NCBI GenBank assembly: GCA_965206645.1
Contig: CBDBKE010000004.1
Coordinates: forward strand, 992,001-1,056,000
Length of the DNA: 64,000 bases
Source of the DNA: Terriglobia bacterium
Lineage (GTDB): Bacteria; Acidobacteriota; Terriglobia; JAJPHL01; JAPKYU01
Direction: 5' to 3'
Positions 1-64,000 of the stretch are shown here, in pieces. The position numbers were made by a program, and so were the translations under genes. Under the pieces are notes generated by a model that did not search any database, was not told where the DNA came from, and worked only from the letters and a program-made list of their open reading frames with translations. Every line of letters begins with the position of its first letter. Within the stretch, counting starts at the first letter, position 1.

Positions 1-1465
1 GAATTTTGACCACTCCCTGGGCCGACCGGCGCAGCGCCAAGGGGTCACTGGAACCGCTGGGCTTCAGGCCAACGGAAAAGCAACCGGCCAAGGTGTCCAG
101 CTTGTCGGCCAGAGCCACCAGCGCCCCGGCTGGTGTGCGGGGCGAGCGGTCCTCCATGCTCTGCGGCTTGTAGTGGTCGTAGATCGCGTCTGCGACTTCG
201 CCCGGCTCGCTCTGCGCTCGAGCGTAGAGACCGCCAACCAACCCCTGCAACTCAGTGAACTCTTTCACCAGCTCCGTGGTGAGGTCGCATTTAGCCAGCT
301 CGGCAGCTCGGACTGCAGCTTCCACGGGCGCCCGCGGCACGGAGTCCGACAGCCTCTTCACGAGCGCCATGTTGCGTTCCGTCTTCTGCCGGTAGTTGCC
401 CAATTGCGACTGAAAGGTGACGTGTTCCAGCAGCGCCAGACGGTCCCGCAGCGGAATCTTCTGGTCTGTTTCCCAGAAGAACCGCGCGTCATTGAAGCGC
501 GCGCGCAGCACGCGTTCATTGCCGTGGCGAATGACGCCACTCGGGTCACTGTCCAGGTTCATCACGAAGATGAACCGCGGCGCCAGCCGCCCTTTAGCAT
601 CCGAGACTGATAGGTACTTCTGGTGGTGCTGCATCACCGTCACCAGCACCTCCTCCGGCAACTCCAGGTAAGCGGCGTCAAATTGGCCTATCGCTGCCGT
701 GGGAAATTCGGTCAGGTGCACCAGTGTATCCAACAGCTCCGGATTGTCGCGGAGCCGCAAGCCGTCACTCTGGCGCTGCAATAAGACATTGGCCTCAGCC
801 AGGATTTTTGCGCGGCGCTCGGACGGCTTCAGAAGCACGCCGTTCTCTCGGAGCACACGCGCGTATTGTTCAAAGCCGGTTACTTTCAGCCTGCCCTTCC
901 CTATCGCTCGATGGCCGAACGTGTAGCGGCTGCTGGCTACCCCGGCCATCTCAAAGGGCACGACGCGGCCCTCGTAGAGCGCCAGCAGCCAGCGGAGGGG
1001 CCGCACAAAACGTTCTCGCTCTGGTCTCCAGTACATCGCCTTAGCAAAGCGAATGCTGAGAATACCGTGCGGGAGCTGTTTTGCGAGGATGTCCTTGATT
1101 TTCTCTCCCTTTTTTTTCTTGCGAAGGACCCAATACTCACCCTTCGGTTGGCTCTCAAGTCGCAGCCTCTTCCGTGGCACAGCGTGCTTGCGCGCAAAAC
1201 CCTCGACAGCCTGATCCGGGGCGCTTTTTGGAGGCCCTATGAGAAGCTCCACGGTATCGGGCTGCTGAGATGGAAGGGCCGGCACATGAGCCACGAGGCG
1301 GCGAGGGGTGGCGTAGGTGTCAATTGGCAGCGACTCATCGAAAGGGAGATTGGTTGAGAAGAAGAGGGCCCTGAGCCAGTTGCGAAGGTCGAAAAGAGCA
1401 CCCTCAATCATCCAGGCTGGTATTTCTTCGGTGCCGATTTCCAGGAGGAATTCGCTAGTCGGCAA
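1..1465 (-). CDS. glyS: Glycyl-tRNA synthetase beta subunit (runs off left edge)
   Basis: Reverse strand from TTG at 1465 (RBS AGGAGG) reads [22 protein letters not shown]; later MQHHQKYL and [17 protein letters not shown] motifs; overlaps glyQ stop. Confidence 0.93.
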
Positions 1466-2432
1466 CGGTCCCGGCCTCCTTGGGAATCCCGGCGCTGTCG
1501 GCAGCATCCTGCTGCTGGACCGGTGGCTCGGTTGCACGCTGCCCCACCCAGGCCCGGGCTACCCCAACCGCCAGCTCGCGCACGCGGCCGATGACGGCCA
1601 CCCGCTCGGTCACGCTGATGGCCCCGCGCGAGTCCAGCAGGTTGAACAGGTGCGAGCACTTCAGCACCAGGTCGTAGGCGGCCAGCACGGGGAAGCGGCG
1701 CTTCTCGGCTGGGTCTCGCGCGCCCTCATGTTCGCGCAGAAGGCGGTGGCATTCGTTCTCGTGCAGTGCGAACGCCTGCCAGAGCGAGCCGATGTCGGCC
1801 TTCTCGAAGTTATATACGGAAAACTGCAGTTCCTCGGCGTGGCGCACGTCGCGATAGGTGTAGACCTGCCCACCGCGGGCCGGCGCGTTCCAGGCGATGT
1901 CATAGACGCTGTCCACGTCCTGCAGAAAGGCGGCGATGCGCTCCAGCCCGTAGGTCAGCTCCACCGGCACCGGGTCCAGGTCGAAGCCGCCGCATTGCTG
2001 GAAGTAGGTGAACTGGGTGATTTCCAGACCGTCCAGCATCACCTGCCAGCCAATGCCCCAGGCCCCCAGGGTGGGCGCCTCCCAGTTGTCCTCTTCGAAC
2101 TTGATGTCGTGATGCCGCAGGTGAATGCCGATGCGCTCCAAGCTCTTCAGGTACAGGTCCTGGACGTCGGGCGGAGTTGGCTTCAGGACCACCTGAAGCT
2201 GCAAGTGCTTGTAGAGGCGGTTGGGGTTGTCGCCGTAGCGCCCGTCTGCAGGCCGCCGGCTCGGCTGCACGTAGGCCACCCGGTAGGGCTCCGGACCCAG
2301 CACCCGCAGGAAGGTCTCCGGGCACATCGTGCCAGCGCCGACCTCCACGTCGTAAGGCGTCTGGATGATGCACCCTTGATCGGCCCAGAATTTTTGGAGC
2401 TGGAAGATCAGGTCCTGGAAACTCAAGCTCAT
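1455..2432 (-). CDS. glyQ: Glycyl-tRNA synthetase alpha subunit
   Basis: [47 protein letters not shown] motifs. Confidence 0.97.
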
Positions 2433-2537
2433 TGGTTGAGTGATGATTGTCCCATTGAAGGTTGATTCATTGCCGACTGAACGGCTCGGAACCAATCGGC
2501 CAATGGATCGATCGTCAAGAACCCAATCGTCAACGAT

Positions 2538-3293
2538 TCAATCAGAATCGTCAATCTTCTCGAGCGCGGCGCGGGTCACGAGCCTGCGCTCGACGTGAGC
2601 TTCGATGCGCTGCTCGAGGAAGTGGCGCAGGTCCGCGGCCACTCCCTTGTGCCAGTTGCTGGGGCCCAGTCGGTCCAGCGACACCCGCAACATCTTCCTG
2701 GCCAGCGCACGCGAGGCCGGGGCCAGCTCTTGCGCCCCGCCGGGCCGGCAGGCCGCGCAGTGCAGGCCCGGCGAGTAAGCCTGGAAAAAGGCAGCCGCGC
2801 CAGGCTCCAGTTCTGCCCCGCAACCGGTGCAGCGTTCCAAGGAGGGCAGCAGCCCGGCCAGCCGCACCACCCACAGGTCGTAGTACGTTAACGCCGGCCA
2901 GATCTGTCCCGTGAGCCGCAGACTTTCCAGCGCCACCAGCAGCAAGCGAAACAGCGCATCGTTGGGCTCACGCTCCGGCAGCAGTTGCTCGCAAACTTCT
3001 GCCAGGTAGCTGCAGGCCACCGCGGCGGCGTAGTCCTTCTGGATCTCGAAGTAGGAGCGGATCAGCTCGCAGGAGTCAATGTTGACTAGCTCGCTCGTCT
3101 CTCGCTCGAAGTACCAGAGGCGGACGTGCGACAGCGGCTCCAGCCCCGTCCCGAAGCGGCTGCGAAGCCGCCGTGACCGGGGCGCCACCCCCCGAGTCTT
3201 GCCGTAAGTGCGGGAAAAAAAGCTGACGATCTTGTCAGCCTCCTTCAGGGGATAGGTCCGCAGAATAATCGCTTCGGTTTCCCTGGCCGGCAT
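2538..3293 (-). CDS. recO: DNA repair protein RecO
   Basis: EAIILRTYPLKEADKIVSFFS N-terminus, CxxC...CxxC zinc finger, recO-glyQS synteny. Confidence 0.95.
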   Translation of the reverse strand: MPARETEAIILRTYPLKEADKIVSFFSRTYGKTRGVAPRSRRLRSRFGTGLEPLSHVRLWYFERETSELVNIDSCELIRSYFEIQKDYAAAVACSYLAEVCEQLLPEREPNDALFRLLLVALESLRLTGQIWPALTYYDLWVVRLAGLLPSLERCTGCGAELEPGAAAFFQAYSPGLHCAACRPGGAQELAPASRALARKMLRVSLDRLGPSNWHKGVAADLRHFLEQRIEAHVERRLVTRAALEKIDDSD

Positions 3294-3450
3294 GGCGCCT
3301 GTGGCGCTTCTTCGACCGCCGCCCGCACAGCGCGGCGCCAACAGCCGAAGCTACCACATGGCTTCCGGCAAACGCAACCCGCGGCGGCAGATGCGCGAAC
3401 TCAAGCTGGTACCCCTGGCCTGCGCTCGGCTGTTGGCGCCGCAACCCGCG

Positions 3451-3459
3451 TGGTACAAT
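3451..3459 (+). promoter_or_regulatory. Extended -10 promoter (TGgTACAAT)
   Basis: TGGTACAAT about 20 bp upstream of the ATG at 3480. Confidence 0.45.
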
Positions 3460-3479
3460 CATCGCTCGCACAGGAGAAG

Positions 3480-4427
3480 ATGAAGCCCAACTCCCACTTT
3501 GATCTGGTTGGCATGGGTGCCAATGCCACCGACACCGTCATCATCGTTCCTCACTACCCGGAATACAACACCAAGATGGCTTATTTAGAAGAGCGGACGG
3601 AAGCCGGAGGGAACGTAGCGACGGCCGTGATCGCCTGCCAGAAGCTCGGCAAGCACTGCAAGTACATCGGGGTTGTGGGGGATGACGAGCGAGCGCGGTT
3701 CCAGATCGAAAGCCTTCGATGCACCGGGGTAGACATCAGCGACGTGCAGGAGATATCGGGCTGCCCCAACCAGAGTGCCTACATCCTGATTGACCGGCGC
3801 ACGGGCGAGCGCACCGTGTTGTGGTACCGGCACCCGCGGCTGGTCTTGCAGCCGGAAATGCTGTCGCGCGAGCAGGTCTGCGCGGGACGCATGCTGCACG
3901 TGGACGGCCATGATGTGGGCTCCACATCGCTGGCCGCGTCCTGGGCGCAACAAGCCAGCATCCCTGTCACCTGCGACATGGACACCCTGCGCGACGACGT
4001 GGACCGGCTGCTCCAGCACGTGGACTATTTCATATGTTCCGCCATCTTTCCCAAGCGTTACACCGGGGAGCACGACCCCTTTAAGGCCCTGGAAATCCTG
4101 CGCGGGGAGTTTCAGATGCAGGTGGCGGCCATGACGCTGGGCGCCGACGGCGTGCTGGCCTTGTCCGAGTCCGGCTACCTCTATCGCCCCGCCTATGAAG
4201 TGGACCCCGTGGATACCACCGGGGCCGGCGACGTCTTTCACGGCGCCTTCTGCTACGCTCTGCTGGAAGGTTGGCCGCTGGAGCAGGCGTTGGATTTCTC
4301 TTGCGCCGTGGCGTCGTTGAGTTGCACCAAATTTGGAGCTCGCGGCGGCATTCCTGCTCTGTCCGAGGCGCTGGCTCTGATGCAGGGCGCTCCCCGCAAG
4401 GCCAACCACGAATACATGGTCCGATGA
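3480..4427 (+). CDS. PfkB family carbohydrate kinase
   Basis: GG..ATA N-terminal motif and VDTTGAGDVFHG signature. Confidence 0.93.
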   Translation: MKPNSHFDLVGMGANATDTVIIVPHYPEYNTKMAYLEERTEAGGNVATAVIACQKLGKHCKYIGVVGDDERARFQIESLRCTGVDISDVQEISGCPNQSAYILIDRRTGERTVLWYRHPRLVLQPEMLSREQVCAGRMLHVDGHDVGSTSLAASWAQQASIPVTCDMDTLRDDVDRLLQHVDYFICSAIFPKRYTGEHDPFKALEILRGEFQMQVAAMTLGADGVLALSESGYLYRPAYEVDPVDTTGAGDVFHGAFCYALLEGWPLEQALDFSCAVASLSCTKFGARGGIPALSEALALMQGAPRKANHEYMVR

Positions 4428-5128
4428 TCCCACTGCGCGACAACGCGCCCCGCTACTCGGCGCCGTTCATCACCGTGGGCCTCATCGTGGTCAACGTGCT
4501 GGTTTTCGTCTACCAGTGGCGGTTGGATCCCTTCAGCCTGGAGTACTTCTTCGCCCAGAACGGAGTAGTGCCCCTGCAGTTTGGGCGGTTTATGGCAGAC
4601 CCAGCGGTGCCGACGGCCCAGGGGGCCATTCCGCCGCTGCTGACTTCCATGTTTCTGCACGCCGGGGTTCTGCACCTGCTCGGCAACATGTGGTTCCTGT
4701 GGATCTTCGGCGACAACTTGGAAGACCAACTAGGCCACTTCCGCTACCTGGCCTTCTACCTGGCCTGCGGGTTGGTGGCCAGCCTGGCGCACATTTTCGC
4801 CAACCCGTCGTCGCAGATTCCCAGCGTGGGTGCCAGCGGCGCCATTGCCGGAGTCATGGGTGCCTACATGGTACTGTTCCCCGGCGCACGGGTGCTCACG
4901 CTGATCCCCTTTTTCCTGATCTTCATCAGGGAGTTGCCCGCGTGGGTCATTCTGCTCTACTGGATCGTAATCCAGGTCGTTTCCGGCCTGACCACCCTAG
5001 GCACAGCCGTTGCTTTGAATCAGGGCGGCGTAGCATGGTGGGCGCACGTGGGCGGCTTTTTCGCCGGCCTGGCGCTTGTCAAGGTCGTGGGTCGCCGGCG
5101 CCAAGTGCGGCGCTACACCGAGTGGTGA
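4424..5128 (+). CDS. Rhomboid intramembrane serine protease
   Basis: HLLGNMWFL, GASG catalytic Ser, AHVGGF catalytic His; ATGA overlap with upstream gene. Confidence 0.95.
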   Translation: MIPLRDNAPRYSAPFITVGLIVVNVLVFVYQWRLDPFSLEYFFAQNGVVPLQFGRFMADPAVPTAQGAIPPLLTSMFLHAGVLHLLGNMWFLWIFGDNLEDQLGHFRYLAFYLACGLVASLAHIFANPSSQIPSVGASGAIAGVMGAYMVLFPGARVLTLIPFFLIFIRELPAWVILLYWIVIQVVSGLTTLGTAVALNQGGVAWWAHVGGFFAGLALVKVVGRRRQVRRYTEW

Positions 5129-5424
5129 GCCCTGAAGAGTCCCGAGGTCCAAAGTCCACGGTCGCGGGCAAAGGAGTGGAGCCGCACGGGCTGGAGGTGA
5201 CCCTCTACACGCGCCAGGGATGCCACCTCTGCGAAGAGGTCAAGCAGGTGATTGACGGCTTAAGAGAGGTAGCGGAATTTCGCCTGAAAATCTTGGATAT
5301 TGATCTGAACCACGAACTACAAGCCAGGTTCACCAACGAGGTTCCAGTCATATTTATCAACGGACGGAAGGCCTTCAAGTACCGCGTTGAGCCCAGGCAG
5401 TTGCTGCGGCGCCTCAAGCATTAA
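5125..5424 (+). CDS. Glutaredoxin-like protein (DUF836)
   Basis: YTRQGCHLC CxxC motif and VPVIFING; start uncertain. Confidence 0.85.
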   Translation: MSPEESRGPKSTVAGKGVEPHGLEVTLYTRQGCHLCEEVKQVIDGLREVAEFRLKILDIDLNHELQARFTNEVPVIFINGRKAFKYRVEPRQLLRRLKH

Positions 5425-5528
5425 CTCCGGGCAAAACGCAGATGAGCGTAGCCGTGGTTTCCACGAACCTCCAGACCAACAAATCCGGATTTATCTGTGT
5501 TCATCCGTGGTAAATCATTCTGTCTGCG

Positions 5529-6248
5529 ATGACTGTTGACGCACTGTCAATTGCCGCCCACCGCGATGACACGGAGCAGACCTGCGGGGGCACGTTGCTG
5601 AAACTGTCCGAGGCGGGCTACCGCACGGGCATCCTGGACCTGACATCGGGCGAGATGGGTACCCGCGGCACCGTCGAGCAGCGGGCCCGCGAGGCACAGG
5701 AAGCGGCGCGCTTGCTGAGCGTTCACTGGCGCGACACTCTGGGCCTGCCTGACGCCCGCGTGGAAAACACCCATGAGAACCGCCTGAAGCTGGCGGCCAA
5801 GATCCGCCAGCTTCGCCCGCGGCTCGTGTTCCTCCCCTACTGGCAGGGGCGCCATCCCGACCATTACACCGCCAGCACGCTGGGCTATGAAGCCTGCTTT
5901 CTGGCCGGCCTGAAGAAGCTCGAACTGCAGGGAGAGCCTCACCGGCCACACAAGATTCTGTATTGCACGCTCTACTACGAAGTGCGGCCCTCGTTGGTGG
6001 TGGACATCACCAACCAGTTCGAGCGGCGTCTCCAGGCCCTGCTGGCTTACCACTCGCAGTACGACGACCAGGCCGAGGGGAAGGACCTGTTTCCCTCGCA
6101 AGACGAGTTGTGCCAGCGGGTCGAGGCTCTGGCCCGCTTCTACGGGATGATGGCGGGAGTGAAATACGGCGAGCCGTTCTTGCTGAAAGAAATGCTGCTG
6201 GTCGCCGACCCAATCACCGAACTCTGCCGCGGCCGCCCCTCGATTTAG
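5529..6248 (+). CDS. bshB1: PIG-L family deacetylase, bacillithiol BshB1-like
   Basis: AHRDDTE, DLTSGEMGTRGT, RHPDH motifs. Confidence 0.85.
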   Translation: MTVDALSIAAHRDDTEQTCGGTLLKLSEAGYRTGILDLTSGEMGTRGTVEQRAREAQEAARLLSVHWRDTLGLPDARVENTHENRLKLAAKIRQLRPRLVFLPYWQGRHPDHYTASTLGYEACFLAGLKKLELQGEPHRPHKILYCTLYYEVRPSLVVDITNQFERRLQALLAYHSQYDDQAEGKDLFPSQDELCQRVEALARFYGMMAGVKYGEPFLLKEMLLVADPITELCRGRPSI

Positions 6249-6317
6249 CAGGCTACCGACTGGCCGTGGACGATACGAACCGGACGAGGATCTTTCCGGG
6301 TGGTAAAGAAATTGAAG

Positions 6318-8215
6318 ATGCAGTGGGCGGTAGGGATGATCCGATTCCTTGGCTTGGCACTGCTGCTGTGGCCGCTGGCGCTGCGAGCGCAGAACGGGAT
6401 TGGGCTTCCGTTGATCCTGGGACGCTCGCCTGCCCTGCTGGCCCCTGCCGTGGACGGTTCGGGGCGTATGGTAGTGTTCGGCTCAACCGTAAGCCCGGAA
6501 GGCGCCAGGCTGCCCGTGATGGACCTGTACGCAGCCACGGTTCAGGGGACAGGACTGCGTAGGCTTACTGAGCTCCCGAGCGGGCGCCAGCCTCCTCAGG
6601 GCGCCACGGCCGTCTCGATTTCACCCGATGGCGCTCAAGCTACCTTTACCGCGTTGCTGCCCTCCGGTGAGCAGCTGCATGTGGTCGAGATGGCCACCGG
6701 CACCGATCGTATCGTGGTCGTGACACCGAGGGCTGCATCCAGCCCCTACAGGTGGGTTGTCTCAACTGCTTTTTCGCCTGCCTGGACAGCCCGCACATCT
6801 CCCCCGACGGCTCCAAAGTGCTGTATTTGGCGCGGCGCCAGCAGCCCTTCTACTTGGTCAACGCGGACGGCAGCGGGCAGCTTCGTTTGCCGGTGTTCAG
6901 CGGCGCGCTGGCGCCCGCTCCGCAACGAGTGATCAGCGACAACGGGCTGGTGGTTTTCTCCAGCGCGGCCCCGTTCGGGCCGACCTTCGCACCCTCGGCC
7001 CGGGACGTTTATGTAATGAATCTAGACGGCAGCGGCATCCAGGCAGTGACCAGTTTCGGCAATGATGCTTCTGTGTTCACGCGCCACGCCACCATCAGCA
7101 CCGACAGTGCCTTCATCGCTTTTGAAAGCAACCGCGAATCAGAAACGGGCACCTCCACACAGACCACTCAGGTGTGGCTGGTGGGAGCCGACGGCATCGG
7201 CCTTCGCCTGCTCACTGACGGAAGCGAAGCCAGTCACTCCCCTTCCCTCTCGGGAGATGGCTCGCTGGTGGCTTTCGTGCGCAGCGGCCAGGTCTATATC
7301 GTTCGTTCCGACGGAACAGGCCTGCGGGCACTAACCAATTTGCAGATGTCGTCAGCCCGGCAGCCAGTGCTCAGCGAGGATGGCTCGCGAGTGGTTTTCA
7401 CCTTGGGACTCCGGAACGGCGGGCCGGGCGCCATCTACTCGATCCACACCGATGGCAGCGACCTGCTCCCGGTCTATGCGCCACCTGCTCTGAACCCCAA
7501 TGGCATTACGGGCGTGGTAGCTGGCGCCCGGCCGTCACCCGGCTCCCTGATCAGCGCCTATGGGCTCAACCTTGCGCCCGATGCCCTAGCCCTAGCGGAC
7601 GGTTTCCCCCTGCCCGAATCGCTGGCCGGCGTTTCGCTCCTGGTGAACGGGCGACCCACCCCGTTGCTGGCCGTCACACCCTGGCAGCTGAACGCGCAAC
7701 TATCGCCGGAGATTCTCAAGGGGCCCGCCGCCTTCCAGCTCCGCTTTGCCGATGGCACGCTGGCGGCTGCGACCGCCGTCGCAGTCACAACGTTCGCTCC
7801 CGCCATCTTCATCCTCCCCTCGGAAACCCCGGAAAACGGCGGCACTGTGAGGCCGACCAGGGCGCAGGCGGCAGCGTTCCACGCTGGCACCTCTGTGCCT
7901 GCCAACCCGGACCACCCAGCGGTAGCCGGCGAGTCACTGGAGATTTATGGGATCGGGTTGGGCCCTACCGATCCATTTGTCCCGGCGGGCATCCCCGCGC
8001 CGGCCTCTCCTCCGGCACGGGTGCTGGTACCGCCGGAAATATTCATGGGGGAGCTCCGGGCAGAGGTAACATTCGCCGGTCTGGCGCCGGGTGTGGCCGG
8101 CATCTATCAGGTCAACGCCATCGTGCCCGCCGGGCTGCGGCCTGGCCAGCATCTGGTGCGCTGGCGCGTCGGCGGTGTCAGCAGCTTCGGCTTCGCCACA
8201 ATTACCGTCCGCTAG
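6318..8215 (+). pseudogene. TolB/PD40 beta-propeller plus TIGR03437-like C-terminal domain protein, split by a frameshift near 6721
   Basis: ORFs 6300-6932 and 6752-8215 join if one G is added (GTG GAC ACC GAG GGC TGC); SPDG repeats; FAGLAPGVAGIYQVN motif; may be a sequencing error. Confidence 0.75.
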
Positions 8216-8327
8216 CAGCTGGGCGTTCACTTCTTAGCTATTTAACTATGGCTGATTGCGGCAGATTGCCGAGAGGCTCAGGGGGTCGCTCCCTCACGGT
8301 GGCGGCCGGGCAAGTCGGAGCAGCCCG

Positions 8328-8543
8328 TTAGAAGTCCGCGCTTTCCTGCGTGTAGGTGAATCCTTTCAAACCGGCGCCTTCCCCGCTCTTGTCCACTTTG
8401 ATCCGGAGCACCTCGTCGCCGTTGACACCCCGCAGCATGGCGTAGGTAGAAAAGGCTTCCGAGTAGAGCTTCGTAACCAGGTAATTGTCCCCGGTGGCGT
8501 CCTTTTTCCAAACCTGCCCAAGAAGTATGTTGCTGACGGCCAT
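8328..8543 (-). CDS. Small hypothetical protein (71 aa)
   Basis: Strong RBS GGAGGAGG, protein-like composition. Confidence 0.75.
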   Translation of the reverse strand: MAVSNILLGQVWKKDATGDNYLVTKLYSEAFSTYAMLRGVNGDEVLRIKVDKSGEGAGLKGFTYTQESADF

Positions 8544-8723
8544 CAGTTCCCTCCTCCCGGAATTGGGCGAATAGTCTACTACAGTTCAGCAAGGCAGTGG
8601 GAGAGGCACAGCGCGCTTCGGGTGCAGGCGATCCCCCAGCCGGCGGTTTTCTTTAGCGGGGTGCCGAAAACCCCGCACGTCATTCCGAGGACCGATGCCC
8701 TTTGTCGGCCCGCGGAATCTCTG

Positions 8724-9311
8724 TCAAAGCGCATACTTCAGAAGGATGAATCCACCAATCAACAGGACGGTAAACAGGACCGCCAGGATGTCAAAATATT
8801 TCTCTATGAAGGTTCGAATCGCCGGGCCAAATTTGCAGATCAGGGACGAGATAAGAAAGAATCTAGCTGCCCTGCTGAGCGCCGAAGCCACCAGAAACAC
8901 CTTGAAGTCGGCCCTCAGAAATCCTGCGGTCAGGGTGAACACCTTGTAGGGAATCGGGGTAAAGCCGGCGATGGCCACCGCCCAGGCCTCATACTGGATG
9001 AAGTACTTGCGGACGGCGTCGAAGCTCTCGGGGTTCACGTAGTGAAACAAGATGCCTTTGGCAAGCTCCCAAAACTGCCATCCCAGCAGGTATCCGAAAG
9101 CCCCACCCAACACGGAGCCCGCTGTGCAAATCAGGGCATAGCGGAACACCTTTCTCGGGAGCGCCAGCCCCAAAGCAATGAGCAGCACGTCGGGCGGGAT
9201 GGGCAAGAAGGAGGATTCGGCGAAGGCAACGAGAAACAGCGCGGGCGCGCCGTAGGGAGTTTCTGCCCAGTGCAAGACCCAGTCGTACAGTTTTCTTAGA
9301 AGGCGCATCAC
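8724..9311 (-). CDS. YqaA/DedA family membrane protein
   Basis: FAESSFLPIPPD and FTPIPYKVF motifs. Confidence 0.92.
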   Translation of the reverse strand: MMRLLRKLYDWVLHWAETPYGAPALFLVAFAESSFLPIPPDVLLIALGLALPRKVFRYALICTAGSVLGGAFGYLLGWQFWELAKGILFHYVNPESFDAVRKYFIQYEAWAVAIAGFTPIPYKVFTLTAGFLRADFKVFLVASALSRAARFFLISSLICKFGPAIRTFIEKYFDILAVLFTVLLIGGFILLKYAL

Positions 9312-9329
9312 CGTCCGCGATCATTCCTC

Positions 9330-9516
9330 AAGGCAGAGGCTGAGTCATCACATTGCGCGAGCGATGTTGGGATCAAGAGCCAAAGGCGGGGTCCTGTATA
9401 CCATACCCGCTCGGCCCGATGCACTTCGATGGGGAGCCCAGTTGCCCGAAGGGGTCCCCGGCCCAAAAGGCCCAGGCTGAAGTTGGCATCGTGGCCCTAA
9501 GTGACTGTTGGTGTTT
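9330..9516. ncRNA. Candidate rod-shaped structured RNA (6S-like)
   Basis: Nested pairings agtcat/gtgact, gcgatg/catcgt, agcc/ggct, ggggtcc/ggtcccc and a ggcc-caaaa-ggcc hairpin over about 185 nt; strand unresolved. Confidence 0.35.
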
Positions 9517-9625
9517 AAGTTAACCTCACGAACGTGACTTCCGGGCTGCTCCTGCCGAGTGAATCAGCGAAACTTTTACCCCCGGTACAGCGTTTAATGG
9601 ATATAGAGGCGCGGGCCGTCTCAAT

Positions 9626-9634
9626 TGGTATAAT
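9626..9634 (+). promoter_or_regulatory. Extended -10 promoter (TGgTATAAT)
   Basis: Consensus TGnTATAAT upstream of ATG 9663. Confidence 0.55.
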
Positions 9635-9662
9635 GTTATTGATAGCTTCAAGGAGCCGGTTT

Positions 9663-10664
9663 ATGAACCTTAAGCTGCTTTCTGTGTTGCTGGCGTTCGT
9701 CCTAGCTTTGCCGCTGCCCGCGGTCGCTGGCAAGAAGAACGACAAGAAAGACATCGAGAAGATCGGCGAACGCGACGTCGGCAAGGGTATGAACTGGTAC
9801 TCGTTGGAGAAGGAGATTGCCATCGGCAAGAGGCTGGCGCAGCAGGTGGAATCGCAGTCGCGCATCGTGAATGATCCGGTGGTCGCCGAGTACGTGAACC
9901 GGGTCGGGCAGAACCTCGTCCGCAATTCAGACGCCAAGGTGCCGTTCACCATTAAGGTGATCGACGCGGAAGAAATCAACGCCTTCGCACTGCCTGGCGG
10001 ATTCTTCTTCGTCAATTCGGGCCTGATCCTGGAAGCGGAGGAAGAGGCCGAACTGGCTGGGGTGATGGCCCATGAGATTGCGCACGTAGCCGCGCGGCAC
10101 GGAACTCGGCAAGCCACCCGCGGGCAGCTGGCCCAGTTTCTCACCCTCCCATTGATCTTCGTTGGGGGCGGCATCGGGTACGGAGCACGCGGGGCGGCCA
10201 GCCTTCTGGTCCCGCTGGGCTTCCTGAAGTTCTCGCGCAGCTTCGAGCGCGAGGCGGATTTTCTGGGGCTGCAGTACATGTACAAGACCGGCTACGATCC
10301 CCAGGGGTTTGTCACCTTCTTTGAGAAGATTCAGGCCAAGGAGAAGAAGCGCCCTGGCCTTCTGGCAAAGGCCTTCCGCTCCCACCCTCAGACGCCGGAT
10401 CGAATTGCCCGCACGCAGCAGCAGATGAGTGGGCTGCCGGACCGCGAAGAGCACCTGGTGACCACCTCGGAGTTTGACGAAGTCAGGTTGCGTTTGGAGG
10501 CAATCCACTACCGTCGCCGCCTGGAGGACCGCAAGAGCGACCGTCCCACCCTTCGCAAGTCCACTACCGCCGATACCCGTCCGGTAGACGAGAAGGGTAG
10601 GAAAGAAGACGAAGGCGAAGAGGACGACGAGGACCGGCCACCCAAGCTGAAGCGCCGCGACTAG
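9663..10664 (+). CDS. M48 family metalloprotease (BepA-like)
   Basis: Signal peptide, NAFALPGG, HEIAH, EREAD, SHP motifs. Confidence 0.93.
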   Translation: MNLKLLSVLLAFVLALPLPAVAGKKNDKKDIEKIGERDVGKGMNWYSLEKEIAIGKRLAQQVESQSRIVNDPVVAEYVNRVGQNLVRNSDAKVPFTIKVIDAEEINAFALPGGFFFVNSGLILEAEEEAELAGVMAHEIAHVAARHGTRQATRGQLAQFLTLPLIFVGGGIGYGARGAASLLVPLGFLKFSRSFEREADFLGLQYMYKTGYDPQGFVTFFEKIQAKEKKRPGLLAKAFRSHPQTPDRIARTQQQMSGLPDREEHLVTTSEFDEVRLRLEAIHYRRRLEDRKSDRPTLRKSTTADTRPVDEKGRKEDEGEEDDEDRPPKLKRRD

Positions 10665-10876
10665 GACCTCGGGGCCAAACTACGCGAAGCATCGCGTGCC
10701 CGCGTGAAGACAGGACATCGTGCCTGTCCCTTCCTTCCCAAGGCCAGTAAGAGCTAGGGCTCGCCCTGTTGGGGCCGGCTGGGAGGCCCCCCTCCACGCG
10801 GCTGCGCCCGGTTCGCTTTCTTGCGTTACGCGGTACCGGGATTTCTCCCGGGCGCCTGCGCAGTCGGGAAGACTGC

Positions 10877-11455
10877 TCAGACTCGGATCTTCCTCATCTC
10901 TTCCGCATAGTACTTGCGATAGAGGATGTCCCACTCCTGGCTGCCTTCCGGAATCGCGCGTTTCTGGGAAAGGATTTTCTGGCGGGCGCTGCGGTCCATC
11001 TTCTCTTCCGCGCGGAACAACTCATTAAACAGGCGAACGATTTCCAGCCGCACGTCGTTCTTCTCACCCAGCAGTTCCACCTCTTTGCGAAGATTAGCCA
11101 GCGTGTTGACCAACACGTGGGAGAGTTTGGTGATCTTGTCGTGGGAAATCCGGGTGCTCTCGTCGCTGTCGCGGACCGCGGCCGCCACCACGCCGCGCTC
11201 TTTCATCAGTTGCCGCTTCACCCGTTTGAAGCTCTCGCCGTAGGAGGCGCCGGTGGAGCGCATCGAGCTGGCGTAGCGCTCCAGAAGCGCGCGCACTTCG
11301 TCGTTGAGCCGGTCCTCAGCGCTGAGTTCATTGGTGACCGCCTCGCGAACCTTCTGGCTGACGATTTCGGGAGAGCCCAGTTTGAGGTGACTTTTAGCCA
11401 GTCGGGCGATCAACTCGCGGCAGACATACGCAACATAGTCGCGAGTGTAAAGCAT
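10877..11455 (-). CDS. DUF507 family protein (tandem domains)
   Basis: C-terminal IPEGSQEWDILYRKYYAEE motif. Confidence 0.85.
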   Translation of the reverse strand: MLYTRDYVAYVCRELIARLAKSHLKLGSPEIVSQKVREAVTNELSAEDRLNDEVRALLERYASSMRSTGASYGESFKRVKRQLMKERGVVAAAVRDSDESTRISHDKITKLSHVLVNTLANLRKEVELLGEKNDVRLEIVRLFNELFRAEEKMDRSARQKILSQKRAIPEGSQEWDILYRKYYAEEMRKIRV

Positions 11456-11687
11456 AGCTCATAAAACATTCTAGCACAAAACCGACGCACGTACCGGAGC
11501 TCGGAAGCTGAGACGTAGTGTTGCGGAAGCCAGCGCGGCGCTGGCGGGAAAGAGGAGTCGCCACGTGGAACATCGGGCGGAACATCAGCGAGCAGAGACG
11601 CAGAATCGGTGACTCGGCGGTTTCGGAAACCGCGAGTTGCCTTTGGAATGCTGGGCCTCGTGTTCGGACGGCGAAGTTACCGCCTCC

Positions 11688-11723
11688 GCTCACTTCGGCG
11701 CTCACTTAGGCGCTCACTTAGGC
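11688..11723. repeat. 12-bp tandem repeat x3 (GCTCACTT[C/A]GGC)
   Basis: Seen directly; spans the peroxidase stop codon. Confidence 0.85.
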
Positions 11724-12793
11724 AAAGACGGTGGCATGATCGCGTAGTCCACGTCCAGCGCGTGCAGGAAAGCCAGCAGATCTGCCCTCTCCTCCTTGGT
11801 TAGCTTCACCGGCTCGAGGTTGGTGCGGTCCAGGTACTTGTTCTTCTTGCCGCCGCGGAGCATCAAGTCCACTGCCTTTTCCAGAGTGGCCACGCCGCCG
11901 TCGTGGAAATAGGGAGCCGACTTGCTGACATCCAGCAGCGTCGGGGTCTTAAAGGCGCCCGTGTCCTTTTTCTCCTCGGTCACCTTGAAGCGGCCCACGT
12001 CCGGTTTCCGTTTTCCCATGCCGATGCCAACATTGTGGTATTGCAGATCGGTCAGCAGCAGGCCGTCGTGGCAGTTGGAGCACTTGGCCTTCTCGCTGAA
12101 AAGCTGCCAGCCGCGGCCGGCCTCCTCGCTGAAGGCGGATTCGTCGCCGGCGCGGAACCGGATCCAGGCGGACTTGTCACTGACAATGGTGCGCTCGAAG
12201 GCGGCGATGGCCTTGACCACATTAACCGGAGTGGCTGGGTCGTCGAACACCTTCATGAACTGTTCCTTGTACTCCGGGATTTCGTTCAACTTCGCAGAGA
12301 TGTCCTCGACGCTGGGATGCTCGTCCTTGCCCGAGGCGCCCATGTTGCCGCCTCGCCAGGCAGCCATCGCCTGGGCCTCCAGCGACTTGCTACGGCCGTC
12401 CCAGTAGAATTCGCTGTGGTAGCCGATGTTCCAAAGGGTCGGGCTGGCTCGCGACAGCTTTTTCTCGTAGGCGCCGATGGCGGTGGGCTTCCCGTCGGTC
12501 AGGCCGTGCTCCTTCAGGTGGCAGGAATAGCAGGCCCGCGAGCCGTCGCCGCTCAGGCGCTGGTCGTAAAAGAGTTGCTTGCCCAGCGCCACCTTGGCCG
12601 GGGTCATGCGATTGTCGGTGGGGACGACCATCTTCGCGTACCCGGCGATTTCCGGCCACTCCACCTTCTCCTCCACCGGACGCGTTGGCGCCTTCGGCGC
12701 CGGTTGACAGCCTGTGAGCGCGACCAGCCAGGCAACCGCTGTCAGCAGCGCCAGGATCGAATGGATCAAGCGAGTTGATCTTGCCGGTTTCAT
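11714..12793 (-). CDS. Di-heme cytochrome c peroxidase (MauG/CcpA family) lipoprotein
   Basis: CYSCH and CSNCH heme motifs, LFYDQRLS, FKTPTL, APYFHDG, lipobox LTGC. Confidence 0.93.
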   Translation of the reverse strand: MKPARSTRLIHSILALLTAVAWLVALTGCQPAPKAPTRPVEEKVEWPEIAGYAKMVVPTDNRMTPAKVALGKQLFYDQRLSGDGSRACYSCHLKEHGLTDGKPTAIGAYEKKLSRASPTLWNIGYHSEFYWDGRSKSLEAQAMAAWRGGNMGASGKDEHPSVEDISAKLNEIPEYKEQFMKVFDDPATPVNVVKAIAAFERTIVSDKSAWIRFRAGDESAFSEEAGRGWQLFSEKAKCSNCHDGLLLTDLQYHNVGIGMGKRKPDVGRFKVTEEKKDTGAFKTPTLLDVSKSAPYFHDGGVATLEKAVDLMLRGGKKNKYLDRTNLEPVKLTKEERADLLAFLHALDVDYAIMPPSLPK

Positions 12794-12970
12794 AACTCCT
12801 CCTTTTCGGCAGCAGCCTCTCCCGCCATGCCCGGCATTCTAAGACTTCCCCCTCGCAGTAGCAACATCTAACGTGCGGCCAGGCGTGCGGCCAGGAAAGC
12901 TGCTGTCCCTAGAAACCTGTTAGGCTATAATTGCCCGTCGCAAACTACGCCTGTTGGTTCGAGGTTCGCC

Positions 12971-14782
12971 GTGCGGTTCTTCTGGAGTCCCCTTCTGCTG
13001 GCGTGTTTCTGCTGTGCCATGACAACCCCGCTGGCCGCTGCTGATCGCGAGTTCGCCGCCCTGGCCCAGAGCTTCCTGGAAGAGGTGCTGGCGCTGTCTC
13101 CCACCTCCGCCACCCACGTCGGATTCCATCGCTACCAGGATCCGAAAACGGGCCGCGAAGTCCAGCTCGATGAATTGCTGGAGGACATGAGCCGCAAGGG
13201 ACTTGCAAAGCAGCGCACCGCGCTCAAGCGCTACCGGCAACGATTCCAGAAAGAGGTGAAGCGCGAAGCGCTGAATGCCGAGGACCGGGCCGATTACGAC
13301 CTGATCCAGGACCAGATCGCCCTGAGCCTGCTCGAGCTGGAGACGATCCAGAACTACCGCCACAACCCGACCGTCTACGTGGAGCTGGCCGGGACTGCGC
13401 TGTTCCTGCCCATGGTCCTGGAGTATGCACCCAAGCAGGAGCGCTTCCGGCACATCATCGCCCGCCTGGGCCGCATTCCGAATCTGCTGCGCCAGGGTCG
13501 GAAAAACCTGGTGGACACCGACCCAATCTATACCAAGGTCGCCCTGGAAGAGAACGAAGGCAACGTAGCATTGGTCGAGCAAGCGATAGCCTCGCAGGTG
13601 CCGGCAGAGCTGAAGGCCCGCTACGACGCCGCAGCCGCCCCGGCCCTGAAGGCGTTTGAGGAGTTCAGCCGCTTTCTTAAGGACGACCTGGCCCAGCGCT
13701 CGACTGGCACCTGGCGCCTGGGCAAGGAAAAATACAGGGCCAAGCTGCGGCTGGCTCTGCAAACCGATCTTTCTCCCGACCAGGTGCTGGCCGGCGCGGA
13801 GGCGGAACTGCGCCGGCTCCGCGCCGAGATGTTGCGCGTGGCGCTGCCCCTGCACAAACAGATTTACTCCGGACACCCCGACCACGCGGACCTGAAGGGA
13901 AAGGAGCGCGAAAATGCGGTCATCCGCGAGGTATTGGACAAGGTCGCCGAGGAGCATGCCGCCGCTGACCGGCTCAAGCCCGACATCCTCCGGCAACTGG
14001 CCGAGCTACGCGCCTTCGTGCGCCGCAAAGACCTAGTCACGCTTTCTCCGCGGGATAACCTCCAGGTCATTGACACGCCCCAGTTCATGCGCGGCATCTA
14101 CGCGGTAGCCGGCTTCCAGCCTGCCCCGCCGTTACAGCCGGAATTGGGCGCCTTCTACTGGGTGACGCCCATTCCTTCCGACTGGCCGAAAGAGCGCATC
14201 GAATCCAAGCTGCGCGAGTACAACAACTACATGCTGCGACTGATCACGATCCACGAGGCCATCCCTGGGCACTACATCCAGTTCGAGCATGCCAATCAGG
14301 TCCAGCCCAAGACGCGCCGACTGCTGCGTGCCGTGTTTGGGAATACGCCCTACGTGGAAGGTTGGGCCGTCTACATCACTCGCGTTCTGGTGGAAGAAGG
14401 CTACCTTGCCGGGCCGAGCGGGAAGGTCAACCCGAAGCTACATCTGACTCTTCTAAAAGGAGAACTACGCGCCATCGCCAACGCCATCCTGGACGTGCGT
14501 ATGCACACGCGAAACATGAGCGACCAAGAGGCGATGGATTTGATGATCGAAGACACCTTCCAGGAGCGCACCGAAGCCGAGCAAAAACTGCGGCGCGCCA
14601 AGCTCTCCTCCGCGCAATTGCCCACCTACTTTGTGGGACTCCGGGAATGGCTGCGGCTGCGAGAGGAGATGCGTGCTGCCACGGGCGATGCCTTTTCCCT
14701 GAAGCACTTCCACGATCGGGCGCTGGCCGAAGGGGCGCTCCCGATGCCCACCTTACGGCGTCTACTGCTGTCTGACGACTAG
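12971..14782 (+). CDS. DUF885 family protein
   Basis: HEAIPGH, YVEGWAVY, FHD motifs; signal peptide. Confidence 0.93.
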   Translation: MRFFWSPLLLACFCCAMTTPLAAADREFAALAQSFLEEVLALSPTSATHVGFHRYQDPKTGREVQLDELLEDMSRKGLAKQRTALKRYRQRFQKEVKREALNAEDRADYDLIQDQIALSLLELETIQNYRHNPTVYVELAGTALFLPMVLEYAPKQERFRHIIARLGRIPNLLRQGRKNLVDTDPIYTKVALEENEGNVALVEQAIASQVPAELKARYDAAAAPALKAFEEFSRFLKDDLAQRSTGTWRLGKEKYRAKLRLALQTDLSPDQVLAGAEAELRRLRAEMLRVALPLHKQIYSGHPDHADLKGKERENAVIREVLDKVAEEHAAADRLKPDILRQLAELRAFVRRKDLVTLSPRDNLQVIDTPQFMRGIYAVAGFQPAPPLQPELGAFYWVTPIPSDWPKERIESKLREYNNYMLRLITIHEAIPGHYIQFEHANQVQPKTRRLLRAVFGNTPYVEGWAVYITRVLVEEGYLAGPSGKVNPKLHLTLLKGELRAIANAILDVRMHTRNMSDQEAMDLMIEDTFQERTEAEQKLRRAKLSSAQLPTYFVGLREWLRLREEMRAATGDAFSLKHFHDRALAEGALPMPTLRRLLLSDD

Positions 14783-14957
14783 CCTGCCGATCAGCGACCC
14801 TCCCGTTGTGCGAGGGGCTGGTGAACATGGCCGCCAGTGCTGCCTCCCGGCCACTGGCCGCCATCGTTGCAACAGACCTCAGCTTGAGCCAGGGAACGAC
14901 CGCACAGGGGGTCGGATGCCTCCCAAGAAGCCCTAAGAGCAGATGCTCAGCCTGACG

Positions 14958-17441
14958 TCAAAAATCGAACAAATATGTGAACTTGGCGATCAAGGCGCGA
15001 TCCAGGGTGTGGCGGCGGGTTCGGGGGGTAAAGAGAGGGCCGTCGTGAGGGTCAAAGCCAGTGGTATCGAACCGGGTGGTATAGACCACGAAAAGCCCCG
15101 TGTTGCTGGTTCGCAGCAACGCGAAACGGATATTGGCCCCAATCTGATTGATTGCACTGTTGTATTGGATAAGAGATTGGATGTAGCTCTTAGGCGTAAA
15201 GGAGTAGTTAAACTGAAGGATTGCCAGATGAGTGGTGAAGTCGCCCACCGGCAAGGTGACGTCATTGCGAATGTAGCGTGTGGAAAGTAGGAATTTGTCT
15301 GTGGAGCGAATTCCGGTCCTGAGATTGAGCGTCTTGATGTGGCCCGAGTAAAACTCTCCCCAGGAATAGTCAGCTCCGGCAAACAGACGTGCACTCTCGT
15401 CCGACTCCAGGGTGAGAACCCAATTGTTAAACTTGTAAGTCTGCACGGGCAAGATCACCTTGGGGGAAATCTCAAAAGGTTCGAAAATTTGTTCAAGATT
15501 CTGATTGTAAGCCAGCCCGACGGAGCTTCCATTCTGGAAGAAAACCCGAAAGTCGTTGTGGCGGAACACGGACTCCGGTTTGCCGTCGAACCGGTAAAAT
15601 CCTCGCCAGGAATGGTGGGGCCAGAACCGCCGAATCAGGCGGCTGTTCTTGGGGTGGGGGCTGAAAAAAACGGCGTAGGAGGGCTTGCGATAGCCCACCC
15701 GGCGGACAAATCCTACCTCTGGATTAAAGTCCTCGCCGACCTCCGTGTAGCCCGCTTGCCAGTCTAGCAAGTCTGAATCGTATCTAACCTCCGAACTGGC
15801 TGCATGATCACGACCTTGCAGGCCAGGCGTCTGCGTTTTTGCTAGATAATTAAAGAGAGTCAGGTGCTTACCCAGCCCAACGTTGGCGTCCACCCCAAGG
15901 GTTCGGTTAAAACCACTAGTGAAAGTTGAACCAGCGTCTCCACCGGTGGCACTTTTATTGATGGCCAGTATTCCTATCGAGCTCCGCGTCCCGAATTCCC
16001 GGGCCAGGCGGGCAACGGTGAAGTTGTTTGCCGGCGCTACTCCTGCTTCGGCTTCCGTTTGCATGTTGAGGAAACCGATGTTGTACCGCTGGTGTTTGCC
16101 GGACACTCGAACGCCGCCCAGAATAGGGATCTGAACTCCCGATGGGTCGATCCCAATCCGGCGGCTAAAGAAAAGTTCCACTTCGCGAGGGGTCCCCACG
16201 TTAAAATAGCCGGCATTTTCCAAAAAGAAGGAACGCTTTTCAGGAAAGAAAAGGTCAAATCGGGTTAGGTTGATCTGTTCCTCATCCACCTCCACCTGCG
16301 AAAAGTCGGTGTTAGCGGTTACGTCCAGGGTAAGGCTGGAGGTCAAGGTGTACTTTAGATCCACACCAATATCGCGGACCGCTTGGTTCCGGGCTGGACC
16401 CTGCGAGAAGTCCTGTTGAAAGCCGCCGATGAGGAAGGGAATGATCTGGAGATTGCGTCGGAATCGAACATCCAGGCCGTGTAGCTCACCGGCTAGAGAA
16501 ACGCGGTGGAGTTGAAAGCCTCGCGAGACCGGAGCCCAAAAACTCTGCTCATTTTTTCGGCGAACGTTGCGTCTGAAATTAATACCCCACACCTGATCTG
16601 ACCCCGAATCATAGCGAAGAGTACGAAAGGGGATGGCAAACTCGGCTTCCCAACCCCGTGTGGTGATCTGCGCCCGAACCTTCCATACCCCGTCCCAGTT
16701 AAGGTTAAAGGATGAAGCCCCTCCTCGCTGCGCGCCGCCGAACCCGCTCCCCCCGCTGCCGCCAGCCCGGACCGGTCCACCGGTACCTCGACTCTGGCCT
16801 CCGTGAACAATCTGAGCGTCATATTCAATGCCGGAGGGGGTCGTAGCGAAGATGTACCCGTTCTGATCGTCGTTATACGTATCAAGCAACATTTCAAAGG
16901 AGTCGGTCTCTTCCAGCAAGCCATCCCGCCGTGCTTGAGTAGAGACGATGGATTCCGGCTCCGAGTCAAAACAGATCACGGCAACATAGAGCGTGTCTTG
17001 CGTGTAACCGATCCGCACTTCCGTGCGTTCCGTTGCGGGTTGCCCCTCATCGGGGAGTTGCTGCACATAATCGGTGGCTGGCTCCATCCGCATCCATTCC
17101 TCGTCCACGAACCCATCGAGCCGTGGAGCTGCGTCGAGTCGATAGGCTGTCATCTGGGGCAATGTCCTCGCCCTCGCCGCGTCGTTCTGCGCCCACAAAG
17201 GTGGTCCGATAGCCAAGAGGCAACAAGCGAGCAATCGGGCAGACGCTCTGACCCACCACCTTTCGGTGGCGGAACCTTTGGGAAAGAGATGCGCTACGAC
17301 AAAGTGAACAACACGTCTGTGCAGTAAAACTCTAAAGGCTATGGGACGCGCCCACTCTGCAACTCGGCACGCATCTTCTAAGGATCGGGGTAGCACTCGC
17401 AAGTGAGGTAGCGATGTCTCTTTCCTGCCAAAACTTCCCAC
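14958..17441 (-). CDS. CBM9/DUF5916 outer-membrane protein (true start probably ~17310)
   Basis: GWEAEFAIPFRTLRY, NTDFSQVEVD, FFPEKRSFFLE, terminal YLFDF. Confidence 0.88.
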   Translation of the reverse strand: MGSFGRKETSLPHLRVLPRSLEDACRVAEWARPIAFRVLLHRRVVHFVVAHLFPKGSATERWWVRASARLLACCLLAIGPPLWAQNDAARARTLPQMTAYRLDAAPRLDGFVDEEWMRMEPATDYVQQLPDEGQPATERTEVRIGYTQDTLYVAVICFDSEPESIVSTQARRDGLLEETDSFEMLLDTYNDDQNGYIFATTPSGIEYDAQIVHGGQSRGTGGPVRAGGSGGSGFGGAQRGGASSFNLNWDGVWKVRAQITTRGWEAEFAIPFRTLRYDSGSDQVWGINFRRNVRRKNEQSFWAPVSRGFQLHRVSLAGELHGLDVRFRRNLQIIPFLIGGFQQDFSQGPARNQAVRDIGVDLKYTLTSSLTLDVTANTDFSQVEVDEEQINLTRFDLFFPEKRSFFLENAGYFNVGTPREVELFFSRRIGIDPSGVQIPILGGVRVSGKHQRYNIGFLNMQTEAEAGVAPANNFTVARLAREFGTRSSIGILAINKSATGGDAGSTFTSGFNRTLGVDANVGLGKHLTLFNYLAKTQTPGLQGRDHAASSEVRYDSDLLDWQAGYTEVGEDFNPEVGFVRRVGYRKPSYAVFFSPHPKNSRLIRRFWPHHSWRGFYRFDGKPESVFRHNDFRVFFQNGSSVGLAYNQNLEQIFEPFEISPKVILPVQTYKFNNWVLTLESDESARLFAGADYSWGEFYSGHIKTLNLRTGIRSTDKFLLSTRYIRNDVTLPVGDFTTHLAILQFNYSFTPKSYIQSLIQYNSAINQIGANIRFALLRTSNTGLFVVYTTRFDTTGFDPHDGPLFTPRTRRHTLDRALIAKFTYLFDF

Positions 17442-17462
17442 GCAAACGTTTTATTGCGCAAA

Positions 17463-17495
17463 CAGTTTATTGACAGTTTATTGACAGTTTATTGA
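17463..17495. repeat. 11-bp tandem repeat x3 (CAGTTTATTGA)
   Basis: Seen directly; spans the MBL gene stop codon. Confidence 0.85.
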
Positions 17496-18358
17496 ATGAT
17501 CCGCTTTCGAGAGAGACTCCGGTGAATAGTGTCAATCCATCGGTCGGTTGGAATAAACCCGGTACCCCAACGCTCCCATTTCTCGGGCAGTCCTTCCACC
17601 TGGATTTGAACGAGGCTTTTCCCCGCAGCCATCCGCTGCCGAATGACGTCCCTCGTCTCAACCAGCATGCGATGATAGGTTTTTAGATCATTCGCCGTGG
17701 AAATTGACCCGTGGCCGGGAATGATCTTCACATCGGCGGGAAGTTGACGGATCACCGCCTCAATATTCCTGATGAGGCCCTCGACGTCTCCTCCACTGTC
17801 TAGGTCAACGAACGGGAACCGCCCGGCGAAAAAATCGTCCCCCATGTGAACGACATTCGATCCGGTGAAGAACATGACAGTATCGCCATCCGTATGCCCA
17901 TGTGGAAAGTGGATTGCCTTGATTTCCTCGCCGTTGAAGTGAACCGACAGAGATTCATCGAACGTAATCACGGGCCAAGCCTCTTTTGGCTTTGTCATCA
18001 GGCGTTTTCGAACGTTGGCATGAGCAATGATCGGAGCTTCTGGCCCAAACACCTCGTTCCCACCCGCGTGATCGCCATGGAAGTGAGTATTGAGGACGAA
18101 TTTGAGTTCGCCACCACCAATATCGCTTAGAGCCGCCCGGATTTTGTCCGCCAACGGGGCGAACTTGTCATCGACGATGAGAATCCCATCTGCGCCGACC
18201 GAAGCCCCGATGTTTCCGCCTGTCCCATTTAACATGTAAATATTGCCTCTCACATGGGTAGCTTCGATCTCCACCTTGGAGAAGTCTCGCTGGGCCAATG
18301 CTAGGCCCATGCTGAGAACAAGAAGCCACAGGAGCATGCTCAAGACAGAGTTTTTCAC
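17489..18358 (-). CDS. MBL-fold metallo-hydrolase (secreted)
   Basis: THFHGDH, GHTDGD, MGD, IPGHG motifs; GTG start with AAGGAGG RBS. Confidence 0.92.
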   Translation of the reverse strand: MKNSVLSMLLWLLVLSMGLALAQRDFSKVEIEATHVRGNIYMLNGTGGNIGASVGADGILIVDDKFAPLADKIRAALSDIGGGELKFVLNTHFHGDHAGGNEVFGPEAPIIAHANVRKRLMTKPKEAWPVITFDESLSVHFNGEEIKAIHFPHGHTDGDTVMFFTGSNVVHMGDDFFAGRFPFVDLDSGGDVEGLIRNIEAVIRQLPADVKIIPGHGSISTANDLKTYHRMLVETRDVIRQRMAAGKSLVQIQVEGLPEKWERWGTGFIPTDRWIDTIHRSLSRKRIIQ

Positions 18359-18538
18359 AGGTTCCTCCTTGCACGTACAGTCGCCCCTCTTGGCCGGCCT
18401 TCGCTTAGTTAGGTTGGGGATTGCCATGTTACGCCCCACCCTCTAGCAAGTCAACGCGCAGGTTTTGGACCAATGCGATTCGATTCCGAGCCACGATGCC
18501 ATCCAGAACGGGCCATGGTGATCTGAGTTCTAGTTTCC

Positions 18539-20196
18539 CCCGGATTTCCGTTTTGAAACTCCAAAGCTAACCTTATACTGACCTCTGACGCCAATATTTA
18601 TGCCGGTTCCAGCGTCAATACAGCTTCCGGAGGTAGAAACCGAGTGGGTGAGAGGCAAAATCAGCCCTTTCAGTTCTCTTTCAATGCTGCATTGAAGGTC
18701 GATTTCCAGGGGTCGCGGGTTACTTCCGACGGCGGCCTGATCCTCGTGCGCGAATCAGACGAACATTTGGGATTCGGAGAACTCATCAAACAGCACTTGG
18801 CCGATCCTCGGAGAAAGAACACACGGTTGCCCTTTGCTGACCTCCTGCGCCAGTCCGTGTACAGCCGCTTGGCGGGTTACGAAGATATGAATGACGCGGA
18901 ACGGCTCTCTCAAGATCCGACGTTCCGGCTGATCGGTTCAGAAAAGATCTGGGAGCGAGGAGCCGCGTTGACTTCCCGGCTGCAATCGTTCGAGACAGAA
19001 CTACTGACGCAAGATGAGAACCTGGCTGGTTTGGCAGCGATCAACCGGGATTTAATCGCCAGGGCGGAAGCTATGGATTCCCCGCAACGGGTGGTGCTGG
19101 ACATGGACTCGACCGAGATTCCGGTCTACGGCCAGCAGGAGCAGAGTGCCTACAACGGGCATTTCGAGTCGAGCTGCTATCACCCGTTGTTGCTGTTCAA
19201 TCGCGAGGGTGACTGTCTGGCGGCCAAGCTGCGACCGGGCAACGTGCACAGCGCCGAGGACTGGAAAGAACTTCTCCTGCCGGAGATCGAGCGGCAGCAG
19301 CAGCTGGGCAAGGAAGTGGTGTTTCGTGCCGACGCGGCCTTTGCCAAGCCGGAGATTTACGAGGCTCTGGAGGAGCGGGAGGTAAAGTACGCCATCCGCA
19401 TCCCGGCTAACGACAGCCTACAGCGGGACATTGAGGAGTTGCTGACTCGGCCGGTGGGGAGACCCAGCAAGAAGCCGTTGGTGGAGTTCAAGGGCTTTCT
19501 ATACCAAGCGGCCAGTTGGAAGACAGCCCGCAGGGTGGTGGCCAAGGTGGAGCATCATCCAGGGGAGCTGTTCCCGCGAGTAGGGTTTATCGTTACGAAC
19601 TTGACTCTGCCAAGTCGGGCGGTGATGCGGTTTTACAACAAGCGGGGGACAGCGGAGCAGTGGATCAAAGAAGGAAAGCAAGCAGTGAAGATGACGCGGC
19701 TCAGTTGTCACCGGTTCCGGTCGAACGAGGTCCGGCTGTGGCTCACCATCATTGCCTATAATCTCGGCAACCTGTGGCGGCGACTGGTGCTGCCACAGAG
19801 AATCGGGAACTGGTCCCTGACGAGCTTGCAACAGCGGTTGGTGAAAACGGGAGGACGGCTGGTGAAACATGCGCGATATTACTGGCTTTTGCTGGCCGAA
19901 GGGCACTTGAGCCGGAGGCTGTTCAGCAGCATGCTGCGAACGATCTCGGCACTGCCGCTGCCAGACGGCTAGCGAACCGGGAGAGAGGGTAATTTTAGGT
20001 GCTCAGAAGTGGTCGGGCCGGATAAGTGTCAGCGGCGCGGCAGGCTGGGCAGGCGAACCCCGCACAGCGACTCCGAAGAACAGCCAAAATGTGCCGCACT
20101 ACCACCTCAAAGAGGCCAGAGCTGTTTGCGGTTGACACGACAGGGTACGAGGCATAGCTTTTCGGGTGAAGAGGAAGCTCGAAATGGAAATTCCGG
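18539..20196 (+). mobile_element. IS1380-family insertion sequence
   Basis: Imperfect terminal IRs CCCGGATTTCCGTTTTGA / TCGAAATGGAAATTCCGG flanking the transposase. Confidence 0.85.
18644..19972 (+). CDS. IS1380 family transposase
   Basis: TSDGGL, LDMDST, RADAAF, YNKRGTAEQWIKEGK DDE motifs. Confidence 0.95.
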   Translation: MGERQNQPFQFSFNAALKVDFQGSRVTSDGGLILVRESDEHLGFGELIKQHLADPRRKNTRLPFADLLRQSVYSRLAGYEDMNDAERLSQDPTFRLIGSEKIWERGAALTSRLQSFETELLTQDENLAGLAAINRDLIARAEAMDSPQRVVLDMDSTEIPVYGQQEQSAYNGHFESSCYHPLLLFNREGDCLAAKLRPGNVHSAEDWKELLLPEIERQQQLGKEVVFRADAAFAKPEIYEALEEREVKYAIRIPANDSLQRDIEELLTRPVGRPSKKPLVEFKGFLYQAASWKTARRVVAKVEHHPGELFPRVGFIVTNLTLPSRAVMRFYNKRGTAEQWIKEGKQAVKMTRLSCHRFRSNEVRLWLTIIAYNLGNLWRRLVLPQRIGNWSLTSLQQRLVKTGGRLVKHARYYWLLLAEGHLSRRLFSSMLRTISALPLPDG

Positions 20197-20256
20197 TTGA
20201 CATGGCTGCTGGCGTATGGTTTTGTAGGCGAAGGAGAAACTCAAACCAGAATTCCG

Positions 20257-21225
20257 ATGAAAGCGGTCCGAGTTCACAAGACTGGCGGTCCCGAAGTTCT
20301 TCGGTTGGAAGAGGTGCCCGATCTCTCGGCAGGTCCGAAGGACGCGGTTGTCAAAACCGAAGCCGCCGGCGTGAATTTCGTCGATATTTACTTTCGCACC
20401 GGGCTTTACAAGTCTACCTTGCCTTTTACCAACGGCCAGGAGGGAGCCGGTGTTATCACGGCCGTCGGCACCGAAGTCACCGACTTCCAGCCCGGGAACC
20501 GCGTCGCGTGCGCCGGCGTGCTCGGTTCTTATGCGGAGTACAGCGTGGTTCCTGCCGCTAAGCTCGTCAAGCTCCCGAAAGCAATCGACACCCGGACGGC
20601 GGCAGCGGTCATGCTGCAGGGCATGACGGTTCACTACCTGACGTATTCTACCTTCCCGCTCGAGAACGTCCACACCGCTCTGGTCCACGCAGCAGCCGGC
20701 GGTGTGGGCCTGGTCCTTGTCCAGGTGGCAAAAATGCGCGGTGCGCGCGTCATTGGGACCTGCTCGACTCCAGACAAAGCCGCGCGCGTTCGCCAAGCAG
20801 GCGCGGACGAAGTTATCCTCTACACTAAGCAAGACTTCGTCGCTGAGGTCAAGCGTCTTACCGATGGACGAGGCGTGGACGTCGTGTACGACTCGGTCGG
20901 AAAGGCAACCTGGGAAGGGAGCCTGAATTGTCTTCGGCCCCTTGGGATGTTGGTCTTTTTCGGCAATGCCAGTGGTCCGGTGCCTGGCATCGAGCCGCTT
21001 ACGCTGGGTGCCAAGGGTTCCCTGTTTCTGACCCGACCGAGCCTGGTTGACTACATAGCAACACGAGAGGCGCTGCTTGAGCGCGCCTCGGAGGTATTCG
21101 ACTGGGTAAGTTCAGGGAAGGTGAAAGTCCACATCGGAGAAACCTATCCTCTGGCGGAGGCTGCTGAGGCGCATCGTCGCCTGGCGTCGCGCCTGACTAG
21201 TGGTAAAATCCTCCTCCTTCCTTAG
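20257..21225 (+). CDS. qor: NADPH:quinone oxidoreductase
   Basis: GVNFVDIYFRTGLY, HAAAGGVG, VYDSVGK, GSLFLTRPSL. Confidence 0.9.
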   Translation: MKAVRVHKTGGPEVLRLEEVPDLSAGPKDAVVKTEAAGVNFVDIYFRTGLYKSTLPFTNGQEGAGVITAVGTEVTDFQPGNRVACAGVLGSYAEYSVVPAAKLVKLPKAIDTRTAAAVMLQGMTVHYLTYSTFPLENVHTALVHAAAGGVGLVLVQVAKMRGARVIGTCSTPDKAARVRQAGADEVILYTKQDFVAEVKRLTDGRGVDVVYDSVGKATWEGSLNCLRPLGMLVFFGNASGPVPGIEPLTLGAKGSLFLTRPSLVDYIATREALLERASEVFDWVSSGKVKVHIGETYPLAEAAEAHRRLASRLTSGKILLLP

Positions 21226-21361
21226 TCACGTCTCAAGCGTTAATTGCCTACAACAGGCCAATGACTGAAGAGGGTGAGGTTGACTCCCCAGCCGCGCGGC
21301 ACGCAGACTAGTTTAGGCAACAGAAACCCAGGAATCTCTGGCGGAAGGTGGAGTGTCTTCT

Positions 21362-22453
21362 ATGAAAATCACAAGAGTGAAGTCCGAAGTTTACCAAGTC
21401 CCAACGCATCGGGAAATCCATGACGCCGTCCGCCATTTCAACAAGCTGGGCCTTGTCTTGGCAAACGTTGAGACCGATGAGGGCCTGTCGGGGACGGGGT
21501 TTTCTTATACTGTGAATCTCCACGGAGCACTGGAAATTGGCTCTATCATCAGCCGGAGCATAAGTGACCTCGTCCGGGGCATGGACCCTAACGACCATGA
21601 ACGTGTCTGGTACCGAATGTGGAGAAGCTTGGATTGGGTCGGTCGAGGAGGGATCGCGGTCTTGGCAGTCGCAGCAACCGATATCGCTATATGGGACTTG
21701 AAATCAAAAATGTCGGGAATGCCACTTTATAAGTTGCTAGGGGGCTATCGCGACAGGGTGCCCGTTTACAACACCGACGGTGGGTGGCTCAATCACACCC
21801 AGGAACAGTTGGTTGGCGAAGCCAGGGAAATTGTAGGGGCGGGTTTTCGCGGGTCCAAGATCAAGGTGGGCAAAGATGACCCTCTGGAAGACGTAGAACG
21901 CATCGCCGCCGTAAGACAGGTGCTCGGACCGAACCGGCCGCTGATGGTTGACGCCAACGAGCGTTTCACACACGCCGAAGCGATCAAGCGTGCACACATG
22001 TGGGAGGAGTTTAACCTTTACTGGTTCGAGGAACCGCTACCGGCTGAGGATATATTGGGCCATGCCAAGGTGAAAGCTCACACATCGATTCCCATTGCCC
22101 TGGGAGAATCGCTCTTCACTCGTCAGCAATTTAAAGACTATATAGGAACCGACGGCGTGTCGATCCTTCAACCCGATGCATGTCGTTGTGGCGGGATCAG
22201 CGAATGGCTGAAAATAGCGCACCTGGCCGATTGTCACCACATGGACGTCAGTCCACATTTTGCGATGGAGCTGCACCTGCCGCTCGTGGCAGCCATCCCC
22301 AATGGTCTGTTCGTTGAATACATTCCAACTCTAAACGCCGTCCTCCAAGAACCCTTGAGATTGGAAGACGGGTACTTCCGGCCAAGAGAAGAACCGGGGT
22401 TGGGAATCCGATGGGACGACGATAAGTTAAACAGATATAGGGTTGGATCGTGA
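21362..22453 (+). CDS. Mandelate racemase/muconate lactonizing enzyme family protein
   Basis: DIAIWD, KIKVG, MVDAN, WFEEP, GES motifs. Confidence 0.93.
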   Translation: MKITRVKSEVYQVPTHREIHDAVRHFNKLGLVLANVETDEGLSGTGFSYTVNLHGALEIGSIISRSISDLVRGMDPNDHERVWYRMWRSLDWVGRGGIAVLAVAATDIAIWDLKSKMSGMPLYKLLGGYRDRVPVYNTDGGWLNHTQEQLVGEAREIVGAGFRGSKIKVGKDDPLEDVERIAAVRQVLGPNRPLMVDANERFTHAEAIKRAHMWEEFNLYWFEEPLPAEDILGHAKVKAHTSIPIALGESLFTRQQFKDYIGTDGVSILQPDACRCGGISEWLKIAHLADCHHMDVSPHFAMELHLPLVAAIPNGLFVEYIPTLNAVLQEPLRLEDGYFRPREEPGLGIRWDDDKLNRYRVGS

Positions 22454-22835
22454 TATTTGGAGTAAGAGTGTGCTCGGGAAATGAAGATTAAGCAGCGCGC
22501 GCCTTCAACAAGCAACACGCCGAGGTACGGGAACTTCTCACAGAAAGGCAATCCTAAGATCTGCCGAACGACTTTGCGGTTCATTCTCTCAGGCATACGT
22601 TGCTAACGCTCGTGGCTGAGTCTTGGGCCGACGCCTCTACCGTTGGACGAATCGCCAGCCCCAGCAGTGTGCTAATATCACGGAGGTACGTGCAGCGGTG
22701 GCCGGCCCCGGGGCGGGCTTTCGAGCGATCGGAAACCAGCACAGGTGGCAGAAAAGTTGTCAGACAGCCACAAAATGCTGCCGCCCGCAACAGTTTCCGC
22801 TACAGTCTGATGGAGACTGTCCGTAACTCATAGAT

Positions 22836-22911
22836 GGGCCTGTGGCGCAGTTGGGAGCGCGCCTGACTGGCAGTCAGGAGGTCGCCGGTTCGAACCCGGC
22901 CAGGTCCACCA
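22836..22911 (+). tRNA. tRNA-Ala(GGC); likely ICE attachment site
   Basis: 76-nt cloverleaf, acceptor GGGCCTG/CAGGTCC with G3:U70, anticodon stem CCTGA/TCAGG around GGC, GGTTCGAAC T-loop, CCA end. Confidence 0.97.
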
Positions 22912-22996
22912 CTTAACCTGTTTGTTTTCACCACCCGTCTGCCTTGCCTCTCGTTGCCGAAGACGGAACTGTAAAGAAACTGTCAGAAAACTGGCT

Positions 22997-24169
22997 CTAG
23001 ACGGCCAGCACTGTAAAGGAACTCGCACCGTGCTCGTTGGCCTGCCGGTCGAGCTTGGACAGCGCTTCCCGCATCATGTTGAGCTTCGCCTGGCTGTAGC
23101 GCTTGAACACCTGCGAATCGCCTTGCCGCAGCATCTGCGTCACGAAATGATCCGCCACGCCCCCGGCGCTGAGCCGGGTCGCAAACGTGTGGCGCAACTC
23201 GTATAGTGAGAAATGCGGTAGCCCGGCGCGCCTGAGCGTCCGGTTCCACAGCTTGCGCACCGTCGTGATGTGCGGCTTACTCGAGTCCATCCGCGGGCTC
23301 GGGAACAGGTAGTCGGAATCGCCGCTCTGCTTCATCTGTGAGGCGAACGCTACGCAGGCTCTGTCGGTCATCGGCATGTCCGTGATGCCGTTCACCGTCT
23401 TTGAATCCGGCAGATGCACGATCCCGTTCTCCAGATCGACCTGTTCCTTTCGCATCGGGGTCAACTCGCGATAGGGCCGCAGCCCCATCTCCACCATGAT
23501 CGCGATGATGTTGCGCAAGAATAAGGGTGCGCAGGCTTCCAGCCGGGCCTGCTCCGAGGCGCCCAGATAGTGCGGCTTGCGCGTCGTACCCGCCAACGCC
23601 ACCGGAAACTCCACACTGCCGCACGGATTGACCGCCAGCCGCCGCTTCTTCACCGCCACGTTCAGGATGCGACTCAGGATGCGAAACTCCTGATGCACGG
23701 TAGCAGGCTTGAGCCTGCCGCGAAGTTGCAGCCCCAACTTGGTATGCACCCGCTTGCCAGTGTTCAATCTTGTCATCAGATACGCTTCTATATCTTCCAC
23801 TGTGATGTCCGATAGTCTGTTCTCGCCGAACCGGGGCCTCAGGAACTTCAGCGCGCCGAGGTTTTGCCGGTGGTTCTGCTCGCCCCGGAAGGGCGGTTCG
23901 GATCGGTTCTCCAGGAACCAGTCCGCCCACTCGTTGAAGGTAATTCCACCGCCCGGCGCGGCACTCGGCAGCAGCCCCTCATCGCGAGCCACCAACCGTT
24001 TGCGCATCACCTTCTCGGCTTCCCCTTTTTCCCTCTGGCCTGTCGACTCCTGTCTGAACCTCCCGTTCCGGTCCCGGTAGCTCATCCACCAGACGCGTGA
24101 ATCGCGCCGCAGGTACAGGCTACCGGAGGTATTTCTCGGTCTACCTGTGTTGTTCATCGATTCCTCCAT
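22997..24169 (-). CDS. int: Tyrosine integrase
   Basis: GLRPYREL (R), SKT (K), YELRHTFATR, RY catalytic residues; N-terminal arm-binding domain. Confidence 0.93.
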   Translation of the reverse strand: MEESMNNTGRPRNTSGSLYLRRDSRVWWMSYRDRNGRFRQESTGQREKGEAEKVMRKRLVARDEGLLPSAAPGGGITFNEWADWFLENRSEPPFRGEQNHRQNLGALKFLRPRFGENRLSDITVEDIEAYLMTRLNTGKRVHTKLGLQLRGRLKPATVHQEFRILSRILNVAVKKRRLAVNPCGSVEFPVALAGTTRKPHYLGASEQARLEACAPLFLRNIIAIMVEMGLRPYRELTPMRKEQVDLENGIVHLPDSKTVNGITDMPMTDRACVAFASQMKQSGDSDYLFPSPRMDSSKPHITTVRKLWNRTLRRAGLPHFSLYELRHTFATRLSAGGVADHFVTQMLRQGDSQVFKRYSQAKLNMMREALSKLDRQANEHGASSFTVLAV

Positions 24170-24359
24170 TCACATGAAATTGCTGGCGCCACTCGACCAG
24201 TTCCGACCGTCGGAAGCGGATCGAGCGGCCCATCATGCGGTAATGGGGAATCTGCTTTCGCTCGACGTAAGCATACACCAGCGAGGGGCTGACACCCAGG
24301 AAACGGGCGGCGGCCTTCACCGTGATCGGGGCTTCGGACGCTTCTGTGTCCAGGCTCAT
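24141..24359 (-). CDS. xis: Excisionase-like HTH_17 protein
   Basis: TVKAAARFLGVSPSLVY...IPHYRMMGRSIRF. Confidence 0.85.
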   Translation of the reverse strand: MSLDTEASEAPITVKAAARFLGVSPSLVYAYVERKQIPHYRMMGRSIRFRRSELVEWRQQFHVNGGIDEQHR

Positions 24360-24547
24360 CCTTCCTCCTCTACTCTCCACGCCGGACCGAGCGCTTCGTC
24401 AGATCCACCTTCCGCCCCGGATCGGCGAGTCCGGCGGCCTGCGTCTTCGGGAAAGACACCGTATTCCTGGGCGATCCAGGCCGGGACTTCCCGCGTCTCC
24501 TCACCGCCCCGGCCGAGCTCCCGGTCGAAGTCCTCGAGAGTCTTCAT
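24356..24547 (-). CDS. Small hypothetical protein
   Basis: Overlaps both neighbours by 4 bp in the operon. Confidence 0.5.
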   Translation of the reverse strand: MKTLEDFDRELGRGGEETREVPAWIAQEYGVFPEDAGRRTRRSGAEGGSDEALGPAWRVEEEG

Positions 24548-25509
24548 CCGTCATCGTGTTCCCTCCAGATCGGCTTGATGATCCAGTGGTTCTGTGGCGC
24601 GTCGTAGCCCTGGACGAGCAAGGCTTCCTCCACGAAGCGGCGTCCCTCTCGCCGGGTCATGTGAATCACCATGGCGATGCCGTCCACCACGCCCCGGCAG
24701 GTGACCTCCCAGGGAAGCTCGCCGCCGCCCTGCATGGCGCAACTGGCGATGCGCGACAAGGCCGATTCGGCGTTGTTGGCGTGTACGGTCGTGAGGGAGC
24801 CGCCGTGTCCGGTGTTGAGGGCTTGTAGCAGGTCTGCCGCCTCCCCGCCCCGCACCTCGCCCACCACGATGTGATCCGGGCGGTGACGCAGCGCGTGGCG
24901 TACCAAGTCCCGGATCGTCACCGCTCCTTCCTGCAAGCCTCGAGCCTCGAAGCGGACGCAATTCGAGCGCTCGATGCGAAGCTCCAGCGTGTCCTCGATG
25001 GCGACGATGCGCTCGTCGTTGGGAAGCAATTCAATAAGTGCGTTAAGCAGGGTGGTCTTGCCCGATCCAGTGCCGCCGGAAACCAGGATGTTGCGGCGCG
25101 AGCGCAACACCCGCTCCGCTTCTGCTCGCACGTCTTCGGGGAGTGCGCCTTGCTTCACGAGATCATCCGCCGAGAACGCCCGCTTGCCAAAGCGCCGCAT
25201 GGTGATCGCCACCGTGGGGCTCGCGGGCGGAACACAGATCGCAACTCGCGATCCGTCGTCCAGGCGCGCATCGACAATCGGCGAACTCGCCGGATCCAAG
25301 CCCAAAGGACGGGCGATGTGGATGGCCGCCCGCAACAGGGCCGATTCGTCCAGGTCCGGCGCGTCATGTGCCGTCAACCGCCCGGCCCGCTCGACCCAGA
25401 CATTGCCGGGGCCGTTAATCATGATCTCGCTGACTTCGGAATCTTCCAGGGCGCTTTCCAATCCCGGTAGAAACGGTTTCAGGTGTTCCAGTCCACTCGC
25501 GGCGCTCAT
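24544..25509 (-). CDS. virB11: VirB11/TrbB/CpaF traffic ATPase
   Basis: GGTGSGKTT, IEDTLEL, LRHRPDHIVVGEVRG, NTGH. Confidence 0.92.
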   Translation of the reverse strand: MSAASGLEHLKPFLPGLESALEDSEVSEIMINGPGNVWVERAGRLTAHDAPDLDESALLRAAIHIARPLGLDPASSPIVDARLDDGSRVAICVPPASPTVAITMRRFGKRAFSADDLVKQGALPEDVRAEAERVLRSRRNILVSGGTGSGKTTLLNALIELLPNDERIVAIEDTLELRIERSNCVRFEARGLQEGAVTIRDLVRHALRHRPDHIVVGEVRGGEAADLLQALNTGHGGSLTTVHANNAESALSRIASCAMQGGGELPWEVTCRGVVDGIAMVIHMTRREGRRFVEEALLVQGYDAPQNHWIIKPIWREHDDG

Positions 25510-27635
25510 AATCTGCCCGCCTCCTTCGCTCTCCAATAGGAATAATCGAGGGGCAGATAGTGAGGCTTGAGGTAGACCCGTCGCGGTTCAAGCGACTGCG
25601 ACCCGTCATAGGGCAGGCAGATCGCTTGACAGTTCGAGAGCAGCGCGAAGTCTCGCGGGTGAAACACGGCCTCGCGCTGCTCCCGGAAAGACTTGGTAGC
25701 GCCGATGCTGCCGCCGCCTCCCCCGGCGCGGCCTGAGAGCGGGGAGACTTCCGCCCGCTTGGAGGTCTCGCTGATGGTGTAGGATCCCTTGATCTTCGCC
25801 ACCTGCCCGCACATTTCGCTTGCAATCTTGGCGCTGGCGTCGTCGCTGAGAGACAGGAAAATCCGGGTGCGGAGCGTCTGCAACAGCGACCGCCACGCTT
25901 CCGAGCTTCCCAACACAGATCGGAGCGAGGAAATGGATTGCGTGGCGACAATCGGGATGCAGCGGCATTGCCGGGTCAGCGCAAAGGATTTTTCATCGCC
26001 CGATGGATCGTCCTCGCCCACCGAAGCGAAGGCTTGATATTCGTCACAGATAAAGACGGCAGGCCGGAAATAGACCCCCGGCGACTCCTTCATCTTGGTC
26101 GGGCGCATGAGAAGCGCCTGTAGCCAGGCGTTCTTGAGCATCACGCCCACGGCGCGGGCCAGCGCCGGGTTCGATCCGGCGGGCATGTTCAAGGCCAACA
26201 CCTTGCCCCTTTCGATCAATTCATAGAGTGGGGGCAGGTGTCGCGGCCCGGCGATTCGTTCCTCTTCGACCGGCGGGATCGACGTGGGCGCGGGTTTGTC
26301 TCCTTCCCCGCCGTCCGGCTTCTTGTTCAGTTCCTGGGCTTCTTCCCCGGCCCGCTTCGCGGCCCTGGCCTGAACTGCAATGGCTTGCGGATCGTCGGGG
26401 ACTTCCGGCGGCCCCGGACAAAACACCTTTGCCACATCCGGCATATCGAACATGGCAAGGAACACCGAAATCCCCTCCACAATCGAGGACTTCACTTTGT
26501 TGTCCAGCGTTTGCCAGTCGTTGACAAACCACCGCTTCACCGCCTCAACTCGTTCTCTCACTTCGTCGCCGGGTCCGGGGTCCCAAACCACCCGGTAGGT
26601 CAGCTTGAGTTCGTCCAGCTTGTTGAGCAAGGCCCGGCTGTAGACGGCTTGCTGTTCCTCCACGTCCGTCGCCCCTTCCCACACCCATTCAGCCAGCTTC
26701 ATTTTGTTCGCGCCTACTAGATCAGCCCGGACGAAAACCGTCCCTTTATTCAACTCGTCGCTCCACGCTTCGGCTTGCTCGATCTTGGCAGCGAAAAGCT
26801 CCGGGGCGATGGCGCAGCGGTAGACCTGCTGCAACGTCACCCAGCGCTCCGGGAAGATTCGGTGAAGCTCGATGATCCAGCGGACCAGGTTGGTATAGGC
26901 TTGCTGCCAGAACGGTTCCTTTCCCTTCCCGAATAGCTGGTTGAGAAGGCTCGAAACGGTGTAGGCCAGCGAGTAGGAATCGAGCCACCAGGCCGAGAGC
27001 GGGTTCCATTGCCAGCGGCCCTTCATGCCAAGCTCGATGTAGTCTTTTCCCCGGTCCGCCTCGATCAGGATTCGCCGGATATCGTGACAAAAATCTCCCT
27101 TGACTTCGAGCATCAGCGCCGCCGCCCGCTTCTGTGGATTCTCGGCTTGCCAGGAGAGAAGTTGACGGGCGAAGGGGTGCATACAAGCCGAGGTCTTCCC
27201 GGACCCGACGGCTCCGAAAATCGCCACGCCGGTATATAGGCCACGCTCCGGGATGGTGAGCCAGGAGGGATTGAAAATCTCGCGCGCCTCGACCGGGTGA
27301 TGTACCTCCCCGATCACGATGGCCGGGGCCTTCTGTCGGGGCGAAAACGGCCAGGTTGGAAGCGCGCCGAAGGGCGCGAAATCCCGCCGCCGCGATTCCA
27401 GCCAGACCTTCCAAACGGACATGAGAATGAGGCCCGCGAGCATGACGGCGACGAAAGGCGAAGCGTAGTACCAGAGCATCACCCAGCCGTAGAAGTTCGG
27501 GGTGTGGTAGTTCATGAGATCGAGCAACGGACTTTCCCCTAGCATGGGGAAGGGACGGCGGACAAAGCTCCACAGGGCGCACCCCAGACCGCCAAAAAGC
27601 AGAAGGATGTGCGGAATGAACCGCCGCCATTTCAT
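25506..27635 (-). CDS. virD4: Type IV coupling protein (VirD4/TraD-like)
   Basis: Two N-terminal TM segments, GAVGSGKT, FICDEYQ, IVATQS. Confidence 0.88.
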   Translation of the reverse strand: MKWRRFIPHILLLFGGLGCALWSFVRRPFPMLGESPLLDLMNYHTPNFYGWVMLWYYASPFVAVMLAGLILMSVWKVWLESRRRDFAPFGALPTWPFSPRQKAPAIVIGEVHHPVEAREIFNPSWLTIPERGLYTGVAIFGAVGSGKTSACMHPFARQLLSWQAENPQKRAAALMLEVKGDFCHDIRRILIEADRGKDYIELGMKGRWQWNPLSAWWLDSYSLAYTVSSLLNQLFGKGKEPFWQQAYTNLVRWIIELHRIFPERWVTLQQVYRCAIAPELFAAKIEQAEAWSDELNKGTVFVRADLVGANKMKLAEWVWEGATDVEEQQAVYSRALLNKLDELKLTYRVVWDPGPGDEVRERVEAVKRWFVNDWQTLDNKVKSSIVEGISVFLAMFDMPDVAKVFCPGPPEVPDDPQAIAVQARAAKRAGEEAQELNKKPDGGEGDKPAPTSIPPVEEERIAGPRHLPPLYELIERGKVLALNMPAGSNPALARAVGVMLKNAWLQALLMRPTKMKESPGVYFRPAVFICDEYQAFASVGEDDPSGDEKSFALTRQCRCIPIVATQSISSLRSVLGSSEAWRSLLQTLRTRIFLSLSDDASAKIASEMCGQVAKIKGSYTISETSKRAEVSPLSGRAGGGGGSIGATKSFREQREAVFHPRDFALLSNCQAICLPYDGSQSLEPRRVYLKPHYLPLDYSYWRAKEAGRL

Positions 27636-27703
27636 GGGTCCGTCTCCCTTCCGTCAGCGCCCCCGCTGGGGGGGCTGTTCCGAGCCTTCCCGCAGGGATA
27701 AAT

Positions 27704-27810
27704 GAGGATGAGAGCGACCCCCGCATGGGGCCCGGATAGAGGCATGTCACTCAGTGCCGCTATCGGGGCCACATGACCCCCCGCTTTTTGGTGGGGTCGC
27801 TCTCGTCCTC
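27704..27810. repeat. Long imperfect inverted repeat with inner hairpin; oriT candidate
   Basis: 27704-27745 is the near reverse complement of 27754-27810. Confidence 0.75.
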
Positions 27811-27997
27811 CCCGATTTTCCTGGATCGGCACGGTGGAGGCCGATTGACAGTGGACAACCACAGCGGAATGAGAGAGATAGGGAAATAGGGCTTTGTCAC
27901 ACCTCTTGTCCGAATCTTGTCACACTCCCCCTTTGTGGGCGTGACATTTAACATGCGGCCCTCAGTGACACGAAAAAGCCCGGATTCCCCCTCTCTT

Positions 27998-28942
27998 TCA
28001 TCCGGTTTCCTCTAGGACCGCAAACCGGGTGGCCCGCCATGTCGAATAGTCGTCAATCGAGACTCCTACCGTCACCTTCGCTTCCGGGAGGCTTTCGAGT
28101 TCCGCCCCTCGTCTCATCGCTGCATTGAATCCCCCGTACTCGGCCAGGTCTGTTCCATTATTGGTCCGTAGTGCGGTGTCGATCCTCTTGATTTCCTCTT
28201 GCAGCGTCCGCCCTTCCCCGGTCTCCTGCGGAGCGGTCGCGGCCCACGCCCGGAGCACTCGCGCCGTCCGATCCACGGTTTCATTTTCCGCCGCAATTCC
28301 GATCACCCGGACCTGCCGCCCCTTCTTGCGGAGCGCATCCCAAAGCTGCCCATGCGCGGCTCCCCAGGAGTGCAACTCCCGATCCGTCTGGTGCCCTGGA
28401 TCGACGTAGGCGAAGGTGACGGTTTCCCGGTCACCGGCCAGGGGAAGTTTGAGCGCAAAGTAGCGCTTCTGCGCTCCCACAGCGCCGTAGTAAATCCGTC
28501 GCGGGATCAGTCGCCGCGATAGGCCGAGCCCGTCAAAAAACGCGACCTTCTCCGGCTCGGCGGGGAGCCAGTTCATGCCCGGATGCTCCAATACGAAATC
28601 GAGCGAGAGAAGCCTCCGCATCACCACCGGCGGGCGAGCTTGTCGCCGGTGACGGATGTTCTCGACGCCCAACGCCCGGTAGATCGGCTTGCTCGATATC
28701 CGGCACGATTTGCCTCCCCCATTGAACACCGGCCACTCACTCTCAATTCCCGCCTTGCGGTCAACTAGCGTCTTCACGAAACGCTCCGCCCGCTTCCTAT
28801 GGGTCTCGAAGTAATGACAGAACTGCGCCCGCGTGAAGACGCCGCTGTGCAGACACACCAGCGCGATCCACTCCACCTCCGGCCCGGTCCAGCCGAGCGG
28901 TTCTAGTGCTTTTTCTCGGCCTCGTAAATGTTCGATCATCAT
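27998..28942 (-). CDS. Hypothetical protein in the T4SS operon, possibly wHTH DNA-processing protein
   Basis: Coupled to virB8; N-terminal LVCLHSGVFTRAQF wHTH-like segment. Confidence 0.75.
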   Translation of the reverse strand: MMIEHLRGREKALEPLGWTGPEVEWIALVCLHSGVFTRAQFCHYFETHRKRAERFVKTLVDRKAGIESEWPVFNGGGKSCRISSKPIYRALGVENIRHRRQARPPVVMRRLLSLDFVLEHPGMNWLPAEPEKVAFFDGLGLSRRLIPRRIYYGAVGAQKRYFALKLPLAGDRETVTFAYVDPGHQTDRELHSWGAAHGQLWDALRKKGRQVRVIGIAAENETVDRTARVLRAWAATAPQETGEGRTLQEEIKRIDTALRTNNGTDLAEYGGFNAAMRRGAELESLPEAKVTVGVSIDDYSTWRATRFAVLEETG

Positions 28943-29616
28943 TGCTCCCCGGTAACGATTGCTCGATCCCCTTGCAGATAGCTGATAACGATCCCCATAG
29001 GGTTGTGGACGATCAGGTCCGGCGGGATCGTATCGAGGAACAGGAATTGCAGCGAGAGGGTCCAGCGCTCCCGGCTGACTTCGTTTGCCATCACCATCCG
29101 CACCAGGTCAAAATCGGCCGTCGCGCTGTGCGGCTCCTGGGGGTTGGCCTGAATCCTCAAAACGACGCGATCCACTTGCAGTTCATCCTTGGCCGCGCCC
29201 GCCGCGAGAAGGGCGATATTCTGACTCTCGGCGCGAAACGAGGCGTTGGCGAGCTCCGTGGTCAGGAAGCGCAGACTGCAGGACCAGTTCTCTTCGACCG
29301 TGGCCCGCCGCCGCGAGTAGAAGTCGTAAATAAAGCGATTGAGAAAGTATTTGGTGGTGGGGTCCAGAGGGTCCGCCTGGGCCTCCATCGCCTCGTAGGC
29401 GATGGCCTCCGCCCGGCCTACTTCATCGACCCTCACGACGATGGGGCGGGGCGGATCGACTGACACAATGCGAATGACGACGATGATGAGCAAGAGCAAC
29501 CCGATTCCCAACCCGACGGAGATCACCCGTAGATGACGGTTGGAGTGGATGGCTTCGCCCCATATTTCGGCGTACTCGGCTCCGGCATCTTTAGCTTTGG
29601 TTCCGGGTTTGCTCAT
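28939..29616 (-). CDS. virB8: VirB8/TrbF
   Basis: Single TM, VVRVDEVG, C-terminal NPMGIVI. Confidence 0.88.
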   Translation of the reverse strand: MSKPGTKAKDAGAEYAEIWGEAIHSNRHLRVISVGLGIGLLLLIIVVIRIVSVDPPRPIVVRVDEVGRAEAIAYEAMEAQADPLDPTTKYFLNRFIYDFYSRRRATVEENWSCSLRFLTTELANASFRAESQNIALLAAGAAKDELQVDRVVLRIQANPQEPHSATADFDLVRMVMANEVSRERWTLSLQFLFLDTIPPDLIVHNPMGIVISYLQGDRAIVTGEQ

Positions 29617-30611
29617 TTAATCCCCCCTGCGCCCGCCTTCGCCGCCGCCGCGCCTCCGGTGGCCGCAACCGTTCCCGCCGTGGTCGCCATCCCCATGAGT
29701 CCGCTCCCGGCTGCTCCTGTGCTGGTAACGAGCATCGAAGCAAGCTCCCCGCACTTGAGGCTTGCCAGCATCCCGGCGACAAACAAGGGAACGACGGCGA
29801 TCATCCACAAGCCCACGTCTATGAAGCTCTGCATGTCCAGGTTGGCATTCCCCAAGCTCGTGATGTAGGAGATTCCGACAGCGGAGAACACGCGCAGCAC
29901 CGCTCCGGCGATCACGGCATAAAGCGAGTAGGTAATCATCGCCCGGAACCATCCCCAGAACAGAAACGACAGCGGCTCGAACACCAGAAACGGAATGAAG
30001 ATCGGCCCCAAGATGATGAGGATGGCAAGCGCGATTTGAGCCCAGATCACTTGAGCGTAGGTGACGGCGGCCAACAGAAGCAGCATAAGGACCACAAACA
30101 CAAACATTACAAACCCCGCAACCGCCGTTATCGCGGCATGGATACCGCCGGTGAGTAGGCCGAGCGTGTTCCCCGCTTGCGCCTGGGCCGCTTGGTTCGC
30201 CGCGAGGGAGCGAATGAGGTTCCCAAGCTCGGTCTGCATCGAATAGACGGCATCGCCGATCAGCAGTTCGTGAAGCCAATTTCCGCCCGCCGCGATCATT
30301 CCTGGGAAGGTGAAAGCCATTCCCGGAATGGTGGTGGTGTAGAACTGCAACATCACCCACGGTATCCATAGCCCGATGACGACCCGCACCAGCTCCCACG
30401 GCTGAATGTTTCCGCTAAAGGCGATCTTCACCCCGTTCAACACCACAACGATGAGCGCCAGACCCCCGAAGAGCGCGTTTCCGGTGGCGAAAACCTCCCC
30501 TCCCGCCGCCGCCGACAATCCATCCAGAGCGACATCGAGGAACGACTTGAAGTCCCTCAGTTGTTCCGGGGAAAGGTTGACCGGGATGTTGGGATCGAGT
30601 TGAATCTGCAT
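29613..30611 (-). CDS. virB6: VirB6/TrbL polytopic membrane protein
   Basis: Multiple TMs, GPIFIPF...FWGW motif, Gly/Ala tail. Confidence 0.85.
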   Translation of the reverse strand: MQIQLDPNIPVNLSPEQLRDFKSFLDVALDGLSAAAGGEVFATGNALFGGLALIVVVLNGVKIAFSGNIQPWELVRVVIGLWIPWVMLQFYTTTIPGMAFTFPGMIAAGGNWLHELLIGDAVYSMQTELGNLIRSLAANQAAQAQAGNTLGLLTGGIHAAITAVAGFVMFVFVVLMLLLLAAVTYAQVIWAQIALAILIILGPIFIPFLVFEPLSFLFWGWFRAMITYSLYAVIAGAVLRVFSAVGISYITSLGNANLDMQSFIDVGLWMIAVVPLFVAGMLASLKCGELASMLVTSTGAAGSGLMGMATTAGTVAATGGAAAAKAGAGGIK

Positions 30612-30623
30612 CGGCGAAATGGA

Positions 30624-31538
30624 TTACTGGCCGTTCCCGCCGTAGGCCGGGTGAATCCGAAAGAGCAACCCTTCGCGCATGGAATCGCGGCGGGCATCGA
30701 GCCCGGCCTGTTGCGCCGCGAAGGTGATCTCGGCGCGGCGCTGCGTCTCGATCCATCGAGCCAGCGCCTCGCGCCGGGCAATCTCGCGTTCGTAATCCTC
30801 TGCCGCCTCCTTCGCCGCCTGGAATGCCATTAACTGCGCCATAGCAGCGGTGAGGTTCCCTTGCGTCACTGTCCCGGCCACTTGCGATTGGGCCAGCGCG
30901 GTGTTGGAGGTATTGGTGTTGTTTCGTAGTCCTTCGTAGGATTCCACGGCGTCTCGCGCCGCAATCATGAGATTCGCCGCCGCGTCGCTCATTGCGTGAT
31001 CGAGCACCAGGCGCTTGTCGCCTTCCTCCCGCGCCGCGAGATAGCCGCTGGCCGCCTGCGCCGCGATCTCCGGGCGATAGTCCCCGTACAGATCCAGGAT
31101 GTCGCTCTCGGTCACCGTGTCGGCGGCGGTGAGCCGCCCGCGCCAGGATTGGGTAAAGCTCTTGCCGGTTTCGCCCATCTGTTCGACTGACGACGCAAGC
31201 TCCGCCGCCACCCCGGTAAAATCGCTTTTCCACGATAGGCCCACGCCGATAAACTGCGCCGGTGCGGATGCCAATTCAGTGAACGGATCGGTCAGCGCTC
31301 CCACGGCTCCAAGCGCTTGCTCTTTCAGGTGCGACGCCTGATCTATCATCTGGGTAAGTTGGCCGTCAAACGTGATCTTCGCCATGGTGTCTTTGTAGAT
31401 TTGGACGCCCTGATTGATGATCATTTGCGCCCGCTGAATGCCCGCCAGGATCGAGCCGAAGACGGCGTAGGCGGGCGTGGTGGTCAGCACGATAAAGAGT
31501 GGGATAACAACTACTGCGGTCAAGATTCGGTGTTTCAT
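30624..31538 (-). CDS. VirB5/TrbJ-like protein
   Basis: Signal peptide, Gln/Ala-rich helical protein immediately upstream of virB6. Confidence 0.65.
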   Translation of the reverse strand: MKHRILTAVVVIPLFIVLTTTPAYAVFGSILAGIQRAQMIINQGVQIYKDTMAKITFDGQLTQMIDQASHLKEQALGAVGALTDPFTELASAPAQFIGVGLSWKSDFTGVAAELASSVEQMGETGKSFTQSWRGRLTAADTVTESDILDLYGDYRPEIAAQAASGYLAAREEGDKRLVLDHAMSDAAANLMIAARDAVESYEGLRNNTNTSNTALAQSQVAGTVTQGNLTAAMAQLMAFQAAKEAAEDYEREIARREALARWIETQRRAEITFAAQQAGLDARRDSMREGLLFRIHPAYGGNGQ

Positions 31539-31541
31539 TTT

Positions 31542-32845
31542 TCAGTCTCCTTTTGTGGGCCGGGGCACCAGCACGTCGGAAGTGAACCAGACGCGAAGCC
31601 GATGCCCGGCGCGCATTGTGATGGTGGGTAAACGATTCAAGAAACGCTGCAAGATTTGGGTGGCGCTTTGTCCGAGTCCCTGCCCGGCACCGGCCCGGAA
31701 GCCCGCCACGCCGCCCTCGTAAGGGTTGCCGCCTTGCGCCGTGAGTCCGGCCAGGATGCCGACCGCCCCGACAGCGGCGAACATGGAAAAGTAGTGTCGG
31801 TTGACTTGATCTTTCAGGGCTCCCTCGCCGACTTGATTCAACCCATGAAAGTCGAGCGACACCCAACGCCCGTCGAGGTAGATCAAGCGGTGGAAACTCA
31901 CGGCGAGTCGGGCTTGGTCCTGATTGGATACGGCCTGAGCCGTGCCAATGACCCGCGCCCCTCGCGGCACCAAGATGCGCTGCCGGTCTGCCGAGTAAAA
32001 AGGCACCAAAACCACGGCCAGGACCGGGCCGGGAAAGTCACCGGAAAGCTGCGTGACCAGGACCGCTTCCAAAAACGAGCCTTCATGGATGCGCTCCCAA
32101 CCGGGGGGATCATCCGGCCCGTCAAGGCGGGCCGGAGAAGAGTAATCCCGCGCCGGTGGGGGGCCCGCTGACGCCGTGGGAACGGCGGGCGTGGCCGCAG
32201 CGGTTGGTGTCCCTCTGAGTGCTTCGATAAACGCTCGGTCCGCCTGGGCCTCCGCCGCTACTTCATCTTCGAGGCCGGTCGTGACCGTCCCAATCGTGTC
32301 GAGGGCCTGTTCGAGCGCCGCCGCCCCTTCCGCTCTCATGGTGTCCGCCATGCTAGGTTCGGGGCGCATGGAAGCGCCCTCGCCGGTCGCTGCTGCGCCG
32401 CTCGAGGGCTTCCAGCCGCAAGCGTTCCCGGAGTTTCCATTCTTCCTCGCTATAGGGTTGCCCGGTGTCGGGACTCGGCCCGGCCAGGAGCATCGCTTCA
32501 TCGACACTCACCCGGCCCGCGCCGATCCCGCCTCCGCTGGCCCCCTGTTGTCGTTGCTGCCGTCCCTGCTGCTGCAAAGCCCGCTCCGCCGCTTGTCGGC
32601 GCGTCTCCGCTCGAAGCGACTCCGCTTCGACCTGCGCGGCCATCTGATTGGCGAAGCTCCGGGGCGCGGTCTGCTCTGCAGCCCGGATCGGGCGAAAGTT
32701 CCGCTTCCTCGCCGCCTCCGAAATAAATCCAGTACGTCAGGAACACGAGGACCAGAAGGGTGATGATCCCGACGCCCCATTGAGTGACGATGCCGCCCGG
32801 CAGCGATCCCGCCGGTTTGGGGTACAGCCGCCGCCAGCCGATCAC
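31542..32845 (-). pseudogene. virB10: VirB10/TrbI broken by at least two frameshifts
   Basis: TM region (32498-32905), coiled coil (32353-32643) and TrbI domain (GALKDQVNRHY, LPTITMRAGH; 31542-32507) lie in three frames. Confidence 0.8.
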
Positions 32846-33681
32846 GGCCCGATCTCCGGCGCGGTGAAGCGCCATCGGACTTTTTGTTTGCCGATCTGCA
32901 ACCACCCGTCACCCAAAACGTGGCGGGCGATATACAGCCCGTCCTCGCCCAGATCGTAGGCCACCAGCGCCGGTTTCCCGTCCTTCTCTTCGTACAGTGC
33001 GGGCGACTCCTGGGGGTTGGCGCGAAGGTAGGTAAACCGCCCGTCGTGCCACATCCCTTCGACCAGGAACGGCCATTTCTTCGCCTTGTCCTCCAATCGG
33101 TAGGGGAACTTGAGGCGCGTGGGATACTCCGCCCGGAACGCCTCGGTTTTCTGTGCCTCCACGCGCGCCGCGTCCGCGATCCGGGTATCCGCGTCTACCT
33201 GTGCGGCCTTGGCCGTCTCGATGGCTGTTTTCGCCATTTGCTGATAGGCCGCAACCTGGGAGCGAGCGACAAAGGCCGGTTCGTGCCCGACCGGTGAAAT
33301 GCGCGGGTCGGCTTCTCCCTGCGCCTCGATGCGAACCACCAGGTGCGGATCTCCCGCGCTCCGCTCGGTGACGAGGAATGAATAGATGCGCCCCGACTCG
33401 CAAACCAGCGCGACGTTGGTAGTCACGCCCTCGGCGATAGGTTTGAGGAAGGCCAGATTTGCGGCCCCGGTCAGGTGCCAGTACTCGGAATCTCCGACGA
33501 CAAAATCCAGCACGTTTTCCGTCGCGGGAAGCACGATGACGGTGGTGTGTCGGGTCTTGGCCCGAATCCGGATGATTTGATCCTGGGTCTCGATGACGCG
33601 GAGCACCGGCCCGCCGTCCTGAGCGATCAGCGGGCCGGTAAGAGCAAGTAGCGTGGCCGTGATAAGTGAAACGATTTTCAA
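32842..33681 (-). CDS. virB9: VirB9/TrbG
   Basis: Signal peptide, TTVIVLP...GDSEYW, LKP, DGRFTY motifs. Confidence 0.88.
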   Translation of the reverse strand: MKIVSLITATLLALTGPLIAQDGGPVLRVIETQDQIIRIRAKTRHTTVIVLPATENVLDFVVGDSEYWHLTGAANLAFLKPIAEGVTTNVALVCESGRIYSFLVTERSAGDPHLVVRIEAQGEADPRISPVGHEPAFVARSQVAAYQQMAKTAIETAKAAQVDADTRIADAARVEAQKTEAFRAEYPTRLKFPYRLEDKAKKWPFLVEGMWHDGRFTYLRANPQESPALYEEKDGKPALVAYDLGEDGLYIARHVLGDGWLQIGKQKVRWRFTAPEIGP

Positions 33682-33687
33682 CGTGAG

Positions 33688-36111
33688 CTACCTCCTGGAC
33701 AGGTGTTCAATGGCCTCGGTGAGGCCATACTGTTTGACGGCTTCCGCCCGCTTCTGAGCATCGACCGGCGACGAGGTATAGAGCCAATAGCTGGCCGGAT
33801 CGACTTCGAGCCGCAAGATGCCCGCCGCGTCGGTGCGCCGTAGATAAAGCTCCCGTTTGGGGATCAAGCCGCGAATGGTGTTCATTTCCGAAGGGTTGAG
33901 CCGGAAGGTGTCTGCGGCTTTCTCCGGCAAATCGGGATTGGCGAGAAATAGCTTGGTCGGCATGGATTCGAGCAACGCTTCCGCCCCTGCGGTTCCGGTT
34001 ACGTCCACGGCGCTCTGCGTGGCGACGACGAGCGCCGCATTCTTCTTGCGCCAGGTCTTCGCGGCTTCGGCCAGGTAGCCGAGAATGGCCGGGTCTTGGA
34101 GGTAGCGCCAGGCTTCATCGACCACCATGAGTTTTACCCTTGCGGTCTCATCCGGGTTCTCCAAAGCTAGCCGCAACCGTTCGAGAAGGTAGAACAGCGC
34201 TGCTTCGCACAAGTCTTCGTGCTCCGCCGCGCCCGCCATGTCGATCACCTGCCAGTCCTGGAAGTTGAGATCGTCTCCGTCTGCCGGGTTGTCAAAGTAC
34301 CTGGCCCACGCTCCGGCTCCGTGCCAACGGCCCAAAGCGGGCCACATCTTTGCGGGAAGAGAACGGACCAGCACCCCAAGGGTCCGCCGCTGGGGTGCAA
34401 AGGCATAGAGGTCTTCGACGCGGGCGCGAATCTCGCTGGGGTCTTCGCCACTGAGTTTCCACCCGCCGATCCTCAACAGACGCGATATCCAGCCGGTTAG
34501 GAACCCGAAGGTGCGCTCCCCGACCGGGAGCGAGAAGGGGCGCAACCGGAAACCGGCGCTCCCGCTCCCGTCGGGGGATAGCTCCATATAGCCGCCGCCT
34601 AGAAACTGCGTGAGCCAGCGATAGGAGCCGCCGAGATCGAGAATGAGAACACGCGGATCGTATTGGAGCGCCTGAACCAGCAGGAAATTGAGCAAGAAAC
34701 TTTTACCCGCGCCGGTCGCGCCGAGAACCAGCGTGTGCCCCACGTCGCCTTGAAACAAATCGTAGTGGTAGGGAGTCCGCCATTGGGTCTCAAGGATCGC
34801 CAGTGCCGGCTTCCGCAAGTGGCCGCTCCGGGGTGTCCCCACCGGCGGCCCGAAGATCGGGGCCATCGAAGCAACCGCGCCCGCCGATACAAACACGGAT
34901 CGAACCTGCCGCCGTCGCGGTTGCGCGGGCATCCGCGAGAACCAGGCCGGAAGCTGCCCGTAACCCTCCCGGATCACCTTGGCGTCGTGGCTGTTAAAGA
35001 TGCGCCGAATATCTCCGTCCAGGCTCTCGGTCTCCGATAGCGGGCCGTGGATCGCCACGGTCAGGGCCAGGTCGCCATAGGCGATTCCGTCCGTCTCCAA
35101 CTCGACCAGGGCATCGCCCAGCCGGTCGGATTCAGCCGCCGCTGCGGTGTCCACCATCGCCGCCGTCGTCCCTTCGGTTTCCTGAACGTGCGCGGACATC
35201 GAGTAGCGCTTCGAGAAGTAATGCCGCTGCGCCCCACGGATTTTGCGCCGGGCGGCATCGAGGCGCTGCGGCCGCCATTCGAGCGTCACCGTCATCGTTG
35301 CATCGAGCCGGTAAAGACCCTGCAGAAGGTTGGCGCGGGCCGCTCCCGGTGGCGAAAGCAGCGAGTAGAGAATGACGGGTTCCCCGTCCAGGCGCAGATT
35401 GCGCCGCTCCGCTTCGAGCTCTGAGATGGCCAGCCGCCAATTCATGCCGCTGCCCCTCGCGCCGTCCCAAAAAGTTCCGGGCCGGTTCGTGAGTTCATTC
35501 AAGACGAGAGACGATTCCCGCGCTTCGAGCATCCGCACCGGCGTAAGGTCATCGACCAGCGCCCGGCTTGCCTCGACCAGCTGCCGAAAGCCCGCCGCCG
35601 CCGATTCGATAGAGGAATGGAGGTAAACGGATTCATGCCGGTTCCGCCGCCGGGCCATCCAGTTCTTGGCATAGGCCATCCACCACGGCCCGCCCGTCCT
35701 CTCGGTGGTGACGGCGGACAGGTGCGGATCGTGAACCCATGCAACGTAGGCGCTCACGTCCTGCACTCGTTCTTCCAGGAACGCCCGGCGCTTGCGCCGT
35801 CCGAGCGTGGCCACGCTCGACGCCGCGCCGTCGGTATCGTCCGCAAAGTGGATCGGGCGGCGCAACAGATAGAAGTAAAGACGCGTCCGGGAATCGAGCC
35901 CCGACAACATCCGCTGCCAGCGGTCGATCACTCGATCCAGTTGTTCGGGCGTCTGGCCGTCCAGAACGCTGGGCGTCACCCGCCCGATGCTCAGAAGTTC
36001 TCCCGCCCGCGTCAGGCACGTTCGCCCATCTCCCAGCCAGCCCCACCAGGGCAGTTCCTCGGCCAGCGATCCCGCCGCTTCGTAGTCCATGAGTTCGTTG
36101 TCCACATTCAC
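33688..36111 (-). CDS. virB4: VirB4/TrbE ATPase
   Basis: GHTLVLGATGAGKS, VDEAW, RKKNAA, ATQS. Confidence 0.93.
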   Translation of the reverse strand: MNVDNELMDYEAAGSLAEELPWWGWLGDGRTCLTRAGELLSIGRVTPSVLDGQTPEQLDRVIDRWQRMLSGLDSRTRLYFYLLRRPIHFADDTDGAASSVATLGRRKRRAFLEERVQDVSAYVAWVHDPHLSAVTTERTGGPWWMAYAKNWMARRRNRHESVYLHSSIESAAAGFRQLVEASRALVDDLTPVRMLEARESSLVLNELTNRPGTFWDGARGSGMNWRLAISELEAERRNLRLDGEPVILYSLLSPPGAARANLLQGLYRLDATMTVTLEWRPQRLDAARRKIRGAQRHYFSKRYSMSAHVQETEGTTAAMVDTAAAAESDRLGDALVELETDGIAYGDLALTVAIHGPLSETESLDGDIRRIFNSHDAKVIREGYGQLPAWFSRMPAQPRRRQVRSVFVSAGAVASMAPIFGPPVGTPRSGHLRKPALAILETQWRTPYHYDLFQGDVGHTLVLGATGAGKSFLLNFLLVQALQYDPRVLILDLGGSYRWLTQFLGGGYMELSPDGSGSAGFRLRPFSLPVGERTFGFLTGWISRLLRIGGWKLSGEDPSEIRARVEDLYAFAPQRRTLGVLVRSLPAKMWPALGRWHGAGAWARYFDNPADGDDLNFQDWQVIDMAGAAEHEDLCEAALFYLLERLRLALENPDETARVKLMVVDEAWRYLQDPAILGYLAEAAKTWRKKNAALVVATQSAVDVTGTAGAEALLESMPTKLFLANPDLPEKAADTFRLNPSEMNTIRGLIPKRELYLRRTDAAGILRLEVDPASYWLYTSSPVDAQKRAEAVKQYGLTEAIEHLSRR

Positions 36112-36114
36112 GCG

Positions 36115-36411
36115 CTATCTCCGAATCAGGATCGTCCAGGGAGAAGCCGCCCATTTACCGGGATCGTAGCGGGCGCGAAACTTTGCGGACGCTCGCAGGA
36201 TTTCAAGCATGTTGGGGTCTTGTTTCCAGGCCCAAAATCCCACGCCGTAGAGCACTCCGAAAATGACTCCCCCGGTCACAATGGAGTTGATGGCGTTCCA
36301 CATGGCAAGGCCCAACGTGGCGCTCAACAGGAACCAGCGCCGTTCCACGCCCATGATCGTGAGGGGCTTGCTGAGCGCCGGGTATCCGCGCCATGTCTTG
36401 CCGCGCTCCAT
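36115..36411 (-). CDS. virB3: VirB3/TrbD
   Basis: ALSKPLTIMGVER, two TMs, QDP motif. Confidence 0.85.
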   Translation of the reverse strand: MERGKTWRGYPALSKPLTIMGVERRWFLLSATLGLAMWNAINSIVTGGVIFGVLYGVGFWAWKQDPNMLEILRASAKFRARYDPGKWAASPWTILIRR

Positions 36412-36704
36412 CAGAAGAGCCACGCCAGAAAGTTGGCCGCGCCCATGGCCATGCCAAGACCGAAGACGATCCCGGCCAGGGCCTTTTTGCTGCCGCCCTC
36501 GCCAAAGGCGAACATGAGCCCGCCCACCACGATGGCAATCAAGCTCAGTCCTCGCGCAATGGGTCCGGTGAACGCCGCCTGCAGCACGTCTATGGCTTGC
36601 AGCCAGGGGCTTGTTCCCTGCGCCATGAGTTCTCCCGCCGATAGTGCAAGGGCGCTCACCAGCAGCGCTCCCCGCTTCCAGGTGATTGAGTTGTTGTTCT
36701 TCAT
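36411..36704 (-). CDS. virB2: VirB2/TrbC pilin
   Basis: Signal peptide, SPW...FTGPIARGLSLIAIVVGG. Confidence 0.88.
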   Translation of the reverse strand: MKNNNSITWKRGALLVSALALSAGELMAQGTSPWLQAIDVLQAAFTGPIARGLSLIAIVVGGLMFAFGEGGSKKALAGIVFGLGMAMGAANFLAWLF

Positions 36705-36736
36705 GCTTCCCTCCGTGTCTGTTGGGTCGCTGTGCA

Positions 36737-37060
36737 TCAGGCTCCGGGAAACTGCCCCCGGTCCTCTTGTTCCAGTTTCTCGGCAAGCTCGATTTGCCCG
36801 CCCTCGCCGCGCCGGATGGACCGCTCCATCAGATCGACCTTGCGGCCCATGTCGGCCAGCCCCAAGGCACGGGCGGCGGAGTAGATCACGACCATAAGCG
36901 TCACCACGGCCAGACCGCCATGCCACGCGACGGGTAGCCAGTAGTCGGTTGCGATGATTCCTAAGTACGGCTTGAGATAAGCGAAGCTCTCGCCGGCGAG
37001 CATCAAGGCCACGGCCAGGATGATGGCCGTCAGTCCAATGCTGATCTTCCACGGTTGCAT
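36737..37060 (-). CDS. Hypothetical two-TM membrane protein
   Basis: RBS GGAG, two hydrophobic helices, within tra operon. Confidence 0.7.
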   Translation of the reverse strand: MQPWKISIGLTAIILAVALMLAGESFAYLKPYLGIIATDYWLPVAWHGGLAVVTLMVVIYSAARALGLADMGRKVDLMERSIRRGEGGQIELAEKLEQEDRGQFPGA

Positions 37061-37070
37061 CGCTTCTCCC

Positions 37071-37970
37071 TCAGAGTTCGATAGAGCCCTTGTCTCGTCT
37101 GCCGCCGCTTCCCCCTCCGCCTCCGGTGCTGTGGTCCTGGCCGAGCGCCCGCGCTACTCGCGCCGCCGCCCGCCCATTGCTTCCATGCACGGCGAATCCA
37201 GCGGCGGCTTTTGCGCCGATACTCTTGGCGCTGTAGTGCTCGGTCGCAATCTCGACGTTCACGCGCCCGCTGCGGCCTTCGATGTCGCTGTATTCCAGCT
37301 GCGCGTCCGGGTACTCCACCCGTCCATCCTTGACGGGGAGCCCCAACTCTTCCGCCGCCTCAAACCGTGCAGCGTCCGCCGCCTCCTTTCCGCCTCGCGC
37401 TCTCGCGCTTTCCGTGGCGCGGGCGATCTCGCCTTTAAGCTCGGCGTCAATACGGACCCGCTTGAGGACGGCTCCTTGTTCGAGCAACCGCACTTGCTCA
37501 ATCCTTGCGGCCCGAAACACCGCAACATCGTGTTGCAGTTCATTGGGCTTCACGAGGCCGCTCCATGCCTCCTGCTCTTTGTCGAGTCCTTGTTCGCGGG
37601 CTACCCGCTCGGCCCGCTCTACTCCGCGCTCGGTGAGCGTGAGCACCTTGTAGGTGCCGCCTTGCGGCCCCTCGGCGCTGTGCTCCCGGACGTGCCCGGC
37701 CCGAATCATGCGATCCACGGCCCGACGCGCCGCGTAAGGGTGTCCATCGAAGTGAGCTTTGGCCAGGTCGCGGTAGGCGACACTCCGATACATCCCCAGG
37801 TCGGCCACCGCCCGATCCGCCCGCTCCTGGAAGTTCTTGCGCTTGGTGCGGGGATCGTATTCGCGCCGGTGGCCGTCGCGCTCCCGCCGTTCCCGTTCTT
37901 TGGTGTGGTCGCGCCTGGGGCGAGTTACGGTCCTGCGGGGATCGGTAGCTAGGTCTCGCGGATCGAACAC
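37071..37970 (-). CDS. Replication-relaxation (PD-(D/E)xK) family protein; candidate relaxase
   Basis: wHTH (LTLTERG) then LQHD, YPDA, VEIATEHY...K pattern. Confidence 0.65.
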   Translation of the reverse strand: MFDPRDLATDPRRTVTRPRRDHTKERERRERDGHRREYDPRTKRKNFQERADRAVADLGMYRSVAYRDLAKAHFDGHPYAARRAVDRMIRAGHVREHSAEGPQGGTYKVLTLTERGVERAERVAREQGLDKEQEAWSGLVKPNELQHDVAVFRAARIEQVRLLEQGAVLKRVRIDAELKGEIARATESARARGGKEAADAARFEAAEELGLPVKDGRVEYPDAQLEYSDIEGRSGRVNVEIATEHYSAKSIGAKAAAGFAVHGSNGRAAARVARALGQDHSTGGGGGSGGRRDKGSIEL

Positions 37971-37979
37971 GACGGCTCC

Positions 37980-39065
37980 TTACCGGCTCAACCCAACCTC
38001 GCGTTGGAGCTTCTGCGCGTGTTGTTCCGTGGATTGCTTCGGCGTCTGGCTGATCTGAGGCCCGCGAGCATGAGAATATTGGTGGCTCAACTCCGCCGCC
38101 GTCTTCTCCTTGACCGGCGCTTCGCGCTCGTGCTCGACCGCACGATCCATCAGGTAATCGGTCATTCGCTGCGCGTCCCGCGCCGCTCTATGAATCTCGT
38201 GCGGGTCTTTTTCGAGCACCGCAACCCAATTCTCGATATAGGCCGCGCCGCGCTGCGGGTCATGCCCCACGCCCACGCGCTCCCCCGTCATCATGGCGCT
38301 GATCTCGGCCCGCAATTCCTCGCGGGCGTACTCCGGTGATCCAAAGCCCTTATCCAGCCCGTCCTTGAGCGTGTCGCGGTTCATGCGATCCGGGTGGCCG
38401 GTCGAGTGGCCGCATTCATGCAGCGCCGTCTGGTAGTAGCCGTTGCGCGTCGGGAATTGGGACGGCTCCGGGAGCACCACCTTGTCCTCGGCGATCCGAT
38501 AGTAGGCCCGATCTCCGGGGACGTGCTCGACCCTCGGCCCGCTGGCCTCAATCACCTTCTCCGCATCGCGGTGGGCGTCCCATTCAGGCCGCGCCTGTGC
38601 CGAGCGCGGCTTCAACTCCAATCCATCGGCCTGCTCGACGTTGAACACGGTGTACTGCTTACAAATCGGCTTTCCACGCTGCTCTTCTTCGTAGATCGTC
38701 TTCCCGTCCTTGTCCTTGAGCACCTTGCCCTGCTCGTCCTTTGCGGTTCGTGCCGTCCGATCCGTGAAAAACAAGACCTGCGTCCCTTTCTCGCCTTTGC
38801 GAACCTGCCCGCCCGCTTCTTGGATCTGGGTGTAGGTACCCCAACGGTTGTCGCCCCGTCCATCGCGGATACCCCGGCTCATCAGGTAGAGGCTGTTGCC
38901 GCCCGTGTAGGATTTGCCGGTCGAGAAGTTTTCCGGGCTGCTCTGCTCCCCCGGCTTCCACGGCTTCTGCCATGGCGCCACTCCCGCCTTGATTTGTTCG
39001 ATGAGTTCCTCGCTGACTTTCTCGGCGTAGTCTTCCCCGCGCTGCCAAAAGGATTTTTTAGCCAT
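37980..39065 (-). CDS. ardC: ArdC antirestriction protein
   Basis: APWQKPW, YTGGN, GGQVRKGEKG, VFNVEQ, HECGHSTG, YAREELRAE. Confidence 0.92.
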   Translation of the reverse strand: MAKKSFWQRGEDYAEKVSEELIEQIKAGVAPWQKPWKPGEQSSPENFSTGKSYTGGNSLYLMSRGIRDGRGDNRWGTYTQIQEAGGQVRKGEKGTQVLFFTDRTARTAKDEQGKVLKDKDGKTIYEEEQRGKPICKQYTVFNVEQADGLELKPRSAQARPEWDAHRDAEKVIEASGPRVEHVPGDRAYYRIAEDKVVLPEPSQFPTRNGYYQTALHECGHSTGHPDRMNRDTLKDGLDKGFGSPEYAREELRAEISAMMTGERVGVGHDPQRGAAYIENWVAVLEKDPHEIHRAARDAQRMTDYLMDRAVEHEREAPVKEKTAAELSHQYSHARGPQISQTPKQSTEQHAQKLQREVGLSR

Positions 39066-39255
39066 CGGGTGCCCCCGTTTCAATTCGCTCTTCAAACTTC
39101 GCCCGATGCTCGATCATCCGCCCAAAACCTCCGTCCCTCGGTTTCCACGGCTTCTGCCAGGGCGCATCGCCACGCTTGATCTGCTCCATGGCTTCCGCCG
39201 CAACTTTCTTCGCAGGGCCTCTCCCAGGCTGACCGGCGCTAGTCATGGGGATCAC
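39058..39255 (-). pseudogene. Duplicated ArdC N-terminal fragment
   Basis: AKKVAAEAMEQIKRGDAPWQKPWKP matches the ardC start. Confidence 0.6.
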
Positions 39256-39433
39256 TCCGCGCCGCGTCGATCTCTTCCACGGTGCCCACGTCCTCGTTCA
39301 TAGGCACTCCGATCTGCTCCGCCAGTTCCCGCGTCAGTTCAACCGCGAGCCCTCGATTCAGCGCCTCGTGAAATTCAGCCTCGGTTGTGGCCGTGGCGTA
39401 CTTCTCGCCGTTCTCGTCCTTTTTGGGAATCAT
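39239..39433 (-). CDS. Small hypothetical protein
   Basis: RBS GGGAG, acidic protein-like ORF. Confidence 0.55.
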   Translation of the reverse strand: MIPKKDENGEKYATATTEAEFHEALNRGLAVELTRELAEQIGVPMNEDVGTVEEIDAARSDPHD

Positions 39434-39454
39434 GGTTTCTCCCTCTCTTGGTTG

Positions 39455-39895
39455 CTAACGCCCATCAAGAAGTGAAGGCCGCTTGAGGGGCGCAGACCCC
39501 CAGGTGCGGCCGCAGATGATGCAGGCGGGTTCAAATTTGGCGCTCTCGGCATATCGAGCCTCCCCGGAGACGCTTCCCGATCCGTTTTCGGACCGGGAAG
39601 GCTCCGCTGCCACGATGCTGTCCGAATCGAAGTTCGCGGGGGAAGTATGATCCGTCACGCGGCGGCGCCAGCGTTCCCGGTAGGCCCGTTGCCGGTCGCG
39701 GTGATCGAGCCGTCCCTCCCGGCTTTGCTGGTGCCGCCGGTTGGCGGCTCTCAGTTGTTGCCGCCGTGCTTTCCGCCGGCATCGGTCGCTGCAGTATCGG
39801 TGGCCCCGGTCACAATGACGGCAGATCCAGAACACCGCGCCACAGCCGACACTCCGGCAAAACCGTTGGCGCAGGGGCTCTTCGCGGGTCCCCAT
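39455..39895 (-). CDS. Cys/Arg-rich hypothetical zinc-binding protein
   Basis: CxxxxC...CxxCDRGHRYCSxxC followed by Arg-rich helix. Confidence 0.65.
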   Translation of the reverse strand: MGTREEPLRQRFCRSVGCGAVFWICRHCDRGHRYCSDRCRRKARRQQLRAANRRHQQSREGRLDHRDRQRAYRERWRRRVTDHTSPANFDSDSIVAAEPSRSENGSGSVSGEARYAESAKFEPACIICGRTWGSAPLKRPSLLDGR

Positions 39896-40387
39896 CGCCG
39901 CCCTTCCGGCGGGACTGGCCAACCGCGACTCGGCTTGGCAGGCGGGATCTTATCTACGGAGGACGTTCGGTTGTTTTTCGGGTCGGCACAAAAAACCCGA
40001 TCGCTGCTAACGGTCGGGGTTTTCCCTTTCCGCCTTCGGCCAAATCACGCGCCAGACCGCGTATCCCTCGCCTAGCGGCGGCTGTCACTCGCTTTGCCTT
40101 AGCTGGTCCTTGCCAGGCATCGCGAACGGGACGCACGACGCGATCTTAGGCGTGGCTATCTCAGCGACCCCGATCCTCCTGGTGCTCTGGATCATCAATC
40201 GGATGCGTCACCGGGAGCGGAGCTTCCAGAGCGCGGTCGGGGTCTCCCTCTTGGAATTCGTCCTTGTGCCTTCCGTATCGGCGGGCGCTGCTTTTCTTGG
40301 GGTTCGATCCGGCGGGGAATTCAATCAGGCGCTCGGTGTGGGTGTCGTTCTCTACATCCTCGGTTCTTGGATGTTTCGCCGGTGGAT

Positions 40388-40678
40388 CATGTAGAGCGTA
40401 TAGGGGCCGTTGACGCGCTTGTACTCTTTCCGGTGGCCGGGGTTGGTGCGGGGCAGGCTGCACAGCGCCATCATTCGCGCCATGAAGCCTGGATCGGGGT
40501 CCGCTTCGCCGGCGCTGACAAGCTGGTTTACTTGATCGGCCACGGTGAAAGAGTGCCGCGCCTGGGGCGTGGCTTCGCGGATCGCCTTCACCGGCCCGTC
40601 AGGCCGGAGAGAACTTCGGCGGCGAGAAGCAATCCTTGTTTGCTCTGCATGCCCTATTCTCCCATGCCCCTCAGACAA
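40388..40678 (-). pseudogene. N-terminal fragment of plasmid-type RepA (RepA_C)
   Basis: DQVNQLVSAGEADPDPGFMARMMALCSLPRTNPG paralogous to the repA at 59796. Confidence 0.8.
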
Positions 40679-40698
40679 GACAGGGACACTACCGGCGT

Positions 40699-43600
40699 CT
40701 ATTCCTGATCCGGCATCTCCGGGACCGGCACCACCGGAAGCGTCGTGAAGATGCGCGTGCCGGGGTCCATTTCCAGGGCCACGGCGGTAAACAGATCCCC
40801 CCCTGGAGCACTGCAGCGCACCGACCCTGCGAAGTCGGACGTATCGGCGCCGGGGAACGCCTGGTCGATGAGCCAGGCCGTCTGCCCGTTGGCCTCCAGA
40901 GGGATGCTCGCGCCGTCGAGCAGCACACCCTCTCGCATCAAATCGCAGTGCACCAACCCCGCACTCGATTCCAGGTTGTGGAGCGCGACCCCCGTCGTGA
41001 TTCCTCCCTCCTGGCGGCGCACCGGGAAGAGGACGTCGCTGACGGGCGGGCTGGCTCCCACCCCGGCCACCCCGATCTCTGGGACGCCATAGCGCACGCC
41101 GCCGCCGATGGGACCGTCCGAGAGGACCTTCACCGATCCCGACACCAGCTCGCCTTGCCCGTGGGTTGAAATCGTGAGTTCCCCCAGCGGCTCCATCTCC
41201 GTCCGGACGGTCAGGCCTCCGTCCTCGGTGACCTCCAGATCGACCGTCACGTCCACCACCGATGCGGGGTCAATGAGACGGCCCCCTCGATCGTAAAAGT
41301 AGATTGCGGGCCGGATCGGATGGGAGGACACATTCACGAGCACCATCTCGGAGGTGATGCCGGTCCCATTGGCGAAATGCGCGAAGTCCAGGGCAAACAC
41401 TTCCGGCGCTTCCGGCGTGGCCTCGGCTTGGTTGGAAGCCCGGCCCCTGCCGATCCGGTTCACCGCCCGCACCTCGAAGACGTAGGCCGTGCCGTTGACG
41501 AGACCGGTGACCGTATCGGTGGTGTCGGTGGAGCCGATGGATATCCAGCGTCCCTTCCCGTCGATGCGGTACTCGTAATCCCTGATCTCAGAGCCGCCGT
41601 CGTCTTCGGGCGGGTCCCAGGACAGCTTCACCTGCCCGTCTCCACCCTCCGCCAGCAGATTCCTGGGCGCGGACGGCACCGTTTGGCGTGGGCCACCGCC
41701 GCCACCTCCGCCGGTTGACGGAGATGGCGTGGCTTCGAGCGTCACCACAGCACCACTGCCCAGGGCGTTGACCGCCCGCACCCGGAACATGTAGGTCTGG
41801 CCGTTGTTCAGGCCGGTCACCGTGTGGCTGGTGGCCGTCCCGCCCGTGGAGATCCAGATCTCGGACCCGTCCAGCTCGTATTCGTAGTGCGTGACCTCCG
41901 CGCCGCCGGATGGCTGGACCCAACTGAGCATCACCTGCCGGTTGCCGGGCGTGGCGTCGAGGCTGTGCGGCACGTCTGGCGCCCCCAGCGCGCCGGTCTG
42001 CCCCGAACCGGGCAGCGACCAGGGGCTGTCGCCTTCGGCGTTGGTCGCCAGCACCTGCACCTGGTAGGAGGTGCTCTCGGTCAGGCCCGAGATCGTCGCG
42101 CTGGTGCCGCTCACGTTCTGGGGGCCGTTGGTCCAGCTCCCGCTGGTGCCTTCCCGGTACTGCAGGTCGTAGTTGTCGATGGCGGGACCGGTGTTCGACG
42201 GTGTCGTCCAGTTCACCGACAGGCTGGTGGTGTTGCCGTCGACCGACGACACCGAGGGGGCCGCAGGCCGGCCCGGCGGCTCCTCCACGTCGGTGACCGT
42301 GATGGTCACCGCGAGGGTGTCGCTGCCGCCGTTGTCGTCCTCGGCCTTCAGCGTCACCGAGTAGCTCGGTTTCGTCTCGTGGTCGTAGGTGACGCCGGAC
42401 TCCGTCGAGAGCTGCCGGGTCGCCGGGTCGAAGCCGAACGATGCCGCGTCTGCGTCCTCCAGGGTGTAGGTCAGCGGGTCGTTGTCCGCATCCGTCGCCG
42501 CCGGCAGCGCCGTGCCGATGTTCGTGTTCGCCGCCGTGTTCTCGGGCACCTCGCGCGTGGCCGTGGGCGAGGAGAATTCCGGCGGCTCGTTGGCGGTGAT
42601 CGCGTTGGTGACTGGCTGAAGGACGACGGCATTGTTGGTGTTGCCGGCGAGGTCTGCCACAGCCAGCTGCGTTAAGGTGATGGTCAAGGTGCTGGTGAGG
42701 CTCACCACTCCGCTGTGGTCGACGGTGACCCGGCTCCCGCTGATGGTCGCCGCTGTGACTGCGCTGGTCACGTCCGATCCCGATGTGGTGACGGTGACGA
42801 GGAACTTGCTTGAATCCGCGCTTGCCAGTGCCTCGCTGAACGTCAGGATCACCTTCGTGCCGTCGGTCGACGTCGTCGGCGCATCGCTGCCCGTGGTGAC
42901 GAGCGTCGGGCGGATGCCGTCGACCTTGTGCCCGGCGTCGATCATGACCGCGATGTGGGTGAGGTCGGCGGTGGTGGTCGTGCTGCCGGTGGCGTAGATC
43001 GTGCCGCCGGTGAGCTTGTTCGCCGCGATCGCGACGCCGTTCGGGGCCGAGTCTCCCACCACCACCGTGTAGCTGCACGCCATCGTGGTCGTGTTCGTGC
43101 CGGTCGCGCAGGCGGCCGCTTTCGCGGTGCCGTTAAAGTCCAGCTCCAGCTGCGGCGTGCCGGTGATGTCGACCGCCTCGCTGAAGGTCACCGTCGCCTC
43201 GACCGCGTCGCCGATGCCGTAGGTGTTGAGGAGTCCGGGGTCGGAGGTCAGCGCGACCGACGTGACGGCCGGGGGGACCGGGGGGACCGGGGTGGAGTCG
43301 TCCGTGATCCTCAGCGCAATAGAGTCGCTCACGGACCAGCTGGGGACGTTGCTGTACCAAGAATAGGAATAGGTGCCCGCGCCATACGTTGCCTCACTGA
43401 AAGGGAATTGCTGGGTGCCAACAAGCAGCAATAGATTTGCAGCATCATCCCCGATCCCAACACCGTCGAGACTAAAAACCAGCACAGCTCCCGCGACAAC
43501 GGTTACGTTGTCAATTGTGTAGTTGGTTCCTTCATAGGTGAACGTCGTATCGGAAAGAGTGCCAAAACTACCTATGAATCCAACAGCACTCCCAGTAGCA

Positions 43601-44862
43601 GTCGCCACCGTCAGGGTGGCCGACCAGATCTCGGTGCCGGAGCCGGGCGTGGTGAAGCGAACGATGTCGACTGTGTAGGTTTTCGTGGTCGTTGTGTCGG
43701 GCGCGGTCACCTTCACCTTGACGATGTTGGTGCCCACGCTGAGGTTGACCTGGAGGCCGGCGGTCATGGTGTCGGCGTCCGTCAGGGTGTTGTCCGACCC
43801 GTCGAGATACTCAACCGTCGCCGTCGACTCGCTTTTCGTCTCGGTGATCGTGACCTGGCTCACCGCATTCGCCACCACCACCCCGTAATCTGTCGTGGCC
43901 GCGTCGAACGCCGGGCTGAGCGTCGCGCCGCTCACCGACAGGGCGCTCAACGTCGCGTCGGTGGTGTCGACCGTGACCGCATAGCCATTGACGATGATGC
44001 GGAGCGCCTCGTTGGCCCCGGACTTAACCGTCCAGGTGCCGCTGTTGTTCCAGTAGAACGTGTCTTTGATGCTCCAGTCCGAGAGGCCGAGCGCCGCATC
44101 TTCTCCGCTGGAGGTGGTGGAGTTGAGCTCCACGCTCCCGGTGCCGCGCTGCTTGATCACCACCACATAGTTGGTGTTCGCCGAGAGGGCGAGGCCGGTG
44201 TGGTCGAAAAACAGGAGCCCGGCCGCGAAGCTGGCCGGCGCCGTCAGGGCCGTGCAGTCGGAGGCGGTGGTGGAGGGAAACTCGTTCGCGGTGCCATCCT
44301 CCTCGCAGATCTCGACGTCGAAGTCGTCGCCCTCGGCGTCCTCGGAGCTGACGTGCATGCTGGTGAGGATGTAGCCGGCCGTGTTGCCACCCGTGTGGAA
44401 CAGCTGCGCATGGTCGTTGCCACTGGTGCTGGCGCTGTCATCGGCCATTTGCGCTTGGTTGCTCACGAGGACGCGCGGCGTCTGCGCCTCCGCCGGGGCC
44501 GCCCCGAGGAGCGCCAGACCCAAGACGAGGACGGTGGCGGCGGCGCGGCCTGGACGGGCGGGCCGACGGGACCGGTCTCGATCCCGCGCCCCGGCGGGCG
44601 CGGCGGAACAGTCAGACGGGAGGCTGGACCCCCCTCCGCTCATCCAGCGCATGGACCGCCCCGACGGCCCTGATGAGGGCGCGCGGCGCGCGCGGCGTTC
44701 CAGCGCGCCCGGGAGGCATGCCCCGACCACGCGCACGCGCCGGCGCGGCCACGCCCATGCCCGACGACACCACGCCGGGACCGCACCAACTCCCAGCCAC
44801 CGCGCGAGCACCGCCGTCAGCCAGCGACCGCCTCTCCTGCGACCGTTCCTGGGAAAACGCAC
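40699..44862 (-). CDS. Large surface protein/adhesin with cadherin-like beta-sandwich, cadherin and three FN3 domains
   Basis: GTG start with GAGGAGG RBS; LALLGAAPAEAQ signal-like stretch; DATLSALSV, ANEPPEF, DADND, W..P/Y..L..Y..V.A.N FN3 motifs. Confidence 0.9.
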   Translation of the reverse strand: MRFPRNGRRRGGRWLTAVLARWLGVGAVPAWCRRAWAWPRRRVRVVGACLPGALERRARRAPSSGPSGRSMRWMSGGGSSLPSDCSAAPAGARDRDRSRRPARPGRAAATVLVLGLALLGAAPAEAQTPRVLVSNQAQMADDSASTSGNDHAQLFHTGGNTAGYILTSMHVSSEDAEGDDFDVEICEEDGTANEFPSTTASDCTALTAPASFAAGLLFFDHTGLALSANTNYVVVIKQRGTGSVELNSTTSSGEDAALGLSDWSIKDTFYWNNSGTWTVKSGANEALRIIVNGYAVTVDTTDATLSALSVSGATLSPAFDAATTDYGVVVANAVSQVTITETKSESTATVEYLDGSDNTLTDADTMTAGLQVNLSVGTNIVKVKVTAPDTTTTKTYTVDIVRFTTPGSGTEIWSATLTVATATGSAVGFIGSFGTLSDTTFTYEGTNYTIDNVTVVAGAVLVFSLDGVGIGDDAANLLLLVGTQQFPFSEATYGAGTYSYSWYSNVPSWSVSDSIALRITDDSTPVPPVPPAVTSVALTSDPGLLNTYGIGDAVEATVTFSEAVDITGTPQLELDFNGTAKAAACATGTNTTTMACSYTVVVGDSAPNGVAIAANKLTGGTIYATGSTTTTADLTHIAVMIDAGHKVDGIRPTLVTTGSDAPTTSTDGTKVILTFSEALASADSSKFLVTVTTSGSDVTSAVTAATISGSRVTVDHSGVVSLTSTLTITLTQLAVADLAGNTNNAVVLQPVTNAITANEPPEFSSPTATREVPENTAANTNIGTALPAATDADNDPLTYTLEDADAASFGFDPATRQLSTESGVTYDHETKPSYSVTLKAEDDNGGSDTLAVTITVTDVEEPPGRPAAPSVSSVDGNTTSLSVNWTTPSNTGPAIDNYDLQYREGTSGSWTNGPQNVSGTSATISGLTESTSYQVQVLATNAEGDSPWSLPGSGQTGALGAPDVPHSLDATPGNRQVMLSWVQPSGGAEVTHYEYELDGSEIWISTGGTATSHTVTGLNNGQTYMFRVRAVNALGSGAVVTLEATPSPSTGGGGGGGPRQTVPSAPRNLLAEGGDGQVKLSWDPPEDDGGSEIRDYEYRIDGKGRWISIGSTDTTDTVTGLVNGTAYVFEVRAVNRIGRGRASNQAEATPEAPEVFALDFAHFANGTGITSEMVLVNVSSHPIRPAIYFYDRGGRLIDPASVVDVTVDLEVTEDGGLTVRTEMEPLGELTISTHGQGELVSGSVKVLSDGPIGGGVRYGVPEIGVAGVGASPPVSDVLFPVRRQEGGITTGVALHNLESSAGLVHCDLMREGVLLDGASIPLEANGQTAWLIDQAFPGADTSDFAGSVRCSAPGGDLFTAVALEMDPGTRIFTTLPVVPVPEMPDQE

Positions 44863-44875
44863 CGTCACCTCCTCG

Positions 44876-44911
44876 TTTTGCTCGCGATAACTGGAATTAT
44901 CGCGAGTAAAA
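44876..44911 (+). promoter_or_regulatory. loxP-like recombination site L
   Basis: TTTTGCTCGCGATAA-CTGGAA-TTATCGCGAGTAAAA; arms 14/15 complementary. Confidence 0.85.
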
Positions 44912-44948
44912 ATGAGCGGTCTTTTTCGACGGAACGGGAGGCCGCCCG

Positions 44949-45932
44949 ATGCTGATTGCCGAGACGCCATGCGATGTCGAGCGTGTGACCGGCGTGGCAC
45001 ACGCCGCGGAGGTGGGGGACTCCCTGGCCGCTTACTTCGACGCGGCCCGGGGGGCGTTCAGCCACAACACCGAACGCGCGCTGAGAGCCGACGTGGAGAT
45101 ATTCGCAGCCTGGTGCCGACAACATCTCCGGGCGGCGTTGCCCGCCAGCGTCCCTACCGTGGTCGCGTTCATCGACGACATGGCGCGCGTCAAGACTCCG
45201 GCGACGGTGCGCCGCTACGTGTCCAGCATCGCCACCGTGCACAAGGCGCTACGGCAAACGAGTCCCCTGGAGAGCGCCCCCGCGCGGTTCGCCCTGCAAC
45301 GGATGCACCGGCGCCGGGGGCGTCGGCAGGCGCAAGTCCAGGGGCTGACCTGGCCGATGCGAAACCGACTGCTGGAGGCGGCCGGAGACCGGTTGATCGA
45401 CGCCCGGAACCGCGCGCTCCTGGCGATGGGCTACGACACGCTGCTGCGGCGCTCCGAGCTGGTTTCGCTGGACGTGTCTGATGTACTGGAGGAAATCGAC
45501 GGAACGGCGACGCTGCTCGTGCGCTCAGGCAAGACCGACGCGGAGGGGCGAGGCGCGACGCTCTACCTGGCGCGCGACACCGTGCAGCTCGTCAAGACGT
45601 GGCTCGAACGGGGCGGCGTCGACGGAGGGCGGGTGTTCCGCTCCGTGCGCAAGGATCGCACGGTCGGCGAGCAGCTCGACGCGAGCCAGGTGCCGCGCAT
45701 CTACAAGCGGATGGCGCGACACGCCGGGCTTCCCGACGACATCGTCGACGCGCTGGCCGGGCACAGCACGCGCGTCGGGCCGGTGCAGGACATGATCGCC
45801 TGTGGCATCGAGTTGCCGGCCATCCTGCAGTCGGGTCGGTGGAAGACGACGCGCATGGTCCACCGCTACGGGGAACGGTTGCTGGCGCGGCGCAGCGGCG
45901 CCGCCCAGCTGGCCGAGCGGCAGCAGCGCTGA
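44949..45932 (+). CDS. Cre-like tyrosine recombinase
   Basis: SHNTERA SAM-like N-domain, LLRRSEL (R), GKTD (K), GHSTRVG (HxxR), GRW (Cre-type W), MVHRY (Y). Confidence 0.93.
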   Translation: MLIAETPCDVERVTGVAHAAEVGDSLAAYFDAARGAFSHNTERALRADVEIFAAWCRQHLRAALPASVPTVVAFIDDMARVKTPATVRRYVSSIATVHKALRQTSPLESAPARFALQRMHRRRGRRQAQVQGLTWPMRNRLLEAAGDRLIDARNRALLAMGYDTLLRRSELVSLDVSDVLEEIDGTATLLVRSGKTDAEGRGATLYLARDTVQLVKTWLERGGVDGGRVFRSVRKDRTVGEQLDASQVPRIYKRMARHAGLPDDIVDALAGHSTRVGPVQDMIACGIELPAILQSGRWKTTRMVHRYGERLLARRSGAAQLAERQQR

Positions 45933-46035
45933 ACAGGCCCCACTCTGGAGGCGACGGGTCGTGACGCTGGCGCGCACGTCAGGGGTAGAGGTTCGCCCGC
46001 GCCGTCCCCAGCGGCGCCCTCACATCTCTGGGACG

Positions 46036-46050
46036 TTATCGCGAGCAAAA
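46036..46050 (+). promoter_or_regulatory. Solo recombinase half-site
   Basis: TTATCGCGAGCAAAA equals one arm of site L. Confidence 0.7.
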
Positions 46051-46233
46051 ACTCGACATTGTTGCTACATGTCCCGCGATGGGCGCGGCGCACTCCGCCG
46101 GTTGTTCCGTCGGCAGACGCAACCCTGTTCCGACAGAACCGCCGTGATTTCAGCGGTTTATTACTGAAAGTGATGGCGAATGCGGGTCACGGTGTGATAT
46201 GCTCGCGCCGTACCGACCTGGCGCGGAACCGAT

Positions 46234-46269
46234 TTTTGTGCGCGATAATTCCAGTTATCGCGAGTAAAA
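46234..46269 (-). promoter_or_regulatory. loxP-like recombination site R (inverted relative to L)
   Basis: TTTTGTGCGCGATAA-TTCCAG-TTATCGCGAGTAAAA; spacer is the reverse complement of the L spacer. Confidence 0.85.
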
Positions 46270-46716
46270 TGCCTTGATGTGATCGCGTTTCCCGACGCTT
46301 CAGGTCACAGCATGTCAGCGCCAACCGGTGCTCCCTATTTCCCCGTCGTGGCGGCCTCCCGTCGTTGATCACGATGGTGGCCTCGCCGCCATCGGTGAGG
46401 CGCCCGTCGCCGCCGGTGACTCGCCCCACCCGTCGACCATCGAGATCCCTCGTGACGTCGCGCCCGTGGCGCGCATCGCGCGACCGGCCTCTGCGCTGAC
46501 CCAGCAGGCACGCCGTCGCAGCGCCCTCCGCGGGTGGGCGGCAGATGCCATCCCTGCCGTTCATCACGTGGAGGCCATGCTACCGACGCGCCGGGAGGAT
46601 GGGTATACGAGAACATCGCGGGTGGTTATGAGGGGGAACACCCCATGGTGTTGGCCGTTCCGTTCGCCGGTCCTGTGCCCGGTCTCGGGAGCCCGCCGCG
46701 GCGCCGGCGCCCCCGC

Positions 46717-47676
46717 TCAGCGGATCGACAGCAGGTGCGCGCGCAGGGTCACGCGCCGCTCCACGCCGAGCTTGGCGCGGATGTTGTGGCGGTGAAAGTC
46801 GATCGTGCTCGGCGCCCGCGACAGCGTGGCGGCGATGTCCTTCGTGGTCAGGCCGCGCATCACCAGATGCGCGACGTCGGCTTCGGTCGCGGTCAAGGCC
46901 TGGAACACGCGCGCCATCCTCGATGACAGCGACGAGGTGAGGGTCGTGAGGTTGGTCTCGATCAGGCTCACGTACTCCACGGCCGCGCTGTCGCGCTCCA
47001 CGAGCCGCGCGAGCTTCGCCACATGCGGCATCACCAGCGTATGGATCTGTTGCAGCAGCTGCTCGTTGCGCGCCTCGTGGGACTTCTCGACATTGCCGAG
47101 CAGCACGCGCAGCGCCGTGTTGGCGTCCTGCAGTTCGCTGGTGCGTTCGACCACCTGCCGTGCGGTCTGGTCGAGCGAGTGCTGCAGGGCGGTTTCGAGC
47201 CGGCGGCGTTCGGCGATCTCGACCAGCGACCGCAGGTTCGCCTCGACCACGCCGGCGAACGCCTGCAGCCCCTCGCGGAACAGCAGCGCGTGGTCGTTGC
47301 GCTCGCGGTCGAGCACGCAGATCGTGCCGAACACCTCGCCGCTGGGCCATTTCAGGGGATAGCCGATGTAGAAGCGCATCCCGTCGGCCAGATCCTCGTT
47401 GGCCGCCCAGACCGGGTCGCGGGTCGCGTCCTCGACCACCAGCTCGCCGTCGTTGTCGAACACGCCCTGGCAATAGAGCAATGCGTTCAGATCGTACTCG
47501 CGCCCGACATCGTAGGGGTTGCCCTCGGTGCGGCTACTCACCAGGACCGTGTGCTTCGGACGCTCGGTGCGCATGATCAGGCTCGCCGGCACCCGGGCGA
47601 GCCGTGCCGTCAGGTCGACCACGCGCTGCCACTCGGCCAGCGTCTCGGACGGGATCGCGGGCAGCACGGTCGTCAC
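46717..47676 (-). CDS. GAF + LuxR-HTH transcriptional regulator (start uncertain)
   Basis: FYIGYPL...GTICVLD GAF; LTATE...GLTTKDIA...TIDFHRHNIRAKLG. Confidence 0.88.
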   Translation of the reverse strand: MTTVLPAIPSETLAEWQRVVDLTARLARVPASLIMRTERPKHTVLVSSRTEGNPYDVGREYDLNALLYCQGVFDNDGELVVEDATRDPVWAANEDLADGMRFYIGYPLKWPSGEVFGTICVLDRERNDHALLFREGLQAFAGVVEANLRSLVEIAERRRLETALQHSLDQTARQVVERTSELQDANTALRVLLGNVEKSHEARNEQLLQQIHTLVMPHVAKLARLVERDSAAVEYVSLIETNLTTLTSSLSSRMARVFQALTATEADVAHLVMRGLTTKDIAATLSRAPSTIDFHRHNIRAKLGVERRVTLRAHLLSIR

Positions 47677-47904
47677 GGCCGCAGTTCCGATGACCACCGC
47701 CGCCGGGCCGGACCCGATCGGGGACGGGGACTCCTCGCTAACGGCATACGCACTCGTGCCTCGGCCTGGACAACGGGGGATGCCATGCCGTCGCACGATC
47801 GAGGGGCATCCGGGAAGAATACCTGAATCGATATGGGGCACTGCCCCATATTGTTCGGGACGTGGCGGCGGCCTTTCGCGGGGGCCGGGCACCGCTCGGC
47901 CGGG

Positions 47905-48187
47905 GCCCACGGGTCGGGCAGTTGCTGCAGGCGCGGCACACGTTCGTCGATGGGATGGTAGACCTCGAGGTACTCTCGTTCCAGGTTTCGCGGCGCTGTC
48001 CCCGGTAGTAGAGCCCGGCGAAGAGCACCCGGAGGTCGTCCTTCGGGCCTTCGCCGACCAGGAGTGCATTGCTCGTCAGGCCGCAGGCCTCGTCAATCAG
48101 GGCCGTGGTGGTCGGCCAGTGAACATCGTCGAGCATGGCTTCGTGCAACGATGTCAGGATGCGCTTGAATGCGTCGTGGCCACTCAT
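47905..48187 (-). pseudogene. Truncated, frameshifted N-terminus of a LuxR-type regulator
   Basis: LHEAMLDDVHW...LIDEACG then frame change to EYLEVYHPIDERVPRL. Confidence 0.55.
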
Positions 48188-48352
48188 GGCGATGTCTTCC
48201 TTCAGTCATAAGAATGTCAACTGACCGCCGCGGAGCCGAGCCGACATCGATCTGGAGTCCAGAGAGTGGAGCGTTGCGGTGGAATGGATGGAGCACACGC
48301 GGGAGTACCGGGTGCCGGGACTGATCAACTCCAAGCCAGAGGAGAAGGCCGA

Positions 48353-49060
48353 ATGATCAATCAGCCGGAGGAACGCCCGCTATCTATCGGGTCTGCCGTA
48401 CAGTTCACTCACAAGGGGAAAACAATCCACGGACATCTCTTCCAAAGGCAGGGCCGACGCCGCTTCGCGAAGGTCGTCGACACCGCAGAGCGGACCTGGA
48501 ACGTCCCCGAGTCAATGTTAAAGCCCTCGGGAGGAGCGCGACGAGCCACGATCATCACGCGGCACGACAACGCACGCGCTGACTACCGCGTGGGGGACAA
48601 GGTGACGTTCACAAGTCCCGACGGACCAAGGCGTGGCGAGATCGTGAAGTTCAACCCGAAGAGCGCCAAGGTACGCTGCGAAGAGACAGGCTGGAACGTC
48701 TCCTATGGCTTACTCCACAGGGCGGGAAAGGAAAGCGCGAGGAACGGTGCGGAGAGGCTGAACGGCGTCGCGGGAATGGCGAGGCGGTTGATGGACGAGC
48801 AGGGGCTCACGGGCTGGACGCTCGCGTTCGGCGAGGCCAGGAAACGCCTTGGCGCCTGTCATTTCCGACACCACGTGATCTGGATCAGCCGCACCCATGC
48901 CCTGGAGGGAAGCGAGGAGCAGATCCGGGACACCGTGCTACACGAGATCGCACACGCGATCGCGGGACACGAGGCTGGCCATGGACCGCTGTGGAAGGCA
49001 ACAGCACGGCGAATCGGGGCAACACCGAGGGCGAAGACCTATGAGAGCCAAACGAGCTAA
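48353..49060 (+). CDS. SprT-like metalloprotease with N-terminal SH3-like repeats
   Basis: RLGAC, LHEIAHA, HGPLWK motifs. Confidence 0.88.
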   Translation: MINQPEERPLSIGSAVQFTHKGKTIHGHLFQRQGRRRFAKVVDTAERTWNVPESMLKPSGGARRATIITRHDNARADYRVGDKVTFTSPDGPRRGEIVKFNPKSAKVRCEETGWNVSYGLLHRAGKESARNGAERLNGVAGMARRLMDEQGLTGWTLAFGEARKRLGACHFRHHVIWISRTHALEGSEEQIRDTVLHEIAHAIAGHEAGHGPLWKATARRIGATPRAKTYESQTS

Positions 49061-49414
49061 GGCGAGATGATGTCTCTCCCGGCGATGACGAACCAATCAG
49101 CGTCGCATAGAGGCATCGCCAATCAAATCGATACTACAACACGGTTTTGCAACGCCCAAGTCATCAAAACATGTCGGGAGCCGGACCGTTTCGTAACCGG
49201 CTGTTTCGGACATACAGGCGAGGGCGCCGTTCGGCCAGCCCCGCCGTGTGTCGTATCTCGTGTCTGATTCTATGTCTTGCAGACGTCGAGCGCGTGTGCC
49301 CGTGCCGTGCGCCGAACGCGCCCGGCGGTGTGCACGGACGGATGGCCTCGGTGATCGCTTCACGGTTCAGCCGTTCACGCCCACCGCCCCCCGCAAGAAG
49401 CCAATCTCACTCGG

Positions 49415-49699
49415 TTAGGGACACTCCGGCAGAGCGAGGAGATTATTGTTCCAGTCTCCATCTGCGTAGGTTCGCAGGTACTTCCGGCGACCATTGCCGG
49501 GATCCACGACACCGACGTTGGACCGGTGTCCAGCCGCATCGATGACGAAGAAGGTGTCCGTCCTGTTTTCGATGCTGGCAACTACATCCTCGGCGGGCCA
49601 CTTCCAACCGCCTCCGCCGGGTCCGCCAACATGGGTAATCCGGTCGTGGGTACTATTCCGGTCTGGCTTCGTTACGCAGGTGATCTGAACGTCTGCCAT
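49415..49699 (-). CDS. DUF3892 family protein
   Basis: ITHVGG...KYLRTYADGDWNNNLLALPEC. Confidence 0.88.
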   Translation of the reverse strand: MADVQITCVTKPDRNSTHDRITHVGGPGGGGWKWPAEDVVASIENRTDTFFVIDAAGHRSNVGVVDPGNGRRKYLRTYADGDWNNNLLALPECP

Positions 49700-49759
49700 G
49701 TCGTTCTCCAAGAAGGTAGTCCGAATTCGGGTTTCCGTATCAGGCGGGGCGCTGTGACT

Positions 49760-49972
49760 TCAACTGCAGCTAGCGCAGTACCGCCGTGCTCTGCCCGCGA
49801 TCCTGAAGGCTTCCGTGCATGTCTCCAGCACGACGCGCCCTGGCGCTCGTTTCCCCAAATATCGTCCGAGCTGGTCAGTGCGGCAGCGCTTTTCCTCGAC
49901 AATCACGCCGGCGCCGTTGCGAACACACACCTGGCTTACCTTGCTACCGAGATCGATGCCGATATTCTCCAT
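49760..49972 (-). pseudogene. IS110 transposase N-terminal remnant
   Basis: IGIDLG...VVLETC RuvC-like start, stops after 70 aa. Confidence 0.75.
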
Positions 49973-50108
49973 GGCGGTCTCCTTCGGTCCCCAGTATCGA
50001 GGACCTCACCGGAGGCCGGCCACTTCATCCTTTCTGATCAAGCCCACTGGAGGCTGGGTCAACGCGCACTTTGCCGGCAAGGTGGCGTAGCTGGGCAGAA
50101 CACCGGCG

Positions 50109-51188
50109 TCAGCCCCTATCCGCAAACTTCACGGGCCAGTTTGCCTTCTTGGCGGGAGTCGCGCGGCCATCGGCTCGAAGGAGGTTCACGGCGGACTTGT
50201 AAAGGTAGAATGGCGTCTTAGTTACGACGAACTCCCGCACTTCCTCCTCCTTCATAATTCTGCTGGCTAGTTGGGCTACGAGCTCGTCCGCAAGCCACGC
50301 CGGCTTGAGATTCGAAAAGAAGCTCTGTTGGCCAGATTCGTCCACCCGGTCCGAAAACCGGTAGTCGCCGGTCTGGTCCGCTTTCCACATCGCCGACTTC
50401 ATCACCTCAAGGCCGCGAAGGTGGTTCGTTCCAAAAATCAGCCAGTTTATAAGGTGCTCGCTGGAATCGAACATCGCAAACGACCAGACGTAGACCACGC
50501 CCGCGTTGGCGCGAATGGCGTCCATGTAGGCGCGGATCAAATACTGTTGGCGGGCATCGCCATTCATCGTAAGCGCGGCCTTCCACGACTCGTCACCGTA
50601 GGCCGCTGTGATGCCAGGCCATTTCGTCCTGTCCGACAAGAAGTGGTTCATCCGCTGGCAGTTCAGATACGAAAAGACCTCGCAGCACTGGTGCGCCATG
50701 ATGTGTTGCACTAGGGACATCGGCACCTGGGAGTAGCCAAATTGGTCGAGGAAGAACAACGCCGGCCCGAGCATTTGTCCCTGCCGCCTACGTTCTGCGA
50801 TTAGCTTGCGGATTTCAGCGTCACAATCGCCGAGGATAGGAGGCTCAACAATCACCGTTTGACTCGCCACGATTTGATCTTGCTCTTGGGCCAGACGACT
50901 CACGAGATGGGCATGCCGTTCTCTATCTTTTTCGATGAAGCGGAGCCGAATCTTCTTTAGTAAGGTCCGGTCATGGTTGAGAATTGAGTTCAGGGCAACA
51001 ATCGGGCTCCCAGGCTCACCAAGCAGGTATTCACCTGGCCCCGCAAAACCATCAACGAACAGCAGTTCGGTGCCAAATCGAGCGTTGCTGAGGATGGCGG
51101 CCCACGCTTCCAGGTAGGTCCTCAGAATGCCGTGCTTCGCAAGGGTATGTGGTTCTGCTTCCCAGACGGTGGGAAGATTGTCGGTCAT
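50109..51188 (-). CDS. tcmP: Three-Cys-motif partner protein TcmP (methyltransferase-like fold)
   Basis: [35 protein letters not shown]; coupled to DUF5131. Confidence 0.88.
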
Positions 51189-51916
51189 GCGGTGATTCTA
51201 TTCTGCGGGCGTGGCGGGAGTTCATTCCAAGTGCGGCCATCTAACGTTCGACCTGACTTCTTCTTGTTCACGCCTCCCCATTGCTTGAAGAAGAACGGCA
51301 CGCCACGTTCCAAGCAGCGGTTGCGAATTGTTCTCACCCAGTCGGGTTCCATCGGGCGGCACTCCGGTCCTGACTCGCCGCCGACGATGATCCAATGAAT
51401 GCCGGTCAGTGGTAGGCGCGGAATCGGTCCAAGTAGAGGCTCGACCGAGAGGAACCTTATGGCTGCGGGAATGTTCCGAAGATGTCGAATGCGCGAAACG
51501 ACCTTCGCGTTCTCGACGCTGGTTCCAAGCCACACGTTCCTCGGCCAGTTGAGTTGACTGACATGCTCGGCCGCAATCTCGGGGCGCTTCGTCAGGATTT
51601 GGAATGTGTGATGCGGGCAGGCCGTCATCACCTTGAAGACTTGCTGGATGAACGAGAGCGGCACGTCCTTTTGGAACAGGTCGCTCATCGAGTTGACGAA
51701 GATCAGGCGAGGTGAGCGCCAGCCGAACGGGATGGTCAACGCGTCCTCGTGCAGCGCAAGGCGAAAACCGTTCTTGTAGTGCTCCTTGCCCATCGCTCGC
51801 AGGCGGTTGGACATCCGCTCCGCGTAGCAGTGCTTGCACCCAGCGCTGACCTTCGTGCAGCCAGTCACCGGATTCCAGGTAGCCTCCGTCCACTCAATGC
51901 TCGAGCCATCTGCCAT
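51185..51916 (-). CDS. DUF5131 (phage Gp37/Gp68) protein
   Basis: [50 protein letters not shown]. Confidence 0.95.
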
Positions 51917-51984
51917 TTTTCAAGAGCCTACACACGTTCGTCTTACATTCGCCACATAAACTTCGATGCTGGCTGGCGGCCGAG

Positions 51985-52338
51985 GGCGGCCTCACTCCCC
52001 TGCTCGGCTCCGGGCGCGAAGACCATCGCCCATGATGGACTTGTAGCGGAAGAACGCGTTCTCCACGCGCCGCCCCGCGCCACCCCGCGGGGATCGTCTG
52101 CGCGGGCATGACGCGGGCAGGTCATGCCCTTCAGCGACCTTGAGGCCCAAGTCCGCGCCGAGATGGCGGCCGCGGGCCTGGGGGCGGCGGTGGCCGGACA
52201 TCTCTACTGGGCCGCGCCGCGTGCTCTAATACTCGTTTCTTCCGCCGAATGTCCCGCTGAGCCTTGTTCATGAACGACCTCCCGTTCTGGACACTTTACG
52301 GTTGCACAAGGTGTCCAGCGAGGTCTGAAATTCCTACA
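51985..52338 (-). mobile_element. Fused IS remnants (IS481-like left end and start; IS5-like C-terminal fragment)
   Basis: TGTAGG end at 52338 and MNKAQRDIRRKKRVLEHA; RVENAFFRYKSIMGDGLRARS. Confidence 0.55.
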
Positions 52339-52463
52339 CTGTGCTACTTCATTGCCGCCCCTACACCAACTCGACGTTCACGCGACGCCCAACCATGGCG
52401 GCAGCCTCACTGTGTGGTCCAAGCTGAATGCTAGTTCCCTGGATCTGTGATTTCTAGAATAAG

Positions 52464-52883
52464 TCACCGACGGTCGACTCGGCGGTGCGCGCCGACTGGG
52501 GGCGGGGCGATAGTTCCGTCTGTGGCAATCAGGTTCGCCTGTCTGACCCGGATGACCTCGTACTCCGTGTGCGCCTCATAGACAAATCCTGCGAGTTCGA
52601 TTCGATCTTTCTCGGGCACCATCAGGAAACACGGTCCCCCGCTAGCACCGCTGAGTTCCGGATTGGGGGGCAGTTCCTCGCCCTGAGGCCAGTACCAGCT
52701 GTTCGAGTCGAAGCAGAACGCCATGTGGTTCTCCGACCAGTTGTCCGCTCGGGCGATGAACGACACGAAGTCGCTAGTCATCGTTGCGGGCCTCTTTCCA
52801 GAAGCTTGAGTCCGACGGTTCGTCGGATACCCGCCAAGAATGACTGGATCGTCCTTCTTGATAGCAGGCGGTGGCCATGCCTC
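52464..52883 (-). pseudogene. Trypsin-like serine protease C-terminal fragment truncated by IS3
   Basis: VILGGYP and GASGGP motifs; abuts the IS3 left IR. Confidence 0.55.
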
Positions 52884-52950
52884 TGACCTGACCGGCACTT
52901 TTTGTACCAAGTGGAAAGAGAGAGAATCCACTTGAGAAGGAAGTGAGGTC

Positions 52951-54095
52951 ATGCCGACAAGGAGTTACAAGCCGGAGCAGATTGTAGCGGTGCTACGGCA
53001 GATAGAAGTGCAGATGGGGAACGGGAAGACTGCGCCCCAAGCCTGCAAAGAAGCTGGAATCCACACCCAAACCTACTACCGGTGGCGGAAGGAATACGGC
53101 GGGCTGAAGGTGGTGCAGGCAAAACGGCTAAAGGAGTTGGAGAAGGAAAACACGCGGCTGAAGCGGTTGGTAGCGGAGCTTTCTCTGGAGAAGCAGGTGC
53201 TGCGGGATGTGGCACAGGGAAACTTCTGAGCCCTGAGCGGCGGCGTTGTGCGGTGGAGCGTGCGTGGGAGCAACACGGGTTGTCGGAACGGCATGCCTGC
53301 CGGCTGCTGGGGCAATGGCGAGGGACACAACGATACGAGCCGATTCATCGGGTGGACGAGGATGCTCTGACCCGAGCGATCATTGCCCTGGGAGCGAACT
53401 ACGGGCGATATGGCTACCGGAGGATCACAGCGTTGCTGCGGAGTGCGGGCTGGGAAGTGGGCAAGGACCGGGTGCAGCGGATTTGGCGGCGGGAAGGGCT
53501 GAAAGTGCCGCAAAAACAAAGGCCGCGAGGACGGCTGTGGCTGAACGACGGTTCCTGTGTACGACTGAGGCCGGAGCGACCGAACCACGTGTGGAGCTAC
53601 GACTTCATGAGTGCCAGAACGCACGAGGGGAGAACGCTGCGGCTGCTGACCTTGCTGGATGAGTACACGCGGGAATGCCTGGCGATCCGGGTGGAGCGGA
53701 GGATGGGCAGCCAACAAATCATTGAGGCGTTGTCGGACGTGATGTTGTGGCGAGGGATACCGGAACAGATTCGATCCGACAATGGTCCCGAGTTCATCGC
53801 CAAACAACTGCGCCAGTGGTTGGCAAATCTAGGGACCGGGACACTGTACATCGAACCGGGCAGTCCCTGGGAGAACGGGTACTGCGAGAGTTTCAATGGG
53901 AAGCTGCGGGACGAATGCCTGAATGGAGAGATCTTCTACTCGTTGAAGGAGGCACAGGTGCTGATTGAACAGTGGAGGGTGCAATACAACACGGTGCGGC
54001 CGCACTCGGCGCTCGGCTATAGGCCCCCGGCGCCGGGGGCCTATAGCCCTCCCCTGCCACTGAAACCAGTTTCACAGCCCCAGGCTGCGATGTAA
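52951..54095 (+). CDS. IS3 transposase OrfA (52951-53229)/OrfB with -1 frameshift
   Basis: HTH and leucine zipper OrfA; GGGAAAC slippery site; WSYDF, RSDNGPEF, ESFNG DDE motifs. Confidence 0.93.
54015..54048. repeat. Perfect 34-bp palindrome
   Basis: GGCTATAGGCCCCCGGCGCCGGGGGCCTATAGCC. Confidence 0.9.
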
Positions 54096-54574
54096 ACTCT
54101 CACTACGGTTGGTACAAAAAATCGGTCTGGTCACGACCGCCACGAGGCGTTTCAGGCGCTGGTTGATGTTCTCGATGGGGGGTCTGGAAACTGAGGCGCT
54201 ACCCGCGGGCATCGCAGCCAGTTGGCCGCCCAGAGAACGGGTATGGTGGACAGATGACAAAGAGCAGACAGACTAGGCAATTGAGCCCGTTTTGGAGTTG
54301 GGTCTGCGCGCGGCGCGCCCATGACAATTTTCGCGGCGACTTTATTCGGGATACGCGGGATCTTGTAGCGATGGGCGTCAACCCGGGAGAGCGCATTCTG
54401 GCGGCGTGCCCCGAGGCCATGCAGGAGTCCGAGCGGCTGCGCGCGACATTCTCGCATCTTCAGTAGTGGTACTGGCGCGGGACGCCGTACCACCATGACT
54501 GCTGGGAGGCCGCAAGACCTCCTGCAACGGGAGGGAGGAGTCTAGTTTGATTTCTCCCCTCCCGATTCCTGGAA

Positions 54575-55459
54575 GTGGCCAAAGCCGAAATGGAGAGACC
54601 CAGTATAGCTGGCACTTACATCATCGGGCTGTTCGATATACTCGGGCAGACGCACAAGCTCCGCGACCTACCAAGTTTTCTCGCCCCACCCGGAACCCCC
54701 GCACGCGCCGAGGCGACCTCCGCCTTAAGCGAAGTGACTCGTGAGGTAGCTGACTTACGGTGGCTGTTCCGGCAGCAGTTCGAGGCGTTCGGCGCATCTG
54801 TTGCTCAGATGGCCGCCACGTGCGGCCTGGAGGGTAATGAGATCGCACTGTTGGAGCCGAGTTTCAGGCAGTGGGGTATGTCCGACTCGTACGTCGTAGC
54901 CATTCCGCCGCCGCGCCACGACGACGAACGAGTCTCTCGGCTAGCCGATGTGTACCGCCTGCTGTCCGCAGCAGCGTGTACGTGGCTGCACGCAATGAGA
55001 GTGAACCTGCCCATCCGAGGCGGGATAGCGTTGGGCCTCGCCGTGGCCTTAGAGGAGAACGAGGTCTACGGCCGCCCGCTGGCTGAGGCTCACAGGCTGG
55101 AGAGCAAGGTCGCAAAGTACCCCAGGATAGTAGTCGGGTCGGGGCTCGTGACCTTGCTAAACAGCACCTTGAGGATCGAGACCGAAGATGCAGGGCACTC
55201 GGCGTTGGCCCGCCGGTTAGCACAGGCGTCCCTGGCCCTCATTCAAAGGGACGAGGATGAGCGGCTGGTGGTGGATGTCACCAGCCCAGTTGTCATTGAG
55301 CGCCTACGGGAAGCTATGCCCGATCTGCCGGCGGCCGTGATGCGGAATGTTGAGCAGCAGCTCAGGTGCTACGAGGAAGCGGGATGCAAAAAACTAGAGG
55401 GACGCTACCAGTGGCTTCATCGCCGCCTCGCCGGGCTCCGTGATCGATATGGCCCTTGA
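54575..55459 (+). CDS. Class III nucleotidyl cyclase-like protein
   Basis: FDILG, MSDS, IRGGIALG, YGRPLAEAHRLES, YPRIVV. Confidence 0.7.
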   Translation: MAKAEMERPSIAGTYIIGLFDILGQTHKLRDLPSFLAPPGTPARAEATSALSEVTREVADLRWLFRQQFEAFGASVAQMAATCGLEGNEIALLEPSFRQWGMSDSYVVAIPPPRHDDERVSRLADVYRLLSAAACTWLHAMRVNLPIRGGIALGLAVALEENEVYGRPLAEAHRLESKVAKYPRIVVGSGLVTLLNSTLRIETEDAGHSALARRLAQASLALIQRDEDERLVVDVTSPVVIERLREAMPDLPAAVMRNVEQQLRCYEEAGCKKLEGRYQWLHRRLAGLRDRYGP

Positions 55460-55946
55460 GGCATTCTCTATCCGTCAGTTGATCCGCCCGCTCTCCTTGA
55501 GCCTACACATGATGAGAGTGTGCTTTTCTTTCCTTCCGCTCCTGGACCTTGGCACGGATCTGGCGGGTGTCAGGCCTCTAACCGTCGTTTACTGGTCGTG
55601 GGTGTCGTCGAGGAGGGCGTCATTCTCCAGTAATCAGTGGTCCGAAGAAACCGGGCAGGTCAGCGGGACTGGGATTGTCCCGCCCGCTGTTGATCTTCGC
55701 GAGCGGCGGCTTGTGCTGTGATTCTATGCGACCTTGTCCATTGCGAATTGATATGTTGAGCGATTCTACCCGTGGCCGCTGCCCCAGTGAGGCGAGTGCA
55801 CACTGGCGGAGTACCCTCGGTAGCAGCGAAACAATCAGATCAGACAACCGCTCCGCGTTGACAAGCTCAAACAGCGAATGGTTTCGTAGGAAGTGCCCGC
55901 CTGCCGATGTCCGCCGGTTACACAGGGAGCACCAGTCTTTGGAGAA

Positions 55947-57035
55947 TCAGGCAGTCATTGGGGTGTGATAGAGGCCTCTGCAGTGGCGTTGCCATCCATA
56001 GGAATGGAGCCTGGCGACTGGTCGTGGTATAGGCGTGACTGGATCAGGCGTTCTCCCCTCCAGTCCAGTGTGCGAGCGATACGCATTGAAATATGTCCTG
56101 AAATCGAGCAGCTTGTTCTCCAGGTCCGCCGGCGTCCAGAACAACGTGCGGTCCAAATACTCGCGTCGAATCGTGCCGATCAACCGTTCCACAAAGGGAT
56201 GGGACAGGGGAACATAGGGGACGGTTTTGATTTCGATTACCTCCAGGATCCGCAGATTGGCTTGCCACTGCCCAAACCGATACAGGGGATCATGGTCGGA
56301 GCTGAGGTAGTTGGGCATACAGGGTTGCCATCGAATGGCGCAGTTGAACATGCGGCAAAGTGCCACGCCATTGACGGTTCCGGCGTGGACGCCGAACCCA
56401 ATGATCCGGCGGGTGTATTGATCCATGACGACCAAGACCCAGCGGGTCCGCAACGTGGCCGATTCGCACCGGAACAGATCTATACTCCAGAGGCTGTCCT
56501 TCATGTGGCCAATGAAGGTCAGCCAGGATGGACCACCGGAGTCCTTTTTCGGCCGATAGTGGCTGGCGAGAATCCTTCGAACAACGTCTTTGTCGATGGG
56601 GATGTCGAAAGCCAAGGCAATCTGCTGAGCGATTCGCGGGCAGCCGCAGGTGGGATTGCGCTGCTTCATCTGGACAACAGCGTCGATGAGTTCTTTGTTG
56701 GGTCCGTTTGGTCCGGGCTTACGCCGGTGCTTGGATGAAAAGAGCAGGCAATATTTTCGGTTCCTCAGAGCCCGGTGAAGGCCCAAAAGAGTCGAAGGCT
56801 TCAGCACGATTGCTGAACGGATCAGGCGGGCGGGGCGGATGAGGAGAGCACACAGGCCGGCGGCGAGGCGATCTGAAGTGCGTAGATTGGGAGATCGCTG
56901 TCGCGAACGATTGAGGATCAGGAGTTGTTGCTTGGCGAGAACGGACTCGGCGATCACAGAGCGAATGCCACCCGGACCCAAGAACCGGGTAAGAGTAGCC
57001 ATGACATGGACTGAAAGGATAACGAGATTGCGCAT
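55947..57035 (-). CDS. rve integrase-core transposase
   Basis: WSIDLF, SDHD, VERLIGTIRREYLD, RSHTGL. Confidence 0.88.
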   Translation of the reverse strand: MRNLVILSVHVMATLTRFLGPGGIRSVIAESVLAKQQLLILNRSRQRSPNLRTSDRLAAGLCALLIRPARLIRSAIVLKPSTLLGLHRALRNRKYCLLFSSKHRRKPGPNGPNKELIDAVVQMKQRNPTCGCPRIAQQIALAFDIPIDKDVVRRILASHYRPKKDSGGPSWLTFIGHMKDSLWSIDLFRCESATLRTRWVLVVMDQYTRRIIGFGVHAGTVNGVALCRMFNCAIRWQPCMPNYLSSDHDPLYRFGQWQANLRILEVIEIKTVPYVPLSHPFVERLIGTIRREYLDRTLFWTPADLENKLLDFRTYFNAYRSHTGLEGRTPDPVTPIPRPVARLHSYGWQRHCRGLYHTPMTA

Positions 57036-57086
57036 CTCAGCATCTTAGCAAGAACCGCTAAACCCAGGAATTAGGCCGTAAACTAG

Positions 57087-58033
57087 CAATTCGCCAGGGA
57101 CAGGCTGGCGTCGAGAAAAACATCCGGTTCCTTGACCAAGCGAAAGACTATTTCGTGCCGGTCTTCATTTTCACCAACGATAGCCCCGAGGACGTTAAAA
57201 GCAAGTTGCCTCAAGCCGTTTATCGGGAGGAGTCGTCGGAGAAAAGTTTCGTGTTCATTCAGCAGAAGTCCAGCCTGTTGTCCGGCGATTCGCTGGATTT
57301 CAGCGCCATCAAAGACTGGATAAGGCAAAGTGCGTCGGTGTATACCCTGAAAACCTGGGAACAGGCGTTCCATTTCGCCAAGAAAGAACTGTTCGGTTCG
57401 ATGTACGCAAGAAGCCCGGACTGGCCCAGGGTGTTCTGGAAAGCGTACAAAGATGACGGTGCGGACCCGAGCTCGTCCCTTACGCATCTGATCAACGACA
57501 GTCTACGGGGGCGCATGCGGACGAGCGCGTTTGAGGCGGAAATTCTCGATGCTCCCTATGCTGAGGTTCCCAGGGATGATTTGCTTGCGCTGATCGGCGA
57601 AACCAGTTTCCGTGCACAGAATAAATTGCCGGAAGACGAGATCAGGTGCGGCGACTTGTTCCAGCAACCCCAGAACAACTTCCTGCTCAATCTCCGGCCG
57701 GACTGCGACTGTGTTCCCAGAGACGGAAATGCGGACGAGGTGGAGCTGTACTGCATCGAGGGGAAAAAGATGAGCGACCAGAAACTCGCCAAGCAATTTA
57801 AAGAAGGACATTTTGATGAGAGGGTATGGCAGAGTATCGCTTTCTCCATTCACGAAGGGAAAAGCATGCAGTTTGACTTCAGAAAACTTCGCGTAGAGAA
57901 GTTTTCGGAGCTAAAAGATAAGCGCATCGGTCGTCTGCTGCACCCCTATGTGACCAGAATCCAACAACGTTACGCCCTGTATCTGCAACGACAGGGGCTA
58001 CCCCGCATACCTGAAGGAGCCGTCCAGGGGTAG
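57087..58033 (+). pseudogene. N-truncated receiver-like domain protein of the type found with HSP90-like ATPases
   Basis: Frame open from ~57087 beside the transposase; PVFIFTN, CGDLF, RPDCDC, QRQGLP; family call tentative. Confidence 0.55.
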
Positions 58034-58201
58034 CATTCTGGTTGGCTGGCCAACTCCATCCAGCACTTAGCGCCGTTCGGCTGTCCAGTGTAAGGGCTTC
58101 AAGAAAACGATGAGTCCAATCCCCAATCTGTCGCGGTCAAGAACTGCTCTCGCGCACGCGCTCCGTCTGGACCGGCCCGAGCGCGAGGCGTGGGTCGAGT
58201 C

Positions 58202-58350
58202 ATGAGAGCCTTGCTCTTCGTGCTGATAATGCCGGTGGGGACCGGCGTCGCGCGCGCGCAGTCGCCGGACATGGTGACTGATCGTCCGGATCAGACCGAG
58301 TCGGCTGCGGTTGTGCCGCGGGGCCTGCTGCAGGTAGAGACGGGATGGGG
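58202..58350 (+). pseudogene. Outer-membrane transporter N-terminal fragment
   Basis: Signal peptide then TDRPDQTES...QVETG, truncated. Confidence 0.55.
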
Positions 58351-58621
58351 GAAGCACATGCGGCGGAGGATCAGACACCACAGAATCATGACTTCACGGC
58401 TTGGTGACTGCGGCAGACCAGTCGAGCTCTAATAGGTGGTGACCCGATGGGCTCAACCCAAGTGCGGCGTAGGCTCGCTGGGCGCGACTGTTCTCACCCT
58501 CGACGTAGAGCCGTAGGCCCCGCACGTCGGATTGTGACTCGGCCCGGCTCTTGATGTGGGCAAAGAGCGCTCGGAAGACTCCCCGCTGGCGGAAATCAAC
58601 GGAGACGTAGACACTCTGGAA

Positions 58622-58752
58622 GGTACTGTCAAGTTGAGCAGAATCTGCCCGTTTTGCGGAAGGATTCTGCTGGATCAGAGACTGAGAATCAATGACTTAG
58701 CGGTGGCGGCGGGCGGCGAGAATGCCGCCAAACTGCTTAACTTGACAGTACC
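58622..58752. mobile_element. 131-bp MITE copy 1
   Basis: 19/20-bp TIRs GGTACTGTCAAGTT[G/A]AGCAG; identical to 62259-62389. Confidence 0.9.
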
Positions 58753-58754
58753 TA

Positions 58755-58829
58755 TCTGGGAATTGGAGAATCGTCTTTCGCTTCGCTGATGGCGAGGCGG
58801 TAGACGTGGACCTGATCGACTACCACTAA
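58755..58829 (+). pseudogene. higB: HigB toxin C-terminal remnant
   Basis: SGNWRIVFRFADGEAVDVDLIDYH* directly upstream of higA. Confidence 0.85.
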
Positions 58830-58841
58830 AGGAGGTCTGAA

Positions 58842-59102
58842 ATGTCCATGCGCAACCCGTCGCACCCTGGAGAACTGATCCGCGAGAGCATCCAGGCGAA
58901 AAGCTGGACGGTGGCCCAGTGCGCCGAACGCCTTGGTGTGACCCGAAATACACTGTCGCAACTGCTAAACGGACACGCCGGAGTTTCGCCCACGATGGCG
59001 CTGGCGTTGGAACGTATCGGATGGAGTGACGCTGAACATTGGGTACGGATGCAAGGGAGCTTCGAACTAGCGCAAGCCCGGCTGAGAGAAACGGCGGCGT
59101 GA
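58842..59102 (+). CDS. higA: HigA antitoxin
   Basis: PSHPGE...LGVTRNTLSQLLNG...SPTMALAL. Confidence 0.93.
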   Translation: MSMRNPSHPGELIRESIQAKSWTVAQCAERLGVTRNTLSQLLNGHAGVSPTMALALERIGWSDAEHWVRMQGSFELAQARLRETAA

Positions 59103-59241
59103 GTCTCACCCAGGTGGGGGGTCATGCCGGAGCTTTGGTTTTCATGATCGGCACCCTGGCCGGGATGGCTGGCGGTTTTCTCGCGCTGCTGGCGATTCCC
59201 GGTGGCGCAGCGGCGCGGGCGGCTGAAGAGGAAGAAATTGG

Positions 59242-59689
59242 ATGAGTGAGGAAGAAAAAACGCTCAGAGGAACCATCGAAGAGGCTTGGGACGAGGCCTA
59301 CAACTTCTACCAGTTGTTTGACGGAGAGAGCGACAGAGGTGCCGCTGTTCTTGCCGCAGCGCTTTTCAAGGACCGGCTAAAAAAAGCTATAGAGGGAAAG
59401 GAAGTTCCATAACGTTGACAACAAAGTATGCAAGCGTCTGTCCTTCTGGGGCACGATAGAACTTGGTTATGCCCTCGGACTTTATGATCGGAAAACCCTA
59501 AATGGCTTACATGTTGTCGGAGAGATCCGTAACAAATTTGCCCACTCATCCGACCCGCTGGAATTCGACCACGAGAAGGTAGCGGCTAAGTGCCGGGAAC
59601 TCGATGCGGCCGTCCAAGATCCTGACAACTTACGCGAAAGGTATCTGACCTACTTGCGGGACGTTGAACTCAGCGTGAGGCGTTCGTAG
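59242..59689 (+). pseudogene. MltR-like HEPN protein, frameshifted near 59400
   Basis: ESDRGAAVLAAA in one frame; ALGL...IRNKFAH in the next. Confidence 0.75.
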
Positions 59690-59795
59690 CTCCCGGGATC
59701 GGCCCAGGGAGCTTAAGCGACCAGTCGCGGCGGCAGACCTGGTACCGGGGCAGCGCCCGGATCGCGCGACCCCCTTCTGTCTGAGGAGATAAGCC

Positions 59796-60763
59796 ATGCA
59801 GCGAAAACGCGACGGGTTGGTTCCCATTGCTGAAGCCTTCTCTGATCTGAGCGGGCCGGTGGCGGCGCTCCGCGAAACCCCACCACCGGCGCGGCGGGAC
59901 TTCACCCTCGCCGATCAGGTAAACCAGTTGGTCGGGGCCAGCGAAGCGGACCCCGACCGGAGTTTTATGGCGCGAACGATGGCGCTCTGCTCGTTGCCCC
60001 GGAGCAACCCCGGCAACCGGCTTCAATACAAACGCGTCAACGGGCCATTCACCCTCTACATGACGGTGACGGGCGGCAACAAGCTCCCCTTCGGCAACCT
60101 GCCGCGTTTGATCCTGGCCTGGCTTTGCACCGAAGCGGTACGAACCCAAAACCGCGAGCTGGTCCTGGGGAAATCGCTGGCGGACTTCATGCGAGCGCTC
60201 GGTGTTTACAGCACCAGCGGCGGAAAGTACACCCGCCTCCGCAACCAAATGAAGCGGCCGTTTGGTTGCAGCGTCTCGCTGGTCTATGGGGATGCGCGGC
60301 GCGAAACGACCGCCACCGCTCTGATTGCCGACCTTACTGATTTTTGGTGGAACGAGCGTAAGCCTGACGAGCCGATGCTGTGGGACAGCAAGATTTATTT
60401 AGGTGAGGCGTTCTTCAACGAGATCATCCGCCACCCTGTACCGCTCGATATGAACACCCTCACGGCGCTCAAGCGTTCTTCGCTGGGCCTCGACTTGTAC
60501 CTCTGGCTGGTGTACCGGACCTTTCCGCTTCGCGCTCCGCTGCGGATCACCTGGAGGCAGGTGTACCGTCAGTTTGGAGTGCACCCCTCCAAGGCCAGCG
60601 CAAGCGCACCGTTGATGCCTTTCGCACAAAGGTTCTCCGCGAGTTGAAGAAGATCAAGCTGGCCTGGCCGGAGCTGAAGTACTCGACGGCCAAGGGTGTC
60701 CTGATCCTGCATCCTTCAACCCCCGTCATCGCCCCAGTGGATCAGCGTCAACTAGCAAGCTAG
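59796..60763 (+). pseudogene. repA: Plasmid RepA (RepA_C, IncW-like) with late frameshift near 60600
   Basis: LCSLP, LPFGNLPRLIL, PVPLD, LDLYLWL.YR; C-terminus ELKKIKLAWP in shifted frame. Confidence 0.85.
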
Positions 60764-60909
60764 AACCGCAAAGCTCGCCCCTGACGGCCCCGCGAGTCGC
60801 GGGCGTCCCCTAAGGTCTCCGCACCGCTGAAAGTCATTCCTGGGGCTTCTTACGGTGTCCTGGTCGCCCGCCGCCGCGAGGTTTATCCACAGGTGCCAGT
60901 GATGCGGGG
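60638..60909 (+). repeat. Direct repeat with 62020-62234 (repA 3' end plus downstream region with DnaA box)
   Basis: Near-identical sequence; second copy lacks ~56 bp; TTATCCACA at 60883 and 62208. Confidence 0.88.
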
Positions 60910-60929
60910 AACTCAGAAATAGCGGCTCT

Positions 60930-61847
60930 TCAAATTGCTTTCAGGAGTTGCTCGAATTCGTCTCTCTGGTATGCGTAGGCATACTCGTGTGCATGGTTGG
61001 CGAGCACCTTGTTGAACATGAGAACCCCTTTTTCGTTGGCAGTGTGATACGACACGCGGTCAACTGGCTGTCGTTCAGGGTTCATGCTGTCAGGGCGTCC
61101 GGCCTCAATGAGGATATTGGGCGTGAGGGAAAGAAGGTACCTCCGATCCATGAAGGTCACGGGAATGGGTCCTGTTCTAGGCGGAATCCACTCCGCAACT
61201 GGATTGTCAGACGTGATGAAGCGGTACGGTCCATCCGAGAGGATGATTCGCCACTTCTTCACCAGCAGGAGGTTGCGAAATCCATTGATTTCCTCCTCGC
61301 CGATGAAGTTGAGGTGTTGGGCGTTGTTGGTGGGAATGTCGTACTCATCTGACTCGATCAATCGTTCCACCTCCTCTATCTGTTCGTCCGGGATCTGGCG
61401 CCCCTCGGCCATGCTACGGATGTGGTCTTGAAATCCTGGGAGGCTAGCTAGCTGCTTGAGCATCCACTTCATTAATTCCGACTGCATCTTCTGCAACCGC
61501 GCCCGGAAGAAGCGCGTTCGAAGCCACTGAACGCTCATGAAATACGCGAGCTCATCCAAGTCACCGTTGGTTAGATGCTGGGCGACACCACGTTCGATGA
61601 CTCCTCGTAGAGCCTTCGCAGACACATCCTCGATCCGGCAGAACACATCTTCGAATGCTTGGCTGATTTCATCCTGAACGCCGTTCTCGGCGGCGTAGAA
61701 GAACTTCTCGTAGCACTCCTTCTTGCAGGAGCTGGGCCTTCCGATGCGCTTAGCCCGCACATCGAAGACCTGAATCTGCCCCTTTTTTGAAAACCGCTTG
61801 AGATAGAACTGTGGAACGAAGTGTTGGTTCTCAGTGATCTGTGTCAT
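60930..61847 (-). CDS. DUF4238 family protein
   Basis: NQHFVPQFYLKRF, QWLRT, FITSDNPV. Confidence 0.9.
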   Translation of the reverse strand: MTQITENQHFVPQFYLKRFSKKGQIQVFDVRAKRIGRPSSCKKECYEKFFYAAENGVQDEISQAFEDVFCRIEDVSAKALRGVIERGVAQHLTNGDLDELAYFMSVQWLRTRFFRARLQKMQSELMKWMLKQLASLPGFQDHIRSMAEGRQIPDEQIEEVERLIESDEYDIPTNNAQHLNFIGEEEINGFRNLLLVKKWRIILSDGPYRFITSDNPVAEWIPPRTGPIPVTFMDRRYLLSLTPNILIEAGRPDSMNPERQPVDRVSYHTANEKGVLMFNKVLANHAHEYAYAYQRDEFEQLLKAI

Positions 61848-61896
61848 GCCGAGACTCCCTCCGCTTACGAGATATCAAGACTTGCAGGATGAGCAT

Positions 61897-62145
61897 CGCA
61901 CCTTCGCGCTCCGTGCTCCGCAGCGGCTCTCGTGGAAGCAGTTGTACCGCCAGTTCGGCGCACACCCGGCCAAAGCCAGCCACCACCGCACCGTCCAAAA
62001 CTTCCGCAGCGAGGTGCTGCGCGAGTTGAAGAAGATCAAGCTGGCCTGGCCGGGCCTGAACTACGCCACGGCTCCGGGTGTCCTGATCCTGCATCCTTCA
62101 ACCCCCGTCATCGCCCCAGTGGATCAGCGTCAACTAGCAAGCTAG
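61897..62145 (+). pseudogene. RepA C-terminal fragment
   Basis: RTFALRAP...LYRQFG...ELKKIKLAWPGL paralogous to the repA above. Confidence 0.8.
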
Positions 62146-62258
62146 AACCGCAAAGCTCGCCCCTGACGGCCCCGCGAGTCGCGGGCGTTCGCCCGCCGCC
62201 GCGAGGTTTATCCACAGGTGCCAGTGATGCGGGGGAGTTTTCCACGACCATTCGGATA

Positions 62259-62389
62259 GGTACTGTCAAGTTGAGCAGAATCTGCCCGTTTTGCGGAAGG
62301 ATTCTGCTGGATCAGAGACTGAGAATCAATGACTTAGCGGTGGCGGCGGGCGGCGAGAATGCCGCCAAACTGCTTAACTTGACAGTACC
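62259..62389. mobile_element. 131-bp MITE copy 2
   Basis: Identical to 58622-58752, same orientation. Confidence 0.9.
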
Positions 62390-62437
62390 CTTGACAGCCC
62401 CGTCGATGCGGGCCTCGACGAGTTGATTTGCAGCCAT
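62390..62437 (-). pseudogene. RelB/DinJ antitoxin N-terminus cut by MITE
   Basis: AAGGAG RBS, MAANQLVEARIDGAVK then MITE. Confidence 0.65.
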
Positions 62438-62578
62438 GGTCGATTCTCCTTTGGTTGCATGAATGACATTATCATGCAAGATAGAAGGGAAGGCAAGGTG
62501 CCCGAGGCCGGTGAGGGAGTGTACGCTATTGGGGGTCACTCTTCCATCGGCCTCGAAAGGATTGCAGTCGGCCGGGGC

Positions 62579-63289
62579 TCACTTCTTGCGTCCTACCAGA
62601 AGGGTGTTTGGGCAATCCCGCCAGATACATTCAGCATGAAATTTGGCTTTGCGCATGGCAGCGAGTTCGTCGTCGAGTGGAAAGTAGGTGTCCTCCGCCG
62701 ACCACTCGGCGAAGTGCTCATAGGCGCGCTGTTCGTCGATGCCGCACGAAACCAGGTGGGCGGCCCATAGACGGTAGGACCGCGCGCGCGCCACCGGGTG
62801 TGCGCTGATGATCACGTCGGCGTTCACGAATACGCCGCCGGGGCGGAGCGCCCGGTAAATGCGTTCATATAGAGTGAGTTTGCGTTCCATGGTGGGGACG
62901 TGGTGCAGGGCCAGGGAAGTGGCCACGGCATCACATTCGGGGAGCAGAGCATCGAACGAACGGCGGCGGCAACGCGCGCGGGTTCCAAATCGCTTGAGCC
63001 GGATGCGCGCCTGGGCCAGCATCTCCGGATCTATGTCCACAGCTTCAACGGAACCGACGCATTCATGTTCCAGCACCGCTTCGGCCAAGGCACCCGTTCC
63101 CGCGCCGAGGTCAAGCACCAGGGTTGGGTGGGCACCGGCGATTTCGTTTGCGGCCCTGGTCAATCCTTCTTCGTAGCCTGGGATGAACTTGCGGATGGTA
63201 TCGTCGTAGGCATCAATCTCAAGGCGAAGATGACTGCGGACGGAGTGGCTCATAATTTGATCGTAGGCCGATGGTTCATAAACGCTCAC
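62579..63289 (-). CDS. Class I SAM-dependent methyltransferase
   Basis: VLDLGAGTG, SLALHH, LRPGGVFVNAD. Confidence 0.9.
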   Translation of the reverse strand: MSVYEPSAYDQIMSHSVRSHLRLEIDAYDDTIRKFIPGYEEGLTRAANEIAGAHPTLVLDLGAGTGALAEAVLEHECVGSVEAVDIDPEMLAQARIRLKRFGTRARCRRRSFDALLPECDAVATSLALHHVPTMERKLTLYERIYRALRPGGVFVNADVIISAHPVARARSYRLWAAHLVSCGIDEQRAYEHFAEWSAEDTYFPLDDELAAMRKAKFHAECIWRDCPNTLLVGRKK

Positions 63290-63563
63290 GTGCAGAACTT
63301 CTTTGCATCATCAAGTGGCATTGGTGCATGAATCGGCATAAGCAAGCACGCTGGAAACGCTTGTGAAACTGCAGGTTGGCTTATTCCAGGCTTGTTCTGG
63401 CTTAACCTGGCCTATTCATAAACGCAGACTGAGCCGCCCGCAATTCATATTCAGCGTAATGTAAAGCAGGCTCTGTTCAACCATCAAAACGTGTCAGGCT
63501 CACTTGTGAAGGTTCGGAGAGCGGCGGGTACCGGCCCCGCCGCTCTCCGATGCCTGCCGCACA

Positions 63564-63812
63564 CTAGGACTCCGCCTCCGGCTGTTCTTCCTGCCGAAGC
63601 TCGAAGATGCGCGAGCGGGCCTGATCGGCCACTTTCGCCAGCACCAACAGGTCGTTGCGACCGAAGCTCTGCGTCCTCTTCCATGCATCGCCGTCCTTGT
63701 AGAGACGGGAGAATGTGACATTGTGCCTCGTTCGGCCTCCGGTTTCGTTCAACCAAACGGTAGCCTTGACGCGACCGATACGGACTTCAGCAACGGGTTT
63801 GGAGTTAGCCAT
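63564..63812 (-). CDS. Small PC4-like/ssDNA-binding hypothetical protein
   Basis: RBS GGAGG; VKATVW.N...VTFSRLYKDG..W..SFGRNDL. Confidence 0.7.
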   Translation of the reverse strand: MANSKPVAEVRIGRVKATVWLNETGGRTRHNVTFSRLYKDGDAWKRTQSFGRNDLLVLAKVADQARSRIFELRQEEQPEAES

Positions 63813-64000
63813 GATCTGTTTCCTCCTGTGAAGTTAAGGGTTTGTGAGCGTTTCCGCTCACCCCCGAATGGCGGAAACGGCCAAACCCTGACACGGGAGG
63901 AACAGCGCCACCGAAGCCGGTGACGGGCAGAGCCGACAAGGGCAACGGCGAGTGCCAGACGCCGGAAGGCGAGGGGACCCGTTCTGGCGCAAGCCGTGCG

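Follow-up and report, generated by a model that had tools for sequence, protein, structure and literature searches.

The question raised by this locus is whether a recombinase gene enclosed by two inverted palindromic sites turns around the segment in which it lies, and whether such flipping governs the large adhesin gene that begins at its left side. The locus (Table 1) was studied in its window, that is, the whole 64,000-nt stretch of a Terriglobia bacterium contig, and in related cassettes. We see an even chance that it is a Cre/lox module which inverts itself and belongs with the surface-protein gene next to it; ON/OFF or level control would be the likely effect.

Table 1. Features of the recombinase cassette and its surroundings, with positions in the window.
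Feature	Position	Strand	Remarks
Integrative conjugative element backbone	22997-39095	-	Integrase, VirB11-like ATPase, coupling protein, TrbL, TrbI, VirB4-like ATPase, ArdC
Large secreted FN3/cadherin repeat protein ("adhesin")	40699-44862	-	Diverges from the recombinase at L; 5' limit uncertain
Stretch from L to ATG 44652	44653-44875		About 130-150 bp nearest L conserved although adhesins differ between loci
Left lox-like site (L)	44876-44911		TTTTGCTCGCGATAA CTGGAA TTATCGCGAGTAAAA; 15-bp arms round spacer CTGGAA
Leader from L to recombinase ATG, 37 nt	44912-44948	+	GGGAGG 6 nt upstream of the ATG
Cre-type tyrosine recombinase gene, 327 aa	44949-45932	+	Pfam Phage_integrase, 1e-15
Non-coding cassette end, 301 nt	45933-46233		A+T-richer stretch
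Third, internal half-site	46036-46050	+	TTATCGCGAGCAAAA; within the cassette; orientation of the R outer arm
Open frame, 126 codons	46187-46567	-	From the right flank through R; stop 15 codons into the cassette
Right lox-like site (R)	46234-46269		TTTTGTGCGCGATAA TTCCAG TTATCGCGAGTAAAA; inverted relative to L
LuxR-family (GerE HTH) regulator gene	46717-48069	-	Right flank; reads toward the cassette

Sequence comparisons place the recombinase firmly in the Cre type. Its best relative among solved structures is Cre, aligned over the full length (E 1.2e-22), and 17 Cre-derived chains matched residues 21-316 with E values of about 1e-21 to 1e-22; the XerC-like and XerD chains among solved structures were much weaker (E 0.005), and the NCBIfam XerC/XerD models gave 38-43 bits against cut-offs of 330-335. 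The likeness to the enzyme of the P1 Cre/loxP system extends to all six catalytic residues, which align (R173, K201, H289, R292, W315 and Y324 in Cre numbering). This R-K-H-R-W-Y set is invariant in 16/16 recombinases extracted from cassettes (one further copy, L050, is left out of the set), and the gene is, judging by dN/dS values of 0.19-0.27, under purifying selection. The family is large: of 8000 scored candidates, at least 1876 protein clusters reached E <= 1e-30, and one variant of the recombinase was recorded on 18 contigs. All oriented copies share the short distance from L to the recombinase ATG. A serine invertase identity (Hin/Gin/Cin) was considered and rejected, since Pfam gives only Phage_integrase, the tyrosine recombinase family.

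The earlier note had described a Cre-like gene between inverted palindromic sites with reverse-complement spacers, and the sequence is as described. The arms are complementary at 14/15 positions in L and 12/15 in R, the two spacers are exactly each other's reverse complement, and 1358 bp separate the starts of the sites. Both sites are lox-like in having inverted arms of 13-15 bp, a short asymmetric spacer and a position near the gene, and together they form the arrangement of an inversion switch, two inverted sites with matching crossover regions. Cre cuts with a stagger of 6 bp, which the 6-bp stretch between the arms fits. When L is parsed with 14-bp arms, an 8-bp spacer (ACTGGAAT) results and GATA adjoins it. 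The Cre-type systems used for comparison (Dre/rox, Vika/vox, VCre, SCre, Nigri/nox, Panto/pox and the YR series of PMC10250229) likewise have a palindromic target near the gene, arms of 13-15 bp and GATA beside an asymmetric centre. In the portion of PMC10250229 available, active Cre-type sites carry GATA beside the spacer, the search for targets looks for one palindrome in the vicinity of the gene, and a bracketing pair is not mentioned; here, by contrast, two inverted sites bracket the gene, a third half-site is added, and the module sits on a conjugative island, next to a giant adhesin gene, rather than in a phage or plasmid maintenance region.

A search of the window for the 15-nt arm, with up to three mismatches, gave 5 matches where 0.71 were expected, a number reached in 0/100 shuffles; by this search the window holds two full sites and one half-site. 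The fifth match, the half-site inside the cassette, was absent from the list in the earlier note. It is kept in 17 of the 18 cassettes inspected for it and is missing in L078.

The bracketed layout reaches well beyond the window. In the comparison set of 20 full cassettes, the window locus (W) included, an inverted site pair brackets the recombinase gene in every case (20/20), down to recombinases that are merely 52-62% identical, and the site sequences are near-invariant across four families. The spacers match as reverse complements in 19 of the 20, the exception being L022, whose left spacer is degenerate. Other spacers occur in three of the cassettes (CTGTCG/CGACAG in L068 and L071, CTGCAA/TTGCAG in L078); in each, both have changed jointly and are still reverse complements. 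In 18/20 the gene that diverges from the recombinase at L encodes a large secreted repeat protein (cadherin/FN3, LRR or ankyrin); these calls were made by Pfam (W, L068, L071, L057, L051 and L058), by tblastn (L018-L021, L046-L049 and L078) or by eye (L022, L062 and L077). The linkage persists in the 52-62% identical relatives, which have other neighbours. Genomes carry 2-3 cassettes each, remnants were found at two loci (L052 and L061), and the two plasmid homologues checked, at 46-49% identity (L072 and L073), had no bracketing site pair. These comparisons establish, at the level of sequence, a conserved inverted pair with co-changing spacers and a conserved linkage to surface-protein genes. 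A search among homologous recombinases, as had been suggested, was productive for the layout and for the repeat-protein gene at L; the opposite-orientation assemblies that were also sought did not appear, the cassette being reversed next to the adhesin in 0/18 adhesin-linked copies. Such a count is unlikely if inversion is free and unbiased.

The module is probably self-inverting. We propose that the recombinase binds both lox-like sites flanking its gene and that recombination between L and R would invert the 1358-bp segment; because the 6-bp crossover regions are in opposite orientation, the product would be an inversion, never a deletion. In every assembly the 5' end of the recombinase gene abuts the adhesin leader. 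A flip would change the cassette end at this position, bringing the A+T-richer non-coding end with its third half-site against the leader, and would simultaneously rewire the recombinase's own expression. The module would most likely set the adhesin ON/OFF or to different levels. We infer that the cassette may flip in place at the present day and that its orientation would, by one route or another, control the adhesin.

The cassette interior was examined for a promoter that such a flip could move. The 200 nt preceding R have a mean of 54% G+C, compared with 67-73% in the flanks, the coding sequence and the first 100 nt of the non-coding end, and an A+T-richer non-coding stretch is found at the 3' end of the cassette only. 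Here the conserved half-site is followed by outward-facing TGnTAnnAT-like motifs, and -10-like motifs are conserved at this end. A strict sigma-70 scan of 44400-46700 found 0 promoters. In L078 only about 60 nt, without the third half-site, follow the recombinase stop, so an outward promoter at this end cannot be universal; the 300-bp non-coding end, the expected location of the outward promoter, is lacking in the relative G705. For the self-flipping adhesin switch of the earlier note, the Cre type of the enzyme, the inverted lox-like pair and the conserved linkage speak in favour, whereas the lack of a reversed copy among the 18 and of a consensus promoter in the scanned region speaks against.

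The start of the adhesin gene bears on the same point. A ribosome-binding site and GTG had been placed directly against L, and both are present on the minus strand (GAGGAGG at 44868-44874, GTG at 44862-44860), in frame with the long FN3/cadherin ORF; the GTG is a possible start, with ATG 44652 as the alternative. At least 11 loci have, by eye, an RBS-like motif and start codon no more than about 25 nt outside L, despite differing sequences. A signal-peptide-like stretch near 44560-44490 begins about 115-150 residues past GTG 44862. Because of this late signal peptide and the possible start at ATG 44652, it need not be concluded, as it was previously, that the adhesin promoter lies in or across the cassette. 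From L to the adhesin signal peptide there are 190-450 nt, and cassette-free paralogues carry their own conserved RBS-ATG element, so the adhesin may have a promoter of its own outside the cassette. The stretch between L and ATG 44652 is present once in G000; between G000 and G003 it is 100% identical over 75 translated residues, and the adhesin diverges.

Traces of recombination at the sites were found as hybrid junctions at two loci, G000 copy 2 and G170: the outer arm, with its flank, is that of R, and the inner arm is that of L. G000 copy 2 shows an R-type outer arm, preceded by the flank found after R elsewhere, meeting the L inner arm. With respect to a 1.5-kb flank shared by G003 and G000 (97.9% identical), the cassettes of the two point in opposite directions, and so do those of G128 and G170 with respect to a 2.76-kb flank (98.8% identical). 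These junctions demonstrate, as read from the assemblies, that a left-type and a right-type site have undergone exchange in the past. Neither is a simple in-place flip, because the opposite flank differs, and exchange between different cassette copies would explain them equally well. Mapping to both orientations, another check suggested for the locus, was carried out on the assembled contigs of four public runs, which drop rare variants, and gave no clear flipped junction: no joint of the L outer arm with the R inner arm was found in these contigs. One "opposite strands" joint, from 44913 to 45947 (1 contig, X12), is ambiguous, since it falls outside the spacers and the site comes close to a full palindrome.

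Exchange between copies is central to the alternative that survives best, which we nevertheless regard as rather unlikely: the sites would serve recombination among copies of the island, as its Cre/lox-like resolution or rearrangement system, and not a local switch. Like sites (L/L, R/R) would recombine on two copies or a dimer, unlike sites on different copies would yield large inversions or excisions, the inverted pair would merely prevent self-deletion of the recombinase, and the adhesin would be a neighbouring cargo gene. Cyclisation and dimer resolution are the natural role of Cre in phage P1. The cassette lies at the end of a conjugative element; the mobile island claimed before is borne out by the conjugation/type IV secretion genes, integrase and ArdC of the backbone, which is present in 4-5 copies in the genome at 90-95% identity. 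The 2-3 cassettes per genome, the recombinase variant shared by 18 contigs and the single orientation of all adhesin-linked copies also fit, as do both hybrid junctions, which need R x L exchange with different flanks, and G000, where the 135 kb between cassettes are bounded by inverted right-flank copies (99.3% identical). However, one site suffices for resolution, whereas two inverted sites with co-changing spacers are kept in 20/20, and the element already has a separate integrase (a Phage_integrase gene at 22997-24169, the other end of the backbone). The linkage to secreted repeat proteins, moreover, holds at 52-62% identity with different neighbours, and the conservation boundary lies 130-400 nt beyond L and not at L, so the variety of adhesins is not made by exchange at the site.

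The self-inverting module can also be cast in a wider form, which we put forward only tentatively and consider unlikely: a widespread family of Cre/lox inversion switches, comprising at least three spacer classes, that conjugative islands would carry and that would gate giant adhesins through rare recombinase pulses. The spacer classes CTGGAA, CTGTCG and CTGCAA would not be expected to cross-react, and the gated genes would include, besides those for giant adhesins, genes for eukaryote-like repeat proteins (LRR, ankyrin, Sel1). In the resting state, represented by all assemblies, the recombinase would have little or no promoter; once flipped, it would join the incoming right-flank transcription unit. 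At one flipped junction of that kind, the stop of the incoming frame overlaps the recombinase ATG (ATGCTGA). More recombinase would be made in the flipped state, which would hence return quickly, giving rare, short pulses and not a stable two-state switch.

It is improbable that the cassette is a small selfish mobile unit, made up of the recombinase and a full inverted site at each end, that spreads into pseudo-sites or, by double crossover (cassette exchange), among loci already equipped with sites. Such a unit would account for within-genome copies that are 98.8-99.3% identical with differing left flanks, for the size of the recombinase family and for the homology of the two G000 copies, which ends at the outer edge of L. 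On the other hand, G000 has no empty single site, and the sole solo site in 401 + 401 genomes (L061) adjoins a recombinase remnant. Conservation extends from the cassette to about 130-150 bp beyond L and about 250 bp beyond R, which makes the conserved unit larger than the inter-site segment; the G044 cassettes are 89.9% alike compared with 94.6% for their adhesin regions, and inverted sites cannot release a circle. Very improbable indeed is a relic, inherited with the island and no longer acted on by the recombinase, as the single orientation everywhere, the lack of a clear flipped joint in the contigs and the remnants L052 and L061 might suggest, given purifying selection on a recombinase with intact catalytic residues (16/16), near-invariant sites with co-changing spacers in four families and hybrid junctions that reflect exchange between close relatives.

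Among known systems, Hin/hix of Salmonella may be the closest match to the supposed working of the self-inverting module. The Hin recombinase gene lies inside the inverted segment, and an outward promoter in that segment, at the far end of the gene, switches a surface protein; Hin, like Gin/gix of Mu and Cin/cix of P1, is a serine recombinase and works with an enhancer and Fis, whereas the enzyme here is a Cre-type tyrosine recombinase and the promoter scan gave no consensus promoter. FLP/FRT of the yeast 2-micron plasmid also has a tyrosine recombinase gene between two inverted sites on the same replicon, with inversion as the natural reaction; it is eukaryotic, its sites lie within 599-bp repeats and its purpose is copy-number amplification, and there is no relation beyond the superfamily. 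In the R64 shufflon, the tyrosine recombinase Rci varies the mating adhesin PilV of a conjugative element by reshuffling gene 3' ends at many asymmetric sites, unlike the two symmetric sites here. An Rci-type shufflon was rejected as a candidate, since the window has just two full sites and a single half-site, and these are located 5' with respect to the adhesin gene. fimS-type switches invert a promoter element of about 300 bp that has short inverted repeats and excludes the recombinase genes, and they depend on host factors, whereas here the supposed invertible segment is the gene itself, and full lox-like palindromes serve as the sites. Both fimS with FimB/FimE and, in the portion of PMC6083910 available, the switch controlling the autotransporter UpaE in E. 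coli have a tyrosine recombinase that inverts a short element beside an adhesin gene to turn it ON/OFF. Our literature search found no description of a module like the present one, in agreement with the earlier note, which knew of no system with this architecture in Acidobacteria, and the cassette is probably a flip switch of an undescribed kind.

If the cassette flips, it would be a natural gene switch of the Cre/lox type, as opposed to phage or plasmid maintenance, with the enzyme housed in the very segment that it inverts, as is known for Hin and other serine invertases. Uncultured Acidobacteriota and other bacteria would also gain a horizontally shared means of varying giant adhesins and host-interaction proteins borne on conjugative elements. 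The compact recombinase/site pairs, with three natural spacer classes, could be used in genome engineering and are readily testable in E. coli. On the right flank, the open frame that runs through R had no Pfam or NCBIfam match and is doubtful as a real gene, and a LuxR-family regulator like that of the window is found on the right-flank side in L077 and L051 too.

We give about even chances to the leading reading, in which the cassette is a self-inverting module with a segment of 1358 bp and is linked to the expression of the neighbouring surface-protein gene. The earlier description of the left (L) and right (R) lox-like sites was borne out: each 6-bp centre is the exact reverse complement of the other, and the sites lie 1358 bp apart from start to start. 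Searching with the 15-nt arm and allowing up to three mismatches gave five matches in the 64-kb window against 0.71 expected, a number reached in none of 100 shuffles. L and R account for four of the five with their arms. The fifth, absent from the earlier list, is a half-site inside the cassette that is present in 17 of the 18 cassettes examined for it; cassette L078 lacks both the half-site and the long non-coding end. When read with 14-bp arms, the sites have an 8-bp spacer, ACTGGAAT, with GATA adjoining, and GATA beside the spacer is described in PMC10250229 as a feature of active Cre-type target sites. The last 200 nt of the cassette have a G+C content of 54%, compared with 67-73% for the flanks, the coding sequence and the first 100 nt past the stop codon. 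Here the half-site is followed by TGnTAnnAT-like and GGTTAyAAT-like motifs pointing to R, and this is the only stretch with a regulatory appearance.

The recombinase was compared with solved structures, among which 17 Cre-derived chains match near full length (E about 1e-22), while XerC-like and XerD chains reach an E of 0.005 at best. Alignment to Cre places R, K, H, R, W and Y at Cre's six catalytic positions, and the protein falls far under the cut-offs of the NCBIfam Xer models. Judged from the structural matches, the catalytic residues and the Xer scores together, the enzyme is a Cre-type tyrosine recombinase. All six catalytic residues are kept in 16 of 16 extracted cassette recombinases, and dN/dS among these enzymes is 0.19-0.27. 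The protein family is large. Among 8000 scored candidates, at least 1876 clusters reach E <= 1e-30, and the sole name given to family members in the sources is 'tyrosine-type recombinase/integrase'. No bracketing lox-like pair was found around two plasmid homologues from cultured Alphaproteobacteria (L072 and L073, 46-49% identical) or around four chromosomal homologues (L012-L015, 32-33% identical).

Coordinates of the cassette and its neighbours in the window
Feature	Position	Strand	Details
Integrative conjugative element backbone	22997-39095		own integrase, VirB11-like ATPase, coupling protein, TrbL, TrbI, VirB4-like ATPase, ArdC
Adhesin gene	40699-44862	-	5' limit uncertain
Left site L, lox-like	44876-44911		TTTTGCTCGCGATAA CTGGAA TTATCGCGAGTAAAA
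Cre-type tyrosine recombinase gene	44949-45932		327 aa; Pfam Phage_integrase 1e-15
Half-site inside cassette	46036-46050		fifth arm match
Open frame through R	46187-46567	-	126 codons; R encodes LLAITGIIA
Right site R, lox-like	46234-46269		TTTTGTGCGCGATAA TTCCAG TTATCGCGAGTAAAA

Cassettes were sought with the protein against relatives, with the site against 401 class and 401 phylum genomes, and in a species collection and metagenome contigs. Twenty full cassettes were recovered: that of the window, a second one 136 kb away in the same genome (L023 in G000, 98.8% identical), L018-L022, L046-L051, L054+L057, L058, L062, L068, L071, L077 and L078. Remnants were found at L052 and L061. Paired inverted sites around homologous recombinases, which the earlier note had proposed to search for, are present in all 20. 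The spacers are CTGGAA/TTCCAG in 17 cassettes, including L022 with its degenerate left spacer, CTGTCG/CGACAG in L068 and L071 (recombinase 60-61% identical) and CTGCAA/TTGCAG in L078 (62% identical). The module is sparse, with the site in 9 of 401 class genomes and 3 of 401 phylum-sample genomes, both counts including G000. In metagenome contigs the exact 22-nt core had no match. A looser site pattern gave nine stretches there: two full cassettes (L068 and L071), one site beside a recombinase only 34% identical (L067), and six lone palindromes with no recombinase within reach. A search of viral contigs gave no match. A degenerate site-like palindrome at G000:C4:465207-465228, with two mismatches to the core and spacer TTCCCG, lies 3 kb from a distant recombinase paralogue that is 40% identical over part of its length.

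In 18 of the 20 cassettes the gene across L encodes a large secreted repeat protein and is divergent from the recombinase gene. Six of these calls are based on Pfam: the window, where the adhesin has FN3, cadherin-like and cadherin domains and adjoins the element backbone; L068, L071 and L057, where, as in the window, the domains are cadherin-like, FN3 or Calx-beta; L051 (LRR plus Calx-beta); and L058, where a 402-aa ankyrin protein lies about 750 nt off. Nine rest on tblastn similarity to the window adhesin (L018-L021, L046-L049 and L078) and three were made by eye only (L022, L062 and L077). The two cassettes with no such neighbour are the hybrid loci described below, in G000 (copy 2) and the relative genome G170. 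Conservation reaches beyond the cassette itself, over some 130-150 bp on the outer side of L and about 250 bp on that of R, even between loci with different adhesins. Exchange at L as the source of adhesin variety was rejected, since likeness persists 130-400 nt past L. A LuxR-family gene points to R in the window, L077 and L051. About 330-420 nt to the right of R, a motif of approximately 45 nt (GCGCCGCCCGGTCCCTGCCAAATTGG.AGATTCG..) is repeated back to back, with at least two copies, in L020, L021, L046-L048, L022 and L051, which belong to genomes of two families.

At the adhesin's edge, GAGGAGG is followed after 5 nt by GTG (44862), directly outside L and in frame with the adhesin. By eye, at least 11 loci, differing in their other sequence, have an RBS-like motif and then ATG, GTG or TTG within about 25 nt of L (for example, AAGAGG..ATG, GGGAGG..ATG, GGGGG..GTG and GGAGAG..ATG). 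These recurring pairs favour translation from the very edge of L, as the earlier note held. Other points speak against such a start. The residues past GTG 44862 are Arg/Trp/Gly-rich, the signal peptide lies about 115-150 residues downstream, and ATG 44652 is an alternative start. By our estimate, a frame in such a G+C-rich genome has a roughly one-in-four probability of being open across 75 codons through chance alone, and a second conserved RBS-ATG element, 250-290 nt from L, is common to cassette-free paralogues and some cassette-linked genes. The adhesin promoter therefore need not be in the cassette, whereas the earlier note held that it must lie in or across it. A strict sigma-70 scan of 44400-46700 returned no promoters, and -10-like and TTGACA motifs found by hand, with no proper partner at 16-18 nt, are leads only. 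In a cassette-free adhesin paralogue (G000:C4:55922-56038), six tandem GAGAGCC units (55997-56038) separate a strong RBS-ATG (55922 onward) from the signal peptide, which is now out of frame with it; this looks like a slipped-strand ON/OFF tract.

Two hybrid junctions record past recombination. In G000 copy 2, window sequence from the right of R (46241-49004) is also found to the left of the cassette, inverted and 99.3% identical. The left site there combines an outer arm of R type (A at position 5), together with its flank, with the inner arm of L and the 5' end of the recombinase, a composition that marks it as the product of crossing over between R and L sites. Between the relative genome G003 (L019) and G000 (L023) the cassette has opposite orientations when set against a 1.5-kb flank that they share at 97.9% identity, and the strand change lies within the site. 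In an independent case, the 2.76-kb sequence that follows R in the relative genome G128, and carries a Sel1-repeat lipoprotein gene, is located ahead of L in the congeneric G170, inverted and 98.8% identical. Neither pair amounts to a simple in-place flip, since the flank on the other side is not the same either; exchange between separate cassette copies accounts for both equally well. An attempt to derive the two G000 copies from a G003-like ancestor did not succeed; no one inversion or excision event yields their flanks as observed. These hybrids suit the main rival explanation, recombination between island copies with no local regulatory role, which we consider rather unlikely. Window 22835-41274, which takes in the backbone and the 3' third of the adhesin gene, has four to five copies in G000 (90-95% identity), and only one of them carries the cassette. 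Reversed assemblies beside the adhesin, which the earlier note had proposed to look for, did not appear among the 18 adhesin-linked copies. In L068, L071 and L078 both spacers have changed together and are still reverse complements, as expected if L and R must recombine with each other.

At L023 (G000:C4:1170140-1176228) the cassette is flanked on both sides by window right-flank sequence, forming a long inverted repeat that holds the LuxR gene, the 126-codon frame and a SprT-like gene. Its left arm is 99.3% identical over 2.5 kb, and its right arm is decayed (91-97% with gaps). The 135 kb between the G000 cassettes are bounded by inverted near-identical flanks (window 46270-49004 and G000:C4:1170140-1172967), each ending in a site. 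The two sites are in opposite orientation, an arrangement in which the same enzyme could invert the whole segment and leave the local junctions as they are.

For the self-inverting module, one candidate read-out would be an outward promoter in the A+T-richer cassette end, as in Hin; the orientation seen in all assemblies would then be OFF. Another would be read-through from the right flank. In 10 of 13 copies the frame across R ends at one and the same position, 15 codons into the cassette, and TGA, TAA and TAG all serve as its stop, which hints at a gene. Its residues are poorly conserved, so that it may not be one, and it is short in L049 and L022. At the one hybrid junction where the right flank meets the 5' end of the recombinase gene, this frame terminates inside ATGCTGA and so overlaps the start of that gene. 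Such an overlap suggests a flipped state that could drive the recombinase and hence be short-lived, which would explain the dominance of one orientation.

Assembled contigs of four public runs (X1, X10, X12 and X13) were compared with the window. Contigs entering L from the adhesin side (44578, 44593 or 44612 to 44901 or 44903) end before 44905, the first orientation-telling base, and those from the cassette end at 46256 in R, short of orientation-telling base 46265; thus they neither show nor exclude flipping. The one joint of opposite strands (44913 to 45947, in a single X12 contig) is outside the spacers, involves the near-palindromic site and is ambiguous. In several joints 45933-46030 is skipped, an indication that these runs contain shorter cassette variants. 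Neither the uncovered parts nor the small-share runs labelled sponge, cold seep or seawater say anything about habitat.

Inversion switches are well known. We found no literature description of a Cre-type enzyme inside its own invertible segment with full lox-like sites, a third half-site and natural spacer classes; the list of about 500 predicted recombinase/site pairs in the supplementary tables of PMC10250229 might include relatives.

The earlier view of the region as a mobile island agrees with the conjugative element genes found in the backbone. G000 is also very rich in insertion-sequence-like elements. Repeats of this kind at 18535-20200, 52870-54138 and 55735-57105 have many copies on all four contigs at about 98-99.9% identity. 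A 131-bp repeat resembling a miniature mobile element (58622-58752 and 62259-62389) has dozens of near-identical copies genome-wide, one of which (G000:C4:1170009-1170139) abuts the end of the inverted flank.
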